In this document: positions 1 to 64,000 of the stretch, piece by piece
Layout of the letters: each line of letters opens with the position of its first letter
Numbering within the stretch: the stretch's first letter is position 1
Source: an uncultured candidatus Porisulfidus sp.
GTDB taxonomy: Bacteria > Pseudomonadota > Gammaproteobacteria > Poriferisulfidales > Poriferisulfidaceae
Direction of reading: 5' to 3'
DNA length: 64,000 bases
Assembly: GCA_965116025.1 (NCBI GenBank)
Contig: OZ220480.1
Coordinates: 1,376,001 to 1,440,000 of the forward strand
Notes under the pieces: model-generated
Database searches by the model: none
What the model was told of the DNA's origin: nothing
Seen by the model: the letters and a program-made list of their open reading frames with translations, nothing else
Program-made: the position numbers and the translations under genes

Positions 1-384
1 AGCGTCATCTACGGGATTGGGTCCGGTACTCGCTGGTATCGGACCTTATTTCTGGAGGAGATATCCAAGGATTACGTTCGAACCGCGCGCGCTAAGGGCC
101 TGTCCGAGCAATGGGTACTGTTCCGGCATGTCCTACGCAACGCCCTGATCCCGATCTTGACCGGGGTGGTAGTGATTCTGCCGTTGCTGTTCATGGGCAG
201 TCTCATCACGGAGTCATTCTTTGGTATTCCCGGGCTCGGTAGCTACACCATCGACGCGATTCAGCGGCAGGATTTCTCGATCGTGCGAGCGATGGTGTTC
301 CTCGGCACGGTGCTCTACATCCTGGGCTTGCTGCTGACCGACATTTCCTACACTCTCGCGGATCCCCGCATCCGGTTACGCTGA
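1..384 (+). CDS. Peptide/nickel ABC transporter permease (OppB/DppB family), 5'-truncated by the window edge
   Basis: Frame 1 is open from base 1: ...DYVRTARAKGLSEQWVLFRHVLRNALIP...ITESFFGIPGLG...DPRIRLR, the EAA loop and C-terminus of OppB-type permeases. Confidence 0.9.
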   Translation, partial: SVIYGIGSGTRWYRTLFLEEISKDYVRTARAKGLSEQWVLFRHVLRNALIPILTGVVVILPLLFMGSLITESFFGIPGLGSYTIDAIQRQDFSIVRAMVFLGTVLYILGLLLTDISYTLADPRIRLR

Positions 385-386
385 TC

Positions 387-1757
387 ATGTGGGTCGTTCT
401 GCTGACCGATTTCTTTCTGTACCTGTTGCTGGCGGGCGTGGGGCTGTATGTCGGCTTCGTCCTGCGCACGCCGCATCTGCGGCAGGCTTGGCGATCCGTC
501 ATGACTCGGCGCGGCGGCGCGGTGTCGGCGGTGGCGCTGGGTTTCTTCGCGGCTATCGCGATTCTGGATTCGGTGCACTTCCATCCGCGTCTGGAAAGGC
601 CAGGTGATCAAGTGGAGTACTCGAACGAGATTATAAGCGTGTTCGATATCTTGGCCGGTCCTCTCCGGACCCAGGTTGAGCGGACTTACTCCGCGCCGTT
701 CGCGTATCGCGCGCATAGCAAGGAGACTCGGGAGACGCCGCGAGGGCGGGAGCGGGTCTACCCTCGCCTAGACTACGGGGGAGCCCATCTGAAGAATCCA
801 GAGCGGGAGCGTGGCTGGGATATCGCCATTCGGGTGGCGCGCGGAGTCTTGATCGGGGCCGGGTTGTGGGGAGCGCTGGCGCTCGGCGCCTGGGGGATCC
901 GCCGATGGTGGGGTGGATCGGCCCGACCTGCCGAAGGGCCGCCGATCCCGTGGCGGGCCGTGTCGATTACCGCTCTGCTGATCTTGATCTTGATCGGAGT
1001 CACCACGCAATTAGCTGGGGCCTATCACGTGTTCGGCACCGACAAGGTCGGAGAGGACGTGCTCTACCAGACCCTCAAGAGCGTTCGCACCGGAGTGCTG
1101 ATCGGCACCCTCACGACCCTGATCATGCTTCCATTCGCGATCGCGCTCGGTATCATGGCGGGCTATTACCGGGGATGGGTGGATGATGTCATCCAGTACA
1201 TTTACATCACGCTGAACTCGATTCCCGGCGTATTGCTAATCGCCGCGGCGATTCTGTCCCTGCACGTCTATCTGAACGCGCATGCCGACGAATACGCGAG
1301 TCTGGCGGAGCGCGCGGACCTGCGGTTGCTTTTTCTGTGCATGATCTTGGGGCTGACTAGCTGGACCGGGCTTTGCCGGTTGCTACGAGGAGAGGCGTTG
1401 AAGTTACGGGAGCACGAGTACATCCAGGCGGCGGTCGCGTTCGGGGTGTCGGGGCCGCGTATCCTTTTGCGGCATATCCTTCCGAACGTTATGCACATCG
1501 TGTTGATCACGGTCGTGCTGGACTTCAGCGGCCTAGTGCTGGCTGAAGCGGTGCTGTCGTACGTCGACATAGGGGTCGATCCCTCTATGAATAGCTGGGG
1601 GAACATGATCAACAGCGCGCGCCTCGAGATGGCTCGCGAGCCGCCGGTGTGGTGGTCGCTGACCGCCTCGTTCGTGTTCATGTTCGCTCTGGTGCTGTTC
1701 GCGAACTTGCTGTCGGACGCGGTGCGTGACGCGTTTGATCCGAGGGTAGGGCGGTGA
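387..1757 (+). CDS. Peptide/nickel ABC transporter permease (OppC/DppC family)
   Basis: FGTDKVGEDV, EYIQAAVAFG...RHILPN, C-terminal DAVRDAFDPR. Confidence 0.9.
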   Translation: MWVVLLTDFFLYLLLAGVGLYVGFVLRTPHLRQAWRSVMTRRGGAVSAVALGFFAAIAILDSVHFHPRLERPGDQVEYSNEIISVFDILAGPLRTQVERTYSAPFAYRAHSKETRETPRGRERVYPRLDYGGAHLKNPERERGWDIAIRVARGVLIGAGLWGALALGAWGIRRWWGGSARPAEGPPIPWRAVSITALLILILIGVTTQLAGAYHVFGTDKVGEDVLYQTLKSVRTGVLIGTLTTLIMLPFAIALGIMAGYYRGWVDDVIQYIYITLNSIPGVLLIAAAILSLHVYLNAHADEYASLAERADLRLLFLCMILGLTSWTGLCRLLRGEALKLREHEYIQAAVAFGVSGPRILLRHILPNVMHIVLITVVLDFSGLVLAEAVLSYVDIGVDPSMNSWGNMINSARLEMAREPPVWWSLTASFVFMFALVLFANLLSDAVRDAFDPRVGR

Positions 1758-3403
1758 GCGCACTCTTGGAGGTTCAGGGGCTTCGGGTCGCGTTCGGTTC
1801 CGGTCGAGACCGGGAGATCGCGGTCAAGGAGATTGGCTTCACCATCCCGAAGCGGGGAACGTTCGCGTTGCTCGGGGAGTCCGGTAGCGGCAAGTCAGTC
1901 ACCGCGCTGAGCGTGATGCGGCTTCTTCCAGAGACGGCCCGCGTCGAGGCTGGATCAATCCAGTTGAATGGGCGGGACTTGCTGGATCTTCCGGAAGCGC
2001 GGATGCGGGAAATTCGTGGCGGTACGGTCGGAATGATCTTTCAGGAGCCGATGATGTCCCTCAATCCGGTCATGACGGTGGGTCAGCAGATCCGTGAGCC
2101 ATTGCGCAGACATCGCCGAATGTCGAGAAAAGCCGGAATGGCGCGAGCGCTGGAGCTGCTCGACGCGGTGCGCGTCCCGGAGCCACGCCGGCGGCTGGAC
2201 GAGTATCCACATCAGCTGTCGGGCGGCATGAAGCAACGCGTGATGATCGCTGGGGCGTTGGCGGCGGAGCCTGACCTACTGATCGCGGACGAGCCGACCA
2301 CCGCGCTGGACGTCACGATCCAAGCGCAGGTTCTGGAGTTGCTACGCGACCTGCAACGAGATCTGGGCATGGCGATGTTGTTCATCACGCACGATCTGGC
2401 GGTCGCGAAAAGCATGGCGGACGCGGTCGCCATCATGCGACACGGAAAGATCGTGGAGACCGGACCCGCGGGAGAGTTTTTCGACAACCCCCAGCATGAG
2501 TACAGCCGAAACCTGTTCGCGGCGCTACCGGATATCTCCAAGCGAGGGCTTCGGCTTCATGGCGAAAAGTCCGAAGAGGCTAAAGATCCGATCAAGTCCG
2601 GGCCGACGGCGGATGCGGAGCCTTTGCTTGAGGTCGAGGATTTGCGGATACATTTTCCGATCCGTCGTGGCGTGTTCCGGCGAGTCGTTGGTAACGTCCA
2701 GGCGGTGGACGGCCTGTCTTTCACGATGCGCGAGGGAGAGACCTTCGCTCTGGTCGGTGAGTCCGGTTGCGGAAAGACGACTACCGGCAAGGGCCTGATC
2801 CGCCTGTTGCCCGTCACGCGGGGGAAAGTGCGCTATCGTGGGCGGGATCTGGTCCGCCTTGCCGGGCGCGAGATGGCCCCGTTCCGCTCGGAGCTGCAGA
2901 TCGTCTTCCAAGACCCGTTCTCGTCTCTCAATCCCCGGATGGTGATTGGCGATATCATCGCCGAGGGTATGCGGGTTCTGGACGTGGCGCGGGAGGTTGG
3001 CGAGCGGCGGGACAGGGTCGAGGAGTTGATGCGGCAGGTGGGACTCGAGCCTCGCCACCGGAATCGATATCCCCACGAATTCTCGGGCGGTCAGCGTCAG
3101 CGCATAGCGATCGCCCGCGCGTTGGCGGTCAATCCGAAACTAATTGTGTGCGACGAGCCAACCAGCGCGCTGGACGTCACCATCCAGGCGCAGATCCTGA
3201 ACCTGCTACGCGACCTTCAGGAAGAGCGTGGTCTGGCTTATTTGTTCATCACGCACAACATCGCGGTGGTGTCCTGGATGGCGCACCGCATGGCGGTCAT
3301 GCGTGAGGGACAGATCGTGGAGCAGGGCGACACGGTCGAGATTTTGCGGAACCCCCAGCACGAATATACGCGCGCGTTGCTGTCGGCGGTGCCTCGGCTG
3401 TAG
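1754..3403 (+). CDS. Peptide ABC transporter ATP-binding protein with two fused ABC domains
   Basis: Two Walker A motifs ([16 protein letters not shown]), LSGGMKQR and FSGGQRQR signatures, DEPT Walker B twice. Confidence 0.93.
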
Positions 3404-3751
3404 TTTTCGGGTCTTGGCAGACGCGAATTCGCAGTTAATTGTGGTCGCATCTATATGGGCTTTATTCTGGCGATTGACGGTGCGGAACTGCAGAACCCGG
3501 AAATAGCGGCAACTCGCAGCACCCCATAGCGCACTGTGGCGGATGCCAAGTTGTACGCTCTCGTTGGGGGGACTCATCCTACCCCTCGAAAAATCAGCGC
3601 GCAGAAATGCTGCTATTCCCGGAATCACTGCCATCAACAGCAGAAGCCAGCCGAGCCCATGGTCGTGAACGCCTCCGGTATCATGCCCATAGGCGGGCAG
3701 GGCGGCCGACAATGCGAATAATACGCTCGTGATTCGATTGAAAAGTCGCAT
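3206..3751 (-). pseudogene. Possible degenerate HupE/UreJ-like gene, or small exported membrane protein, after ureG
   Basis: N-terminus MRLFNRITSVLFALSAALPAYGHDTGGVHDHGLGWLLLLMAVI has a signal peptide, His residues and a TM segment, with GGAGG upstream; the rest looks noncoding and overlaps the convergent ABC gene. Confidence 0.3.
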
Positions 3752-3800
3752 GAGTTCCTCCGTATGGTTCGAAATTCAGTAGAGTCCGGCCCGCTCTCGA

Positions 3801-4421
3801 TCAGTCTCCGTCCGGATCGTCAAGCCCGCCAGCGGTCAGCACGAAATCGACGATTTCGGCAACTCCCTCTTGGGCCTTCAGGTTGCTGAATAGGAATGGC
3901 CGGGTTCCGCGCATGCGCCGGGAGTCTCGCTCCATTACCTCAAGACTCGCGCCGACCAGCGGAGCCAGATCGGTTTTATTGATTACTAGGAGATCGGAGC
4001 GCGTGATGCCGGGGCCACCCTTGCGCGGGATCTTGTCGCCGGCGGAGACATCTATCACGTAGATAGTGATATCGGCGAGTTCTGGGGAGAACGTGGCGGC
4101 GAGATTGTCGCCACCGGACTCGATCAGCACGATGTCCAGATCTGGAAAGCGCGTCACCATGTCGCCGATGGCTGCCAGGTTGATCGAGGCATCTTCACGG
4201 ATCGCCGTGTGCGGGCAACCGCCGGTTTCGACTCCGCGGATCCGCTCTGAGTCCAGCGCGCCGGAGCGGATCAAGAAACGCGCGTCCTCCTCGGTGTAGA
4301 TGTCGTTGGTGATGGCCGCGATTTCATGACTCTCGCGCAACCGCTTGCACAAGGCATCCATCAACGCGGTCTTTCCGGTGCCGACCGGGCCGCCAATACC
4401 GACGCGAAAGGGCTTGCTCAT
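3801..4421 (-). CDS. ureG: Urease accessory GTPase UreG
   Basis: [10 protein letters not shown]-loop, [25 protein letters not shown]. Confidence 0.97.
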
Positions 4422-5146
4422 GATCGGAACAGTCGAGTGTACTGGGTTTCATGGCGGGAGGAGGTCCAGTCCACCATCAGGGCGGCCTGGCCGATGTCTT
4501 CACGGTCTCTGCGCATGGCTTCTTCGGCCGCCCGCAGTATGACTGGCTCCAATTCGGCCAGCGCTCGCTGCCCGTCGCTCTGTCCGAGGGGGATCAGCCG
4601 GATGCCGGCGGACACCAGATTCGCGGCCATCGCGTGAAGGTAGGAGGTCAGCGCGGGTTTCAGCGGAATGTCATGCGCCGCCGTAGTAGCCCCGACCGCG
4701 ACCGGATAGACCATCGGGCGTTGACGCTCCGCAGCTTTCTCGCGGGCCCAGTCGAGCGCGTCGGCTGGCCATGGCTGAGCGGCGGCGGTTAGGAATGCTT
4801 GGCCCTGATGCTCGGTTTCCTCGCCGATCTCTCGGGTCGCTCGCATAGCATCGCCGCGCTCCAGAGCCCAGAGGAACAGATGCTCGTCACGTTTTTGGAC
4901 CGCTTCGTGCGCGGCTCGGTACAAATCCGCGTCGACGCGTCCGCTACCGGTCTCGATGATCTCGGAAACCCAATCACGTAGCGTGTCTCGGTCATGTACC
5001 AGGCCAGCTTCCACGGCATGCTCGATGCCGTGGGAGTAGCTGTAGGCGCCGATCGGGAAGGATGGCGACATCCAGTTCATTAGGCGGATCAGTCGAGCGT
5101 CCTCGACCGGAAACTCTCGGAATTTCATGCATTCGCTAATGTTCAT
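4418..5146 (-). CDS. ureF: Urease accessory protein UreF (start 5146 or 5128)
   Basis: [29 protein letters not shown]-terminal [11 protein letters not shown]. Confidence 0.95.
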
Positions 5147-5600
5147 GTCGTCCGTCGCCGCGCGCGGCGTAGGCTCCAGGCTCTGGGGAGAATGGCGCTT
5201 GGCGTGGCTGGATCTGGGCGCCCAGTCGCCGGGCCATCTCGACGATGACGTGATCATTCCGGATTCGCAGCGCGCCGTCCGGTAGCGTTTGGATCGGGAT
5301 ATGGCGGTTTCCGATATGCCAAGCGACCTGGGCCGTTTCGGAGACGGTCGGGCAACTCAGGTCTACGACCGATTCCGCCGCCGCCACGACGCGCACGTAT
5401 CCACCGTTCTCCAGTTCCAAGCCGTCGCCTTCGTCGAGGCGGGCCGCATGGGGCAAATCCAAAAGAAACGGCTCTCCCGAATCCGCTACGAGCCGGATCC
5501 GGCGGCGGTGCCGCCCGTCGTAATCCAGGGTGACCGTAGCGCGTTCCCGCTCGGCGGGCCACTCGTTCGCCAAGGAGACGGTCGTTGCTCGTCCCAGCAT
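5136..5600 (-). CDS. ureE: Urease accessory nickel chaperone UreE
   Basis: LDYDGRHRRRIRL, AWHIGNRH, FSPEPGAY; its ATG overlaps the ureC stop (TGATG). Confidence 0.93.
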   Translation of the reverse strand: MLGRATTVSLANEWPAERERATVTLDYDGRHRRRIRLVADSGEPFLLDLPHAARLDEGDGLELENGGYVRVVAAAESVVDLSCPTVSETAQVAWHIGNRHIPIQTLPDGALRIRNDHVIVEMARRLGAQIQPRQAPFSPEPGAYAARGDGRHEH

Positions 5601-7309
5601 CAGAACAGGAAATAGCGTTGCGCCATCGGTAACTCGCTCGCTGGCTCGCAGGTCAGTAGATCGCCGTCGGCGCGCACCTCGTACGTCTCCGGGTCCACCT
5701 CCATCTGAGGCATCGCGTCGTTTAGGATCATGTCCGCCTTGGAGACTCGGCGGGTGCCGGATACGGGCAATAGGGATTTCGACAGACCCAACTGATCTTT
5801 CAGTCCCGCGTCCGCTCCCGCCCGGGACACGAACGTGACCGCGCTTTCGGTCATTGAGCGCCCGAAGTTTCCGAACATGGGCCGGTAGCGGACTGGCTGG
5901 GGAGTGGGGATGGAGGCGTTCGGGTCGCCCATCGCGGCGGCGGCGATCGTGCCGCATTTGAGAACTAAATCGGGCTTTACTCCGAAGAACATCGGCTTCC
6001 ACAGTACCAGGTCCGCCAGCTTTCCGACCTCGACGGATCCGACATGCTCCGCGACCCCGTGGGTCAGCGCCGGGTTGATGGTGTATTTAGCGATATAGCG
6101 ACGGACCCGCAGGTTATCGTTGTCGCCGGTCTCCTCTGGAAGTCGCCCTCGTTGCTTTTTCATCTTGTCGGCCGTCTGCCACGTGCGCAGGATGACCTCC
6201 CCGACCCGGCCCATCGCTTGGCTGTCGGAGGCGATCATCGAGAAGGCCCCGAGATCGTGCAGGATATCCTCGGCCGCGATGGTCTCGCGCCGGATACGGC
6301 TTTCCGCGAAGGCGATATCCTCCGGGATGCGGGGGTCTAGATGATGGCAGACCATCAGCATGTCGAGATGCTCGTCCACCGTATTGATGGTATACGGGCG
6401 GGTCGGGTTGGTGGAGGAGGGCAACACGTTGCGTTCCCCGCATAATTTGATGATGTCGGGCGCGTGGCCGCCGCCCGCGCCCTCGGTGTGGAAAGCGTGG
6501 ATCGCCCGTCCCTGAAACGCGGCCACGGTGTTCTCCACGAAACCGGATTCGTTCAGGGTGTCGGTATGGATCGCGACCTGCACGTCCATCTCGTCGGCGA
6601 CCGACAGGCAGTTGTCGATGGCGGCCGGGGTCGTGCCCCAGTCCTCATGCAGCTTGAGCCCGCAGGCGCCCGCCTCGATCTGCTCTCTCAGGGCAGGAGG
6701 CCGGGTGGCGTTGCCCTTGCCGAAAAACCCGAGATTCATCGGGAAGCCCTCGGCCGCTTGCAGCATGCGCGCGAGATGCCAGGGCCCGGGCGTGCAGGTG
6801 GTGGCGTTGGTGCCTTCGGCTGGACCGGTGCCTCCGCCGAGCATGGTGGTGACCCCGGAATACAGGGCCTCGTGGATCTGCTGAGGGCTGATCCAGTGGA
6901 TGTGCGCGTCGATTCCGCCGGCCGTCAGGATGCGGCCCTCGCCGGCGATCGCCTCGGTTCCGGGTCCGACCACGATGTCCACGCCCGGCTGCACGTCTGG
7001 ATTGCCTGCCTTGCCGATGCCCGCGACGCGTCCGTCCCGGATCCCGACGTCGGCCTTGACGATGCCCCAGTGGTCGACGATCAGGGCGTTGGTGATGACG
7101 GTATCGACCGCGCCGTTGGCGCGGCTGGCCTGGGACTGCCCCATGCCATCCCGGATCACCTTGCCGCCGCCGAACTTGACCTCCTCGCCATAGTGGGCGT
7201 GGTCCCGCTCCACCTCGATGAACAGGTCGGTGTCCGCCAGACGGACCCGGTCGCCGACGGTCGGCCCGAACATGGCCGCGTAGCTGGTCCGATCAATGCT
7301 GTAGGCCAT
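5600..7309 (-). CDS. ureC: Urease subunit alpha
   Basis: [49 protein letters not shown]. Confidence 0.99.
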
Positions 7310-7312
7310 GGC

Positions 7313-7624
7313 TCAGTCTTCCAGCGGTCCGTTGACGGCTCCGTTGAAGCCGTAGACTCGTCGCTCGCCAGCGTACGGCGTTAGGGTCACCTCTCTGCGC
7401 TGTCCTGGCTCGAAGCGAACGGCCGTTCCGGCCGGGATGTCGAGGCGTCGCCCGCGCGCGGCCTCGCGGTCGAAATCGAGCGCCGCGTTGGCCTCGTGAA
7501 AATGGTAGTGGGAGCCGACCTGAATCGGCCGGTCGCCGGTATTGGCCACGATTAGGGTCACCGTGTCGCGACCCTCGTTGAGCGTCAGCTCGCCTTCGGT
7601 CGGGAGGATCTCTCCGGGAATCAT
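7313..7624 (-). CDS. ureB: Urease subunit beta
   Basis: MIPGE...[13 protein letters not shown]...[15 protein letters not shown]. Confidence 0.98.
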
Positions 7625-7627
7625 GGA

Positions 7628-7930
7628 TCAGCGGATCGGGTCGTGGACGGTGACCAGTTTGGTCCCGTCGGGAAAGGTCGCCTCGACCTGGATGTCGCGG
7701 ATCATGTCCGCCACGCCGTCCATCACCTCGTCACGGCCGAGCACCGTGGCGCCATCGCGCATCAGTTCGGCGACGCCGCGTCCGTCTCGCGCGCCCTCGA
7801 CCACGAAGTCGCTGATCAGCGCCACCGCTTCCGGGTGATTGAGCTTGACTCCGCGCGCTCGCCTGCGGCGCGCCACTTCAGCGGCCATGGCGATGAGCAA
7901 CTTGTCTTTCTCGCGCGGCGTGAGATTCAT
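7628..7930 (-). CDS. ureA: Urease subunit gamma
   Basis: [11 protein letters not shown]...[17 protein letters not shown]. Confidence 0.98.
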
Positions 7931-7943
7931 GGCGCCTCCCCTG

Positions 7944-8780
7944 TCAAGCCTGCCACAAGGTGGGCATTATAGGCGGATAGCCAGCCAGGTGATGCCGGAA
8001 CGCCGCCCAGAACCGGCCGTAGGCATCGCGCAATTGCAGGCTATCCGGCCCGAGCCAGCGAATCACGAGGACCTTGCCCACGCGGCTCGCGCCCGCCCGC
8101 AGAGGGCGTTCCACCGTCTCGTCGATCAGTTCCCGGGCTGGCCCGATATGCTGGCGCGCGTCGGCACCGACGTAAAGGACGCTCGCGCACGCGCGAGCGC
8201 CGTCGAATCCCGCCGTGGCGGCGCGAACGCGCTCGATTCCAGAATCCAGATGCAGCGCGTCCGACCATATCAGGCGATCCTCCCAATAAACGTCCCAGGC
8301 GTCGCGTAGCAGTCCCTGGCGCATGCGCTCGCCCATGGCGACGCGACCGAGCACAATCATTTCTCCGCACAGCAGTCGCGCTCCTGGCATAGCCCGAATT
8401 TCGGTCGAGCGGCGTAGCCGCGACGAATCGAACAGAATGGTCTCTTGGGGTAGCCACTCCAGCCAAGAATCCGACTCGGCCCGCAACTCGATTCCGATAC
8501 GAGAGTCCGCGCCAGTGGAGCGGTAAATCTTCTCCGCCGCCTGCGCCAGCACCCGTCCAGCCGCGCCGCTCCGGCTCGACACTCGGATATTGAGGCGGTC
8601 GCCGCCGACCACGCCGCCTGAGATCGTGACCAAGACGCCGGTCAGAGGCTCGCCCGCGATAGGGCGCGGGAACAGCATGCGCAGCGGGTCGCGCTGGTAT
8701 AGCTCGCCGATCGCCGTGCCGTCTCGTCCCCTCTCGAAGGTCAAGGTCGCCGCGCCGTCCGTGATCGGAGACGCGCTCAT
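7944..8780 (-). CDS. ureD: Urease accessory protein UreD
   Basis: [26 protein letters not shown]; directly upstream of ureA. Confidence 0.95.
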
Positions 8781-9472
8781 ATGGTCAGGTGCCGGCGGAT
8801 ATCGTCCTCGCGGAAGCCTTGGATCGGGCCTGACAGGACGACTCGGCCCCGGTCCATGACCGCGATGTCGTCGGCTAGGTCGCGGGCCATCTCGTAGTAC
8901 TGCTCGACCAGCAGCACGGCCATGTCGCCGCGCTTGCCCAGCAATCGGATGACGTTCTCGATATCCTTGATGATGGACGGCTGGATGCCCTCAGTGGGCT
9001 CGTCGAGCAGCAGCAGGCGGGGGCGGGTCACCAGCGCGCGGCCGATTGCCAGCTGCTGTTGCTGACCGCCGGACAGATCGCCGCCGCGCCGGCCGAGCAT
9101 CTTTTTCAGGGCTGGGAACAGATCGAACACTTCTGGAGGAACGCTGGCCTCGCCGCGCGGGAGACAGTTGAAGCCGGTCATCAGGTTTTCCTCGACCGTC
9201 AGGCGCGGGAAGATGTCCCGACCCTGCGGCACGTAGGCGATGCCGAGGCGGGCGCGGCGGTGCGCCGGGAAGTGGGTGATGTCCTCGCCATCCCACAGGA
9301 TCCGCCCGTCGCGCGCCGGGATCTGCCCGGCCAGCGCGCGCAGGAAGCTGGTCTTGCCAACCCCGTTTCGACCCAGCAGGCAGGTGATGTGGCCACGTCT
9401 CGCGGAGACGCGGGCGTCGCGCAAGATATGGCTCGCGCCATAGTACAGGTTCACTCCGGTGGCGGAAAGCAT
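8777..9472 (-). CDS. urtE: Urea ABC transporter ATP-binding subunit UrtE
   Basis: GRNGVGKT, YVPQGRDIFPRLTV, LSGGQQQQLAIGRAL, DEPTEGIQPSII. Confidence 0.95.
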   Translation of the reverse strand: MLSATGVNLYYGASHILRDARVSARRGHITCLLGRNGVGKTSFLRALAGQIPARDGRILWDGEDITHFPAHRRARLGIAYVPQGRDIFPRLTVEENLMTGFNCLPRGEASVPPEVFDLFPALKKMLGRRGGDLSGGQQQQLAIGRALVTRPRLLLLDEPTEGIQPSIIKDIENVIRLLGKRGDMAVLLVEQYYEMARDLADDIAVMDRGRVVLSGPIQGFREDDIRRHLTI

Positions 9473-9473
9473 G

Positions 9474-10256
9474 TTATCGCCCCAGGTAGACCTCGATGAC
9501 GTGCGGGTCGGACTGGATCGCGTCCATCGGACCTTCGGCGATGACTTGGCCCTCGTCGAGCACCGTGACCCGGCAGTCCAAGCCGCGCACGAAATTCATG
9601 TCGTGCTCCACCACGACCAGCGCGCGCTCGCGCGCGATCTCGCGCAGGAGGTCGATGGTCTGCTCGGTCTCCGCGTCCGTCATGCCGGCCACCGGCTCGT
9701 CGAGCAACATTAATTCCGGCTCCTGCGCGAGCAGCATGCCGATCTCCAGCCACTGTTTCTGCCCGTGCGACAGCGCGCCCGCGACTCGGTCGCGCCGCGC
9801 GGCCAGTCGGGTGGTCTCGAGGATCCGCTCGACACGCTCGTCACGCTTCGGGACGATGTCGGAGAGCAGCGCGGACAGGACGCGGCGGTCGGCCTTCAGG
9901 GCGAGTGCCAGATTCTCAAGCACGGTCAGGCTCTCGAATACGGTCGGTTTCTGGAATTTCCGGCCGATCCCGAGGTTGGCGATCTCGGTCTCGCTGAGCT
10001 CGGTCAGGTCGACGCGGTCGGCGAACAGTACCTGGCCTCGGTCGGGGCGGGCGCGGCCCGTGACCACGTCCATCATGGTCGTTTTGCCGGCTCCGTTCGG
10101 GCCGATGATGGCCCGCATCTCGCCAGGATCGATGATCAGGCTCAGGGAGTTGAGCGCCTGGAAGCCGTCGAAGCTGACCGAGACCCCGTCCAGGTACAAC
10201 AGGGTTTCCGGGGCGATGGGGCAGGCCTCGGGGAGAGCGGCGTCAGGCGGAGGCAT
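9474..10256 (-). CDS. urtD: Urea ABC transporter ATP-binding subunit UrtD
   Basis: GPNGAGKT, GIGRKFQKPTVF, LSHGQKQWLEIGM, VIEVYLGR. Confidence 0.95.
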   Translation of the reverse strand: MPPPDAALPEACPIAPETLLYLDGVSVSFDGFQALNSLSLIIDPGEMRAIIGPNGAGKTTMMDVVTGRARPDRGQVLFADRVDLTELSETEIANLGIGRKFQKPTVFESLTVLENLALALKADRRVLSALLSDIVPKRDERVERILETTRLAARRDRVAGALSHGQKQWLEIGMLLAQEPELMLLDEPVAGMTDAETEQTIDLLREIARERALVVVEHDMNFVRGLDCRVTVLDEGQVIAEGPMDAIQSDPHVIEVYLGR

Positions 10257-11385
10257 GAGAGTCCGAGCGCGCGACCTTCGCGATGGCGCGCCGCTCGCGC
10301 CATTGCCGAACCACGCCGACCAGCCCGCGCGGCATCAGCAGGGTGACCAGTATGAACAGGGCGCCTAGGAAGAACAGCCAGATTTCTGGCGCGATTCCGG
10401 TCAGCAGGCTTTTCGCGCCGTTGACCGCGACCGCGCCGGCGGCCGCTCCGAACAGGGTGCCCCGACCGCCGACCGCAACCCAGACCGCGACCTCAATGGA
10501 TTTGGCGGGCGCGAATTCCCCCGGGTTGATGATGCCGACCTGCGGCACGTACAGCGCGCCGGCGATGCCGGCCAGCACGGCCGACAGGGTGAACGCGAAC
10601 AGTTTGGCGTGGGTCACCTCATAGCCGAGAAAGCGCGCTCGGCTCTCGGCGTCGCGCGTCGCTATCAGCAATCGCCCGAGTTTCGAGACGACCACGTAGC
10701 GGCAGGCGAGGTACGCGAGCCCCAGCGCCACCGCCGAGGCGAGGTACAGCCCGACTTTGGTGGATTCCGCCGATAGGTCGAAGCCGAGAAGATCCTTGAA
10801 ATCGGTCAGCCCGTTGTTTCCTCCGAAGCCCATTTCGTTGCGGAAGAACGCCAGCATCATGGCGAACACCATGGCCTGGCTGATGATGGAGAAGTACACG
10901 CCGGTGATTCGGGAACGGAAGGCCAGCCAGCCGAACGCGAACGCGAGCGCCCCAGGCGCCAGCAAGGCCATGAGCGCGGCGAAGGCGAAATTGTCGAATC
11001 CGTACCAGTACCAAGGCAGTTCCTTCCAGTCCAGGAACACCATGAAGTCGGGCAGTTCCGGATGTCCGTACACGCCGCGCTCCCCGATCTCGCGCATCAG
11101 ATGCATGCCCATCGCGTAGCCGCCGAGCCCGAAGAACGCGCCATGACCAAGGCTCAGGATTCCGGCGTAGCCCCAGATCAGGTCCAACGCCAGCGCCAGC
11201 ATGGCGAAGCACAAGAACTTGCCAAGCGTGGTGACCCAGAAAGTCGGCACGTGCAACCAGGCGTCTTCTGGCACGACCAGATTCAGCGTCGGCACTACCA
11301 CGATCAGCGCCCCGGCGAGTCCCCAGAACGCCATCCATCCGCGGCGCGATTCCAAGGCGAGCAGGCGCGAGGTCAAGGGGCCCAT
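10243..11385 (-). CDS. urtC: Urea ABC transporter permease UrtC
   Basis: LALDLIWGYAGILSLGH, LPDFMVFL, FGGNNGLTDF, VAVGGRGTL. Confidence 0.95.
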   Translation of the reverse strand: MGPLTSRLLALESRRGWMAFWGLAGALIVVVPTLNLVVPEDAWLHVPTFWVTTLGKFLCFAMLALALDLIWGYAGILSLGHGAFFGLGGYAMGMHLMREIGERGVYGHPELPDFMVFLDWKELPWYWYGFDNFAFAALMALLAPGALAFAFGWLAFRSRITGVYFSIISQAMVFAMMLAFFRNEMGFGGNNGLTDFKDLLGFDLSAESTKVGLYLASAVALGLAYLACRYVVVSKLGRLLIATRDAESRARFLGYEVTHAKLFAFTLSAVLAGIAGALYVPQVGIINPGEFAPAKSIEVAVWVAVGGRGTLFGAAAGAVAVNGAKSLLTGIAPEIWLFFLGALFILVTLLMPRGLVGVVRQWRERRAIAKVARSDSHASA

Positions 11386-11386
11386 A

Positions 11387-13039
11387 TCAGTCTCCGGCGG
11401 CGCGGCCCTTCAGCGCGAACAGCCCGCGCGGGCGCAGCTGAATGAACAGGATGATGAAGATCAGCACCAGAATCTTGCCGAGGATGGCGCCAGAGACGGG
11501 CTCCAGAAACTTGTTGACGATGCCGAGGCTGAAAGCGCCGACGATGGCGCCCCACAGGCTGCCCACGCCGCCGAACACGACGACCATGAAGCTGTCGACG
11601 ATGAAGTTCTGGCCGAGATTCGGGCTGACGTTGGAGATCTGGCTCAACGCCATGCCGGCGACTCCGGCGATGCCGGAGCCGAGCGCGAAGGTCAGGGCGT
11701 CGACTCGGCCAGCGCGAATGCCCATGGAGGCGGCCATCGAGCGGTTCTGGGTGACGGCGCGCATGTTCAGGCCGAAGCGCGAGTAGCGGATGAGCGCGGC
11801 CAGTGCCGCGACCACCGCCAGGCAAAACAGAATGATGCATAGGCGGTTGATCGTGATCGTCACGCCGGCGATCTCGATCGCGCCGGAGATCCACTCGGGA
11901 TTGGCGACCTCTCGATTGTTGGCGCCGAACAGAGAGCGCGCCAGCTGCTGCAGGATCAGGCTGACTCCCCAAGTGGCGAGCAAGGTCTCCAGCGGCCGCC
12001 CGTACAGGAAGCGGATCACTCCGCGCTCGATCAGCGCGCCCATCGCGGCGGCCACCAGAAACGCCACGGGTAGGGCGGCGAGCAGGTAGAGCCCGAACAG
12101 CTCCGGCGGGACGACGCTGCGGAAGATCTCCTGCACTAGGAACGTGGAGTAGGCGCCCAGCATGATCATCTCGCCGTGCGCCATGTTGATGACCCCCATC
12201 ACGCCGAAGGTGATGGCCAGCCCGATCGCGGCCAGCAGCAGCACCGACCCGAGGCTGACGCCGAACAGCAGGTTCTCGGCGATGCCGATCAGCCAGAGCT
12301 CGCGGTCGATGACCTCGACCGCGTCATGCAGGATCTCGCGGATCGCGGGGTCCGGCTCGGCTCCCTCCCGTAGACGGCGCTCCAGCAACGGGCGGAGCTC
12401 CGGTTCGGACGCCTTGGCCAGCCGGGTCGCCGCCGCCCGGCGCAGAACCGGATCGTTCGCTTCCAGCTCCAGCGCGGCGACGCCGATCTCGAGTCTGTCT
12501 CGAACGGTCTCGTCGGTTTCCTGATCGCGGGCCTGTTGGAACAGTTCCAGAGCCTGGGGTCCAGGGTTCTTGATCAGGTCGTTCGCGGCTTTGAGACGCC
12601 TCGTTGGCTCATCGCTGAATAGGGACAATCGCCCGGCGACGCGCCGGATCAATCGGCGCAGCCGGTTGTTGGCCTTGATCTTCCTCAGTTCGCGCGCGCT
12701 CGCGTCAGGCTCGGCGCGCCCGCTCGCCGCGTCCCGCACCGCGTATCGATCTCCGACGCGCTCCACGAGAACGATTCGGCCGTCCGAGCGAGCGCGCAAC
12801 CGGCCTTTGGATAACGTCTCCAGAGCCTCCAAGGCGCGCGGTCCACCCAGCGTTCCGAGACGCTCGACGGCTTCGGCCTTTTGCTGGAATTCTTTGGTGT
12901 CGAGCGCCTGCAGGACGACGCGGAGCTCAGCCTCGGTCGGCTCAGCCGCGGCTGGCATGACGGAGAGCGCCATCGCGGAAAGCGCGATGGCGCCGAGGAG
13001 TTTCCGTCCAGACGGGATTTCCGCCCTCAGATGGACCAT
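11387..13039 (-). CDS. urtB: Urea ABC transporter permease UrtB, long form with HEAT-like periplasmic domain
   Basis: GLAITFGVMGVINMAHGE, YGRPLETLLATWG, DSFMVVVFGGVG. Confidence 0.95.
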   Translation of the reverse strand: MVHLRAEIPSGRKLLGAIALSAMALSVMPAAAEPTEAELRVVLQALDTKEFQQKAEAVERLGTLGGPRALEALETLSKGRLRARSDGRIVLVERVGDRYAVRDAASGRAEPDASARELRKIKANNRLRRLIRRVAGRLSLFSDEPTRRLKAANDLIKNPGPQALELFQQARDQETDETVRDRLEIGVAALELEANDPVLRRAAATRLAKASEPELRPLLERRLREGAEPDPAIREILHDAVEVIDRELWLIGIAENLLFGVSLGSVLLLAAIGLAITFGVMGVINMAHGEMIMLGAYSTFLVQEIFRSVVPPELFGLYLLAALPVAFLVAAAMGALIERGVIRFLYGRPLETLLATWGVSLILQQLARSLFGANNREVANPEWISGAIEIAGVTITINRLCIILFCLAVVAALAALIRYSRFGLNMRAVTQNRSMAASMGIRAGRVDALTFALGSGIAGVAGMALSQISNVSPNLGQNFIVDSFMVVVFGGVGSLWGAIVGAFSLGIVNKFLEPVSGAILGKILVLIFIILFIQLRPRGLFALKGRAAGD

Positions 13040-13121
13040 GGCGTCGTTCGGTCCCGTTCTTCTTGGCGGAGTAGCCCGAAGCCGGACCCGCGGCTCGCGC
13101 CGCAGGTCCGGTCGGATAAAG

Positions 13122-14396
13122 TCAGAAGCGCGGCTTCTCGCAGTTTCCGCATACCCAGGGCCAGGTCCAGTCCGCGGTCAGCTTGGCGCTTTCCGGGATG
13201 TAGTCGGACCAGGCGTCGCCCGCGACGACCCCGTCCGTGGACCACACGACATCGAACTGCCCATCGTCCTGGATCTCGCCGATCAGCACGGGCTTGGACA
13301 GATGGTGGTTGGCGTTCATCACCGCCATGCCGCCGGTCAGATTGGGCGCGGTCTGTCCGTACATCGCCTGACGCACCGCGTCGATATCGGTCGTTCCGGC
13401 CTGCTCGACCGCCTGCACCCACATCTGGAAGCCGATGTAGTGGGCCTCCATCGGGTCGTTGAACACGCGGTTCTCGTCGCCGATGAACGCGTGCCACTTC
13501 TGGATGACATCGGAGTTGCGGTCGTCCTCGACGCTCATGAAGTAGTTCCACGCGGCCAGGTGCCCGACCAGCGGGCCGGTGTCGATGCCGGCGAGCTCCT
13601 CCTCGCCGACCGAGAAGGCCACCACCGGGATGTCCTCGGCCGCGACGCCCTGGTTCCCGAGCTCCTTGTAGAACGGCACGTTGGCGTCGCCATTGATGGT
13701 CGACACGACGGCCGTCTTCTTGCCCGCCGCCGCGAACTTCTTGATGTCCGACACGATCGTCTGCCAGTCGGAGTGCCCGAATGGCGTGTAGTTGATCATG
13801 ATGTCGCTCTCCGCGACGCCCCGGGCCTTGAGAAAGGACTCGAGAATCTTGTTGGTGGTGCGCGGGTAGACGTAGTCGGTACCGGCCAGGACCCATCGCT
13901 CGACGGATCCGCCTTCCTCGCTCATCAGATATTCCACGGCTGGAATCGCCTGCTGGTTCGGCGCGGCGCCGGTGTAGAAGATGTTGCGGGAGGACTCCTC
14001 GCCCTCATACTGGACCGGATAGAACAGCATGCCGTTGAGCTCCTCGAATACCGGAAGAACGGATTTTCGGGACACCGAGGTCCAGCAGCCGAACACGACG
14101 TCGACCTCGCGTCGCTCGATCAGTTCGCGCGCTTTCTCCGCGAACAGCGGCCAGTCCGACGCGGGGTCGACGACCACCGCCTCGAGCTCGCGGCCGAGCG
14201 CGCCGCCCTTGGCGTTCTGCTCGTGAATCAGAAACTCCATCACGTCCTTCAGCGCGGTTTCGCTGATGGCCATGGTTCCGGACAAGGAGTGCAGGACGCC
14301 GACCTTGATCGGCTCGTCGGCTCGGGCTCCCTCCAACGCCGCGAACGCGCCCGCGAGCAGGCACAGCGCGGCCATAAGATTGCGTACAGTTTTCAT
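13122..14396 (-). CDS. urtA: Urea ABC transporter substrate-binding protein UrtA
   Basis: Signal peptide, GVLHSLSGTMAISE, FGCWTSVSRK, YPVQYEG, TDYVYPRT. Confidence 0.96.
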   Translation of the reverse strand: MKTVRNLMAALCLLAGAFAALEGARADEPIKVGVLHSLSGTMAISETALKDVMEFLIHEQNAKGGALGRELEAVVVDPASDWPLFAEKARELIERREVDVVFGCWTSVSRKSVLPVFEELNGMLFYPVQYEGEESSRNIFYTGAAPNQQAIPAVEYLMSEEGGSVERWVLAGTDYVYPRTTNKILESFLKARGVAESDIMINYTPFGHSDWQTIVSDIKKFAAAGKKTAVVSTINGDANVPFYKELGNQGVAAEDIPVVAFSVGEEELAGIDTGPLVGHLAAWNYFMSVEDDRNSDVIQKWHAFIGDENRVFNDPMEAHYIGFQMWVQAVEQAGTTDIDAVRQAMYGQTAPNLTGGMAVMNANHHLSKPVLIGEIQDDGQFDVVWSTDGVVAGDAWSDYIPESAKLTADWTWPWVCGNCEKPRF

Positions 14397-14531
14397 TTTT
14401 TCCCCTGTTGCGCTTGGTTAAAAGCGAGAGGACCGCCCCGAGTCCCGGGAGAATTCCCGGCCCGCGACCATGGATCAAAGATAATCCCCTCTTGGCCGAA
14501 TATTCTAGCACGCCTCCGCGCGACGCGGCGA

Positions 14532-14876
14532 TCAGCGCTCCGCGATCGGGGTCAGGACCTCGCGGAAGAACGGTGCCCAGGCCGCCACCAGCCACAGCGC
14601 GAAGAGCGTCTCGATCCCCAGCGCCCTGCGCCAGCGCGCCCGCGCTTCCGCCGTCGAGTCGGCGAGTCGGACCGATGACATGAGGATGTCGAACAGCAGG
14701 ACGAAGAGCGTCAGCGGCGCGGCCGCGGGCAGGATCAGGGTCCAGACCAAATCCCAGCCCGCCAGGCTCAGTGGCTCGCCTGGATCGGTCGCGAGCAGGG
14801 CGAGAGCGGCGGCCAGCGCCAGCAACGCCATGCGCAGGACGCCGAGCTCGGCGACGAGCGCGCGTGGCGGAATCAT
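14532..14876 (-). CDS. Small integral membrane protein of unknown function, translationally coupled to sat
   Basis: Three hydrophobic segments; start overlaps the sat stop (ATGA). Confidence 0.7.
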   Translation of the reverse strand: MIPPRALVAELGVLRMALLALAAALALLATDPGEPLSLAGWDLVWTLILPAAAPLTLFVLLFDILMSSVRLADSTAEARARWRRALGIETLFALWLVAAWAPFFREVLTPIAER

Positions 14877-16057
14877 GAGGACTGGTAGTGCTCCATCAGG
14901 ATGCGGGCGATTTCCGGTCGCGCGAACTCGGGGGGAAGGTCCTCTCCGTTAGACAGCATCTCCCGCACCCGGGTGCCGGACAACAGCACGAAATCCTCTT
15001 TCGCGTGGTCCGGCGCGTCGCGCATCATGACCACCTTGTCGAGCTTCTTGGAATAGGCGGTGTGGTCCGCGCGGAATATCTCGATGTCCAGCGCTTCCTT
15101 CGGAGCCTCCTCGTCGAAGATGGTCTGCGCGTCGAACGCTCCGTAGTAGTCGCCGACTCCGGCGTGGTCGCGCCCGACGATCAGGTGCGAGCAGCCCGCG
15201 TTCTGGCGAAAGATGGCGTGTAGCGCGGCCTCGCGCGGCCCGGCGTACAGCATGTCGAAGCCGTAGCCGGTGATCATCACCGTGTTGGGGGGAAAGTAGA
15301 GCTCGACCATCTTGCGGATTGCGGCGTCGCGAACGTGAGCGGGAATGTCGCCGGGCTTGAGACGCCCGAGCAGCATGTGGATCAGCACGCCGTCGGCGCC
15401 GACCGCCTCCCGGGCGATCTTGCACAGCTCCTCGTGCGCGCGATGCATCGGGTTGCGGGTCTGGAACGCCACCACGCGGTCCCAGCCGCGCTCCCGGATC
15501 TCGTCGCGAATCTGGACCGCGGTGCGGAAGGTGTCGGAGAACTCGTCCGGGAAGTAGCTATAGTCCAGGACCTCGATCGGTCCGGAAACCAGCGTTCGGC
15601 CATTGTCGAGAAAGGTCTTGACGCCGGGATGGTCGCGGTCCGCGGTTCGGAAGACCTGCCGGGCCAGATTCTCGAGATCGCGCTCGGACAAGGTCTCGAT
15701 GGCCTCGACCCGCTGGACGGCCAGCACGGGCTGTCCGTCACGGTTGCAATCGCGCAGGGCGACGCGCGACTCGCCCGCGATGGCGGAGGCGTCCTGGGTT
15801 TGGTTGAGGACCGGGACGGGCCAGAACAAGCCGGATTCGGCGCGCGTCTCGCGCCCGACGCGCAGGGCGTCCGCGGCGCCCATGTAGCCGTCCAGCGGCG
15901 TGAAGTATCCGCCAGCCAGCATCACGGCGTTGGAGACGGCGGCGGAGTTGAGCGTCAGGGAGGGCAGGGATTCGGCTTCCTCCCGCACCGCCGCGGCGCG
16001 TTCCGCGCCGTCGACGATGAGCGGGATCAGCCGGTCGCTGGCGTAGGGCTTGATCAT
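14873..16057 (-). CDS. sat: Sulfate adenylyltransferase (ATP sulfurylase), sulfur-oxidiser type
   Basis: AFQTRNPMHRAHE, MLYAGPREA, IVGRDHAGVG, LSGTRVREML, PPEFARPE. Confidence 0.97.
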   Translation of the reverse strand: MIKPYASDRLIPLIVDGAERAAAVREEAESLPSLTLNSAAVSNAVMLAGGYFTPLDGYMGAADALRVGRETRAESGLFWPVPVLNQTQDASAIAGESRVALRDCNRDGQPVLAVQRVEAIETLSERDLENLARQVFRTADRDHPGVKTFLDNGRTLVSGPIEVLDYSYFPDEFSDTFRTAVQIRDEIRERGWDRVVAFQTRNPMHRAHEELCKIAREAVGADGVLIHMLLGRLKPGDIPAHVRDAAIRKMVELYFPPNTVMITGYGFDMLYAGPREAALHAIFRQNAGCSHLIVGRDHAGVGDYYGAFDAQTIFDEEAPKEALDIEIFRADHTAYSKKLDKVVMMRDAPDHAKEDFVLLSGTRVREMLSNGEDLPPEFARPEIARILMEHYQSS

Positions 16058-16202
16058 GGCGTTCGTCCGTGAATGAGGAAGCCGTATTGTACTGAACGCG
16101 GGGCGTCGAGATTTGGATGCGCTCGCCTCGCGAGACGCGATCGCGTTGAGATTCTTGAGGAGCGCGTCTCCGTCGCGTCCAGAATCGCGACGCTCGGGAC
16201 GT

Positions 16203-17666
16203 CTACGGATCTGGAGAGCTCGATCCCGACCGGCCGTAGGCGTCCTCGAACCTGCTGATGTCGTCCTCGCCCAGATAGGAGCCCGATTGCACCTCGATCA
16301 GTTCCAGCGGCTCCTCCCCGGGGTTCTCTAGGCGATGACGCGCGCCGCGCGGAATGAACGTGGACTCGTTTTCCGAAAGCGTGAACGTCTCGTCTCCCCG
16401 AGTCACCCGCGCGACGCCGCGCACCACGACCCAGTGCTCCGCCCGGTGCCGATGCGCTTGCAGGGAAAGTCGCTGTCCCGGATTCACGATGATGTGCTTG
16501 ACCTTGAACCGGTCGCCCTCGTGCACCGAGTCGTAGTGTCCCCAAGGACGATAGACCTTGCGGTGGTGCAGGCATTCCTCGCGGTCCGCCCGTTTGAGCC
16601 GCTCGACCAGTCGCTTGGCGTCCTGCGCCGCGTCCTTGCCCGCGACGAGCAACGCGTCGGGCGTGTCGACGATGACGAGGTCCTCGACGCCGAGCGCGGT
16701 CACCAGTCGGGATTCGGAGCGCGCGTAGACGTCGCGGGCGTCGAGCAACGCCACGTCGCCTCGGGTCACGTTGCCGTTCTCGTCTCGCTCGTCGGGCCCG
16801 GATAGATCCGCCAGCGCGGTCCAGGAGCCCACGTCGGACCAGTCCGTCCCAAGCGGCGCCACGGCCACGTCCGCGGCATGCTCCATCACGGCGTAGTCCA
16901 CCGAGATGGAGGGGGAGCGGCCGAAGGATTCCGCGTCCAGCCGCGAAAACTCGAGGTCGGGCGCTTTCCGCTCATACGCTTCCCGGGCGGCTTCGAGAAC
17001 GCCTGGAGCGTGGCGCTCGAGCTCCGCCAGGTAGCGAGACGCCGCGAAGACGAACATGCCGCAGTTCCAGTAGCAGTCGCCCGCGTCAATGAGTCGCGCG
17101 GCCTCGTCGACGGCCGGTTTTTCCACGAAGCGCTCCACGATTCGGGCCTCTCCGCTCGCGTCCGTGGGAGATCCCGCTTGGATGTAGCCGTAGCCGGTCT
17201 CGGGGTGGTCGGGAGTGGCGCCGAAGGTCACGAGCCGGCCCCGCGTCGCTTCCCGAGCGGCCGCTTGAACCGCCCGCGCGAATTTTTCAGCATCCTGGAT
17301 GACGTGATCCGTGGGCATCACCAGCAGGAGGGGGTCGTCATCCCTGTCGTTTTGGGACAGGGCTTCCAGGGCCGCGCAGGCGATGGCGGGAGCCGTGTTG
17401 CGGGCGACCGGTTCCAGCAGGATGGCCGCGGGCGTGATCTCGACATCCCGGAGCTGCTCCGCCACCATGAAGCGATGCCGCTCGTTGCAGACCACGATAG
17501 GGCGCCGCGCGCCGTCGACCGCGTCGAGCCTCCGCGCCGTGTCCTGCAGCAGAGTGCGCTCGCCCGTCAGGGCGATGAGCTGCTTCGGGTAGGCTTCCCG
17601 GGACAGCGGCCAGAGCCGGCTGCCGGAGCCGCCTGACAGGATGACGGGATGCATGGGGTCGCTCAC
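16203..17666 (-). CDS. manC: Mannose-1-phosphate guanylyltransferase / mannose-6-phosphate isomerase
   Basis: LSGGSGSRLWPLSR...PKQ, FVEKP, WSDVGSW, cupin tail YRPWG...LSLQAHRHRAEHWVVV. Confidence 0.96.
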   Translation of the reverse strand: MSDPMHPVILSGGSGSRLWPLSREAYPKQLIALTGERTLLQDTARRLDAVDGARRPIVVCNERHRFMVAEQLRDVEITPAAILLEPVARNTAPAIACAALEALSQNDRDDDPLLLVMPTDHVIQDAEKFARAVQAAAREATRGRLVTFGATPDHPETGYGYIQAGSPTDASGEARIVERFVEKPAVDEAARLIDAGDCYWNCGMFVFAASRYLAELERHAPGVLEAAREAYERKAPDLEFSRLDAESFGRSPSISVDYAVMEHAADVAVAPLGTDWSDVGSWTALADLSGPDERDENGNVTRGDVALLDARDVYARSESRLVTALGVEDLVIVDTPDALLVAGKDAAQDAKRLVERLKRADREECLHHRKVYRPWGHYDSVHEGDRFKVKHIIVNPGQRLSLQAHRHRAEHWVVVRGVARVTRGDETFTLSENESTFIPRGARHRLENPGEEPLELIEVQSGSYLGEDDISRFEDAYGRSGSSSPDP

Positions 17667-17796
17667 GAAACTTCGGGTCGTCGAGACGGGTGACGGGCTA
17701 GTGGAGGTGACGCCATCCCCTTCACGTGGTGGCGCGTCGCCATTTCTTCCGGCGACTCATCCGTCCGCGAGATCCGGCGCTTTTCATCTTCCTTAT

Positions 17797-18471
17797 TCAT
17801 GGTTGGTATTCCTCCAGAATCTTTGGTAATTCTTCTATAGTCAAGGCGGAGCTTCTTGGTGGAGAGGGCCGCTCGAAAGATTTCAGACGATTAAGCCGTT
17901 TTCTGCGATTTTCCAGATAATATTGACCATCGACGATGACCACTAAAACGATTCCTTCGTCACAACAGAGCATGAATCGCCTCATCAATTCGACCATTTC
18001 CTTATACTGACTGTCCTGATTGCCACCACCTTCCTTTGTGTATTTGTGCATGGCATAAAAAGTTTTGGTCCCGGTCTTCCACCTGAAATCCAGTGACTTT
18101 CCAGGCAAGGTTTTTCCCTCATGCTCGGTTTCAAGATTCCCGTCGCTGGTGACCTTCATCGCTTTTGAGCCATGGGAAGGTAGTACCTCGAACTCTTTTA
18201 CATCGGGCAAGCCGCGAATCCACTCTCCGGCAACTTTTTGATGTAAGCCTGTGCGTCTTGGCTCTTTAGCGAAGTGCGCGGCGAACATTTTGTCTTCTTC
18301 GATTTTTCGCAAGACCACTTCTTCCTCGTAGCCAAACCGCATAGCGAAAGTCGCTACCCGAGCCAGCAATCGATCAGCCTTATCGCGGATCTCACCATGA
18401 ATATCCTCTTGCGACTGTTTCCACAGTTTTCGCTCAATCGCCTCGTAGTCTGGAGGTGGCCTATCCCACAT
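17797..18471 (-). CDS. Putative restriction endonuclease (PD-(D/E)xK-like), partner of the adjacent methyltransferase
   Basis: Overlaps the MTase 3' end, visibly lower GC, KSLDF...MHKYTKEGGGNQDSQ resembles a nuclease core; the function is inferred from context. Confidence 0.5.
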   Translation of the reverse strand: MWDRPPPDYEAIERKLWKQSQEDIHGEIRDKADRLLARVATFAMRFGYEEEVVLRKIEEDKMFAAHFAKEPRRTGLHQKVAGEWIRGLPDVKEFEVLPSHGSKAMKVTSDGNLETEHEGKTLPGKSLDFRWKTGTKTFYAMHKYTKEGGGNQDSQYKEMVELMRRFMLCCDEGIVLVVIVDGQYYLENRRKRLNRLKSFERPSPPRSSALTIEELPKILEEYQP

Positions 18472-19396
18472 GATGGATGATTCCTCGAGCCAGCCCCCAG
18501 TCGCAGCGCCTGCGATACTTGCCGTCCTTTCTTATGCCCTTGTAGCAGGTCATCAAGACATCGAACGTTTTTTCTCGAAACCGCGCGAGAAATCCGTTCC
18601 AGTCCGCGATTCTGATATCCGTGCCCACGGAAAGCTTCGTGATGTGACGGCCGGTGGATTTGACGGCGTAGTCCGCCAGCTCGTCGACCTCGCAAAAACG
18701 AATGGACGCCTCTTTCGTATTGTCAAGGGCGATCAAGCCGACATTCCCTCGCGGATCATTGAAGACGACCCTCGCTCCGGACTCCAGCGGCGTGGGCCTC
18801 AACGCCTTGATTTCGGACAGGAGCCCTATTCGGCAAGCTCCGGACCAGACATCAACGTCGTCCACCGGGCTGGGCGCGAACAGCGCCAAACCTACCGGAT
18901 GCTTCGTGTCGGTGAACATTTCCGAGGTGAGGGAGACGAAGGATTGAAGCCGATCCTGAAAAAGGTTGGCCGTGATGAACGACTCCGGCACGAGCGCGGC
19001 CACATATCCGCAGTGATCGAGGCATCTGCGGAGAGCGAACTTGTACAGATTGTCGTAAGGACACTCAGGGAAATCCAGGCCCCGAGCCGTGGCGCTGTTC
19101 TTCGCGAGCCACGGAGGGTTGGTCACGCATGTCTTGAAACCCTCAGGAAACTCCTTAAGTGTGTCTCTGCGCCTTACGTCGCCCGCGGCCGGGGCGATAT
19201 CGAAAGACGCGAAACGCGCGCACAGTCCCATGCTGGAAAGCGTCTCGATAAGACTGTTCGAGCCGGCGAACGGCTCCAGAATCTCGCTGTTCGGCAATCC
19301 CGCCCTTTCGGCCCATTCCTCGAACGGCGAATTTCTGAACGGGTTTCCCCGAGTGAAGTAGCGGCCGGATTCGCGTTTCTCTTTGGAGGGCGTCAC
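18461..19396 (-). CDS. Amino-DNA methyltransferase (gamma-class motif order X-I-IV)
   Basis: GRYFT (motif X), ILEPFAGS (motif I), VTNPPW (motif IV), F(x)DT (motif VIII-like). Confidence 0.75.
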   Translation of the reverse strand: MTPSKEKRESGRYFTRGNPFRNSPFEEWAERAGLPNSEILEPFAGSNSLIETLSSMGLCARFASFDIAPAAGDVRRRDTLKEFPEGFKTCVTNPPWLAKNSATARGLDFPECPYDNLYKFALRRCLDHCGYVAALVPESFITANLFQDRLQSFVSLTSEMFTDTKHPVGLALFAPSPVDDVDVWSGACRIGLLSEIKALRPTPLESGARVVFNDPRGNVGLIALDNTKEASIRFCEVDELADYAVKSTGRHITKLSVGTDIRIADWNGFLARFREKTFDVLMTCYKGIRKDGKYRRRCDWGLARGIIHHVG

Positions 19397-19893
19397 GTCA
19401 TTGGCCTCCCGCCAGCGAGACCCTCGCTCTCTATCGCGATCAGGTTTTCCATTCCGAATTTCGCGTCAATTTTCAAGTTGGGGAGCTCGCTTGGCTTTTC
19501 GCCTCCACCGGAGCGGGTTTCGCTCCTCTCGGCCTGCGCGTTGGACTATGCGGGTTGCCAGCAAGGTCGCTTTGGGCCGCGTTCGCGCCGGGTCTCGGTG
19601 GCCAGTTGGTCGTGCGCCAATCCATGAAGCGGGCGCGCGGCATGCTTGTGCGGAAGCGTTCGCTGGACATCTCGCGGATCATATCGCCTTATTTCTTGGG
19701 CCGCGTCACGAGAGGTGGCGCGGCTTGGAGATTTTACGCTATCAGATCTTTTCGCGGAGCGTCTGGTCAGCCGCGCTCCGGCCGATATGGATATAATTCC
19801 CAGAATCTCCAGTCCTTAGTGGGTTCCGCACCGCTCTCGAACGCTATCTGGAGACCTTGCTCGATCACTGAACTTCCGGGTTGACCTCTGAAT

Positions 19894-21039
19894 ATGCCGC
19901 GTTTCGCTTCCCGCGATGGCCGCGCCGCTTCGGAGGCGTCCGTCTCCGTCGTGGTGCCGACGTTTCGCGAGGCGGAGAACATCCCCGCGCTGGCCGAGCG
20001 CGTCGCCGCCACGCTGTCCGGCGCCGGGCTCGAGTGGGAACTGGTGCTGGTCGACGACGATTCGCGGGACGGGAGCGAGGCCGTGGTCGCGGAGCTGGCG
20101 CGGCGCATGCCGGCGCGCATGGAGGTGCGCGAGGACCCGCCCCGAGACCTTTCCTTGTCGGTGCTTCACGGAATTCGAATCAGCCGCTTTGATCGGGTGG
20201 TGGTGATGGACGCCGATCTGTCGCATCCGCCGGAGCGCGTGCCCGACTTGCTGCGCGCGCTGGACGGCGAGCGTGACATGGTCGTGGGCAGCCGCTACGC
20301 GCCGGGCGGACGCGTCGATGAGGACTGGGGGCTGTGGCGCTTCCTCAACTCTTGGGTCGCCACCCTGCTGGCCCGCCCGCTCGTCACCTGCTCGGATCCG
20401 ATGTCCGGGTTTTTCGCGCTGGACCGCCGCGCGCTTCCGGACCTCGAGTCCCTGCGCCCGACCGGCTACAAGATTGGCCTTGAACTCATGGTGCGCGGGC
20501 GGTTGCGGGTAGGAGAGGTTCCGATCGATTTCTCGGATCGGTTCCGGGGCGCGAGCAAGATGAACGCGCGCCAGCAGATCAACTATCTCCGTCACCTCAA
20601 GCGTTTGTACCTGCACCGCTTCGGCGATCTGGCGCGCGCGCTGAGTTTCGGCGTGGTCGGGGTCAGCGGCTTCGTCGTCGACCTCGCCTTCTATCTGGGC
20701 CTGCAGGCGCTGGGCGTCGAGCACCGCTTGGCGCGCTTCCTGTCGTTCTGGCCCGCGGTCAGCTGGAACTGGTGGCTCAACCGGCGCGTCACCTTCGACG
20801 ACCGCGTCCGGCAGGGCCCGGCGCGTCAGTGGGTCCGCTTCACGGTCGCGAGTCTGGTCGGCCTGGGGGTCAACGTTGGCGGCTATCTGCTTCTGACGAG
20901 TTTCGTGGCGGCGTTCGCCCGCAACCCGATACTCGCGTTCTTCCTCGGCGTCGCCTTGGGCGGTGGCGTCAACTTCCTGGTTTCCAATCTGTTCGTCTAT
21001 CGCCGCCGCGCCGCCACGTCGCCGCGTGAGGAGCGCTGA
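19894..21039 (+). CDS. Polyprenol-phosphate mannose synthase-like GT2 (DPM1-like) fused to a GtrA domain
   Basis: VVVPTFRE, VDDDSRDGS, VMDADLSHPPE, VGSRY, DPMSGFF, GYKIGLE, DRFRGASK; C-terminal GtrA pattern FGVVGVSGFVVD...NWWLNRRVTF. Confidence 0.9.
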   Translation: MPRFASRDGRAASEASVSVVVPTFREAENIPALAERVAATLSGAGLEWELVLVDDDSRDGSEAVVAELARRMPARMEVREDPPRDLSLSVLHGIRISRFDRVVVMDADLSHPPERVPDLLRALDGERDMVVGSRYAPGGRVDEDWGLWRFLNSWVATLLARPLVTCSDPMSGFFALDRRALPDLESLRPTGYKIGLELMVRGRLRVGEVPIDFSDRFRGASKMNARQQINYLRHLKRLYLHRFGDLARALSFGVVGVSGFVVDLAFYLGLQALGVEHRLARFLSFWPAVSWNWWLNRRVTFDDRVRQGPARQWVRFTVASLVGLGVNVGGYLLLTSFVAAFARNPILAFFLGVALGGGVNFLVSNLFVYRRRAATSPREER

Positions 21040-21046
21040 GGGTTCC

Positions 21047-23803
21047 ATGGGCAAGGCGAGCCGGGAAAAAGCGGAGCGCAGAGTCCGGGAGACGGCCGGG
21101 GAAGACGCCGCCGGGCGCGCGGATCCAGCTCTCGTCGGGAGCGCGCCCGAGGGGCTGGCCTTGATGTTCACGAGGAAGGGCCCGCCGAGCGACTTTCCCG
21201 GCCACGCGGGTCTCGGCGTCCTGCTGCTCGTCGCGCTGGTGATCGTTAGTTACTACCCGGCACTCACGGGCGCATTCATTTGGGACGACACTATTTTCGC
21301 CTCCATGCGTCAGACCCGGGAATGGTCCGGAATCCTGGATTTCTGGTTCCGTCCGGGACTACTCGAGCTGGAGGGGCATTACTGGCCGGTCGTCTACACG
21401 ACTTTCTGGCTGGAGCACAAGCTATGGGGATTCGAGCCCGTGGGCTACCACGTGGTCAACACCCTGCTGCAAGCGCTCAACACCCTGCTGGTGTGGCGGC
21501 TGATGCTACGCCTTTCCGTGCCTGGAGCCTGGCTGATCGCCGCCGTGTTCGCCGTCCATCCGTTGCACGTCGAGTCGGTGGCTTGGATCATCGAGCGCAA
21601 GGACCTGCTTTCGGGGGCGCTGTATCTCGGTTCCGCGCTGCTCTGGTTGCGCTTTTTGGAGACGGCTCACTGGAAGCCCTACTCGCTGTCGATGATTTTG
21701 TTCGTCCTGAGCCTGCTGAGCAAGACCGTCACGGTGACCTTGCCAGCGGCGTTGCTGGTCCTGTGCTGGTGGAAGCGCGGGCGAATCGGTTGGGCGGACC
21801 TCAAGCCGTTGCTACCGTTCTTCGCGGTAGGGTTCGCGATCACCATCAGCGCCATCACGTACCAGGCGACCCGGGAGCCGCTGGAGCTCGACTACTCGCT
21901 CATCGAGCGAGCCCAGATCGCGGCGGGCGCCCTGTGGTTCTACTTGAGCAAGTTGCTGTGGCCGGTTGACCTGATCGTGATCTACCCGTTCTGGGAGGTT
22001 GGCGCCGGGAATTGGATGGCCTGGGGCTACGTGGCGGCGGCCCTCGCCTTGGCGACGGCTCTTTGGCTCGCGCGCGGACGGATCGGGCGCGGGCCGATGG
22101 CCGCCGCGGCGTTCTTCGTGGTGACGCTGTCGCCGGTGCTCGGCTTCATCGACTACGGCTACATGCAGTTCTCCTTCGTCGCCGACCGCTTTCAGTATCT
22201 GGCGGGCATCGGCGTGATGGCCGCGCTCATCGGCACCGGGACGAGCTGGGCCTCCCGATTGCCACCGGTCGGGCGAAGAGGCGTCTTGGGCATCGCGTTG
22301 ATCGGGGTGGGCGCGCTGGCGACGCTGTCTTGGCAGCAATCGCGACTGTACCGCGACGAGATCGTCTTCTTCAGCTATATCGTCGAGCATAATCCGAAGG
22401 CTCGGGGGGGGCATCACAACCTCGCGGAGGCGCTGCGGGAGGAGGGGCGCGCGGACGAGGCGTTCGCCATGGCGCGCGCCGCCATGGCCAAGAAGCCAGA
22501 CTTTCCGCACGCTTACAACAACTACGGCCTGATGCTCCAGGAGCGCGGCGAGTTCGACGAGGCGGAGAAAGTCTTTCAGGATGGCTTGAAGGTCGAGCCG
22601 GACGACGCGGGGCTCGCGATGCGACTCGCCGAACTGAGCCGGACCCGGGAACGCTATGAGGAGGCGTTGCGCTGGCTCAATCTCGTTATCGAGCGCCAGC
22701 CCGACGCCTCGCTAGCCTATGTGGAGAAGGGAGATGTCTTGTTCCATCTGGAGCGCTATGAGGAAGCCATCGAGACTCTGGAGAAGGCCCTGCTTCTGGA
22801 CTCGGACTTGCGAGGGGAGGCGATGCTGCACAACTTCATCGGCGCGGCGGCGCGGAATCTGAGTCGCTTCGAGAAGGCGGAGAAGCATTACCGGGTCGCC
22901 TTGCGACTGGACCCGAAACAGCCCCAGGCGCACGCCAACCTCGTCGAGTTGCTGGTCGAGATGGAGCGTCCTGAGGAGGCGAGGCGCCACCGCGGAGAAG
23001 CACTCGAGACGTACGCGGGCGACCCCGCTGGAATCCAGCGCGTCCTTAATCTGCTCCGGGAGCGCCAGCGATACGAGGAGGAGCTCGCGTGGCACGACGA
23101 GATCGTCCGATTCCTCCCTGGGGACGCGTGGGGGCACGTGGGGAGAGGGGAGGTCTTGCTGCATCTGGAGCGTCCCGAGGAAGCGGTCGAGTCTCTGGAA
23201 CGGGCGGTCGCCTTGGCGCCCGACGCGTCGACTGCGTCCTCGGCGCGCATGCTGCTGGCGCGAGTGGCGCGAACGCAGGGTCTGCGGGAGCGGGAGGAGG
23301 AGCTCTACCGGCTCATCCTGAAGGATGAGCCCAAGCATTTGGGCGCGCTCGAAGGGTTCGCCCGGGCGCGGATTGAGCGGGGACGTCCCACGGAGGCGGT
23401 TGAGTTCCTGGAGCGGATGATCGCCCTGGACCCCGATGGGCCGACCGCGTCCCTGGCGCGCATGCTACTGGCGAAAACGGCGCGGGCGCGGGGCTTGCTG
23501 GGACGCGAGACGGAATTCTACCTGCGCGTCTTGAAAGACGATCCGGAGCACCTTGGCGCGCTCGAGCGGCTCGCTCGGGCGCGGCTTGAGCAAGGGCGCC
23601 CTGAGGAGGCTCTGGAGCTCTACCGGAAGTTCGCGGACCTCGTGCCGAACCAAGAGGGCGCGTATGGAAACATCGGCCTTTTGCTGTACCGCATGGGCCG
23701 CTTCGAAGAGGCGCGCGAGGCGGTCGACCGCGCGCTCGCCTTGAATCCGGACCACCGCCAGGCGCGGCGCGTCCTCGAACAAATCCGCACGGAATCGCGG
23801 TAG
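21047..23803 (+). CDS. TMTC-like GT-C glycosyltransferase with a long C-terminal TPR array
   Basis: FIWDD first-loop diacid, YWPV, YHVVN, FAVHPLHVESVAWIIERKDLL, LLSK, VADRFQYL, followed by many TPR motifs. Confidence 0.8.
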   Translation: MGKASREKAERRVRETAGEDAAGRADPALVGSAPEGLALMFTRKGPPSDFPGHAGLGVLLLVALVIVSYYPALTGAFIWDDTIFASMRQTREWSGILDFWFRPGLLELEGHYWPVVYTTFWLEHKLWGFEPVGYHVVNTLLQALNTLLVWRLMLRLSVPGAWLIAAVFAVHPLHVESVAWIIERKDLLSGALYLGSALLWLRFLETAHWKPYSLSMILFVLSLLSKTVTVTLPAALLVLCWWKRGRIGWADLKPLLPFFAVGFAITISAITYQATREPLELDYSLIERAQIAAGALWFYLSKLLWPVDLIVIYPFWEVGAGNWMAWGYVAAALALATALWLARGRIGRGPMAAAAFFVVTLSPVLGFIDYGYMQFSFVADRFQYLAGIGVMAALIGTGTSWASRLPPVGRRGVLGIALIGVGALATLSWQQSRLYRDEIVFFSYIVEHNPKARGGHHNLAEALREEGRADEAFAMARAAMAKKPDFPHAYNNYGLMLQERGEFDEAEKVFQDGLKVEPDDAGLAMRLAELSRTRERYEEALRWLNLVIERQPDASLAYVEKGDVLFHLERYEEAIETLEKALLLDSDLRGEAMLHNFIGAAARNLSRFEKAEKHYRVALRLDPKQPQAHANLVELLVEMERPEEARRHRGEALETYAGDPAGIQRVLNLLRERQRYEEELAWHDEIVRFLPGDAWGHVGRGEVLLHLERPEEAVESLERAVALAPDASTASSARMLLARVARTQGLREREEELYRLILKDEPKHLGALEGFARARIERGRPTEAVEFLERMIALDPDGPTASLARMLLAKTARARGLLGRETEFYLRVLKDDPEHLGALERLARARLEQGRPEEALELYRKFADLVPNQEGAYGNIGLLLYRMGRFEEAREAVDRALALNPDHRQARRVLEQIRTESR

Positions 23804-23809
23804 CCGCGA

Positions 23810-25471
23810 ATGGGCAGAAAGTCGAGACGGAAACGATCCGCGAGGCGGAGTCCCGGAGTTCCGGCGCCGCCGCCCCCGCCTCCGCGGGAGCGCTCCTTCG
23901 CGCTCGCCGCCTGGCTGGGAGCAAGGGAGCCCGAGGGGCCTCCGTGGAGGTGGTTTCCTTGGATCTTGGCGCTGGCGTTCGTGGCGCGGGCGGCGGTCGC
24001 CCTGTCTGGGGATTTCGTGCTGCATCCCGACGAGATCATGCAGTATCTGGAGTCGGCGCACCGCTTGGTCTTTGGCAACGGCGTCGTGTTCTGGGAGTTC
24101 CTCTACGGCGCGCGCTTCTGGCTGGTGCCCGGCTTCGTCGCCGGAATTCTCGCCCTGTTCGACGCCGTGGGACTCGGCGAGCCAGTCTGGTACGTCGGCG
24201 GGGTGAAACTGGCGTTCTGCGCGGTCTCCCTGCTGATTCCGGCGGGGATGTACTTTTTCGCGCGGCGCCAGTTCGGCGAGACCGCGGGCAGGATCGCGCT
24301 GGTGACCGGCGCGTTCTGGTACGAGCTGGTCGGTTTCGCGCACAAGCCGATGACCGAATTCGTTTCGACCGCCTTGCTGCTGGTTTTGCTCGCGCTCTGC
24401 GCGCGCCCGTCCCTGGACCGGACGCGGACGATTTGGGCGGTGGCGGCGCTGGCGACGCTCATGGCGGCCGTTCGCTTGCAGTACGCGCCGCTCGCGCTGC
24501 CGCTCCTCGGCGTGGCGTTCTTGCGGACCCGGCGCAAGGCGGCGCTGGTGTCGGCGACGGGCTTGTGCTTGCTCGCGGTCGGCATCCTCGACGGGGCCAG
24601 TTGGGGTGGGTCTCTGTTTCACTCCTACGTCACCAATATCGAGTTCAACCTGTTTCTCGGCGACTACCGCGCTGGGGAGAGTCCGGGCTGGCAGTACCTG
24701 CTGTGGCTCGTTCTCGCCAGTTCTGGCCTTGGCGCGCTGTGCCTCGCCGCGGCGGCGCCGTCGCCGCGGCGCTACGGCATTCTTCTCGCGCTGATCGCGA
24801 TAGCCTTGCTAGCTCATTCCCTGCAATCGCATAAGGAATATCGATTCATCTTCGCGGTCATTCCTCTGTGGTTGCTGATCGGCTCGGATATGGTGGCGCG
24901 GATCATGGCGCGGACGGACGGAGCGTGGCGGGTCCCGGGTCTGGCCGCCGCCGCGTTCGCGGTCCTCTCCGTGGCCGGAATTCTGAACGCGCTGCCTTCC
25001 CAAGCCCAGGTCTACCACGCGTATTCGAGAGGGACCGGGTTCGTCCGGTTCCTGAGTGAGCAGGACCCGGCCTTCGCCGCCTACCGTTACCTCGCCCGGG
25101 CGCCGGACGTGCAGGCGGTGCTGCATACCGACCGGCATCACCATAACCTTCCAGGCTACTATTATCTGCACCGGAAAGTTCCGTTCTACGACATTCTGAC
25201 GGGGTCGCTCGTCGCCGGCGACGGCGAGACGCTTCGGGCGTCCGTCAGCCATATCGTCTCCATGGAGCCCGGACTTCAGGTCCAGGGCTATCGGTTGGAC
25301 CGGGCGTTTGGCGACCTTCGGATTCTCCGGCGCGAGGCGGACGAGCCCGAGATCCGCCGATGGGAGCGCTACGCGCCCGTCATGGTGAGCGTGGAGGCGA
25401 ATGTCGTGAGACAGTTCAATCCCGCCGCTCCTCTTCCACCGCCGCGCTGGGGCATTCGGTTCCAAGACTAG
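23810..25471 (+). CDS. GT22 (PIG-B/ALG9-like) mannosyltransferase
   Basis: HPDEIMQYLESAHRLVFG...WEF...R and HKEYRFIF, both hallmarks of the PIG-B/ALG9 family; multi-pass membrane protein. Confidence 0.8.
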   Translation: MGRKSRRKRSARRSPGVPAPPPPPPRERSFALAAWLGAREPEGPPWRWFPWILALAFVARAAVALSGDFVLHPDEIMQYLESAHRLVFGNGVVFWEFLYGARFWLVPGFVAGILALFDAVGLGEPVWYVGGVKLAFCAVSLLIPAGMYFFARRQFGETAGRIALVTGAFWYELVGFAHKPMTEFVSTALLLVLLALCARPSLDRTRTIWAVAALATLMAAVRLQYAPLALPLLGVAFLRTRRKAALVSATGLCLLAVGILDGASWGGSLFHSYVTNIEFNLFLGDYRAGESPGWQYLLWLVLASSGLGALCLAAAAPSPRRYGILLALIAIALLAHSLQSHKEYRFIFAVIPLWLLIGSDMVARIMARTDGAWRVPGLAAAAFAVLSVAGILNALPSQAQVYHAYSRGTGFVRFLSEQDPAFAAYRYLARAPDVQAVLHTDRHHHNLPGYYYLHRKVPFYDILTGSLVAGDGETLRASVSHIVSMEPGLQVQGYRLDRAFGDLRILRREADEPEIRRWERYAPVMVSVEANVVRQFNPAAPLPPPRWGIRFQD

Positions 25472-25544
25472 AGGGCGCGTCGTTTTTGAAATCCGCGGGC
25501 CCCGCCCCCATTTCTCTAGGGAGAGATAGACCTTCCCTGATGGC

Positions 25545-28107
25545 ATGAGATTGGACAAGCTAACCCAGCCGTTTCAGCAGGCGTTGATGGAGGCGCGGTC
25601 GCTGGCGGTCGCCCGGGACTGCCCGGAAATCGATCCCGCGCACTTGGCGCTGGCTCTGCTCGACCTTCCGGACACCGCGGTCGCCTCGTTGTTGCGCGAG
25701 GCCGGGGCGGATATGGACCGCCTGCGCGGGCTTTTGGGCCATCGGATCGAGTCGCTGCCACGGGTGACTGGCGAGAAGGGCGACGTTGGGATTTCCGCCG
25801 ACTTGCGGCGGCTGCTTGACGCTTGCGATGGTCTCGCGCGGGAGCGTGGCGATCAGTACGTCGCGTCCGAGCTATTTCCGCTCGCCGCGCTACGGGACCG
25901 GGGAGAGGTTGGGAAGTCGCTGCGCGAATCCGGCGCGGACGCCGAGCGCTTGACGAAGGCGATTGAGGGGTTGCGCCAGGGCGAGCCCGTCACGGACCCG
26001 AACGCCGAGCAGCATCGCCAGGCGCTGGAGAAATACACCGACGACCTGACCCGGCGGGCGGAGCGAGGCAAGATCGACCCCATCATCGGTCGCGACGAGG
26101 AAATCCGGCGCGCCATCCAGATTCTGCAGCGGCGCACCAAGAACAACCCGGTGCTGATCGGAGAGGCCGGAGTGGGCAAGACCGCGATCGTCGAGGGTCT
26201 GGCGCTGCGCATCGTCAATGGCGAGGTGCCGGAGAGCTTGCGGGGCCGGCGGGTGCTGGCTCTGGACATGGCGGCGCTGATCGCGGGAGCCAAGTTCCGC
26301 GGGGAGTTCGAGGAGCGTCTCAAGGCGGTGCTCAAGGAGCTGGCGCGGCAAGAGGGCGAGTCGGTCCTGTTCATCGACGAGCTGCATACTCTGGTCGGCG
26401 CCGGGCGCTCGGAGGGGTCCATGGACGCCGGCAACATGCTCAAGCCGGCGCTGGCGCGCGGCGAGTTGCACTGCATCGGCGCCACTACCCTGGACGAGTA
26501 CCGCGAGAATCTCGAGAAGGACGCGGCTTTGGAGCGCCGCTTCCAGCGGATCCTGGTCGACGAGCCGAGCGTGGAGGACACCGTCGCGATCCTGCGCGGG
26601 ATCAAGGAGCGCTACGAGGTCCACCATGGCGTCGAGATCACGGACCCGGCGCTGGTCGCGGCCGCCACCCTGTCGGCGCGCTACCTGCCGGACCGCCGTC
26701 TGCCGGACAAGGCGATCGACTTGGTCGACGAGGCTGCCTCCCGCATTCGCATGGAGGTGGAATCGATGCCGGAGGAGATGGATCGCCTGGATCGGCGAAT
26801 GATCCAGCTCAAGATCGAGCGGCAGGCCCTGCGCAAGGAAAGCGACCCGGCATCCCGCGAGCGGCTGAAAACGCTGGAGGAGGAACTGGATCGTTTGGAA
26901 CGGGAGTACGCCGAGCTCGAGGAGGTCTGGAAGGCCGAGAAGTCGGCGGTCAGCGACACCGCCCGGGTGAAGAAGGAGTTGGACCAGGCGCGGCTGGATA
27001 TGGATCGGGCCCGCCGCGAGAACGATCTGGAGCGCGCCGCCGAGCTGCAGCACGGAATTATCCCAGACCTCGAGCGCCAGCTGGAGCGACGCTCGGACGA
27101 CGCGGAGAAGCCTCAGGCGACCTTGTTCCGGGACATCGTGACCGAGGAGGAGATAGCCGAGGTGGTGGCGCGCGCGACTGGCATTCCGGTGTCCCGGATG
27201 CTGGAGGGAGAGAAAGAGCGGCTGCTGCGCATGGAGGAGGCCCTGCACCGGCGCGTGGTCGGACAGGATGAGGCCGTGACCGCGGTCTGTCACGCGATCC
27301 GCCGCTCCCGCTCCGGGCTGACTGACCCGGGCCGCCCGATCGGGTCTTTCCTGTTCCTGGGGCCGACCGGAGTCGGCAAGACCGAATTGTGCAAGGCGCT
27401 GGCGGAGTTCCTGTTCGATCAGGAATCGTCGATGGTGCGCGTGGACATGTCGGAATTCATGGAAAAGCACTCCGTGGCGCGGCTGATTGGCGCGCCACCA
27501 GGCTACGTGGGCTACGAGGAGGGCGGCCGGCTGACCGAGGTGGTGCGGCGACGCCCGTTCGCGGTGATTCTGCTCGACGAGATCGAGAAGGCGCACCCGG
27601 ACGTGTTCAACATTCTGCTGCAGGTGCTCGACGATGGCCGCCTGACGGATGGTCATGGGCGCACCGTCAGTTTCGCGAACGCGGTGGTGGTGATGACTTC
27701 CAACCTCGGCAGCGACACGATCCGAAGCATGGCGCGCGAGCCGCACGAGAAGGTGAAGAGCGCGTTGCGGGAACAGCTGACGGAGAGCTTTCGGCCGGAG
27801 TTCATCAACCGAATTGACGAGGTGCTGGTGTTCCGCGCGTTGCGGCGCGAGCAGATTCACGCGATCGTTCGCATCCAGGTCGAACGGCTGAGGGAGCGGC
27901 TCGCCGAGCGCAAGTTGAAGTTGGAAATGTCGGACGAGGCGATCGACTTCATCGGCAACGCCGGCTACGATCCAGAGTACGGAGCCCGACCTTTGCGCCG
28001 GGCGTTGCGAGATGATCTGGAGAACCCGCTGGCCCAGGCGTTGCTGGAGGGGGATTTCCCGCCTGGACGTACGGTTCGGGTGGACCGCGGGGACGCGGGG
28101 CTTCGCC

Positions 28108-28121
<14 letters not shown>
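25545..28121 (+). CDS. clpB: ATP-dependent chaperone ClpB
   Basis: Two AAA+ modules ([16 protein letters not shown]), middle coiled-coil domain, [13 protein letters not shown]. Confidence 0.98.
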
Positions 28122-29823
<1,702 letters not shown>

Positions 29824-29939
29824 GGTCGACGACGCTTGGCGCGCCCATCTTACAAAAACCGTGGGCATCGCCAGAATTTTGGCTTCATTCCGGCCCCGCT
29901 CGGCCGTCGCGTTGAAAGGCTTTGGCGATATCGCGTTTC

Positions 29940-29948
29940 TGGTAAAAT
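29940..29948 (+). promoter_or_regulatory. Candidate extended -10 promoter of the autotransporter
   Basis: TGGTAAAAT (TGn + TAAAAT) about 40 nt upstream of ATG 29991. Confidence 0.4.
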
Positions 29949-29990
29949 CCGCCTCATTGCTCACCGCCACAAATTTCCATGAGGGCCACC

Positions 29991-32900
29991 ATGCATTTTT
30001 CTGATACCGTCCGCGCCGCGCTTCGCGGGGTTGCGTCGTCTTCCCGCGTAGGGGGGGGGGGGGGGGGGGGGGGCATAGCCTCCGTTTCCTGACCGTTCTG
30101 GCCGGCTTCACGGCCTTTCTCTCCATTCCGCTGATTCCGCACTCCGCCATGGCGGCGGACACGGGAAACTGCGGCGCTCTTCCCAGCGGCTCGGGCGCCG
30201 CCGAGATCACCTGCAGCGACCCGACTTACACCAAGCCCGACGGCCCGCCGATCGGATACGAACTCGCTGGGTCGGGCCGGAGCGTGACGCTGACGGTCCA
30301 GCCTTCCGGGGCGGGCACGGTCACCATCACGTCCAGCGGAATACCCAGCGGCGCGAGCGACGCCCGGCCGGGGATCGTCCTGAGCGGGCCCGGCGCCCTG
30401 AAGAAAGTCGTTCTCGATGGGCGGGTTCGCATTGAGAGCGACGCGACCCGGAGGCTCGTGACGGGGCTGTCCACGACGGTGACGGTCACGCGCATCGGAA
30501 AGGCCTTTGATTCGAGGGACCGCGGGGCGGGGCTCAACCATGGCATCTACGTGAAGCACTTGGGAAGCGACGCCGACGCTCAGGCGAAGGACCGCGCCGA
30601 GGTGATGGTGGGAGCCGAGGCGCGGATCGGAACCGAGGACAAGCCGATGGGCGGGTACGGCGTGCTGGCGTACTTTCAGCATGACACGGACATTAGCGTG
30701 ACGAACGCGGGCGAGATTTACGGGACGTACGCGGGGATACTGGCGCATCGCTCGGGCGGGGGCGACACCGTGATCAAGACGGCGAAGGGCAGCGTGACCT
30801 CACAAGGGATCCGGGCGTCGGCGGGGAATCTCCAGGACGATCGTCTGGAACAGCGCTGGCTCAGAGATGTATGGATAGCCCCGGGCTCGTCCCCTGGAGG
30901 CGGTGACATCACGATCGTCCATGAGGGCGAGATCGTGGTCCGAACCGACCCGCTCCGCTATCTGACCACGACGACCCCGACGACGCTTAGCCATGTGGAA
31001 AATCGAAACTCGTACGCGCGCGCCGGGATTCACGTGCTTCACCAGGACAAGAGCGCTCCGGCCGCGGACGGGCAGGCCAGCAGCGAGATCTCGATCACGT
31101 CGAGCGGCGACATCGAGATCGTGACGGATCCGGGCGTCGCGCCACGGTGGGGAACGCGAGGCGTTCTAGTCATAACGAAAGGAGACGACGATTCGGTGGT
31201 TCCGGTGACGGTGGACGTGACGGGAGGGAGCCTCATGGGAGAGGGAAGGGGAGACGGCCACGCGATCCAGATTCACCATGAGCATAACGGGGGGCTGGTC
31301 AAGGTGGATCTGGCGGGCGCGATCACCCGGACGGGCGCGAAAGGAGATGGCGTTCAAGTGTATCGGCGGCGAGCCACCGGACCGGCGACTGCCGTGAAAC
31401 CCAGCGGCATCGAGGTGACGCTGAAGTCCGGGGCGCGGATCGGTATGGAGGCAGACGAGCCGACCGTGGGCCGGCATGGCGTGCTCGTCCGGCAGCAAAT
31501 CTACGGGGGAGCGATCCGGGTGGCCGTATCCGAGGGAGCGAGGATCGGGACCGTGGGGACTCCGGTTGGCGTGCACGGAGTGTTCGCTGATGTCGTGAAC
31601 GCTGGTGACGAGACTGACGTCATAGTCACCAACGAAGGCTTCATCCACGCGAAGGGATCGGGGGTGGTCGCTCTGCATCGCGGTGTGGGCGACGCGGTCG
31701 TGAAGCATCTGGCGGGGGAGATCGTCGCGGGCGACCTGCCCAACGATTTTTCCGAGTTCATAGCGGAACACAAGACGGAGCTGGCGGATCTGGAGTCCCG
31801 GAGCGCCGGTATCCTCGCCATTCATGGAGGCTCGGAGCCCCAGGCCGTTTCCGACGAGACGGCGGTCGCTTCTAGTGATCCCTCCACCTACGATGCCAAG
31901 ATCGGGAAGATCGAGATCATGTCGAAGGGGGACATCACGTCGAAGGGCGACGGGATTCTCGCCTATGTGAGAGATCTGGACAATACGGAGGATCGGGTCG
32001 TCAAGACGATCATCCCGATCATGATCGACGTTTCAGGCGGGATGATCACGGCGGACGGGCATGGCGTGTACGCGGAGACCGCCACCACCTACGACGATGC
32101 CACTGAAGCCGGGAGGATTGAGGTCACGGTAGGGGAGATGGCGACGATCCGGGCCAAGAAGGACGGGGTGCACGTCAAGGGCATGCGGACCTTCGCGTCC
32201 GACCACGCCCGGAAGGAGCAATACGACCAGACGGTCACCATCAACGGCAAGGTGATGGGCGGCGGCGGAGACCACGCTGGCGTTCGGATGGTGAACGGCG
32301 GGACGCTGGTGATCGGGCCGAAGGCGGAAGTTGAGGCGGAGTCGGGGACTTCGGTGAGGGCGGACGGGGCGCTACATGTCACCCTGAAGGAGAACGAGCA
32401 TGGGCAGATCGCTTTCGTCATGGGGAAATTCCTGAATAGTGGAAAGGACGCGCCGAACGTCTTCCAGCGGGAGTTGATGGCCGGCGCGAAGAAGACGATA
32501 GCCGTGGGGGACGCGGTGAAGGCGACGTCGGGGAAGACGGGGACGCATGGGGTGTATGACGCGGTGTTCGAGCGGATGGTCACGCTGAAGTCGATCACGG
32601 GAGGGGACCAGTTCCAGGTGGACTCCGAGAAGGAGATCAGCCGGACGTACCACGCCCGGGCTCGGGTGTACGAGGCGCTGCCGTCGGTGCTGCTGGAGAT
32701 GAGCGCGCCGGGCGGTCGTCAGGCGCGCTTGTCGGCGACGCGGGACGGCGGTGGCGCGTGGGCGCGGGTCTTGGCGAGCGACGGCGAGCGGGAGGCGGAT
32801 ATGTCCACGACCGAGATGGACGATGCGGGTCGCGCGCTGTCTTGGGACTTCGAGCGCTGGGGCGTGGAGACGGGCTTCGCCGTTCCCACGGACCTGCCGG

Positions 32901-33553
32901 GCGTGACGCTGGGGGTGAGCGCGCATTATCGGGACGGCGAGGCGGATGTCGAGCGCGGCGGGAAGATCGAGGTCTCGGGCGTGGGCGTCGGGGTCTCGGC
33001 GACCTGGCGGGGTGAGGACGGCTGGTACGCGGACGGGGAGTTCTCGTACACGCGTTTCGAGGACGTCGACTTGAGCTCGGAGACTCGGGGGATGGTGGCG
33101 TCCGGGTTGGATGGAGAGGGTCACGCGGTCGGCGTGGAGGTCGGCAGGCGCATGGAGATGGACGGCTTCGCGCTGGTTCCGCGCGGAGGATTGACGTGGA
33201 CATGGGTGGACATCGACGGCTTCGACGACGTTTCGGGCGTTGCTGGGAGCGGTCGGGTGTCGTTTCGCTCGGAGGACAGCGCGCGGGCGCGTATCGGGGT
33301 ATTGTTGGAGAACGGCGAGACGTACGCCTCATTGGACGTGGAGCGCGAGCTGTCGGAGAGCCGGGAGGTGATGGCGTCGGGGTCGCGCCTGCGCTCGGAG
33401 GTGGAGTCCACGTGGGCGCGGATTGGCGTTGGAGGCGTGATGGCGCTGGACGCGCAGGGGGAGTCGACGCTATCGGCGGACGCGCGCTACGCGGCGTCGG
33501 ACGGCGACAATCACGATTACGGCGCGAGCGTTCTGCTGAAGGTTCGCTTCTAA
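29991..33553 (+). CDS. Type Va autotransporter, frameshifted in the signal-peptide region at a poly-G tract (main ORF 30149-33553)
   Basis: Gly/Val/Thr-rich beta-helix-like passenger, C-terminal barrel (GAWARV, GWYADG, LVPRGGL, terminal LKVRF); the signal-peptide h-region lies at 30074-30154 in the passenger frame. Confidence 0.85.
30051..30073 (+). repeat. G23 homopolymer tract
   Basis: 23 consecutive G counted directly. Confidence 0.95.
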
Positions 33554-33565
33554 TCGGCTTCTGAT

Positions 33566-33594
33566 CGCGGCCCCGGCGGCGAGCCGGGGCCGCG
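33566..33594 (+). terminator. GC-rich hairpin after the autotransporter stop
   Basis: CGCGGCCCCGGC-ggcga-GCCGGGGCCGCG, perfect 12-bp stem; no clear U tract. Confidence 0.5.
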
Positions 33595-33731
33595 GCGAGT
33601 CAGAATTGACGGCTCAGGCTTTCCTATTTCGCGATCCGTCTCCAAAGGCCGAGAGTTCGGTAAAAAAGCCTTGACTCCGAGATTGAGGGATTATATTCAG
33701 TACCGGTCCAGTAGGGTCAGAACATCTCGGA

Positions 33732-34151
33732 TCATGTCAATTGATTCGCTGGAAGCAGACGGTTCGATGATGTTGCGGAGCCACATAATGCGTTCATTAC
33801 TTCCGTCGAGTCCAATTCCGTGAGCAACCCCTGCACGATCCGGCGCAGCTCTGGCAAACTGTTCTGGATATAATCCCAGACGAGACCCGAATCCACACAA
33901 TCATAGCCATGGATCAGCAGGTTTCGGAAGTCGATTATCCGGCGCGTTCGTGGGATTCGCTTCGCGAGTTTCGGATAATTCTTATGCAGCCGGGTTAACG
34001 CCTCGCCTATGATCTCGAACTTGCGCTCAACCGCAGCTCGCATCATCGCGTCCGCGACGTATGCGTTTCTATCGGCGCCATCCGTGAATTGATTGATATC
34101 CGCCCCTGCCTGATCGATATCCGTCAGCGGGACGCGAGGGTCAGAGCGCAT
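33732..34151 (-). CDS. HEPN (DUF86/HepT-like) ribonuclease toxin, copy 1
   Basis: AVERKFEIIGEA and RNLLIHGY (Rx4HxY); start overlaps the MNT gene. Confidence 0.9.
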   Translation of the reverse strand: MRSDPRVPLTDIDQAGADINQFTDGADRNAYVADAMMRAAVERKFEIIGEALTRLHKNYPKLAKRIPRTRRIIDFRNLLIHGYDCVDSGLVWDYIQNSLPELRRIVQGLLTELDSTEVMNALCGSATSSNRLLPANQLT

Positions 34152-34452
34152 AGACGAGCTCGCGCGACTTATTGATAGAGGCGCGCAGATATGGATTGCG
34201 GATCGCGCGTGCCTCAACGAGGTCTACAGGGCGTCCCAAGGTTTCGCGTAGCGCCTCAATGAGGTCGAAATACCGATCAAAAGGCGCCAGCGCGCTATTT
34301 GGATCAAATTCGACTAGGAAGTCGGCGTCGCTTGTCTCCAGATCGAAATCCGTGCCGCGCGCCGCGGATCCGAACACTTCAAGCCGCGCCACCCCGTAGC
34401 GTCGGCAAAGATCCGCCAGCTCTTCTCGCTTGTTAGCGATAATCGCGTGCAT
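34141..34452 (-). CDS. Minimal nucleotidyltransferase (MntA-like) antitoxin, copy 1
   Basis: FGSAARGTDF...SDADFLV, LGRPVDLV. Confidence 0.9.
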   Translation of the reverse strand: MHAIIANKREELADLCRRYGVARLEVFGSAARGTDFDLETSDADFLVEFDPNSALAPFDRYFDLIEALRETLGRPVDLVEARAIRNPYLRASINKSRELVYAL

Positions 34453-34969
34453 GGCTAATTTCTCTATCCGGTGGCGACCGACGTTCAGCGGTGGTTCCTA
34501 AAGAGAGGCGCTTTCGTCAAGATTTCTGGTCGTCGCGTGGCAACGCGTCCGTCTCGCCATATCTGGCATCAAGGACGACATTCAAGCGGGAATCCATTAT
34601 ACGTCGAATTCTTCCTTCTTCTGGGCCGCGCCATGGCTCAATACTTGGCGGACGCACGGCGGCGGAAGGCGATCCCCGGTGTATACTTTGAAGAGCTTCC
34701 ATGAACGCCTTCACGATGTCCGATCACTGCCTGAAGGCATTCCGCGCGGCGGCTTCGCTACCGAGTCTCCCCAAGGTCGCTAAAGTCGTGCGCCCGACCC
34801 AGTCCTTGGCGATTTATCAGATTCGGTGGTTGAGGTACCGCTGCGAGACGCGCCCGCTCGACCGAGCGCGTCTCGCTGGCTTGCCGGTCGCTCCGTATCA
34901 GGCGCAGATCGAAGAGGCGTCGCGCGACCACGCTGTGGATTTTCACGCCACGATATATGAGGAGACGAC

Positions 34970-36034
34970 GTGATCAAGTTGCTCCGGGAATGGTATGGGC
35001 GGAATTTCACGGACCCGCAGCAAGCCATTCTTCTGTTGCTGATCGCGCTGGGATTAGGGCTGGCTCTGCTCGTTGGCGATATCTTGGCGCCGCTACTGGT
35101 CAGCGTGTTGCTGGCCTACATCCTGGAAGGATTGATCCGCGCCCTGCAGGGCATCAGATTCCCGCGACTGGTCGCGTTCCTGCTGGTCTACGTCTTGTTC
35201 GTCGCTGGTCTGTTGCTGGCGTTGTTGCGTTTGGTGCCGATGCTGTCGGAGCAGGTGGTGGATCTCGCGTCGCGGCTACCGAGCATGTTGGCGACCGGGC
35301 AACGCTGGGTCGAGGCGCTTCCAGAGCGCTATCCGGAACTGGTCAACCCGACCCAGGTGGAGCAGATCCTGACGGCGGTCCGCGCGGAAGCGCTGGCGTT
35401 TGGCGACGAGATCATCCGCTTCTCGCTGGACACGGTGGTGGACGTGCTGTCGGTGGTGGTGTACGCGATCGTGGTGCCGATTCTGGTGTTTTTCCTGCTC
35501 AAGGACAAGCGGCGCATCCTGGATTGGGCGAAGACCTATTTGCCGGCCCCTCAGTCGCTTTCCTCCCGGGTGTGGAGCGAGATGGACCTGAAGGTGTCCC
35601 AGTACCTTCGTGGAAAACTGGTCGAGATCGGGGTTGTCTGGGCCGTGACGTTCCTCGCGTTCGCGTTGCTTGGCCTGCAGTACGCGCTGCTCTTGTCGTT
35701 CTTGGTTGGGCTGTCGGTGATCATTCCGTACGTGGGCGCGGTGGTGGTGACGGTGCCAGTGCTGCTGGTCGGCGCCTTCCAGTGGGGGTTGAGCCCGGAT
35801 CTCGCCTACCTGACGCTAGTCTACCTAGCGATCCAGTTCCTTGATGGAAACCTGCTGGTGCCGTTGCTGTTCTCCGAAGCGGTGAATCTCCATCCAGCCG
35901 CTATCCTGACAGCGATCCTGGTTTTCGGAGGACTGTGGGGAGTGTGGGGCGTGTTGCTCGCGATCCCTTTGGCGTCGCTGATCGACGTGGTGTCGCGTAG
36001 CTGGTCGCGCGCCGACGCGAGTCAGGGAGGTTAG
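34970..36034 (+). CDS. perM: AI-2E family transporter (PerM-like)
   Basis: FTDPQQA, FFLLKDK, YLRGKLVEI, IPYVGA, LDGNLLVPLLFSEAVNLHP; adjacent to bcp as in other Gammaproteobacteria. Confidence 0.85.
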   Translation: MIKLLREWYGRNFTDPQQAILLLLIALGLGLALLVGDILAPLLVSVLLAYILEGLIRALQGIRFPRLVAFLLVYVLFVAGLLLALLRLVPMLSEQVVDLASRLPSMLATGQRWVEALPERYPELVNPTQVEQILTAVRAEALAFGDEIIRFSLDTVVDVLSVVVYAIVVPILVFFLLKDKRRILDWAKTYLPAPQSLSSRVWSEMDLKVSQYLRGKLVEIGVVWAVTFLAFALLGLQYALLLSFLVGLSVIIPYVGAVVVTVPVLLVGAFQWGLSPDLAYLTLVYLAIQFLDGNLLVPLLFSEAVNLHPAAILTAILVFGGLWGVWGVLLAIPLASLIDVVSRSWSRADASQGG

Positions 36035-36513
36035 GCTTGCACGATCTCGTCGACCGCCGCCAGGACCTCCGCGGCGTGGCCGGGCACCCGGACCTTCCGC
36101 CAAACGCGGCGCGCTATGCCTTCCGGGTCGATCAGGAACGTGCTGCGCTCGATGCCACGAACTTTTCGCCCGTACATGTTCTTCATCTTGATGACATCGT
36201 ATTTTTCGCAGGCGATCTCGTCGGGATCGGAAAGGAGTCGGAATGGAAATCCATGTTTGGCTTTGAAGTTCTCATGGGTCTTGAGCGAGTCGCGAGAGAC
36301 CCCGAGGATAATGGTCCGGCGGTGGCGAAAACGCGGGTGCAGATCCCGGAAGTCCTGTCCTTCCGTGGTGCATCCAGGCGTGTGGTCCTTGGGGTAGAAG
36401 TACAGGACCACGGGGTGGCCCCGGAATTCGGACAAGCGCGCGAGCTCGCCTCCCGTGGAAAGCAACTCGAAATCTGGAGCTCGGCTCCCTTCCACGACCG
36501 GTTTGGTTGCCAT
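36031..36513 (-). CDS. bcp: Thioredoxin-dependent peroxiredoxin Bcp
   Basis: VLYFYPKDHTPGCTTEG, ERSTFLID. Confidence 0.93.
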   Translation of the reverse strand: MATKPVVEGSRAPDFELLSTGGELARLSEFRGHPVVLYFYPKDHTPGCTTEGQDFRDLHPRFRHRRTIILGVSRDSLKTHENFKAKHGFPFRLLSDPDEIACEKYDVIKMKNMYGRKVRGIERSTFLIDPEGIARRVWRKVRVPGHAAEVLAAVDEIVQA

Positions 36514-36599
36514 CTTCCGCGCATGACCTCAGAAAAAAGGGCCGAAAGCATATCATATCCGGTGAACGTTCCGGCGGTTGATGAGCGTTCCGACTTGAC

Positions 36600-36629
36600 C
36601 GTGGAGCCGCGCTTCAGTCTCACGCCTCG
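36600..36629 (+). repeat. 30-bp imperfect direct repeat, copy 1 (copy 2 at 37556-37585)
   Basis: CGTGGAGCCGCGCTTCAGTCTCACGCCTCG vs CGTGAAACCGCGCTTCAGTCCCACGCCTCG, 27/30 identical. Confidence 0.8.
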
Positions 36630-36841
36630 CTGGAATATCAGCGCTCCCGGTCCAGCGCTCCGCCTTCCGAATGGCTCTGGACTCGCGAGACGTGCCGAGC
36701 GCCGAGACGGTCAGAGGCTCTTTCGCCATATCGCGTGGCCAGCCGCCGCATCGCCCTACCGGATGGCTGGAGGCTGAGCCTCGCGACCGGATAATTGCCC
36801 ATCGCTTTACAATGCGTAAGGTGGATGTCTGATTTTGACGC

Positions 36842-37353
36842 ATGCCGACACCAGGATCCCGTGAAGAGCTTCTTGATGCGATCAACACGAGCTTTGATCG
36901 TCTTGATAAGGATCTGAGGATGGTGCCCGTGGCGAAAAGCGATGAAGCGACCCTTGAGGGGCATGTCAAGGGCACGGCAATGAGCGTCCACGATCTGGCA
37001 AGCTATCTCTTGGTTGGAATATGCTGGTGCTGAAGTGGATTGAACAGGACGCGGGAGGCGAGCCGATTGATTTTCCTGAGACCGGTTTCAGATGGAATCA
37101 GCTCGGCGCGCTCGCGCGAAAGTTTTACGCGGATTTCGACACCGTTCCTCTTGGTCGGCTTTTGGAGGCTCTCGAAGTCACAAAACAGGAAATCGTCACG
37201 TTCATTTCCGGCCAGACCAACGAACGCCTGTACGGTGGGCCATGGTGCGGGAAGCACACCATGGGCCGAATGATCCAACTCAATACGTCCTCGCCGTACG
37301 CTAATGCCCGCGCGCGTTTGCGGAAATGGAAGCGGCGACATGGCATCGCATGA
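36842..37353 (+). pseudogene. ClbS/DfsB (DUF1706) family four-helix bundle protein, frameshifted near 37010
   Basis: MSVHDLASYL continues in another frame as GWNMLVLKW...DFPETGFRWNQLG...GRMIQLNTSSPY; adding one base restores a protein of about 170 aa. Confidence 0.8.
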
Positions 37354-37555
37354 TGGAGACTGACGGCGAAGGGTTCTCGCTTGGATGTTCAGGCTTTTGT
37401 CGTTGGAAAACGTCTCTTTCGATCATTGGCGAACTTCAGCATGCCGCTGATTACAATGGGTTTTCGGAAAAATTCATCGAGGGCCGCGGTGTTGACGGTG
37501 AGGCCCTGCCGCGGCGTGGGCGACCGGTCGCCTTCAGGGCCCCGCCGTCCGGGAA

Positions 37556-37585
37556 CGTGAAACCGCGCTTCAGTCCCACGCCTCG
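37556..37585 (+). repeat. 30-bp imperfect direct repeat, copy 2
   Basis: Matches 36600-36629 at 27 of 30 positions. Confidence 0.8.
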
Positions 37586-37639
37586 TCAGAAGACTCCGTT
37601 TTCCCGGTCTGGGCGACATATATGGTTCGCCCCCTCCCT

Positions 37640-37883
37640 GCAAGTCGGAAGCTTGAGGCGACGGTCGATCGGCCGCGCACATATATCCGGCCTCTCGGTG
37701 GGAGGACGTCGCCTCCCGGGCCCCGATGGGTTCCGCACGCTCCGGCCTTATCATTTGTACGGCCTCGAAGGCCTATGTCAACACCAGGCTCTCGGAGCGT
37801 CGGTCCGACCTGTTCCGCCATCCTTTCGCTTCTTCCCCGCAACCGATCGGCGGGCGAAGCCCGCCGGGATCCGGAGGGAAGCC
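37640..37883 (-). ncRNA. Predicted bridge/seekRNA, distal copy (boundaries approximate)
   Basis: Segments matching the target and donor junctions at 37680-37686, 37725-37730, 37752-37758 and 37775-37780. Confidence 0.7.
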
Positions 37884-38267
37884 TCACGTCATGCAGGCTT
37901 CCTCCCGATAGGTTCCGCCACGCCGGAGCAGCGCCCAGGCGATGCGGACGTTCTTGTTCGCCAACGCGACCGCCGCCACGTTGTCGTGGTGGCGCTCGCG
38001 CAGGCCGCGAAGCCAAGCGCCGAGCGCGTCCTCGCGCTGGTCGGAGACCCGCAACACCGCTTTCGCGCCCAAGATCAGCAGGCCGCGCAAGGCGCGGTCC
38101 CCCCGCTTGCTGATCCCTCCGAGCTTCGGCTTTCCGCCGGTGGAGTATTGCCGCGGCACCAGGCCGAGGTAGGCGGCCGCCTCCCGCCCGTCGCGGAACT
38201 CGCCGCCGTCGCCCAGCTTCGCGACCAGGGCGCTGGCCGACAGCGCGCCTATGCCCGGGATCGTCAT
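37884..38267 (-). pseudogene. Duplicated C-terminal (Tnp) domain of the IS110 recombinase
   Basis: MTIPGIGALSA...PRQYSTGGK...ALANKNVR, identical to the last 127 aa of the full recombinase. Confidence 0.85.
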
Positions 38268-38287
38268 ATATGGTTCGCCCCCTCCCT

Positions 38288-38531
38288 GCAAGTCGGAAGC
38301 TTGAGGCGACGGTCGATCGGCCGCGCACATATATCCGGCCTCTCGGTGGGAGGACGTCGCCTCCCGGGCCCCGATGGGTTCCGCACGCTCCGGCCTTATC
38401 ATTTGTACGGCCTCGAAGGCCTATGTCAACACCAGGCTCTCGGAGCGTCGGTCCGACCTGTTCCGCCATCCTTTCGCTTCTTCCCCGCAACCGATCGGCG
38501 GGCGAAGCCCGCCGGGATCCGGAGGGAAGCC
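38288..38531 (-). ncRNA. Predicted bridge/seekRNA, proximal copy directly downstream of the recombinase gene (boundaries approximate)
   Basis: Same guide segments shifted by 648 bp; the 3' position is typical of the IS1111 subgroup. Confidence 0.75.
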
Positions 38532-39578
38532 TCACGTCATGCAGGCTTCCTCCCGATAGGTTCCGCCACGCCGGAGCAGCGCCCAGGCGATGCGGACGTT
38601 CTTGTTCGCCAACGCGACCGCCGCCACGTTGTCGTGGTGGCGCTCGCGCAGGCCGCGAAGCCAAGCGCCGAGCGCGTCCTCGCGCTGGTCGGAGACCCGC
38701 AACACCGCTTTCGCGCCCAAGATCAGCAGGCCGCGCAAGGCGCGGTCCCCCCGCTTGCTGATCCCTCCGAGCTTCGGCTTTCCGCCGGTGGAGTATTGCC
38801 GCGGCACCAGGCCGAGGTAGGCGGCCGCCTCCCGCCCGTCGCGGAACTCGCCGCCGTCGCCCAGCTTCGCGACCAGGGCGCTGGCCGACAGCGCGCCTAT
38901 GCCCGGGATCGTCATCAGCCGCCGGCAGCCCGGGTCGGCCTCGGCATGCGCCTGGATCCGCGCCCGGCAACGCCCCTCCCGCCGGTCCAGCTCCCGCACC
39001 TCCTCGTAACCTTCCGCCAGCGCCTCGCGGACTTCCGGAAGCAAGCCGTTCTCGCCGTCCTCCAGGATCTCCGGCAGCCGCGCCCGAAAGACCCCGATCC
39101 CTTTCGGCATGACGATCCCGTACTCCTGCAGGAACGCGCGCGACTGATTGACCAGCCGGGTGCGGCTCCGCACCAGCCGCGCCCGCGTCCGATGGCATTG
39201 CTGGATCGCTTGCTCGGCTTCCGTCCGCGCCGGCACGAAGCGCATGCTCGGACGGCTCCGCGCCTCGCAGATGGCCTCCGCGTCGCGCGCGTCGTTCTTG
39301 TTCGACTTCACGAACGGCTTCACGAAGGACGGCGCCATCAGCCGCGCGTCATGCCCATGACGACGGAACAGCCGCGCCCAGTGATGCGCGCCGCCGCAGG
39401 CCTCCAGCCCGACCCGGCATGGCGGCAGCTCCTCCGCGAAGCGTTCCAGCTGAGCCCGCGTGAAGCGCCTCTCCAGCACGATCTTGCCGGCGCGCGTCAT
39501 GCCGCAAGCGTGAAACGCCTGCTTGCCCAGGTCCACGCCCAGATGGGCGATGGCCAGTTGATGTAGAGTCCGCTTCAT
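38532..39578 (-). CDS. IS110 family recombinase (DEDD RuvC-like plus Tnp domain)
   Basis: GVDLGK, GLEAC, KNDARDAEAI (D-E-D-D), IPGIG, QYSTGGK with the conserved Ser. Confidence 0.96.
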   Translation of the reverse strand: MKRTLHQLAIAHLGVDLGKQAFHACGMTRAGKIVLERRFTRAQLERFAEELPPCRVGLEACGGAHHWARLFRRHGHDARLMAPSFVKPFVKSNKNDARDAEAICEARSRPSMRFVPARTEAEQAIQQCHRTRARLVRSRTRLVNQSRAFLQEYGIVMPKGIGVFRARLPEILEDGENGLLPEVREALAEGYEEVRELDRREGRCRARIQAHAEADPGCRRLMTIPGIGALSASALVAKLGDGGEFRDGREAAAYLGLVPRQYSTGGKPKLGGISKRGDRALRGLLILGAKAVLRVSDQREDALGAWLRGLRERHHDNVAAVALANKNVRIAWALLRRGGTYREEACMT

Positions 39579-39670
39579 AAGGGTCGTCCCGCTTTCGCGA
39601 TGGGTTGGTTGTACTCTCATTGTGCCCGCTCAAGGCCAAGCAGGGAAGCGGGGCGAACCATCCCATCATT

Positions 39671-39679
39671 TGTTAAAAT
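39671..39679 (+). promoter_or_regulatory. Candidate extended -10 promoter of dapA
   Basis: TGTTAAAAT about 28 nt upstream of the dapA ATG, abutting the IS end. Confidence 0.5.
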
Positions 39680-39707
39680 GCGGACGGGCTGACCCACAAA
39701 CTCTCGC

Positions 39708-40592
39708 ATGATTCGTCTTCAAGGTAGCATGGTCGCCATGGTCACCCCCATGCGCGCGTCCGGCGACATCGACTACGCGGCGCTGGCCGACGTGGTGGAC
39801 TTTCATCTGGAGCGGGGCACTGACGCGCTGGTTCCGGTGGGCACGACCGGGGAATCGGCGACCTTAAGCGTATCGGAGCACCATGAGGTCATTCGCCGCG
39901 TGGTGGAGCGAGTGGATGGGCGAATTCCGGTGATCGCGGGCACTGGCGCCAACGCCACCGCTGAAGCCATCGAGCTGACTCGTTACGCGCATGAGGCGGG
40001 AGCCGACGCTTGCTTGCTGGTGACGCCGTATTACAACAAGCCGACCCAAGAGGGTTTGTACCAACACTATCGGGCGGTCGCCGAGGCCGTGCCGATCCCG
40101 CAGATCCTGTATAACGTTCCGGGTCGGACGGCCTGCGACATGTTGCCGGAGACGGTGACGCGGCTGGCTGGGCTGGAATGGATCGTTGGCATCAAGGAGG
40201 CGACTGGCGACCTGCACCGGATTCGCCGCCTGCGCGAGTCGTGCGGCGACGAGTTCATCATTATCAGCGGAGACGACGAGACATCCATGGATACGCTACT
40301 TAACGGAGGGCAGGGAGTGATCACGGTGACGGGCAACGTGGCGCCCGAGCTGATGCACGAGATGTGCATGGCCGGGCTGGAGGGAGATGCCGAGGCGGCG
40401 CGCGCCCATGATCGGAAGCTGGAGCTGCTCCATCGCGATCTGTTCGTCGAGTCCAGCCCGATTCCAGTGAAGTGGTGCTTGCACCGCATGGGATTGATCC
40501 CGGAGGGCATCCGCCTGCCGCTGACTCCGCTCTCGGAAGGGTTGCGCGGGACTTTGGAGGCCGCCATGCGCGCGGCGGGGGCGCTGGCGTGA
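39708..40592 (+). CDS. dapA: 4-hydroxy-tetrahydrodipicolinate synthase
   Basis: GTTGES, TPYYNKPTQEG, LYNVPGRT, GIKEATG, SGDD. Confidence 0.97.
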   Translation: MIRLQGSMVAMVTPMRASGDIDYAALADVVDFHLERGTDALVPVGTTGESATLSVSEHHEVIRRVVERVDGRIPVIAGTGANATAEAIELTRYAHEAGADACLLVTPYYNKPTQEGLYQHYRAVAEAVPIPQILYNVPGRTACDMLPETVTRLAGLEWIVGIKEATGDLHRIRRLRESCGDEFIIISGDDETSMDTLLNGGQGVITVTGNVAPELMHEMCMAGLEGDAEAARAHDRKLELLHRDLFVESSPIPVKWCLHRMGLIPEGIRLPLTPLSEGLRGTLEAAMRAAGALA

Positions 40593-41686
40593 GGCGCTGG
40601 GCATGGGCAGGCGGTCTGGCCGCGTTGCTCGCGGGTTGTGGGGACGAGCCGCTGACCATTGAGGAATTGGTTGGGGAGGCGGCCGATGTGTTCGAGAGCG
40701 ATTGGTGGGGAGGTGAGGAGGAATATGGCTCTAGCCAGTCGACCGAGGCGCTTCGAGTGCCGCCGAAACTCAGCTTGCCGGATACCAGCGCGCAGTTAGC
40801 GATCCCGGAACTTGGCGGAGTCAGCGCGAAGAAGACGGGCCGGGGGGCGGCCTCAGTGTTGCCGGGCTTCATGGAAATGAAAGTGCGGCGGGAAGGAAGC
40901 GCGCGATGGCTGGAGGTGGGGGCGGACCCGGTCACCCTGTGGCCGCATCTTCGCTCTTTCTGGGAAGACCAGGGATTCGAGCTGGTCCAAGAGGCGCCAT
41001 TGCTTGGCATCCTGGAGACGAAGTGGCGCGAGAAGGCGGATGACATCCGGGGACTGGACACGGAATCCGGAGGCCTGTACTACACGGCTTCACGGGAGAA
41101 GTTCCGCTTGCGTATGGAACGCGAGCCTAACGCGTACGCCAACGTGTTCATCACGCGACAAAAACTTGAGGTGGCGGGCTTGGACGCCAACGACACGGTG
41201 ATCTGGAAAGCCGGGCGCCCGGACCCGGAGCGCGAGGCTGAGATGCTGGTCCGCTTGATGGAGCATTTGGGCTCCACTCGGATGGAAAGCGTGGCCACCT
41301 TGGAGGAAGAGGTGGTGGAGGCCACCGTCGGCCTGGACCTGAAGTATATAGGGGGCACCCCGGTGCTGATGGTCGGCGATCAGTACAGTAGCGTGTGGCG
41401 CCAGGTTGGCATCGCCTTGGAGCGGACCGGGCTGTACGTGGTCGATCTTGACCGCGACCAGGGAACCTACGTCTTCCGCTATCGAACGCGAGGCCCCGAT
41501 GGCGGGCCAGCCGATACTCTCCTGGAGGTCCATCTGCTTTCCCGCGAGGAGGATCTGACTCTGCTGACGGTGCATCGGCACAAATCGGACCAGCCAGTGG
41601 ACAAGGACCTGAATCGCGCCGTGTTGCGCGCGATCTTGGCGGGATACTCGCTCACGCCTCGGGAACTCACGGCCGAAGCGGAATAA
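40589..41686 (+). CDS. bamC: Outer membrane protein assembly factor BamC (lipoprotein)
   Basis: GTG start overlapping the dapA stop, lipobox LAGC, LRVPPKL, REKFRLRME; dapA-bamC synteny. Confidence 0.82.
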   Translation: MRRWAWAGGLAALLAGCGDEPLTIEELVGEAADVFESDWWGGEEEYGSSQSTEALRVPPKLSLPDTSAQLAIPELGGVSAKKTGRGAASVLPGFMEMKVRREGSARWLEVGADPVTLWPHLRSFWEDQGFELVQEAPLLGILETKWREKADDIRGLDTESGGLYYTASREKFRLRMEREPNAYANVFITRQKLEVAGLDANDTVIWKAGRPDPEREAEMLVRLMEHLGSTRMESVATLEEEVVEATVGLDLKYIGGTPVLMVGDQYSSVWRQVGIALERTGLYVVDLDRDQGTYVFRYRTRGPDGGPADTLLEVHLLSREEDLTLLTVHRHKSDQPVDKDLNRAVLRAILAGYSLTPRELTAEAE

Positions 41687-41700
41687 CTCGAGAAAGGGAA

Positions 41701-41720
41701 CGCGCCGGGCTGCCGGCGCG
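41701..41720. terminator. Hairpin between convergent bamC and folE2
   Basis: CGCGCCGG-gctg-CCGGCGCG, 8-bp stem; no U tract. Confidence 0.35.
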
Positions 41721-41728
41721 GAGCGGCA

Positions 41729-42625
41729 TCAGTCGCCTTGGTCTTGTGGCGTGATGCCCGACTGCGCGCGGGACATGGCGAGGTAGGTGATGTTGCCGCG
41801 CCGCGAGACGATGTCCCGAGACTTGTCCTTCTCGACGCATGCGTAGGCCGAGTGGTTGTGGATGGACTCGAAGTTTTCCGATTCCACCTTGTAGGCCCGA
41901 ACCCGGTCGTCCTCGTTGAGTCGCAGGGCCAAATCGCGAACCATATCCTCCACGAACTTGGGGTTGTCGTAGGCGCGTTCGGTGACGAACTTCTCGTCTG
42001 GACGCTTCAGCAGTCCGTACAGTTCGCAGGACGCTTCGCTTTCGGCCATCTCGATCAACTCCTCGATCCACAGCGGGCGGGCCAAGGTCACGGTGAGCGT
42101 GATTCTCGAGCGCTGGTTGTGCGCGCCGTATTCCGAGATGTTCTTGGAGCAGGGGCACAGGCTGGTGACCGGGATCTCGACGGACGCGATCAGCCGCGTG
42201 TCGCCGCGATTGAAATTTCCGCGCAGGCGGACCCGGTAATCCAGATAGCTGCGAACGCCGGATACGGGCGCGGCCTTGTTCATGAAGAAGGGAAAGGCCA
42301 TCTCGATGTGCCCCTCCTCCGCGTCGAGCCGCGTCGCCATGCCGTGCAGCAATTCGCCGAAGTTTTCCAGAGAGATCGCTTGTCGGTGGTCCTGCAGGAC
42401 ATGCACGAAGCGCGACATGTGGGTGCCCTTGACCTCGGGCGGTAGGTTGACCGTCATGGTTAGGCGCGCGACCGTGGGTTGCGGCGCACCACCGCGGTCC
42501 ACGAACTCGATCGGATGCAGGATGTCCTTGATGCCGACCCGGTTGATCGGGATCGCGCGCGTGTCCGAAAGGCTCTGCTCATCGTGCAGGGATTCGTCGC
42601 TTTGGATAGGGTCTGGGTGGGCCAT
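41729..42625 (-). CDS. folE2: GTP cyclohydrolase IB
   Basis: [40 protein letters not shown]. Confidence 0.96.
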
Positions 42626-43005
42626 GGAGTCCGCTCTTTGAATATTCAGGCTCGCCCATATTACTCTGGAAGAGGCATCGGAGCAAACGTCGGATTTCCA
42701 GGCCGAGGCGTCGCTCCCGAATGAGCTCCAAGGTGTCACGGCAACTCGTCGAGACCTTGAGGTATGGCTGTTACTATGGAATTCGATGGGGCTGGGAGTC
42801 AGGCGTCGAGGCTCGTAGGGCCGCGCTCCCGCGCCTGCTGACGATATCGAGTTGCTCGTCTCGCGCGTGGCGGTGCCGGACATGTTCGGGTCATGTTAGA
42901 CTGTCGCCACACGCCCTCGACAAACGGATTTGACCAAGGGGGCATTCCGAATTAACCGACGGTTGGAATTTTAAGGCGGTCCGGCCAAGAACAAGGGATG
43001 AAATC

Positions 43006-43326
43006 ATGATCGAGACGATCGTTCAACTCGGCACCGCGGCGGCCATTCTGGCATTTCTTTGGAGTCTGCACCGGGATTCCGGCAAGTTGCACCGGGACAT
43101 GACCGAGCTTCACAAGGACATGGCCGCCCACCGCAAGGAGACGAGCCGAGACATTGCCAGCCTCCGCGAGGACATGGCCATCCACCGCAAGGAAACGAGT
43201 CGGGATATCGCTGATCATCGCAAGGAGACGAGTCAGGATATCGCCGCCCTTGGCCAGCGGATGGCGCGGGTGGAGGGCTTGCTGGAAGGCCTCGCCGCGC
43301 GCCGACCGCAAGATTTTCAAGACTGA
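43006..43326 (+). CDS. Membrane-anchored coiled-coil repeat protein, copy 1 (106 aa)
   Basis: AAGGGA RBS-like site, N-terminal hydrophobic helix, 7- and 11-aa repeats. Confidence 0.8.
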   Translation: MIETIVQLGTAAAILAFLWSLHRDSGKLHRDMTELHKDMAAHRKETSRDIASLREDMAIHRKETSRDIADHRKETSQDIAALGQRMARVEGLLEGLAARRPQDFQD

Positions 43327-43515
43327 CGAGCCGCGCGTTCGGGCGCGCCTTGCGATACTGGGGTTGCTCGTCCCGCGTGGCGGTGCTGGGCATGTTCGGG
43401 TCATGTTAGACTGTCGCCACACGCCCTCGACAAACGGATTTGATCAAGGGGGCATTCCGAATTAACCGACGGTTGGAATTTTAAGGCGGTCCGGCCAAGA
43501 ACAAGGGATGAAATC

Positions 43516-43869
43516 ATGATCGAGACGATCGTTCAGCTCGGCACCGCGGCGGCCATTCTGGCATTTCTTTGGAGTCTGCACCGGGATTCCGGCAAGTTGC
43601 ACCGGGACATGACCGAGCTTCACAAGGACATGGCCGCCCACCGCAAGGAGACGAGCCGAGACATTGCCAGCCTCCGCGAGGACATGGCCATCCACCGCAA
43701 GGAAACGAGTCGGGATATCGCCAGCCTCCGCGAGGAGACGAGCCGGGATATCGCTGATCATCGCAAGGAGACGAGTCAGGATATCGCCGCCCTTGGCCAG
43801 CGGATGGCGCGGGTGGAGGGTTTGCTGGAAGGCCTCGCCGCGCGCCGACCGCAAGATTTTCAAGACTGA
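43516..43869 (+). CDS. Membrane-anchored coiled-coil repeat protein, copy 2 (117 aa)
   Basis: As copy 1 plus one in-frame 33-bp module. Confidence 0.8.
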   Translation: MIETIVQLGTAAAILAFLWSLHRDSGKLHRDMTELHKDMAAHRKETSRDIASLREDMAIHRKETSRDIASLREETSRDIADHRKETSQDIAALGQRMARVEGLLEGLAARRPQDFQD

Positions 43870-44058
43870 CGAGCCGCGCGTTCGGGCGCGCCTTGCGATA
43901 CTGGGGTTGCTCGTCCCGCGTGGCGGTGCTGGGCATGTTCGGGTCATGTTAGACTGTCGCCACACGCCCTTGACAAACGGATTTGATCAAGGGGGCATTC
44001 CGAATTAACCGATGGTTGGAATTTTAAGGCGGTCCGGCCAAGAACAAGGGATGAAATC

Positions 44059-44433
44059 ATGATCGAGACGATCGTTCAGCTCGGCACCGCGGCGGCCATT
44101 CTGGCATTTCTTTGGAGTCTGCACCGGGATTCCGGCAAGTTGCACCGGGACATGACCGAGCTTCACAAGGACATGGCCGCCCACCGCAAGGAGACGAGCC
44201 GAGACATTGCCAACCTCCGCGAGGACATGGCCAGCCTCCGCGAGGAGACGAGCCAAGATATCGCCGGTCTCCGTGAGGACATGGCTATCCATCGCAAGGA
44301 AACGAGCCAGGATATCGCTGATCATCGCAAGGAGACGAGTCAGGATATCGCCGCCCTTGGTCAGCGTATGGCGCGGGTGGAGGGTTTGCTGGAAGGCCTC
44401 GCCGCGCGCCGATCGCGAGAGTCGAAAGCTTAA
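44059..44433 (+). CDS. Membrane-anchored coiled-coil repeat protein, copy 3 (124 aa)
   Basis: As copy 1 plus 54 bp (11+7 aa) and a different C-terminal tail. Confidence 0.8.
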   Translation: MIETIVQLGTAAAILAFLWSLHRDSGKLHRDMTELHKDMAAHRKETSRDIANLREDMASLREETSQDIAGLREDMAIHRKETSQDIADHRKETSQDIAALGQRMARVEGLLEGLAARRSRESKA

Positions 44434-44647
44434 CGGGGTCGCGCGCGGTCCCGAAACCGTTCCCAGACGTTGTTTCGCGCGGCTCTGGACGTGTTTTAGC
44501 TAGGGCGATGGCGATCAAGGAGAAGAATTTGGCGGATGGGTTTTTCTGGCCAGTCGCTCGCTTGGCCCGTTTCGGCGAAATCGGAGCCAGTCGCTCGCCT
44601 TTCCGCTCCGCCTCGATGCGGGGACGGGCGTTTCGTGGACTAGCCCC

Positions 44648-47317
44648 ATGACGTCGCCGCGCGCCGAGCGGCAGGATGTCGATCCTCTAGAAACCCAAGA
44701 GTGGCTGGAGGCCCTGGATTCGGTTTTCAAAGAGGAAGGCCCGGCGCGCGCCCATTATTTGATCGAGCGTCTGCTGGACCGCGCGCGGCGCTCCGGCCTG
44801 ACCATTCCGTACAGCGCGACGACGGCCTACCTCAACACCATTCCCGCGGCGCGGGAGGAGAATTGCCCGGGAGACGCCGCCTTGGAGTGGCGCATCCGCT
44901 CGCTGATCCGGTGGAACGCCATGGCGATGGTGGTGCGGGCGAACCAAGAGCATCCTGGCTTGGGCGGGCACGTGGCCACGTTCGCGTCGGTGGCCACCCT
45001 GTACGACGTCGGCTTCAATTACTTCTGGCGCGCGCCAGGCGAGGACCACGGCGGGGACCTGGTGTTCTTCCAGGGGCATTCGGCTCCGGGCGTTTACGCT
45101 CGCGCTTACCTAGAAGGCCGACTCGACAAAGAGCGCTTGCACCGCTTTCGCCGAGAGAGCGAGGGCGGCGGCCTGTCCTCGTACCCTCACCCGTACCTGA
45201 TGCCGGATTTTTGGCAGTTCCCGACCGTGTCCATGGGGCTGGGCCCGATCCAGGGAATCTATCAGGCGCGCTTCATGAAGTATCTCGACCACCGCGGCTT
45301 GCTGGACGCGGGCGACCGCAAGGTTTGGGTGTTCGTCGGGGACGGTGAGATGGACGAGCCGGAGTCGGTCGGCGCTCTTTCAGTGGCTGGGCGAGAGCGG
45401 CTCGACAACCTGATTTTCGTGGTCAACTGCAACCTGCAGCGCCTGGATGGCCCGGTGCGGGGCAACGGCAAGATCATCCAGGAGCTTGAAGGCGTGTTCC
45501 GTGGCGCTGGCTGGAACGTCATCAAGTTGATCTGGGGTTCCTACTGGGATCCGTTGCTGGCTCGGGATGTCCAGGGCGTTCTGCTCAAGCGGATGGAGGA
45601 GTGCGTCGACGGGGACTACCAGACCTACAGCGCGCGCGATGGCGCGTACGTCCGCGAGCATTTTTTCGGCAAGTATCCGGAGCTCGCGGAGATGGTCGCC
45701 AACCTGGCCGACCGGGACCTGTGGCGTCTGAACCGCGGCGGCCACGATCCGCACAAGGTGTACACCGCCTACCGCGCCGCCGTCGCTCACCGAGATCAGC
45801 CGACGGTCATTCTGGCCAAGACCGTCAAGGGCTATGGAATGGGAACGGCCGGAGAGGGGCTCAACATCACGCATCAGCAGAAGAAGTTGAGCGCGGATGA
45901 TTTGAAGGCGTTCCGTGATCGCTTCAAGATTCCGATCAGCGACGACGAGATTGAGGATCGGATTCCGTTTTATCGTCCGAGCGACGACAGCCCGGAGATC
46001 CGCTACCTGAAGGCTCGGCGCGCGGCTTTGGGCGGATATCTGCCGGCGCGCCGCCGGTCCGCCGCGCCGTTGCGCGTTCCGGACGGGATCCTTGACAAGA
46101 TGCTCGCTGGCACGGACGGACGCGAGATTTCCACCACCATGGCGTTGGTGCGAACGCTGTCCTGCTTGTTGCGCGACCCGGAGCTGGGCCCGCGGGTGGT
46201 GCCGATCGTGCCGGACGAATCCCGGACTTTCGGTATGGAAGGCATGTTCCGCCAGTTAGGAATCTACGCGCCGTTCGGGCAGTTGTATGAGCCGGAGGAC
46301 GCGGGCCAGCTGGCCTATTACCGAGAGGAGAGGACCGGGCAGGTTCTGGAGGAGGGCATCAACGAGGCGGGCGCGATGAGCTCGTTCCTGGCGGCCGGGA
46401 CTTCCTACAGCGCGCACGGCATGCAGATGGTTCCGTTTTACATCTTCTATTCGATGTTCGGCTTCCAGCGCGTGGGCGACCTGATCTGGTCGGCGGGCGA
46501 CCTGCAGGCGCGCGGCTTCCTGATCGGCGGCACCGCCGGGCGCACCACGTTGCCCGGAGAGGGGTTGCAGCACCAGGACGGGCACAGCCATCTCGCGGCT
46601 TCCGGAGTGCCGAATTGCTATCCGTACGACGCCGCCTACGCTTATGAGGTGGCGGTGATCGTCGAGGATGGCTTGCGGCGCATGTGCGAGTTGCAGCAGA
46701 ATCGCTTCTACTACCTAACGGTCGAGAACGAGAGCTACGCGCATCCCCCCATGCCCGAATCCGCGCGGGAGGGAATCCTGGCGGGACTGCATCCGGTCGC
46801 GCGGGCGCGGGATCCAGACGCGGTCCGCGTGCAATTGCTGGGCTCTGGAGCCATTCTGCGCGAGACTCTGGAGGCCGCCGAGAGATTGCGCGCCCACGGG
46901 GTGGAGTCGGACGTGTGGAGCGTCACCAGCTTCGCGTTGCTGGCGCGCGATGGCGCTCGGGTGGCGCGGCATAATCGCCTGCATCCCGAAAGTCCGCGGG
47001 TTTCTTGGGTTGAGCGTTGCTTGGCCGACCATCCTGGGCCGATCATCGCGGCCAGCGACTACGTTCGCATGCACGCGGAGCAGATTCGCTTTTGCCTGCC
47101 CGCTGGGCGCGACTATCGGACGCTTGGCACCGACGGTTTCGGACGAAGCGACACGCGGGAGAAGTTGCGCGAGTTTTTCGAGGTCAACGCTGATCACATC
47201 CTGCATGCCGCGGCGCGGGCGCTTGAGGATTCGGGGCGGATCGGCGCGGCGGCGGCGCGAAAGATCGTGGCCGAATGCGCGGTGGATCCGAACCGCCCGG
47301 ATCCGCTCGCCTCATGA
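44648..47317 (+). CDS. aceE: Pyruvate dehydrogenase E1, homodimeric type
   Basis: DVDPLETQEW, FQGHSAPG, FPTVSMGLGP, GDGEMDE...NCNLQRLDG, GEGLQHQDGH. Confidence 0.98.
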   Translation: MTSPRAERQDVDPLETQEWLEALDSVFKEEGPARAHYLIERLLDRARRSGLTIPYSATTAYLNTIPAAREENCPGDAALEWRIRSLIRWNAMAMVVRANQEHPGLGGHVATFASVATLYDVGFNYFWRAPGEDHGGDLVFFQGHSAPGVYARAYLEGRLDKERLHRFRRESEGGGLSSYPHPYLMPDFWQFPTVSMGLGPIQGIYQARFMKYLDHRGLLDAGDRKVWVFVGDGEMDEPESVGALSVAGRERLDNLIFVVNCNLQRLDGPVRGNGKIIQELEGVFRGAGWNVIKLIWGSYWDPLLARDVQGVLLKRMEECVDGDYQTYSARDGAYVREHFFGKYPELAEMVANLADRDLWRLNRGGHDPHKVYTAYRAAVAHRDQPTVILAKTVKGYGMGTAGEGLNITHQQKKLSADDLKAFRDRFKIPISDDEIEDRIPFYRPSDDSPEIRYLKARRAALGGYLPARRRSAAPLRVPDGILDKMLAGTDGREISTTMALVRTLSCLLRDPELGPRVVPIVPDESRTFGMEGMFRQLGIYAPFGQLYEPEDAGQLAYYREERTGQVLEEGINEAGAMSSFLAAGTSYSAHGMQMVPFYIFYSMFGFQRVGDLIWSAGDLQARGFLIGGTAGRTTLPGEGLQHQDGHSHLAASGVPNCYPYDAAYAYEVAVIVEDGLRRMCELQQNRFYYLTVENESYAHPPMPESAREGILAGLHPVARARDPDAVRVQLLGSGAILRETLEAAERLRAHGVESDVWSVTSFALLARDGARVARHNRLHPESPRVSWVERCLADHPGPIIAASDYVRMHAEQIRFCLPAGRDYRTLGTDGFGRSDTREKLREFFEVNADHILHAAARALEDSGRIGAAAARKIVAECAVDPNRPDPLAS

Positions 47318-48597
47318 GCCAGGAAATTCGGGTTCCCGACATGGGGGACATCGAGGACGCGGAGGTGATCGAGGTCTTCGCGCGGGCTGGGCAGTCCATC
47401 ACCCAGGACGAGCCGCTGATCACCTTGGAATCGGACAAGGCCGCCATGGATTTGCCGGCTCCGTTCGGTGGAGTGGTAGAGGCCATGCACGTGAAGGTCG
47501 GGGATCGGGTGGCGGCGGACGCGCTGGTCGCGACCCTGACCGACCGGCCGGAAGCTACGGCGCCGGAACCCGGTTCTGCCGAGGGTGAGCCTGCCCCGCG
47601 TCCCGAGCCCGTTCCCGCTCCTCCGGTTGTTGAATCCGCCGTCAGTCCAGTTTCGCCGCCAGCGGTTCCAGAGTCTCCCCGCCTCGGCGCGGCGCCCCAT
47701 GCTGGGCCTGCCGTGCGCCGGTTCGCGCGCGAGTTGGGCGTGGATCTGGAGCGGGTCTCCGGTAGCGGGCGCAAGGGTCGGATTACCCGGGAGGACATCC
47801 AGCATTACGTGAAGGCGATCCTGACCCGGCGGCAGGAGTCGACGGTCGCCGTCCGTCCGTCCGGTCCGCCGGTGGACGCTGATCGGTTCGGACCGACCCG
47901 AATCGAGCCGCTGACGAGGATTCGGAGACGTTCCGGCGCGAACCTGCAGCGCAACTGGCAAGTGGCCCCGCACGTCACCCAGCATCATAGGGCCGACATC
48001 ACCGAATTGGATCGTGTCCAGCGGGGTCTGCGCGAGAGGAAAGGCTTCGAGGCGCTGACCATCACGGCCTGCGCGCTGCGGGCTTGCGCGCAAACGCTGA
48101 GACGCTTTCCTCGAATTAATGCGTCGCTGAGCGAAGATGGGCGGGATCTGGTGATTCGCGAGTACATCCATATCGGGTTCGCGGCGAACACCGATCAGGG
48201 ATTGGTCGTCCCGGTCGTTCGCGACGCCGATCAGAAGCCGGTTCCCGTTCTCGCTGAGGAGATCGCCGCTTTGGCCGAACAGGCGCGGACCCAGCGATTG
48301 TCGGCCGATGACATGCGGGGCGGCGGCTTCACCCTGTCCAACCTCGGCGGCGTCGGAGGCGGGCATTTCACTCCCGTCATCAACCTTCCTCAGGTCGCGG
48401 TGCTAGGCGTCTCGCGCGCCGTGCGCGAGCCGGTCTGCGTCGAAGACCGGATCGAATCGAGATTGATGATGCCGTTCTCGCTATCTTACGATCATCGCGT
48501 CATCGATGGCGTGGAGGGGGCCCGGTTCGTGATGGAATTGGCTTCGTTGCTGGAGCGGCCCGATCAGTTGGACTGGGGAGAGGAGGGAATTCCGTGA
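47314..48597 (+). CDS. aceF: Dihydrolipoyllysine acetyltransferase E2 with a single lipoyl domain
   Basis: LESDKA lipoyl site, AGPAVRRFARE, DHRVIDG. Confidence 0.95.
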   Translation: MSQEIRVPDMGDIEDAEVIEVFARAGQSITQDEPLITLESDKAAMDLPAPFGGVVEAMHVKVGDRVAADALVATLTDRPEATAPEPGSAEGEPAPRPEPVPAPPVVESAVSPVSPPAVPESPRLGAAPHAGPAVRRFARELGVDLERVSGSGRKGRITREDIQHYVKAILTRRQESTVAVRPSGPPVDADRFGPTRIEPLTRIRRRSGANLQRNWQVAPHVTQHHRADITELDRVQRGLRERKGFEALTITACALRACAQTLRRFPRINASLSEDGRDLVIREYIHIGFAANTDQGLVVPVVRDADQKPVPVLAEEIAALAEQARTQRLSADDMRGGGFTLSNLGGVGGGHFTPVINLPQVAVLGVSRAVREPVCVEDRIESRLMMPFSLSYDHRVIDGVEGARFVMELASLLERPDQLDWGEEGIP

Positions 48598-49997
48598 AAT
48601 CGATCGATCTGGTGGTGATCGGGGGCGGCCCCGGGGGCTACAGCGCCGCGTTCCGGGCATCGGACCTGGGCATGAAGGTGGCGCTGGTGGAATCGCGCCC
48701 GCGTCTAGGCGGCGTGTGCTTGAACGTCGGTTGCATTCCGTCCAAGACGCTTCTGCATGCGGCCAGCCTGATAGAGGACGCGGCGGAATGGCGGGAGCGG
48801 GGCGTGGCGTTCGACCCGCCGCGAATCGATCTGGAGGCGTTGCGCGACTGGAAGGAGAGAAGCGTCGCGCGATTGGCCGACGGTCTCGGCGCGCTGGCCA
48901 AGCGTCGCGGGGTCGAGGTGGCGGTCGGCAGAGGAGAATTCGCGTCCGCGCATACGCTCGTGGTCGAGACCGCGCGGGGAAAAGAAGAGACGCGCTTCGG
49001 ACAGGCCATCATCGCGACGGGATCCCGGCCGATCAAGTTGGAGGCGTTTCCGGATGATTCCCGGATCCTGGATTCCTCGTCCGCGCTCGATCTGTCAGAG
49101 ATTCCAGGGCGGTTGCTGGTCGTGGGGGGCGGCGTCTTGGGTCTGGAGCTCGCCACGGTGTTCCGCGCCTTGGGATCGCGGGTCACCGTGGTGGAGGCGC
49201 GGGAGCAGGTGATGGGGGAGGCCGACAAGGACGTGGCGCGCGCCTATCTCAAGCGCAACGCGAAGCGATTCGCCGCATTGCGCACGAGCGCCCGGATAGA
49301 GAAGGTGGAAGCGAAAGAGGGTGAAGTCGCGGCGCGAATCAGGGGCGCGGAACGCCAATGGGAAGAGGCGTTCGACGCGGCGCTGGTGGCGGTCGGACGA
49401 GTGGCGAACAGCCAGGGTCTGGGTCTGGAGAGCGCCGGGGTCGAGTTGGAAGAATCTGGCGTGATTCCCGTCAATCACCAGCAACGCACGAATATTCCTC
49501 ACATCTTCGCCGTCGGCGACGTGACGGGCGCGCCGATGCTGGCGCATCGGGCTTCTTACCAAGGCCGGCTGGCGGCGGAAGTCGCGGCGGGCATGAGGTC
49601 CGCGTATGAGGCGAGAGTCGTTCCCTCGGTGGCTTACACTGATCCGGAGGTCGCGTGGGCGGGGCTGACCGAGCGCGAGTGCAAGGCTCGCGGGATCGCG
49701 TATGAGCGGGGCGTTTTCCCGTGGGCGGCGAGCGGCCGGGCGGTCGGGATCGGCCGCGTCGAGGGCATGACCAAGTTGCTGTTCGATTCGGAGACGAAGC
49801 GTCTGGTCGGAGCGGCCGTGGTCGGCGTCCATGCCGGAGAGTTGATCGCGGAGGCCGCGTTGGCCATCGAGACCGGCTGCGAGGCGGGAGACATCGCCGG
49901 CACGATCCATCCGCACCCGACGTTCTCGGAGACCTTGGCGCAAGCCAGCGAGGTGGCTCAGGGGACGGCGACGGAGATTCTGACTACGAGGGAGTGA
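48594..49997 (+). CDS. lpdA: Dihydrolipoyl dehydrogenase E3
   Basis: GGGPGG, GGVCLNVGCIPSK, IHPHPTFSE. Confidence 0.97.
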   Translation: MKSIDLVVIGGGPGGYSAAFRASDLGMKVALVESRPRLGGVCLNVGCIPSKTLLHAASLIEDAAEWRERGVAFDPPRIDLEALRDWKERSVARLADGLGALAKRRGVEVAVGRGEFASAHTLVVETARGKEETRFGQAIIATGSRPIKLEAFPDDSRILDSSSALDLSEIPGRLLVVGGGVLGLELATVFRALGSRVTVVEAREQVMGEADKDVARAYLKRNAKRFAALRTSARIEKVEAKEGEVAARIRGAERQWEEAFDAALVAVGRVANSQGLGLESAGVELEESGVIPVNHQQRTNIPHIFAVGDVTGAPMLAHRASYQGRLAAEVAAGMRSAYEARVVPSVAYTDPEVAWAGLTERECKARGIAYERGVFPWAASGRAVGIGRVEGMTKLLFDSETKRLVGAAVVGVHAGELIAEAALAIETGCEAGDIAGTIHPHPTFSETLAQASEVAQGTATEILTTRE

Positions 49998-50028
49998 CCC
50001 GGAAAAGCGGGATTCATTGACGATGCCA

Positions 50029-50871
50029 TTAGAGCGTCGCGAGGCAGATCCGCGGCAAGCCCGCGAGATCGGTCAACGTCTTCGGTCGGCCCCATCCCGC
50101 TCGCGCGACGATTTTCCGGCAAGTCGCGCCTTGGTCCGCGCCGTGCTCCAGCAGCAACCGGGCGCGCCGCCGCGCCCGACTCCGCGCCCGTTCGGCCAAG
50201 ACCCGGAGCGCTTGGGTCCCCGAGGCGGGGGCGACCAGAGCGTGGCGAGGCTCCCGGCGCACGCCGGGAGACCGCAGACACGGATCGTGCGGGGCGACGT
50301 ACGGCGGGTTGCCGAGAATCAGGTCGAAGGTCGCGTCGGGCCATGGGCCGCGCCAGTCGCCGCGGGCGAAGCGGACGTTCTCGAGTCGCAGACGCGAGGC
50401 GTTGCCTCGCGCTAGCCGGACCGCGGCGCGCGACAGATCCAGAGCCAGAACTCGGCAGTCCGGCCGGGCGCGGGCCAGAGCTAGGGCGAGCGCGCCGCTG
50501 CCTGTTCCCCATTCGAGGACGCGCGCGCGCGGTGGGAGGTCAAGCGTGGCGCGTTCCGCCAGCAACTCCGTCTCCGGGCGAGGGGCCAGCGTCTGGAGCG
50601 TCAGCCGGATCGAGAAGTCCAGAAAATCGGATTCGCCCAGCAAATGGTCGATCGAACGCCCTTCCCGTCGGCGCCGGATCAGGGATTCGCCCCGCGCTTG
50701 TTGCGCGGGCGTCAGTGGAAGTTCCGGGCGCGCCAGGAGCCAGGCTCGGGAATGGCGCAGGGCGTGGCTCCACAGCCATTCGGCGTCGCTGGCCGGACTG
50801 TCGCTGCAGGAGCTCAGTCGGGTTCGGGATTCCAGCAGCGCCTGGCGGAGCGCGCGCGGCTTATCCGTCAC
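50029..50871 (-). CDS. prmC: Release factor glutamine methyltransferase
   Basis: PRPETE, GTGSGA, GNPPY; downstream of prfA; GTG start inferred. Confidence 0.9.
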
Positions 50872-51946
50872 CGGCTCGCTCGGCCCGCATGGCGTGACGC
50901 TCTCGGCGAAGAGGGTCGAGGACCGGATCGAGATCCCCCTCGAGCATCTCGTGCAGAGCATGCACGGTCAGCCCGATGCGGTGGTCCGTGACGCGACTCT
51001 GCGGGAAGTTGTACGTGCGGATCCGTTCCGAGCGGTCCCCGCTGCCGATCAGGTCGCGGCGGAGGCTGGCCTCCTCCTCGGCGCGGCGGCGACGTTCCCG
51101 ATCTAGCAATCGCGCGCGCAGCAGAGACATGGCCTGCTCGCGATTGCGGTGTTGCGAGCGCTCGTCCTGGCATTCGACCACGATCCCGGTGGGCAGGTGC
51201 GTCACGCGCACCGCGGAGTCGGTTTTGTTGAGGTGCTGCCCCCCGGCTCCGGAAGCCCGGAACCGGTCGACGCGCACGTCTTCCGGCGCGACCTCGATCT
51301 CGCCGATCTCGTCGGTTTCCGGGAACACCGCGACGGTGGCGGCCGAGGTGTGAACGCGCCCCTGGGATTCCGTTTGGGGAACGCGCTGCACCCGGTGCGC
51401 GCCGCACTCGAACCGGAGCCGGGCGTAGACGTCCCGACCGCGGATCCGCGCCACGATCTCACGAAAACCTCCTCGCTCTCCCTCGTTGCAGCTGACGCGC
51501 TCCACGCGCCAGCCGTTGCGCTCGGCGTAACGGCTGTACATCCGGAACAGGTCGCCCGCGAACAAGGCCGCCTCGTCGCCCCCGGCGCCCGCGCGGATTT
51601 CCAGAAACGCGTCGCGCCGGTCGTGCGGGTCGTCCGGGATCAGCGCGTTCTCGATCCGTTTCTCGATTTCTTCCATCCGTTGCCGCAGAAGCGCGAGCTC
51701 CTCGTCGGCGAGGGCGCGCAACGCGGCATCCGGATCGTCTCGCATCCCGGCGATCGAGTCCCGTTCCCGCTGGCAAGCCTGATATTCTTGGTATCGCTCC
51801 ACCAGCGGAGCGAGTCGCGCGAATTCGCTGGACAGTTCGCGATGCCGCGCGCGGTCGGACAGGACCTCCGGGTCCGCGAGTTGCGGCTGAATCCGGGCAT
51901 GGCGCTCGACCGAGCGGTCGAGCCGCGCCCGAAGCGACTCCCTCAT
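50861..51946 (-). CDS. prfA: Peptide chain release factor 1
   Basis: [41 protein letters not shown]; start overlaps the hemA stop. Confidence 0.96.
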
Positions 51947-53208
51947 GAGTCTGGCGGGCGGATCCGAAGCAGGGCGCGCGCCGAGTCGAGCAGGGAAAGG
52001 TCGTTGTCTTTGCCGGCCTCGTTCAGGGCCTGGGTCGGGTCGTGCGTCAGCCGGTTGCATAGCGTGTTGGCGAGCCATTCCAGGGTCTCGTCGGCCCCGC
52101 GTCCGCGGCGCAACCGCCGCCGCGCCTGCTCCAGCGTCTCGTTCCGCAACCGTCGCGTTTGGTCGCGGTAGTCCCGGATCAGGGCGAACGCGGATTCGCT
52201 TCGCGCGCGCCGCGCGAACTCTTCCACTTGCTGATCGATGATGGCGCTCGCTTCTTGGCGCGCGCTTTCGCGGGACCGCAGATTCTTCTCGACGACCTGG
52301 CGCAGGTCTTCCTGGGTGTACAGGTAGATGTCGGAGAGATGCGCGACGCGCGGCTCGATGTCGCGCGGCACCGCCAGATCCACCATGTAGATCGGCCGAT
52401 GCCGGCGCCGCTGGATAGCGTCCTCGACGGTCCCTTTGCCGAGCACGGGCACCGGGCTGCCCGTGCTGCTGATGACGATGTCCGCGTCTTCCAGCGCGTG
52501 GCCGATGTGGGAGATTGGGATCGCGTGGGCCAGCAGGTCGCGGGCCAGTTGCCGCGCGCGGTCCAGATTCCGATTGGCGATCGTGAGGTGGCCGACTCCC
52601 GCGTCGTGCAGGTAGCGCGCCACCAGCCGCGCGGCCTCGCCGGCGCCGATCACCAGCGCCCGGCGCTCCTGCAGTTGATCGAAGAACTGCCGGGTGAGCG
52701 AGACCGCGACATGAGCGATGGAGACCGGGTTGCGGCTGATCTCGGTCCTCGTGCGCACTTTTTTCGCCGCCGAGAAAGTATGCTGGATCAAGTGGCGGAG
52801 CTCTCCGCCTAATGTGCCGGCCCGTTCCGCGTCGCGCGACGCTTGCTTGAACTGCCCGAAGATCTCCGGCTCGCCGGGCACCATGGAGTCCAGCCCGCTG
52901 GCGACCTCTATGGCATGCCGCACCGCGGCCTCTCCGGCGTGCCAGTACAGCGCGTCCTTCAGGTCTCCGCGCTCCACCTGATGCCAGTGGCAAAGCCAGT
53001 CGCGGACGCGCTCGATACCGTCCGCGCCATCATGGCTGAGATACAATTCGGTACGGTTGCAGGTGGAGAGAATGACCGCCTCGCTGACGCTCGACAGCGC
53101 CGCCAGCTCCCGGAGGGCGGCGTTCACCGAATCTTGGGTGAACGAGACTCTCTCGCGCAGATCGAGATCGGCGGTCCGGTGATTGATGCCAAGGGCGGCC
53201 AATGCCAT
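51943..53208 (-). CDS. hemA: Glutamyl-tRNA reductase
   Basis: [37 protein letters not shown]. Confidence 0.97.
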
Positions 53209-53354
53209 AATATCGGGCTCCCGCGTGGTGTCCGCGACTGCTCTCGACAATTTTACGCCAACGATCCCACGCCGCGCGGCCGCGCGGGGTCGCTCGGCGC
53301 GATCAGGCCGGAAGCCCGACGCCACGACATCAGCGAAATCCAGGAGGTTGGAGC

Positions 53355-53582
53355 ATGAGAACTTTCGGAATCGTAACCGCCGTCTTGGGCGCCATTCTGG
53401 GATTTCTCATCGGGCCGTTCGGGTGGTTCCTGCTGATCGTCGGGCTGCTCCTGATGATCGCCGCTTCCGCCGGGAAAGAGAAATCGCCAAAACCGGCCAG
53501 CGGCCAATCGACGGGCGGATACGCGGGGCTCGCGAAAAATAAGAAGCCTGGGCGCCGCGGCCCGGATTCCTTGGGCAAGTGA
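53355..53582 (+). CDS. Small membrane protein with a basic tail
   Basis: AGGAGG RBS, two hydrophobic segments, stop overlaps the next start (GTGA). Confidence 0.65.
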   Translation: MRTFGIVTAVLGAILGFLIGPFGWFLLIVGLLLMIAASAGKEKSPKPASGQSTGGYAGLAKNKKPGRRGPDSLGK

Positions 53583-55399
53583 GCCGCTCCGCCGCGCGAG
53601 AAAGGATCATGGCGACGGCGTTCGGCGGCGCTCCAGCTTTTCCACGGAGAGCGAGAATCGAGCGCCGCCTCCCGCTCGGATTCGTCGCGCTCGCGTTTTC
53701 GCTCGGGCTGGCGTCGGGTTGCCAGTCCGCGCGCGAGCAGGTCGAGCCTGTGGCGGAGACTCCCGTCGCGGACCTGATGTACGAGCTGCTGCAGGGCGAG
53801 ATGAGCGGGTTCCGTGGAGATCTGCCAGTCGCGTTCGATCACTACTACCGGGCGTCCCTGCTGACGGATGATCCCAAGGTCGCCTCGCGGGCCACCGAGA
53901 TCGCTCTGTGGATGCGGGACTACGAACGCGCGTCGATGGCCGCCGCGCGCTGGCGAGAGCTGGTTCCGGAAAACCCGCATCCGTTGCGCGTGCTCGGCGC
54001 CACCCACGCGATTTCCGGGGATATTCCGGCCGCGCGCGCGGCATACGAGGAGTCCATCGACGCGTCTCCGCTCAGTCTGGAGATGGACCTGCTCGCGGTG
54101 ACGAACTCGCTCTCCATCGAGGCGGCGCGGCCCGCGCGACTCGCCGTCCTCAAGGCTTTGGCGGGCAGCTATCCGAGCAGCGCTCACGCCCATTTGCATG
54201 TGGCGGGCATCGCGCGGGCGGAAGGAAAGACGGAGGAGGCCCTGGCGGCGGCGCGGCGCGCTTCCGAGCGACTTCCCCGATGGCCCGAGGCGATCGCCCT
54301 GCGCGCCGATATCCTGCGCGAGACGGGGCGCTCCGAAGAGGCGGTCGCGCTACTGCGCGAGACCCTGGAGATGCCGATCCAGAACGCGTCGCGCCTGCGC
54401 CAGATGCTGGCGGATATCCTGAACGGCCTGGGGAAGAAAGCTGAGGCGCGAGCGGAATTCTCCGCGTTGCTCGACTCCGACCCGAACAACCCGCATTTGC
54501 AAATGACGCTCGGCTCCCTAGCGCTCATGGCGGGCGACTGGAAGGAATCCGAGCGCCACTTTCTCGCGCTCCGGGCCAACTCCCGCCCGCTGGTGGCCGA
54601 TCAGGAGCCGACCCTGAACCGCTCGGTCGGAGCGTATTTCCTCGGTCTGGCGGCCGAGGAGTCCGGGGACGTGGCGAAGGCCATGGACTACTACTACCAG
54701 GTCGATGAGCGGGACTATTTCGGGGTCGACGAGTACTATCAGAAAGCGCGGGCCCGAATCGGGCGTCTGCTGCTGGATTCGGGGTATCTGGATCGGGCGC
54801 GCATGCATTTCCAAGTGTCGCGCGGGCGTAGCCAGCGCGAGGGAAGCGTGGTGCAGCTATACGTCGCGGAGAGCGACATGCTATACGGATTGCGGCGATA
54901 CGATGCCGGGTTCTCCTTGCTGAGCGAGGCATTGCAGAAATATCCGGGTCATGCCGCCCTGCTGTACAGCCGCGCCTTGCAGGCCGAGCGGCTCGGGCGG
55001 GTCGACTGGCTCGAGCGTGACCTGAGGGCGGTGCTCGCGGAGGATCCGGATAATCCGCAGGCCCTGAACGCGCTGGGCTACACCTGGGCGGACCACAACC
55101 AGAATCTCGACCTCGCGCTGGACTACATCGAGCGCGCGCACGCCCAGCTGCCGAATGACGCGGCGGTCACCGACAGTTTGGGATGGGTGCATTACCGGCT
55201 CGGCAATCTCGAGCGCGCGGAGACCTTGCTGCGACGGGCGTTCACGATCCAGCCCGAAGGAGAGATCGTGGCCCATCTGGTCGAGGTGCTCTGGACCTTG
55301 GGGCGGCGCGAGGAAGCCCGAAAAATCTACCGCGAGGCGGTGGACCGCCTTCCGGACGACGAATTCCTGGGACGAATCGGACGGCGCTTCTCCCTATGA
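53579..55399 (+). CDS. TPR-repeat lipoprotein of the conserved hemA-TPR-lolB-ispE locus
   Basis: Lipobox-like ASGC, TPR repeats, ALNALGYTWAD...DSLGWVHYRLG; start uncertain. Confidence 0.85.
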   Translation: MSRSAARERIMATAFGGAPAFPRRARIERRLPLGFVALAFSLGLASGCQSAREQVEPVAETPVADLMYELLQGEMSGFRGDLPVAFDHYYRASLLTDDPKVASRATEIALWMRDYERASMAAARWRELVPENPHPLRVLGATHAISGDIPAARAAYEESIDASPLSLEMDLLAVTNSLSIEAARPARLAVLKALAGSYPSSAHAHLHVAGIARAEGKTEEALAAARRASERLPRWPEAIALRADILRETGRSEEAVALLRETLEMPIQNASRLRQMLADILNGLGKKAEARAEFSALLDSDPNNPHLQMTLGSLALMAGDWKESERHFLALRANSRPLVADQEPTLNRSVGAYFLGLAAEESGDVAKAMDYYYQVDERDYFGVDEYYQKARARIGRLLLDSGYLDRARMHFQVSRGRSQREGSVVQLYVAESDMLYGLRRYDAGFSLLSEALQKYPGHAALLYSRALQAERLGRVDWLERDLRAVLAEDPDNPQALNALGYTWADHNQNLDLALDYIERAHAQLPNDAAVTDSLGWVHYRLGNLERAETLLRRAFTIQPEGEIVAHLVEVLWTLGRREEARKIYREAVDRLPDDEFLGRIGRRFSL

Positions 55400-56004
55400 A
55401 GAGAATGGGACTCGTTCCAGTGGCGGCTCTTCTGCTGTCGGCCGGTTGCGCGCCGCTGGAGCCGCCGCCCGAGACGGACGCGGACGACTTGGAACGGGCC
55501 CGACTCTGGGAGACGCACCGTCGCAGCGTGGCGGATCTCGACGAGTGGGGTTTTCGAGGGCGATTCGGCTTGCGATGGGAAGGCGGCCAGGTTCAGGGCC
55601 GTCTCCAGTGGCGGCAGATGGGCGCCGGCTTCCAACTTCGACTGAGCGGGCCGTTTGGGCTCAATCCCGTGCGGATCGCCGGCGACCTGCGAACCGGCGA
55701 GGCGGTCCTGGACGATGGAGAGAAGGTCGCGCGGGGAATGATCGAAGAGGTGATGCGCGCGCGTCTGGGCTTCGCGTTGCCGCTGGCGGAACTGGCGGAT
55801 CTCGCGCGCGGCATCCCATCTTCCGATTCCGGCGAGGTCACGCTCGACGGACAGGCCCGGGCCCTGCGGATCCTTCAGGGAGGATGGGAGATCGATTATC
55901 GCGACTACAGCTGTTGCGAGGAGCCGGCTCTGCCCGGGCGAGTGCGTTTCGCCCAAGAGTCGATGCGCGGCGCGCTGGTGGTCCGCGAATGGAGCCGGAA
56001 CTGA
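55396..56004 (+). CDS. lolB: Outer membrane lipoprotein receptor LolB
   Basis: Lipobox SAGC, LRLSGPFG, GWEIDY; synteny with ispE. Confidence 0.88.
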   Translation: MKRMGLVPVAALLLSAGCAPLEPPPETDADDLERARLWETHRRSVADLDEWGFRGRFGLRWEGGQVQGRLQWRQMGAGFQLRLSGPFGLNPVRIAGDLRTGEAVLDDGEKVARGMIEEVMRARLGFALPLAELADLARGIPSSDSGEVTLDGQARALRILQGGWEIDYRDYSCCEEPALPGRVRFAQESMRGALVVREWSRN

Positions 56005-56007
56005 CCG

Positions 56008-56838
56008 ATGCGCCTGCGTGCGCCCGCCAAGCTCAACTTGTTTCTCCATGTGACCGGTCGGCGCGCGGACGGCTACCACGAGTTGCAGACCCTGTTCCAG
56101 TTGATCGACTACGCGGACCGCCTCACGATCAAGCCGCGAGAGGATGATCGCTTCGAGTACGCGGACGACTCGGGCAGGGATTTCGGGATGTCCAATCTGT
56201 GCCTGCGGGCCGCCGAGCTGGCGCGCGCGCGATACCCTGAAGGCTGTGGGGCCTCGATGTTCCTGAACAAGCGCATCGCGGTCGGCGCGGGGCTGGGCGG
56301 CGGCAGCTCCGACGCGGCCGCCGTGCTGCACGGACTCAATCGGTTGTGGGGCCGGCCATGGACCATCAGGGAGCTGGCCGCGATGGGGCGGGAACTGGGG
56401 GCGGACGTGCCGCTGTTCGTGCGCGGGCGCACCGCCTGGGCGGAAGGCGTGGGCGAGAGGCTGACGCCGGTGGACCGTCCGGAAGGGTTCGCGCTGGTGC
56501 TGCCGACCCCGTCGGAAGTGAGCACGGCCGAGGCGTACCGGTCCCTGGAATTGACACAATGGAGCGCTCCTATCAAAATGGAGGAGGTGGACGCTTACTG
56601 GGGAAGCAACGTCTTCGAGAAATCGCTTCGGGCCCGCCTGCCGGAAGTGGGCGCGCGTCTGGATTGGTTGCGCCGCCGCGCGCGCGCGGCCGTCACCGGC
56701 TCAGGTGGCTCGGTCTTCGCGTGGTTCGACGATCGCGGCGCGGCCGAGGCGGCGCTGGCGCTCTGCCCGCCGGAGTGGAACGGGAGGGTCGCCGCGAGTC
56801 TCGCGCGCTCTCCAGTGCTGGAGCGAGAGGACGCATGA
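56008..56838 (+). CDS. ispE: 4-diphosphocytidyl-2-C-methyl-D-erythritol kinase
   Basis: APAKLNLFL, GAGLGGGSSDAA, LGADVP, TGSG. Confidence 0.96.
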   Translation: MRLRAPAKLNLFLHVTGRRADGYHELQTLFQLIDYADRLTIKPREDDRFEYADDSGRDFGMSNLCLRAAELARARYPEGCGASMFLNKRIAVGAGLGGGSSDAAAVLHGLNRLWGRPWTIRELAAMGRELGADVPLFVRGRTAWAEGVGERLTPVDRPEGFALVLPTPSEVSTAEAYRSLELTQWSAPIKMEEVDAYWGSNVFEKSLRARLPEVGARLDWLRRRARAAVTGSGGSVFAWFDDRGAAEAALALCPPEWNGRVAASLARSPVLEREDA

Positions 56839-56845
56839 AGGATGT

Positions 56846-56923
56846 TGGGCCGTCGCCAAGTCAGGTTAAGGCACGGGGTTTTGATCCCCGCATTCGCAGG
56901 TTCGAATCCTGCCGGCCCAGCCA
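56846..56923 (+). tRNA. tRNA-Gln (anticodon TTG)
   Basis: Acceptor stem TGGGCCG/CGGCCCA, anticodon arm CGGGG-TTTTGAT-CCCCG, GGTTCGAATCC T-loop, encoded CCA; typical ispE-tRNA-prs position. Confidence 0.96.
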
Positions 56924-56954
56924 CCGTTTCGTTTTCCCGGAGGGAGCCTAGAGC

Positions 56955-57911
56955 ATGAGCGACTACGACGACCTGATGGTGTTCGGCGGAAACGCCCATC
57001 CAGATCTCGCGCGGAAGATCGTCCAGCATCTCAGCATCCCGCTGGGCAAGGCCGACATCGGACGTTTCAGCGATGGCGAGGTGCGCGTCGAGATCAACGA
57101 GAACGTCCGCGGCAAGGACGTGTTCATCGTGCAGCCGACGTGCAGCCCGACCAACGAGAACCTGATGGAGCTGGTGATCATCGTCGACGCGCTGCGCCGC
57201 TCGTCGGCGCACCGCATCACGGCGGTGGTGTCGTACTTCGGTTATTCGAGGCAGGATCGCCGCGCCCGCTCGGGCCGCGTGCCGATCTCGGCCAAGCTGG
57301 CGGCGAACATCATCACCGCGGCCGGGGTCGATCGGGTTCTGACCATCGACCTGCATGCCGATCAGGAGCAGGGCTTCTTCGACATCCCGGTCGACAACAT
57401 CTACGCCTCCCCGATCCTGATCAAGGACATCTGGCATCAGGGCGGGGATGGTCGCCTGGTGACGGTGTCGCCGGATATCGGCGGGGTGGTGCGCGCTCGC
57501 GCGTTCGCCAAGCAACTCGGCAGCGAGCTCGCGATCATCGACAAGCGCCGGCCGAGCCCCAACGAGTCCGAGGTCATGAGCGTCATCGGCGAGGTCGAGG
57601 GCATGGCCTGCGTGATGGTCGACGACATGGTGGACACGGCGGGCACCCTGTGCCACGCCGCCGCCGCCCTGAAGGAACGCGGAGCCACTCGGGTCGTCGC
57701 CTATGCCACGCATCCGGTGCTGTCGGGGCGGGCCATCGAGAATCTGGCGGACTCGGCGCTCGACGAGCTCGTCGTGACGGACACCATTCCGTTGCGCGAG
57801 GAGGCCCGGAGCTGCGACCGGATTCGGGCGCTTAGCGTGTCCGAACTGCTGGCGGAATCCATCTCCCGCATTCACCGGAACGAGTCGATCAGCACGCTGT
57901 TCATCGAGTGA
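56955..57911 (+). CDS. prs: Ribose-phosphate pyrophosphokinase
   Basis: [36 protein letters not shown]. Confidence 0.98.
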
Positions 57912-58000
57912 GGACCGCCGCCGCTCGCGGATGGGACGCTGGCCGTCCCTGATCCAGAGAGATTCAGGCCCGGAGTCGGTCGCGACGCGAAAAGCCGTTT

Positions 58001-58009
58001 TGTTATAAT
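58001..58009 (+). promoter_or_regulatory. Extended -10 promoter of aprMBA
   Basis: Perfect TGnTATAAT (TGTTATAAT) about 41 nt upstream of aprM. Confidence 0.6.
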
Positions 58010-58050
58010 GCGGCGACCGGACATCGAAAAACTTTTGGAAGCCAGAGAAT

Positions 58051-58815
58051 ATGTTCACCAGCGATCCCTTTGCTGATCTTTCGGCATACATCCCCGGCGC
58101 CGTGGCGCAGGGTTTCGTCATCGTCATGTTCGCCCTCGTCGTGGCGGGCACGCTGTTCGACGTCGTGCACAAGAAAAGCGCCAAGTACTTCTTCAAGGAC
58201 TGGCAGAAGTCGAAAGACAAGGGAACCCGGCAGGTCGGGAGCGGCGAGATCGCGTCCATGGCGGCGCGGACCTTGGCGAGCGAGGTGCTGACCTCATCGG
58301 AGTTCTGCTCCGCGCGAAGGAGAATCGCGCACCTGCTCACCATGTACGGCTTCATCGGGCATGTCGTCGCGACCGCCGTCTTGGTGTTCGGGATCTCCGG
58401 CGCTACCGCTTGGTCCGTGGCGTGGCACGTCGGGGCCCTGATGGTCTGCGTGGGCGGCTACTGGTTCTGGTTCTTTATCCGGGCGGACGTGTCCGCCGAG
58501 GGCCATTCCCCGTTTCGAATCATCCGCGCTGACCTGTTCGTTCTGTCGTTGCTCGCGAGCGCGACGTTCGCTCTGCTCTGGTCTGGACTGCAGGGATCGC
58601 TAGCGGGATGGATCTTCTTTGGACTGTACGCGTTCGCGACCACGATGCTGTTCGGATCCGTGCCCTGGTCCAAGTTCGCGCACATGTTCTTCAAGCCCTC
58701 GGCCGCCCTGCAGAAAAGGGTGGCGGAAGCGGCTGGGTCGAGAAGCAATTTGCCAGCCCCGGCGGACAAGCCGGAGGCCTTCGGCAACGCGCGCGGCCTG
58801 CCGACGAATTATTGA
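58051..58815 (+). CDS. aprM: APS reductase membrane anchor AprM
   Basis: DVVHKKSAKYFF, RRIAHLLTMYGF, VPWSKFAHMFFKP; upstream of aprBA. Confidence 0.92.
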   Translation: MFTSDPFADLSAYIPGAVAQGFVIVMFALVVAGTLFDVVHKKSAKYFFKDWQKSKDKGTRQVGSGEIASMAARTLASEVLTSSEFCSARRRIAHLLTMYGFIGHVVATAVLVFGISGATAWSVAWHVGALMVCVGGYWFWFFIRADVSAEGHSPFRIIRADLFVLSLLASATFALLWSGLQGSLAGWIFFGLYAFATTMLFGSVPWSKFAHMFFKPSAALQKRVAEAAGSRSNLPAPADKPEAFGNARGLPTNY

Positions 58816-58884
58816 TCGGGCTATCCCCGACTCCAAGAACTTTCAAGGACTCTTCACCTCAACTACGGAAAAGGATAGGAAAGC

Positions 58885-59328
58885 ATGCCAACTTTCGTTT
58901 ATATGACTCGCTGCGATGGTTGCGGCCACTGCGTGGATATCTGCCCCTCGGACATCATGCACATCGATAAGACTTATCGGCGCGCCTACAACATCGAGCC
59001 CAACATGTGCTGGGAATGCTACTCCTGCGTGAAGGCTTGCCCGCAAAACGCGATCGACGCGCGCGGATACGCCGATTTCGCGCCTCTGGGCCATAGCGTC
59101 CGAGCGTTGCGCGAAGAGGAGAAGGGAACGATTTCCTGGAAAGTCATGTTCCGCGATGGTCGGGAGAAGAACTTCGTCTCGCCGATCCGGACTACCGATT
59201 GGGGGACGATCCCGTCTCCCGCCGACCTGGCGGAGCCTAGCGCGGAAGACTTTCGCACCGAGGAGCTCGCGCACGAGCCGGACGCGCTCAACATCGATGG
59301 CGGATTGCCCACGTTGAAAACAGCCTGA
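58885..59328 (+). CDS. aprB: Adenylylsulfate reductase beta subunit
   Basis: MPTFVYMTRCDGCGHCVDICPSDIM, CWECYSCVKACP. Confidence 0.97.
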   Translation: MPTFVYMTRCDGCGHCVDICPSDIMHIDKTYRRAYNIEPNMCWECYSCVKACPQNAIDARGYADFAPLGHSVRALREEEKGTISWKVMFRDGREKNFVSPIRTTDWGTIPSPADLAEPSAEDFRTEELAHEPDALNIDGGLPTLKTA

Positions 59329-59368
59329 AAAGCTTTAACACCCCTGAAACTCAAGGAGCGACCTAATA

Positions 59369-61213
59369 ATGGGATGGTTTGATCGAAGAAAAACGGTTTT
59401 CGTGGATTCCGACATTCTCGTCGTCGGCGGAGGCATGGCCGGTTGCGGCGCCACGTACGAATCCAAATACTGGGGGCGGGACCTGAAAGTAGTGTGCGTC
59501 GAGAAGGCGAACATCGAGCGCAGCGGGGCGGTCGCCCAAGGCCTGTACGCGATCAACTGCTACATGGGCATGCAGTGGGGCGAGAACCAGCCGGAAGACC
59601 ACGTCCGCTACGCGCGCAGCGACCTGATGGGACTCGTGCGGGAGGATCTCGGCTACGACATCGCCCGGCATGTCGATGCCACGGTGCACAAGTTCGAGGA
59701 ATGGGGGCTTCCCATCATGCGGGACCCGGAGACGGGTCGCTACCAGCGCGAGGGGAAATGGCAGATCATGATTCACGGCGAGAGCTACAAGCCGATCGTC
59801 GCCGAGGCCGCCCGCAAGGCCGCCAACGAGGTCTACAACCGAATCATGGTGACCCACCTGCTGATGGATGAGACGAAGCCCAACCGGGTGGCTGGGGCCG
59901 TTGGCTTCAACGTCCGCACCGGGGACTACTACGTGTTCCGCGCCAAGGCCGTGATCGTCTGCGCTGGCGGAGCCTCGCACATTTACAAGCCCCGCTCCGT
60001 GGGAGAGGGCATGGGTCGCACTTGGTACGCGCCATGGAGCAGCGCGTCCGCCTACGCTCTGCCGATCCTGGCCGGCGCCAAGATGACGCAGATGGAGAAC
60101 CGGATCGTTCTCGCTCGCTTCAAGGACGGCTACGGACCGGTCGGCGCCTACTTCCTGCATCTCAAGACCTACACGCAGAACGGCCTTGGCGAGGAATACG
60201 AGTCCAAGTGGTACGACCAGACCAAGGAGCTCGTCGGCGACTACATCGACCAGCATCCGACCCCGACTTGCTTGCGCAACCACGCTTTTCTCGAGGAGGT
60301 GAAGGCGGGCAGAGGTCCCATCCGCATGGTCACCAAGGAGGCGTTCCAGGACCCGCACAAGGAAACCGTGGGCTGGGAAAACTTCCTTGGCATGACGATC
60401 GGGCAGGCGGTGGTCTGGGCGTCCCAGAACATCGATCCCAAGGAGATCAACCCGGAACTAACGACGTCCGAGCCCTACGTCATGGGGTCGCACGCGACCT
60501 GCTCGGGCGCTTGGGCGAGCGGTCCCTCGGATTTCGCGCCCTCCGACTATCAGTGGGGCTACAACCGGATGATGACCGTCGACGGTCTGTTCGGGGCCGG
60601 CGACACGATCGGCGGAAGCGCGCACAAGTTCTCGTCCGGGTCCTATACGGAAGGACGCATCGCGGCCAAGGCGGCGGTGAATTACGTCAATGACCTCAAG
60701 AACGAGAAGCTCAAGGTTGGCGAGAAACAGTATCAGGACCTGAAGAAGGTCATCTACAAGCCCTTGGAGAACTACGAGATCGGCCGCAACGAGATCGTGG
60801 CGGGCACCGTATCGCCTAGTTACATCCTGCCGATCCATGGCCTCCAGCGTCTCGAGAAGATCATGGACGAGTACGTCGGGGGGATCGGCACCAACTACAT
60901 GACCAACGGACCGTTGCTCACGCGCGGGCTGGAGTTGCTGGACATGCTGAAGGAGGATATCGAGAACATTGGAGCCGAGGATCTGCACCAGCTGCAGAGA
61001 GCTTGGGAGCTCCAGCACCGTTTCCTGGCCTCGCAGTCCGTGGCCCACCACACGATGTTCCGCAAGGAAACGCGCTGGCCGGGATATTACTATCGTGGCG
61101 ACTTCCCGAAGCTGGACGACGAGAACTGGCACTGTTTCACCCTGTCGCGCTACGACCGCGATTCCGACAGTTGGGAAGTGGAGAAGGCTCCGGTCCACCA
61201 TATCATCGACTAG
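59369..61213 (+). CDS. aprA: Adenylylsulfate reductase alpha subunit
   Basis: RSGAVAQGL, WQIMIHGESYK, FKDGYGPVGA, EPYVMGSH, HKFSSGS, ETRWPGYYYR. Confidence 0.98.
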   Translation: MGWFDRRKTVFVDSDILVVGGGMAGCGATYESKYWGRDLKVVCVEKANIERSGAVAQGLYAINCYMGMQWGENQPEDHVRYARSDLMGLVREDLGYDIARHVDATVHKFEEWGLPIMRDPETGRYQREGKWQIMIHGESYKPIVAEAARKAANEVYNRIMVTHLLMDETKPNRVAGAVGFNVRTGDYYVFRAKAVIVCAGGASHIYKPRSVGEGMGRTWYAPWSSASAYALPILAGAKMTQMENRIVLARFKDGYGPVGAYFLHLKTYTQNGLGEEYESKWYDQTKELVGDYIDQHPTPTCLRNHAFLEEVKAGRGPIRMVTKEAFQDPHKETVGWENFLGMTIGQAVVWASQNIDPKEINPELTTSEPYVMGSHATCSGAWASGPSDFAPSDYQWGYNRMMTVDGLFGAGDTIGGSAHKFSSGSYTEGRIAAKAAVNYVNDLKNEKLKVGEKQYQDLKKVIYKPLENYEIGRNEIVAGTVSPSYILPIHGLQRLEKIMDEYVGGIGTNYMTNGPLLTRGLELLDMLKEDIENIGAEDLHQLQRAWELQHRFLASQSVAHHTMFRKETRWPGYYYRGDFPKLDDENWHCFTLSRYDRDSDSWEVEKAPVHHIID

Positions 61214-61371
61214 ACGAATCGACGATCAGGAAAATCGTTATCGGAACGAGCGGACACGCGGCGCCTCCGCCAGCATTTAGAAATTTCAGGTGGACGGCTG
61301 GTCCGCGTGCCGCTCGCTTCCTTTCTCGGTCGGTCAGTGATAACCAGCGAAAAGGAAGAGTCGAAGCTTCG

Positions 61372-63129
61372 TTACGCGCCAGTCTCAGCAGATCTGGATC
61401 CTGTCTTTGTGCCCTTTTTGAATGCTCGCGAGGGCTCGTCGTTCGTCTCCAAAACGTTCCAAAGAAGCGAATCAAGCGCCTGTTGGCGGGTGGCGTTCGC
61501 GGTTTCCAAGTTGGTTTCCAACCGGTCACAAAGCCCCATGAGTTCATCGACTTTGGCGACAATGCGACGTTGCTCATCGAGAGGAGGAAGTGGAAATGGC
61601 GAGTTTGCGAAATACTCTTTTGGCACACGCTTTTGACCAGCTGTTCCAGTCATTTTGAGGATCCCAGGTTCTATGTATAGAGGGGATTTTAGAAATAGCA
61701 CTATGTAGCGTGCGTTTACAAGAACTGGACGAACGACATGAAGTTCTGTTGTTCCACTTCCGATGCCGCCAGTCAGATTTTGAAACACTACAGATTTACC
61801 ATTCTCGAAGCAAGGTGTGATCTTTGCTACACCAACATCACCTTCCGCAAAATGAGTGTAGCCTTTCTTGATCTCGCCCCAGAGATGTTTCATATGGCCA
61901 TTTTTTAGGCCCCATTCTGCTGGAATCAAGGGCATTGGAACAAAGGAGGCGACATGATCGTCGCCAATATCGTTTCGTGGGCTGAGTACGCCAATATTTG
62001 CTATCCTCGTCCAAATCCATGTATCTGGTAGAAGGAACGGATGGCCGTTTACGCTGAGCGGCTTTAGGATCTTTAGGCTTCTCATTTTAGGACGATGCGC
62101 CAAGAGTGCTTTCTTCTCCGTAATCCTCTTGAGCAATTCAAATGCTGGTTCATCCGCCGGGTTCTGTGCGATCAATTTCCCCTGAACCGCGAGGTTCAGT
62201 ATGGTCTGCCGGAGTTGTTTAATCTGATCGACACGAATTGTCAGAGAGGGAAGGGTATTGATTGCAAAACGCGCATGCGAGAGAAATGCCACATTGCTCG
62301 TATCTTGTATGGCCAGCCGGCTAAAACTGGCTTTGGCCAGACGACTTCGAATCTTTTCTCGCATTATCCATTTTGTGGCAAGCTGGTCGCAGAGCTCCAT
62401 AAGCTCAGCGACCTTAGCGACGATGCGGCGTTGTTCGGCGAGAGGTGGGAGAGGAAATGGAGCGGTGATAGCGTCTCTAGTTCTCAATCTTGGCATCTTT
62501 GTTCCTTGCCCAAGTTGTGTCACATAATCCACAAAATCGGATCGTCGTAGGGCTAGCGCACAATATTCTGGGCAAATAGGGATGCATGTGCGTAGTGCTA
62601 CGATTTCAGTCGTCGAATATCCTGGCTTGTCGGCGACTAGGACCTTGTTGAGATACGGTCGTAATTTTCCATAGAGAATATCGTGTGCTCGAAATTCTGA
62701 TTTCGTACTTTTGGGTTTTCGTTCAGTAGTAGCAATTCGGCGAAGTAATCTCCCTGTCTCTTTTTCAATATCTTCCAGTTCAAGTAACCACGATTTCGGC
62801 TTCAGGGTACCAGGCTTTCGTTTGGTGCCAGCGTCATATAAAAAGATGTTGCCGAGTGCTATCCACCGCCATGAATCCGGTAGACTAAAAGGTGCTTCGG
62901 TCATTTTCACCCAACTGGCTTGATTTTTCTTCACCACTCCGGCTTTTGCTAACCGTTTTTTCTCTTGTATCACCCGTTTCAGCAATTCAGACGCTGGCTC
63001 ATCTGCCGGATTTTGTTTGGCCAATTTCCCTCGGACTGCGAGATTTAGTACGAAGCGACGTATACTTGGAATAGCATCTGGATCTTTGTCAGCGTAATCA
63101 AAGAGCGCGAGCAGGCGTTCGATATTCAT
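61372..63129 (-). CDS. hsdS: Type I restriction-modification specificity subunit
   Basis: Two TRDs flanked by duplicated LAVxGKL..QNPADEPA and PFPLPPLxEQRRIVAKV; lower GC; ATG 63129 overlaps the HEPN stop. Confidence 0.93.
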   Translation of the reverse strand: MNIERLLALFDYADKDPDAIPSIRRFVLNLAVRGKLAKQNPADEPASELLKRVIQEKKRLAKAGVVKKNQASWVKMTEAPFSLPDSWRWIALGNIFLYDAGTKRKPGTLKPKSWLLELEDIEKETGRLLRRIATTERKPKSTKSEFRAHDILYGKLRPYLNKVLVADKPGYSTTEIVALRTCIPICPEYCALALRRSDFVDYVTQLGQGTKMPRLRTRDAITAPFPLPPLAEQRRIVAKVAELMELCDQLATKWIMREKIRSRLAKASFSRLAIQDTSNVAFLSHARFAINTLPSLTIRVDQIKQLRQTILNLAVQGKLIAQNPADEPAFELLKRITEKKALLAHRPKMRSLKILKPLSVNGHPFLLPDTWIWTRIANIGVLSPRNDIGDDHVASFVPMPLIPAEWGLKNGHMKHLWGEIKKGYTHFAEGDVGVAKITPCFENGKSVVFQNLTGGIGSGTTELHVVRPVLVNARYIVLFLKSPLYIEPGILKMTGTAGQKRVPKEYFANSPFPLPPLDEQRRIVAKVDELMGLCDRLETNLETANATRQQALDSLLWNVLETNDEPSRAFKKGTKTGSRSAETGA

Positions 63130-63485
63130 GTTTCCCGGGATGTCCCCAATTCGGCAAGCAATACCTGAACGACCCGATGAAGTTCTGGTAGGTCGGTTTC
63201 GGCATAATTCCAAACGCGATCCGGGATTACGATCGTATAGCCATGAATTAACAGATTTCTAAAATCAATGATAGCGCGTAGAGAAGGAATTCTTTTGGCG
63301 ACATCTGGGCAAGCATCATTTAGTTTGTTTAATGCCTCTCCTATAATCTCAAATTTTCGCTCGACTGCAGCTTGTGTTCGAGTGTCGTTCATGTAGGCCG
63401 TGAGGTCCATGCCATCCATGAAACGCTCAATGTCTAAAGTTGCCCGTTCGACATCTTTCAACAGGACTCGAGGATCAGGAGACAT
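63126..63485 (-). CDS. HEPN (DUF86/HepT-like) ribonuclease toxin, copy 2
   Basis: AVERKFEIIGEA, RNLLIHGY. Confidence 0.9.
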   Translation of the reverse strand: MSPDPRVLLKDVERATLDIERFMDGMDLTAYMNDTRTQAAVERKFEIIGEALNKLNDACPDVAKRIPSLRAIIDFRNLLIHGYTIVIPDRVWNYAETDLPELHRVVQVLLAELGTSRET

Positions 63486-63786
63486 AGATCGATTCGCGCG
63501 ACTTATTTATAGATTCGCGAAGATATGGATTTTGGATCGCGCCAGATTCGATTAGATCAACTGGACGTCCCAATATCTGGCGCAATGCTTCTGCGAAGCC
63601 GAAATATTGTTGAAAAGGTTCTTTGGTGCTGATAAATTTGAACTCTACCAAAAAATCTGCATCGCTGGTTTGCGGATCGAAATCCGTTCCACGTGCTGCT
63701 GACCCGAACACATCAAGCCATGCTACATCATAACGCTGGCAGAGTTCTACTAGCTCATCTCTTTTCTCGGCTATAGCGGCATGCAT
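63475..63786 (-). CDS. Minimal nucleotidyltransferase (MntA-like) antitoxin, copy 2
   Basis: FGSAARGTDF...SDADFLV, LGRPVDLI. Confidence 0.9.
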   Translation of the reverse strand: MHAAIAEKRDELVELCQRYDVAWLDVFGSAARGTDFDPQTSDADFLVEFKFISTKEPFQQYFGFAEALRQILGRPVDLIESGAIQNPYLRESINKSRESIYVS

Positions 63787-63827
63787 GGTTTATCTTTCCG
63801 GGTTGATAGCAGTCTAATATGTATTGC

Positions 63828-64000
63828 TTATCGTAAAAGTGTCTCTGCTAGGGACCGTTTCAATTGGTCCCGCAGAGATATAACCTCGGCCTCCGCGACT
63901 TTAAGTTCCGCAAGTAGATCTTCTGGATCCCCTTGAGATTCTTTTTCAGTATAGGGATTCTTGATATCGAGGTTGTAGCCGTGCGCTTTGATTTCTTCAG
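63828..64000 (-). CDS. hsdM: Type I R-M methyltransferase subunit, C-terminal end (cut by the window edge)
   Basis: Manual translation EEIKAHGYNLDIKNPY...GDPEDLL...LRDQLKRSLAETLLR*, a typical HsdM tail, upstream of hsdS. Confidence 0.8.
   Translation of the reverse strand, partial: EEIKAHGYNLDIKNPYTEKESQGDPEDLLAELKVAEAEVISLRDQLKRSLAETLLR

Follow-up and report, generated by a model that had tools for sequence, protein, structure and literature searches.

Three adjacent bacterial genes, considered together with manC, seem on balance to represent a glycosylation module spread by horizontal transfer, which relies on polyprenyl-phosphate-mannose and works on the outer side of the cytoplasmic membrane. 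The basis of this reading is observed: gene identities, folds, conserved catalytic motifs, gene linkage and spread across phyla. The enzymes are related to archaeal and eukaryotic mannose transferases and probably mannosylate molecules outside the bacterial membrane, and the same genes are present across many phyla. A literature search found no enzyme of these bacterial families with an experimentally tested function.

Mannose as the sugar, the topology, a protein as the acceptor and the order between the two GT-C enzymes are parts of the pathway that we infer. GDP-mannose would be made by ManC, and its mannose would be loaded onto polyprenyl phosphate at the cytoplasmic face by the GT2/four-helix synthase. 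The lipid-linked mannose would then cross to the periplasmic face, with the GtrA-like helices as a putative flippase at most, and serve there as the donor for two separate GT-C enzymes. One of them, the TPR GT-C, would catalyze transfer by means of its WDD loop, while its periplasmic TPR array would most likely select protein acceptors for O-mannosylation. The other, a GT22 enzyme, would place its mannose on an acceptor that already carries mannose, as is the case for all GT22 enzymes known to us. Actinobacterial Ppm1 and Pmt follow the same logic, in which a polyprenyl-phosphate sugar made by a GT2 enzyme is used by a GT-C enzyme for transfer outside.

Gene layout

The window (the whole 64-kb stretch of DNA analyzed) carries the three co-oriented genes at 19894-25471 on the plus strand, with gaps of 7 nt and then 6 nt (Table 1). 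An earlier note on this DNA had described such a tightly packed trio, and the measured gaps confirm it; the four gene assignments made there (ManC, DPM1-GtrA type, GT-C with TPR, and GT22) are all borne out by Pfam/NCBIfam, PDB and fold matches. The neighbors of the operon in the window are housekeeping genes (urease, ATP sulfurylase, clpB, proS, and pyruvate dehydrogenase); neither polysaccharide, LPS or O-antigen genes nor a prophage context for the operon were found in the window. The host is a small sponge-associated bacterium.

Table 1. Features of the window discussed in the text
Feature	Position	Strand	Basis
manC	16203-17666	-	TIGR01479 and Pfam
Lower-GC ORF pair	17797-18471 and 18461-19396 (span 17797-19396)	-	Read from ORFs and GC
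GT2+GtrA polyprenyl-phosphate mannose synthase homologue, 381 aa	19894-21039	+	Pfam PF00535, PF04138; PDB 5MLZ
TPR GT-C, 918 aa, start at the ATG at 21047	21047-23803	+	TPR models, WDD motif, fold
GT-C (class A) membrane domain of the TPR GT-C, W79-D80-D81 in the first extracytoplasmic loop	21047-22360	+	
C-terminal TPR array of the TPR GT-C, ~480 aa, probably periplasmic	22361-23803	+	TPR_2, PDB matches
GT22 membrane mannosyltransferase homologue (ALG9/ALG12/PIG-B-type), 553 aa, with C-terminal soluble domain	23810-25471	+	PF03901, Foldseek
Autotransporter, 4.7 kb downstream of the operon, behind clpB and proS	30149-33553		

ManC and the polyprenyl-phosphate mannose synthase

The manC product matches TIGR01479 with E 1.6e-198 and 660 bits (cut-off 373), as well as the NTP_transferase, MannoseP_isomer and ManC beta-helix families of Pfam, and by this sequence evidence is assigned as the bifunctional mannose-1-phosphate guanylyltransferase/mannose-6-phosphate isomerase supplying GDP-mannose. 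The gene was said to lie divergently upstream of the operon. Its divergent orientation is correct, but it is not a close neighbor, since 2,227 nt with two minus-strand ORFs lie between. This lower-GC pair (GC 0.574 against 0.646-0.677 in the flanks) is inserted between manC and the operon and is outside the pathway. Its 224-aa ORF has a below-threshold match to Tsp45I (E 0.0023, 18 bits against a cut-off of 25), and in its 311-aa ORF, for which a Pfam scan at E <= 0.1 gives no family, a TNPPW sequence of the NPPW methyltransferase type can be read directly; the pair may be restriction-modification-like.

Two congeners have manC closer to the synthase gene, either 10 nt upstream in the same orientation (G010) or divergent at a distance of 131 nt (G012), and in genome G008 it is part of a five-gene run comprising manC, a PMT_2-type GT-C, GT22, the synthase and a TPR GT-C. 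Of 78 loci of other lineages, six have a ManC gene at most 8 kb from GT22. At the same time, manC is present in 14 of the 16 genomes of the genus, including six of the seven without the module, so its presence alone is weakly informative.

The synthase matches Glycos_transf_2 (PF00535; E 7.3e-25) and GtrA_DPMS_TM (PF04138; E 2.4e-20). Its residues 15-365 align with residues 23-368 of the 374 in the DPMS of Pyrococcus furiosus (PDB 5MLZ; E 7.8e-55), and the C-terminal four-helix membrane domain is colinear to residue 365 of 381 (368 of 374 in 5MLZ). The two enzymes share the architecture (a GT2 domain followed by the four-helix domain, named GtrA/DPMS in Pfam; PDB 5MLZ/5MM0/5MM1) and the MDADL..HPPE block, where MDADL, bearing the DxD motif of the GT-A domain, falls on MDADL. 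Unlike the Pyrococcus enzyme, the one from the window is bacterial, and the lipid it uses is presumably a polyprenyl phosphate such as undecaprenyl phosphate, not dolichyl phosphate. Its identification as a Pyrococcus DPMS-type synthase of polyprenyl-phosphate mannose, acting at the donor step, is well supported by sequence. The earlier proposal that ManC and a DPM1-type enzyme make the donor is strengthened both by the full-length colinearity with a solved Dol-P-Man synthase and by the proximity of manC in the two congeners. The idea of a GtrA fusion working as a flippase did not survive, because the four-helix part is the normal membrane domain of the DPMS type and no added flippase.

The sugar loaded by the synthase would be mannose. 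It is distinctly improbable that it is another one, such as glucose or an amino sugar, with the likeness to mannose enzymes reflecting family rather than specificity. In favor of another sugar, fold-similar GT2 polyprenyl-phosphate glycosyltransferases that give weak matches to the synthase in NCBIfam (ArnC, PgfS, AglJ, and a halophile hexose transferase) use different sugars, no curated equivalog model of the NCBIfam scan claims the protein, and manC is found almost throughout the genus, in genomes with and without the module. However, the second-best PDB match, ArnC (E 8.5e-14), is about 135 bits weaker than that to DPMS, manC repeatedly adjoins the synthase gene, and a frequent partner is GT22, a family in which Dol-P-Man is the donor of the solved enzymes ALG9 and ALG12 (PMC13503287).

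The GT22 protein

The third gene product matches Glyco_transf_22 along the entire model (PF03901; positions 1-414 of 414, E 2e-29, 103.5 bits against a cut-off of 23.8). With a structure model of pLDDT 74.9, Foldseek places it nearest to chicken ALG12 (9s6t; E 2.4e-8, TMt 0.67) and human ALG9 (E 4e-7), followed by ArnT (E 6e-5); the family profile also matches ALG12 (E 0.0049), HKEYRF falling on HKELRF. The motifs H72-P-D74-E75, W95-E96, and H341-K-E-Y-R-F346 are read directly in the translation, in agreement with those listed before, and H72, D74, and E75 are shared by all 41 aligned sequences. In the family profile alignment, D74 falls on chain position 88 of the ALG9 entry; assuming a construct offset of six residues, it would occupy the position of the ALG9 catalytic base, the acidic residue in the first helix of the first lumenal loop mutated in D82A (PMC13503287). 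Pfam, fold and motifs agree in supporting membership in the GT22 family, and the PIG-B/ALG9-like label given earlier holds.

Like ALG9 and ALG12 (PDB 9s6s/9s6u/9s6t), the protein has the HKE-x-RF motif, the acidic residue of the first lumenal loop and a C-terminal extracytoplasmic domain. The Foldseek identity to them is just 17-18%, and the window gene is thus no recent acquisition from a host. The acceptor of ALG9/ALG12, Dol-PP-GlcNAc2Man(n), cannot be that of the window enzyme. The bacterial gene differs also in being often multicopy and located beside TPR GT-C genes.

The TPR-bearing GT-C protein

The C-terminal part of the second gene product matches TPR_2 (E 1.3e-44) and many other TPR models of Pfam, as well as OGT and consensus TPR proteins in the PDB. 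Its N-terminal half, scanned alone, reaches PMT_2 exactly at the cut-off (26.1 bits). The fold is that of GT-C class A, with OST, PMT and ArnT tying as matches. The WDD motif noticed earlier is read directly in the translation, and all 46 aligned homologues share D80 and D81. The TPR array begins after the last membrane helix, where the aligned STT3, PMT and ArnT chains have lumenal or periplasmic C-terminal domains; by analogy, it is probably periplasmic.

In animals, TMTC1-4, which have a DD loop and extracytoplasmic TPRs, O-mannosylate cadherins (PMC7801869). The window protein has in common with them the N-terminal GT-C domain, the strictly conserved DD in the first extracytoplasmic loop, the long C-terminal TPR array and the occurrence of several paralogues per genome. 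Motifs were compared by eye with the published table (PMC7801869, Table 4), rather than by alignment to TMTC sequences; of the seven motifs in this table, clear counterparts were seen for M1 (DD), M3 (R184-x-D186), and M7 (D/ERxxY; D380-R-x-x-Y384) only. The metal-binding Glu of KE(T/Q)xxT is replaced by Ser or Thr in the window family (K226-S-x-x-x-T231 in the window protein), GHYWP loosely resembles SHKSYRP, and by this comparison no DW or PxxP motif was seen. Moreover, residues 1-458 return PMT_2 only in a Pfam scan at E <= 10, with no match to DUF1736, the TMTC-specific loop model between TM7 and TM8. Thus, the description of the protein as TMTC-like stands for the DD loop and the TPR array but not for membership in TMTC; of the two structure comparisons suggested earlier, that of GT22 came out in favor of ALG12/ALG9, while for the TPR GT-C the fold matches ended in the tie of OST, PMT and ArnT. 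Cadherin and TIG/IPT domains, the acceptor domains of animal O-mannosylation, were not found in the genome of the window.

A bacterial likeness is provided by TfpW from Pseudomonas aeruginosa, a pilin O-arabinofuranosyltransferase using a polyprenyl-phosphate monosaccharide donor (bioRxiv 10.1101/2020.04.19.049825). As described in that preprint, it is also a GT-C, its DDx motif in periplasmic loop 1 is essential, and its C-terminal TPR domain is periplasmic. Unlike the window gene, the TfpW gene directly follows that of its substrate, pilA, and its sugar is D-arabinofuranose; the TPR GT-C gene has no pilin gene beside it, its neighbors being those for the synthase and GT22, and then clpB.

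Distribution and linkage

GT22 relatives of 50-65% identity are present in MAGs of at least 11 phyla. In 78 fetched loci, each centered on a GT22 relative with 8-kb flanks, 42 have a TPR GT-C no more than 8 kb from GT22, and in 27 of these the two genes are same-strand neighbors. All three genes are together in 13, which belong to several phyla. The combination is not rare. When five genomes lacking the partners in the 8-kb flank were searched whole, a full-length synthase homologue was found in each, and TPR GT-Cs beside the synthase in four.

In the 16 genomes of the genus, the synthase is present in nine, the TPR GT-C in seven and GT22 in five. Every genome with either GT-C has the synthase, and the seven without the synthase have neither GT-C; in all seven genomes having both, the TPR GT-C gene is directly downstream of that of the synthase; for this pair, the neighborhood conservation proposed as a check is there. 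The two GT-Cs are separable: GT22 is lacking in three congeners with the TPR GT-C (G002, G005, and G012), while G015 of the genus and a further genome, G434, have GT22 and the synthase with no TPR GT-C match. A fixed order of initiation and extension, as envisaged earlier, is thus not required. Most likely, the module has spread horizontally, with GT22 gained or lost within the genus.

The finding of each GT-C without the other might also be read as chance adjacency of three genes with no joint function. This can hardly be maintained given the 6-7 nt gaps on one strand, and it is already contradicted by the linkage counts, both the invariable synthase/TPR GT-C pairing in the genus and the 42 and 13 loci above.

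Protein or glycan acceptors

That the acceptor is a protein is plausible, by analogy with TMTC and TfpW and in view of the TPR array; the DD loop with probably extracytoplasmic TPRs, as in these enzymes, hints at it, as does a window free of polysaccharide or LPS genes. The Thr/Ser-rich autotransporter suggested earlier as a substrate has only 15% Ser+Thr, and its family is absent from all five other module-bearing genomes searched; it was rejected as a conserved acceptor.

The same donor pathway may instead serve the assembly or decoration of glycans or lipids (membrane-anchored mannan or lipoglycan, LPS core or O-antigen, or exopolysaccharide), with the TPR array as a scaffold, as in mycobacterial lipomannan synthesis or the Gtr-type three-component modification of O-antigen; this is possible, though we consider it rather unlikely. 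TPR arrays do also serve as scaffolds in polysaccharide export. Tandem arrays of up to four GT22 paralogues, such as that of locus L038, resemble stepwise glycan assembly, and GT22 does occur without the TPR GT-C (G015 and G434). All characterized GT22 enzymes act in the extension of lipid-linked glycans, not on proteins (PMC13503287). Bacterial systems of a polyprenyl-phosphate GT2, a GtrA-type protein and a GT-C, described as common, modify glycans, and share with the proposed pathway the synthesis of a polyprenyl-phosphate monosaccharide in the cytoplasm, membrane crossing and GT-C transfer outside (PMC11127046, PMC8035078). The window likewise encodes GT2, a GtrA-type element and GT-C together, but its GtrA-like helices belong to the synthase itself, as a domain, its two GT-Cs are a GT22 and a TPR-bearing protein, and among the window genes surveyed, the prophage or O-antigen/polysaccharide context of Gtr-type systems is absent around the operon.

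Further evidence speaks against glycan or lipid acceptors, and all but the first item of it also hints at proteins. The catalytic domain of the TPR GT-C has no NCBIfam model at E <= 0.1. GT22 and a TPR GT-C are also present in a record of Dehalococcoidia (L036), a class that to our knowledge has no LPS, which argues against a role specific to lipid A or LPS and leaves other glycans unaffected. Finally, the genome of the window has three TPR GT-C paralogues, whose catalytic domains share 78% and 50% identity and TPR parts only 45% and 32%; such faster divergence of the TPR parts is as expected for domains that select acceptors.

Organization of the Operon

The three genes of the operon are transcribed in the same direction with gaps of 7 nt and then 6 nt, and encode a GT2 synthase with GtrA/DPMS helices, a GT-C glycosyltransferase bearing a WDD motif and tetratricopeptide repeats (TPR GT-C), and a GT22 enzyme. 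All of the motifs that the earlier note had named were found in the sequence. An alternative open reading frame for the TPR GT-C, with a GTG start at 20963, is longer and runs into the upstream gene. As had been described, manC is divergent and upstream, but it does not directly adjoin the operon, since 2.2 kb with two minus-strand ORFs lie between. One of these ORFs bears a TNPPW methyltransferase-type motif and matched no Pfam family, and the other gave a below-threshold match to the restriction enzyme Tsp45I; judging by sequence and lower GC, they are probably an inserted, horizontally acquired restriction-modification-like pair. Rfam gave no match in window 15000-34000, and nothing exceeded shuffled expectation in a promoter and terminator scan of 17600-25700. 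Among the sequencing runs listed for 19800-25500 there was no RNA data set.

Features of the operon, its surroundings and related loci (L085 and L086, loci of TPR GT-C paralogues; L087, locus of a further GT-C; L038, an alphaproteobacterial record; G000, the window's own genome)
Feature	Location	Strand	Remarks
Synthase gene	window 19894-21039	+	381 aa; Glycos_transf_2 and GtrA_DPMS_TM (Pfam)
TPR GT-C gene	window 21047-23803	+	918 aa from ATG at 21047; long TPR array (Pfam)
GT22 gene	window 23810-25471	+	553 aa; Glyco_transf_22 across whole model, E 2e-29 (Pfam)
manC	window 16203-17666	-	clear GMP/PMI equivalog (NCBIfam)
Lower-GC ORF pair	window 17797-19396	-	GC 0.574 vs about 0.65-0.68 around
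proS	window 28108-30210		
Autotransporter	window 30149-33553		
Second TPR GT-C paralogue	L085:5011-7149		
IS1595-family transposase	L085:3863-4795 (G000:C1:1443863-1444795)		
thrS, pheS	L085:7416-11474		
aspS, serS, leuS	L086:1462-5349 and 10097-13954		near third paralogue
Fourth GT-C	L087:6249-8006 (G000:C1:815249-817006)		PMT_2-type, 586 aa, without TPR
Tandem GT22 paralogues	L038:7839-15044	one strand	four genes
TPR protein	window 53579-55396	+	606 aa
Two large ORFs	window 55330-58355	-	410 and 586 aa
Urease cluster	window 3804-14396		
ATP sulfurylase gene	window 14873-16057		

The Lipid-Mannose Synthase and the GT22 Enzyme

Residues 15-365 of the synthase align with the solved dolichol-phosphate-mannose synthase of Pyrococcus furiosus (5MLZ, E 7.8e-55); among solved relatives, ArnC comes second with only E 8.5e-14. 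This alignment takes in the C-terminal helices that Pfam assigns to GtrA/DPMS; therefore, the helices belong to the normal architecture of such synthases rather than to an added flippase. No curated NCBIfam equivalog model claims the synthase.

In an alignment of 41 GT22 homologues, H72, D74, and E75 are invariant, as are Y344 and R345 of the HKEYRF block, where H341 and K342 are nearly so. The structural model of the GT22 enzyme (pLDDT 74.9, pTM 0.80) has its best fold match in chicken ALG12 (E 2.4e-8, TMt 0.67), followed by human ALG9 (E 4e-7) and then ArnT (E 6e-5). The single sequence retrieved nothing relevant from the PDB; with the family profile, ALG12 was recovered by sequence (E 0.0049), HKEYRF lying on HKELRF, and ALG9 weakly over the HPDE..WEY block. 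In the structural study of these enzymes (PMC13503287), the catalytic bases are D82 of ALG9 and E35 of ALG12, both on the initial helix of lumenal loop 1. In the ALG9 entry, the partner of D74 in the alignment is an alanine, at chain position 88; if the construct carries six additional N-terminal residues, as we assume, this would be the D82A site. The whole-model Pfam match, the ALG12/ALG9 folds, and the motifs uphold the proposed family assignment, so that membership of the window protein in GT22 is well supported. As its identity to the ALG enzymes is only 17-18%, the gene is not a recent host gene.

The TPR-Bearing Glycosyltransferase

The N-terminal domains of 46 TPR GT-Cs, taken from the fetched loci, align with an average column identity of 60%, and the invariant columns include D80, D81, H111-Y-W-P114, H171-P172, H174, E176, K185-D186, K226, D380-R381, Q383, and Y384. 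When the N-terminal half was scanned alone against Pfam, PMT_2 scored exactly at its cut-off (26.1 bits), and the TMTC loop model, DUF1736, was unmatched. Comparison by eye with the published TMTC motif table (PMC7801869) finds DD, RxD, and D/ERxxY in both families, whereas the Glu of the TMTC motif KE(T/Q)xxT is absent from the TPR GT-C family and the DW motif has no counterpart there. Since the motifs are shared only in part and DUF1736 found no match, the label "TMTC-like" is apt for the architecture, but membership of the TMTC family is not borne out. In other searches, the GT-C profile run against PDB sequences retrieved only TPR proteins and weak bestrophin matches, NCBIfam had no match at E <= 0.1 for any of this genome's three TPR GT-C paralogues, and in the ESM Atlas the matching clusters were all bacterial, either unnamed or of the TPR/PMT_2 type.

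The 2.02-Mb genome of the window encodes one synthase, one GT22 enzyme, one PMT_2-type GT-C elsewhere, and the three TPR GT-C paralogues. Compared with the window copy, the catalytic halves of the other two are 78% and 50% identical, and their TPR halves 45% and 32%. Each of the three paralogues has aminoacyl-tRNA synthetase genes nearby, no more than about 5 kb away (proS; thrS and pheS; aspS, serS, and leuS). In a genome so small and dense in housekeeping genes this may be coincidence, or it may mark a neighborhood favored for insertion. An IS1595-family transposase gene about 200 nt from the second paralogue fits mobility of the TPR GT-C genes. The fourth GT-C, this PMT_2-type enzyme, is a weak match to the Agl23 model from archaea, scoring 33 bits where the cut-off is 126. 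Its gene is flanked by ubiE and an unknown gene and closely follows a XerC/D-type integrase gene.

Distribution across Phyla

GT22 homologues with 50-65% identity are numerous: 1,078 proteins scored at E <= 0.001 among 8,000 candidates, and in a library clustered at 50% identity the thresholds E <= 1e-30 and E <= 1e-10 were passed by 314 and 1,350 clusters, respectively. A scan of species-representative genomes confirmed 315 stretches, the best 80 of which gave 78 distinct loci. Taxa that appear in the titles of these records are Latescibacterota, Acidobacteriota, Spirochaetia, Binatia, Thermodesulfobacteriota/Dadabacteria, Nitrospirales, Gemmatimonadota, Dehalococcoidia, Synechococcus, Rhodothermaceae, and alpha- and gammaproteobacteria, including Ca. 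Poriferihabitaceae and Ca. Porisulfidus; the last, a known sponge symbiont according to PMC12988363, is also named in the title of a locus whose GT22 is identical to a copy from the window's genus. By contrast, of 401 genomes sampled from the window's phylum, only 10 had PF03901 above its cut-off, with three strong matches, as did none of 14 control genomes.

With lineage labels assigned by hand from the titles, the median GT22 identity is 57.8% between labels (6,600 ordered pairs) and 64.4% within a label (1,232 ordered pairs), and for 29 of 89 sequences the nearest neighbor carries a different label. On a quick maximum-likelihood tree with 94 rows, 19 changes of label are required, the minimum being 10; for Latescibacterota at least five, and for Nitrospirota and Binatota three each, are forced by well-supported branches. 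Mis-binning may affect some short MAG contigs, but several discordant rows are chromosome-level records. We read this history as repeated inter-phylum transfer with local duplication. The cross-label identity and the common partners of GT22 speak for strong selection and for gene transfer, perhaps inside a single type of community. The alphaproteobacterial record contains a tandem GT22 array, and several loci of Spirochaetia, Nitrospirales, and Latescibacterota have two paralogues each; tandem arrays of this sort suggest stepwise, linkage-specific mannose additions.

Linkage of the Module Genes

Conservation of the neighborhood, proposed earlier as a check, is observed: within 8 kb of GT22, a TPR GT-C is present at 42 of the 78 loci (adjacent and on the same strand at 27), and all three genes occur together at 13. 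Over the same distance, a close synthase orthologue accompanies GT22 at 15 loci, a further PMT_2-type GT-C without TPR, of the same family as the fourth GT-C, at 18, a GtrA-domain gene at 17, and ManC at 6, and 26 loci have no partner. Whole genomes were searched for five of these 26; all five encode a full-length synthase homologue (30-47% identity), with TPR GT-Cs beside it in four.

Across 16 genomes of the window's genus, its own included, the synthase is found in 9, the TPR GT-C in 7, GT22 in 5, and ManC in 14. Every genome of the genus with a GT-C of either kind has the synthase, and the TPR GT-C is immediately downstream of it in 7/7. manC lies 10 nt upstream in one genome (G010), is divergent at a distance of 131 nt in another (G012), and in a third (G008) forms one run with PMT_2 GT-C, GT22, synthase, and TPR GT-C genes. 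TPR GT-C and GT22 are separable: G002, G005, and G012 of the same genus have the former without the latter, while in G015, also of this genus, and in a further genome, G434, GT22 is present but no TPR GT-C was matched.

The best-supported reading is a module whose single polyprenyl-phosphate-mannose synthase supplies several GT-C enzymes acting outside the cytoplasm; that the sugar is mannose is inferred from the DPMS match, the adjacency of manC, and the GT22 partner. Its logic, polyprenyl-phosphate-sugar-dependent extracytoplasmic glycosylation, belongs to a known kind; what is new is the enzyme set and its cross-phylum spread.

Candidate Acceptors

A bacterial precedent for the architecture of the TPR GT-C acting on protein is provided by TfpW from Pseudomonas aeruginosa, which adds D-arabinofuranose to pilin and combines an essential DDx in periplasmic loop 1 with a periplasmic TPR domain (bioRxiv 10.1101/2020.04.19.049825). 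By analogy with TMTC and TfpW, and because the paralogues diverge fast in their TPR halves and polysaccharide genes are lacking near the operon, a protein acceptor is suggested for the TPR GT-C. The main rival, a glycan or lipid acceptor, follows from the fold tie of the TPR GT-C with ArnT and from the habit of known GT22 enzymes, all of which act on lipid-linked glycans (PMC13503287).

The autotransporter encoded downstream, behind clpB and proS, had been put forward as a speculative substrate. The window's genome matches its passenger (aa 1-880) 32 times; 18 of these matches, the query itself counted, cover residues <=16-880 with an identity of 53-100%, and the partial ones combine into about seven more loci. 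Members of the family occur at about 25 further places in G000:C1. The family has expanded in this genome. Searches of nine same-genus genomes found only two scraps (E ~1e-4) and nothing in the five with the module; Ser and Thr make up 15% of the protein. The autotransporter is therefore rejected as a conserved acceptor, although it could be modified in this strain. The window's genome has no match to Cadherin (PF00028) or to TIG/IPT (PF01833), the domains that receive O-mannose in animals.

If the acceptors were surface proteins, the module would be a new bacterial route of protein O-mannosylation outside Actinobacteria and a concrete, testable candidate for the display of host-like glycans by symbionts; with glycans as acceptors, it would be the equivalent in bacteria of building oligomannose step by step. 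In either case, bacterial relatives of ALG9/ALG12 and of the TMTC type are available here as a compact, apparently intact, expressible operon in a 2.0-Mb genome, a small system for learning how GT22 and TPR-bearing GT-C enzymes recognize their acceptors. A bolder and rather unlikely proposal, with its habitat side drawn from record titles and one abstract, is that of a "mannosylation toolkit" that would move between phyla and be specific to microbial communities of the animal-associated, sponge type. The synthase would feed TPR-guided GT-C and ALG9/ALG12-like enzymes that put eukaryote-like oligomannose on symbiont surface proteins; the host, through lectin recognition or by evasion of phagocytosis, would read the bacterium as self or non-food, and the genes would have spread among unrelated co-resident symbionts since they confer host residence.

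In the literature searched, no study of these bacterial families was found. Searches on sponge symbionts yielded no paper on a mannosyltransferase or dolichyl-phosphate glycosyltransferase, the name Glyco_transf_22 was absent among the matches listed, and "TMTC-like" retrieved eukaryotic papers only.

Elsewhere in the window, a stand-alone TPR protein is encoded next to two large ORFs with no Pfam match at E <= 1e-6. An ordinary urease cluster (ureC, ureD, ureF, and ureG-type genes) is accompanied by a urea/branched-chain-type ABC transporter with its periplasmic binding protein and is followed by an ATP sulfurylase gene.

Follow-up and report, generated by a model that had tools for sequence, protein, structure and literature searches.

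The 64,000-nt stretch of DNA analysed here (the window) carries on its minus strand a 1402-nt insertion sequence of the IS110 family, IS1111 group, which very probably combines a DEDD/Tnp recombinase with a 3' bridge (seek) RNA of about 157 nt that holds both a target and a donor guide loop. Seven copies, 92–100% identical, are present in the genome; the target guides are their most variable part, and natural retargeting is seen among these near-identical copies. The element is a clear but ordinary addition to the RNA-guided IS110/IS1111 elements, whose underlying biology is already known. Its parts, in window coordinates, are:

39669–39673, minus strand: target left half ACAAA (junction sequence), matched by the 3' side of the target loop
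38267–39668, minus strand: full insertion-sequence copy, 1402 nt, TGATGGG...CCATATA, bounded by the convention of Siddiquee et al. 2024 (PMC11187229; this and the other papers below are cited from portions of their text)
39650–39661, minus strand: left subterminal inverted repeat ATGGTTCGCCCC, with the 7-nt extension TGATGGG on its outer side (39662–39668)
38532–39578, minus strand: transposase/recombinase gene, 348 aa, ATG at 39578; DEDD RuvC-like and Tnp domains, GLVPRQYSTG
38314–38470, minus strand: bridge/seek RNA core as modelled, 157 nt (covariance model)
38422–38433, minus strand: target loop 5' side GGUGUUGACAUA, including UGACAU; complements top-strand TG plus the right flank
38409–38421, minus strand: hairpin GGCC-UUCGA-GGCC closing the target loop; helices 5 and 6 covary
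38397–38408, minus strand: target loop 3' side GUACAAAUGAUA, including ACAAAUG; equals the top-strand left flank plus TG
38373–38378, minus strand: donor loop 5' side CCCAUC; complements left-end GATGGG and may also pair with the 5' GAUGG
38328–38334, minus strand: donor loop 3' side AUAUAUG; equals right end ATATA plus TG
38270–38281, minus strand: right subterminal inverted repeat GGGGCGAACCAT, with the 3-nt extension ATA on its outer side (38267–38269)
37617–38267, minus strand: exact 651-nt repeat of 38265–38915 (sequence comparison)
37609–37618, minus strand: target right half TG-TCGCCCAG; the empty allele is without the T at 37616

Family membership and element boundaries

The recombinase, whose reading frame is open from 39620, upstream of the ATG, matches Pfam PF01548 (DEDD domain, residues 27–167, E = 3e-20) and PF02371 (Tnp domain, residues 232–312, E = 4e-24), and scores 342 bits against NCBIfam NF033542, ‘IS110 family RNA-guided transposase’ (cut-off 140). 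Its Tnp domain is alignable to the IS621 transposase 8wt6 (E = 9e-7), with GLVPRQYSTG opposite GLTPRRYESG at the nucleophile motif G--P----S/TG; the T-G variant of G--P----S/T-G is known in IS1111 members (PMC11187229). The closest relatives found share 46–68% protein identity and come from metagenome genomes. The subterminal inverted repeats (ATGGTTCGCCCC / GGGGCGAACCAT) are 12 bp long, within the 7–17 bp that characterise the IS1111 group, and lie inside extensions of 7 nt on the left and 3 nt on the right (TGATGGG-sTIR ... sTIR-ATA) with no target duplication, while the noncoding region is longer downstream of the gene (about 265 nt follow the stop, whereas 90 nt precede the start). The IS1111-type assignment of the earlier note is thus borne out by the DEDD and Tnp domains, the 12-bp subterminal inverted repeats and the long 3' noncoding region.

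Read on the minus strand, the left junction is ...TAACAAA-TG-ATGGGATGG and the far right junction ...CCATATA-TG-TCGCCC. A contig from sequencing run X1 passes straight from 37615 to 39667, leaving out 2051 nt, and provides a natural empty allele (ACAAATG joined to CGCCC) that includes the left half-target ACAAA; occupied junctions were found in run X2, and the insertion is therefore polymorphic. The empty target reconstructed previously, ACAAATGTCGCCC, is longer than this allele by one T; that difference of one T between observed and predicted target counts against our best explanation. Homology of the left flank to same-genus genomes reaches TTTAACAAA in 9 of 11 loci and then diverges, so that synteny within the genus yielded the left target boundary only, the right side having diverged.

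A tandem 651-nt repeat

The interval 37617–39673 had been taken for one element. It consists instead of a full 1402-nt copy (39668–38267) and an exact 651-nt repeat, 38267–37617 duplicating 38915–38265, the last 651 nt of the full copy. The repeat contains the last 127 transposase codons, a second RNA (37666–37822) identical to that of the full copy, and a second right end, and it is this partial copy that the right half-target adjoins. The RNA coordinates given in the earlier note belong to the full copy.

We regard it as a serious though lesser probability that the repeat is an assembly artefact, or a tandem duplication through the microhomology ATG, rather than a product of the recombinase. 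A-TG is all that the two joints have in common; the internal site GCTGA-TG-ACGATCC fits A-type guides at only 9+2 of 16 positions (Watson-Crick plus wobble pairs, as throughout); and no contig bridges the tandem joint 38264/38265 among those listed from four sequencing runs. Against this, the genome was assembled as a single 2.02-Mb contig, and the repeat joint, CCATATA-TG-ACGATCC, places one endpoint to the base at the element's right terminus, which is the normal crossover point, a coincidence that a random duplication within a 1402-nt element would be unlikely to produce. The 2051 nt skipped by the empty allele of run X1 equal the full copy plus the repeat plus 3, which shows only that both are absent there.

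A conserved structured RNA downstream of the gene

Four guide segments had been described in the 3' noncoding region, and all four lie on the minus strand where they had been placed: TGACAT (38428–38423), ACAAATG (38406–38400), CCCATC (38378–38373) and ATATATG (38334–38328), with AGGCCTTCGAGGCCGT between the first two. Dinucleotide-preserving shuffling of the 262-nt noncoding region, repeated 5000 times, produced the motifs singly in 0.3%, 6.3%, 9.3% and 0.1% of cases, at least two of them in 0.42%, and all four in none.

The covariance model R1 matches 77 of 80 relatives' loci, downstream of the gene. Across 71 distinct sequences, 85.5% of cells in the model pair, against 74.4% in shuffles, and double changes occur in 21 of 29 pairs, a level reached in 0 of 500 shuffles; the pairing score collapses once helix partners are slid. 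These results uphold the claim of a structured 3' RNA, which runs from a 5' GAUGGC motif through a small hairpin to the target-binding loop and then the donor-binding loop. The helices framing both guide loops covary, the closing helix of the donor loop being only 3–4 bp long with covarying inner pairs, and in the minimum-free-energy fold of the window's copy alone (copy A) both target segments fall in a 12x12 internal loop. A search of Rfam, whose library may hold no model for such an RNA, gave 0 matches at E up to 1 in 37000–40200. A promoter scan of 37500–39800 returned no promoter-like site in the linear element, and a terminator scan of the same interval returned one terminator-like site, on the other strand and inside the gene.

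No segment lies in a helix of the covariation-supported framework of target- and donor-binding loops. CCCAUC is in a loop of this framework, but a competing helix may sequester it: 91.5% of cells pair between the 5' GAUGG and CCAUC, with two covarying pairs. One of these changes from G-C to C-G in L013/L014 while the left end is unchanged. CCCAUC may accordingly be sequestered by the conserved 5' GAUGG, or that complementarity may be its main constraint. A speculative and rather unlikely elaboration is that the invariant 5' GAUGG is a built-in mimic of the left end, and that its helix with CCAUC is a switch on donor capture. The helix crosses the closing stem of the donor loop, which would impose a pseudoknot or mutual exclusion, and it would keep the loop closed until displaced by donor DNA; the portions of the bridge/seek RNA literature covered here describe no RNA-level donor-capture switch.

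Donor guides follow the element ends

Both donor segments vary with the ends of the element. In 23 of 24 classes, which include three end types (ATATA, ATACA, ATGTA), the right-end guide begins with the five letters of the right end, and its last two letters track the right-junction dinucleotide (TG, TT, TA, CG, AG). In relatives, the left-end guide tracks ATGGGAT, ATGGAAT and ATGAGAT. The donor-loop roles proposed for CCCAUC and AUAUAUG are supported by this covariation, with the short closing helix and the competing 5' helix as caveats.

It is improbable, in our assessment, that the target loop alone acts as a guide and the protein recognises the ends through the subterminal inverted repeats, with CCCAUC and AUAUAUG conserved for other causes, for instance because they help to fold the RNA or form an RNA-RNA helix with its 5' GAUGG motif. 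An 82-nt seekRNA was enough for transposition of ISEc11 (PMC11187229), so that a donor loop is not proven necessary in the IS1111 group, and the same authors suggest that end recognition differs between families. The GAUGG/CCAUC helix, with its L013/L014 change unaccompanied by any change at the left end, and the donor loop's 3–4-bp closing helix also lean this way. Against such a reading stand a right-end guide that follows three end sequences and five junction dinucleotides, matching 5/5 in 23 of 24 classes, and a left-end guide that covaries at a position outside the GAUGG helix (ATGG-G/A-AT against AU-C/U-CCAU); moreover, donor-complementary loops are reported in IS1111 members (Durrant et al. 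2024, PMC11208160).

Target guides follow insertion sites

In IS1111 seekRNAs the top-strand match lies 5' of the bottom-strand match and the two overlap in the target, which is not duplicated (PMC11187229); the bridge RNA of IS1111 elements is located in the right end (PMC11208160), and guide strands and cleavage after the core have been described (PMC11208158). Among the seven genomic copies, 11 of 24 columns of the target loop vary, against 157 of 1379 elsewhere (Fisher p 3e-5), giving five guide variants (A/B, C, D, E/F and G). Out of 16 positions, copies A, B, C, E and F fit their own guides at 12+1, 11+1, 11+2, 12+1 and 11+2, and the other guide family fits those sites at 5–7. Copy D fits its own guides at only 8+3, where a 1-nt bulge would rescue the right side, and copy G at 3+1. 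Comparison of the flanks with ACAAATGTC, as had been proposed, found five of the seven sites without the consensus, yet the different guides of those copies fit their own sites, which strengthens the guide reading rather than refuting it. Six further same-genus copies have the same guide-site pattern.

Three paralogous sites are unoccupied (...ATTG-TA-TCGAA / ...TATCG-TA-TCAAACG). The second of these sequences fits the E/F guides at 13+1 of 16. The empty paralogous sites have a single TA, where occupied ones have TG at the left junction and TA at the right. An Rfam scan of three target-site loci gave no match.

The same correspondence holds among relatives. Both ends could be anchored for 79 of 88 full-length RNA hits; with the mis-anchored L027, L034, L060, L075 and L031 dropped, 74 rows were left for the guide-flank test, in which two mis-anchored L021 rows were retained, to the detriment of the result. 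With 71 element-site pairs, falling into 54 guide classes, matches of the right guide number 7.14 of 9 at its own site, against 4.08 in cross-pairings, and those of the left guide 4.42 of 6, against 2.49. Matching as good was reached in 0 of 2000 permutations, a significance that is overstated, as the relatives are not independent. The target-loop roles assigned to UGACAU and ACAAAUG thus have the backing of natural variation among the copies and of the 54 guide classes.

That the matches are chance, the loop differences neutral drift in an unconstrained RNA and the choice of site the protein's alone has next to no probability: the matches are short (6–7 nt), copies D and G misfit their own guides, and two of the four motifs turn up singly in 6–9% of shuffles, but all four turn up jointly in 0 of 5000, the permutation result covers 54 classes, copies with differing loops sit at different, matching sites, matching sites exist unoccupied, and a role for the RNA has been established experimentally in the family (PMC11187229, PMC11208160).

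A junction rule with one shared nucleotide

The junction-rule set comprised 72 rows, reduced to 69 unique sites. The first junction nucleotide, T, is the same at both junctions in 64 of these, and the second in 16; within each lineage the left dinucleotide is constant and the right one variable. The other genomic copies likewise have TG at the left junction and TA, AG or GG at the right. At the left junction the TG comes from the element; at the right junction the dinucleotide is the target's. The 3-nt ATG core proposed earlier does not survive this comparison, only T being regularly common to both junctions and the ATG of copy A a coincidence of its site. The extensions of 1–2 nt across the core that had been likened to handshake pairing are present in copy A, but those positions are patternless in relatives (TA, TG, AT, CA, AC), and handshake pairing as a general reading is unsupported. 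The left guide ends in TG in copies C–F, whose targets have TA, and in two same-genus copies, whose targets have TT, which indicates that the last position of the left guide does not read the target. We considered heteroduplex formation followed by segregation as a source of the unequal junction dinucleotides, and rejected it, as it predicts both outcomes and the left dinucleotide is constant in every lineage.

Proposed mechanism

We infer that the RNA is made and binds the recombinase, that a circle forms, and that pairing directs its insertion. The target loop, between a covarying outer stem and the GGCC hairpin, would pair through its 5' side with the top strand of the target right half and through its 3' side with the left half, on its bottom strand. 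For the joined ends the donor loop would do likewise, CCCAUC with left-end GATGGG and AUAUAUG with right-end ATATA plus TG. The recombinase would excise the element as a circle with the junction CCATATA-TG-ATGGG, creating a putative promoter, TTGCAG-17 nt-TATGAT, read by eye from the joined ends; by analogy with ISEc11 (PMC11187229), TTGCAG at 38286–38291 is a possible -35 element. The circle would then go into a site that the target loop fits, with no target duplication, the left-junction dinucleotide travelling with the element and the right-junction one being that of the target.

Bridge/seek RNAs are under development as tools for programmable recombination. The near-identical elements of this genome form a natural series, with five guide variants in seven copies and more in sister genomes, together with matching sites both occupied and unoccupied, and the series shows which guide positions change along with specificity. 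For this subfamily, one nucleotide only is regularly common to donor and target; at the second ‘core’ position, one junction always keeps the base of the element and the other that of the target; and the last base of the left guide need not read the target. These three rules are useful for guide design with IS1111-type enzymes, and are in line with models where the inserted copy mirrors a single transferred strand. The case is a well-documented example of known biology, not a discovery.

Comparison with known systems

ISEc11, ISPa11, ISKpn4 and ISPst6 (Siddiquee et al. 2024, PMC11187229) share with the present element a RuvC-like DEDD domain with a C-terminal GL-P----S/TG, subterminal inverted repeats extended by 7 nt on the left and 3 nt on the right, insertion without target duplication and a long noncoding region after the gene. 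Their seekRNA, too, has the match to the top strand 5' of that to the bottom strand, with overlap in the target, and natural retargeting there likewise proceeds via changes confined to the target-matching stretches. The element described here differs in sequence and targets and is known from sequence alone. Its retargeting is among copies 92–98% identical in one genome, whereas that in PMC11187229 is between elements 72% identical, and the donor-matching stretches evident here are not described for those elements in the portions of that paper covered.

Like the bridge RNA of IS621 (Durrant et al. 2024, PMC11208160; Hiraizumi et al. 2024, PMC11208158), that of the present element contains two internal loops, each of which would read both strands of one DNA partner, one guide per loop equalling the top strand and the other being complementary; in both systems the crossover adjoins a short shared core, which the left-hand partner retains. 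The Tnp domain can be aligned with that of IS621, overall identity being low and only this domain significant. The RNA lies after the gene here and before it in IS621, and its guides come in mirrored order, which on the other strand becomes that of the IS621 bridge RNA; the junction rule then becomes the IS621 top-strand rule. Unlike IS621, the present element has long inverted repeats, a shared core of effectively one nucleotide (64 of 69 sites) in place of CT, and handshake positions with no consistent pattern.

ISPpu9 of Pseudomonas putida (Pares-Guillen et al. 2025, PMC12288879) is also present in seven copies in one genome, and is accompanied by extra solo 3' RNA modules and by partial modules attributed to alternative recombination products, a likeness to the tandem repeat, although the partial module here includes part of the recombinase gene. 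In the portions of that paper covered, the small RNA of ISPpu9 is not required for transposition and there is no junction promoter, in contrast to the RNA-directed insertion and circle-junction promoter proposed for the present element.

Element anatomy and family

The main point of the earlier note, that this stretch carries an IS1111-type RNA-guided recombinase element with readable guides, is real and was correctly interpreted, although the anatomy requires correction. The interval that it took as one element, 37617-39673, does contain a full copy but also an unmentioned exact 651-nt tandem repeat, so that it consists of one full element followed in tandem by a second copy of the element's last third. 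On the minus strand, the interval opens with ...CATTTTAACAAA-TG-ATGGGATGGTTCGCCCC, and the noncoding stretch 3' of the recombinase ORF covers ~265 nt, terminating GGGGCGAACCATATA-TG.

Features of the interval
39668-38267, minus strand: full 1402-nt element (copy A)
39620/39578-38532, minus strand: recombinase ORF
38267-37617, minus strand: partial copy
37884-38402, minus strand: 172-codon ORF (predicted only), from the first RNA region across the tandem joint into the second Tnp-domain copy

The recombinase has the DEDD RuvC-like and Tnp domains of IS110-family enzymes and scores 342 bits against NCBIfam NF033542 ("IS110 family RNA-guided transposase"). The Tnp domain can be aligned (E 9e-7) to the IS621 transposase, whose structure has been solved, with GLVPRQYSTG falling at the position of IS621 GLTPRRYESG. 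The marks that descriptions of the IS1111 group include, namely the T-G form of the motif, subterminal inverted repeats, 7-nt left and 3-nt right extensions and a long post-gene noncoding region (PMC11187229; PMC11208160, in their accounts of the group), are all found here, the inverted repeats being 12 bp. No promoter-like site was found in the linear element; its joined ends would read TTGCAG-17-TATGAT, a predicted junction promoter of the kind described for ISEc11 in the relevant part of PMC11187229. Copy A is inserted 40 nt upstream of where a dihydrodipicolinate-synthase gene begins (PF00701, E 5e-104; window 39669-39708) and points away from that gene.

Copies and insertion sites in the genome

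The genome, a single contig (C1) of 2.02 Mb and 62.7% G+C, holds seven full copies (A to G, 92-100% identity) besides the partial copy, and also five short remnants, all of them solo and broken off at internal points.

Copies, remnants and unoccupied sites
C1:1108100 and C1:270698: copies E and F, 3 nt upstream of ATG in two of five members of an ~830-nt repeated sequence
C1:595864, C1:1697474 and C1:254713: the three unoccupied members (L105-L107), fitted by C-F guides at 10-13 of 16 positions
C1:94937-96304: copy G, the oldest and most divergent (92%), with a 34-nt deletion in the recombinase gene
C1:429091-429252 and C1:1475607-1475766: solo remnants with RNA and right end; each has a further target-loop variant
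C1:91277-91607, C1:1239921-1240114 and C1:1471592-1471744: solo left-end remnants

The left junction is TG-ATGGG in every copy, while at the right CCATATA is followed by TG (copy A), TA (C, D, E and F), AG (B) or GG (G). The unoccupied members read ...CATTG-TA-TCGAA (two) and ...TTTATCG-TA-TCAAACG, so the target has one TA; in the inserted state the element's TG stands at the left junction and the target's TA is kept at the right. This fits the published convention, as set out in part of PMC11187229, that the left dinucleotide is the element's and nothing is duplicated. Within the ~830-nt repeat is a small gene whose coiled-coil product has a weak CCDC90-like match (E 0.0065, below the cut-off).

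Guide segments lie in loops of a conserved, predicted RNA framework

All four guide segments lie where the earlier note placed them, with AGGCCTTCGAGGCCGT between the first two. Minimum free energy folding of copy A's 267-nt region beats shuffles only modestly (z = -2.09) and places GGUGUUGACAUA and GUACAAAUGAUA on opposite sides of a 12x12 internal loop, flanked by the GGCC hairpin and a stem (CGCUCCG.../...CGGAGCG, then GCCU/AGGC). Relatives were gathered by protein search (the best 80 of 526 confirmed, 46-68% identity), and aligning 20 RNA regions yielded a consensus in which compensatory change occurs in 15 of 26 pairs. The disputed 5' helix considered below was left out when a covariance model was built; this model matches loci of 77 of the 80 relatives. 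Across the matched set of 71 distinct sequences, pairing holds in 85.5% of cells versus 74.4% in shuffles and double changes occur in 21 of 29 pairs, values that none of 500 shuffles equalled; sliding the partners by one column lowers pairing to 45-54%. Covariation is seen in every helix framing the target loop and, in the donor loop, in the inner helices; the donor loop's closing helix is short (G-C in 69/70, C-G in 67/70, then 62/70 and 49/70, the last as C-G, G-C or U-A). None of the four segments is in a stem of this framework; each falls in one of its loops. An Rfam search returned zero matches to the element's RNA.

Target guides follow the insertion site

The target loop is where the seven copies vary most: 11 of its 24 columns differ, versus 157 of 1379 elsewhere (p 3e-5), and leaving out the divergent copy G gives 9/24 and 77/1379.

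Target guides of the full copies (5' side; 3' side)
A and B: UUGACAU; ACAAAUG
C: UUGAUAC; UCUAGUG
D: UUGAUAC; UAUUGUG
E and F: UUGAUAC; UAUCGUG
G: UUGAUCU; ACGAAUG

Scored as Watson-Crick plus wobble pairs over 7 + 9 positions, own-guide fit is 12+1 for A, 11+1 for B, 11+2 for C, 12+1 for E and 11+2 for F, and the other guide family reaches only 5-7 at these sites. The unoccupied TATCG-TA-TCAAACG is fitted by E/F guides at 13+1. Two copies run counter to this reading: D, with one extra A in its right flank, has an own-guide fit of only 8+3, and G of 3+1 of 16.

In relatives, ends were anchored in 79 of 88 full-length RNA matches and five mis-anchored rows were removed; the test set comprised 71 element-site pairs in 54 guide classes. 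Two rows of L021, a Lamprobacter genome record, were mis-anchored because its two copies of a related element form a head-to-head pair within 4 kb (1083-1252, minus; 2661-2830, plus); these rows remained in the test set, where they weigh against the match. Right-flank guides match 7.14 of 9 positions at their own site versus 4.08 in cross-pairings, and left-flank guides 4.42 of 6 versus 2.49; 0 of 2000 class permutations equalled the observed sum, although these figures overstate independence because the relatives' sequences are akin. The effect is large despite this kinship, and six additional copies in four sister genomes have a like pattern. Loop variation and guide-flank matching across 54 classes thus bear out the two target-guide roles.

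Donor guides and a possible crossing helix

The 3' side of the donor loop consists of GGAU, the right end's last three bases and the right-junction dinucleotide; in 23 of 24 classes its first five letters are those of the right end (types ATATA, ATACA and ATGTA), and its final two track TG, TT, TA, CG or AG. The 5' side tracks the left end, with AUCCCAU or ACCCAU accompanying ATGGGAT, AUUCCAU accompanying ATGGAAT and AUCUCAU accompanying ATGAGAT. This tracking of both element ends supports the donor-guide roles, and together with the target guides all four assignments hold.

RNAalifold additionally pairs an invariant 5' GAUGG (38466-38470) with CCAUC of the left-end guide (38373-38377). The covariance model was not fitted to this helix, which was scored on the alignment that the model produced: 91.5% of cells pair and two of the five pairs covary, one being A-U in 36 and G-C in 33 sequences and another G-C in 61, C-G in 2 and G-U in 3, while one pair is broken in 25 of 71 sequences. 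Since it crosses the donor-loop closing helix, it would imply a pseudoknot or mutual exclusion. The helix could be an anti-guide element, switching donor capture by hiding the left-end guide; alternatively it may be a side effect of left-end tracking by both strands. In the C-G case (loci L013 and L014) the left end is unchanged, and at locus L071 the 5' motif tracks the guide, not the left end.

The target of copy A and the tandem partial copy

Nine of 11 same-genus loci upstream of the dihydrodipicolinate-synthase gene read ...TTTAACAAA and then diverge. A 509-nt contig of sequencing run X1 joins 37615 straight to 39667, with six differing letters to one side and an exact match to the other; it represents a related strain with the empty site ACAAATG|CGCCC, and the insertion of copy A is polymorphic. 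The earlier reconstruction of the empty target is the same as this allele except that the allele is one T shorter; more distant relatives have AAAGTCCGCCC, a sequence that weakly favours the extra T as ancestral. Both occupied junctions of copy A are present in a second run, X2.

The partial copy is an exact repeat of 38915-38265 (spacing 648; 100% identity, query positions 759-1409). The first right end is not continued by flank but by ACGATCCCGGGC..., the recombinase gene from an internal CTG-ATG-ACG on, and the right half-target TG-TCGCCC adjoins the partial copy, which carries a second, identical RNA region (two covariance-model matches in L001). At the joint, CCATATA-TG-ACGATCC, one endpoint is the exact right terminus of the element and the other the internal GCTGA-TG-ACGATCC, which A-type guides fit at 9+2 of 16 positions. 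The most economical reading is that a right junction recombined with this weak left-junction look-alike on a sister chromosome, which would have duplicated the intervening stretch. A microhomology duplication or an assembly error is a less likely but plausible alternative, since the tandem joint is bridged by none of the listed contigs. From the junction ATG the frame runs on into the last 127 recombinase codons (MTIPGIG...), within the 172-codon ORF.

The junction rule and comparison with IS621

ATG does not stand as a three-base core: other copies have TA, AG or GG at the right junction, and copy A has ATG on both sides because its target happened to carry A-TG. The first junction nucleotide is identical at both sides in 64 of 69 unique sites, the second in 16, and within each lineage the left dinucleotide is constant and the right one variable. 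The right-junction dinucleotide ends the left target guide in 54 and the right-end guide in 53 of these 69 sites; in this genome and a single sister genome, TG always closes the left target guide, regardless of target (TA, TT). A general handshake reading finds no support. Extensions do exist in copy A, as the earlier note saw (UA of the right-flank guide into the right end, AU of the left-flank guide into the left end, and U of AUAUAUG into the flank), but in every relative the bases past the left-flank guide are a constant GAUA/GAUG, and the two past the core in the right-flank guide are patternless (TA, TG, AT, CA, AC).

Guide order is reversed between the two groups according to the seekRNA paper where it treats this point (PMC11187229), and reading our RNA on the opposite strand gives the IS621 order, a top-strand-identical guide followed by a complementary one. 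IS621 top-strand products, as described in portions of PMC11208158 and PMC13626964, arise by cleavage after the core, which stays with the left-hand partner. The junctions observed here correspond to these products, and the other strand's version was never seen in natural insertions; we infer agreement with a preprint's proposal of mainly top-strand insertion (bioRxiv 10.1101/2025.10.25.684509). The element is another member of the already known IS110/IS1111 RNA-guided group, and it offers a useful natural series of guide variants.
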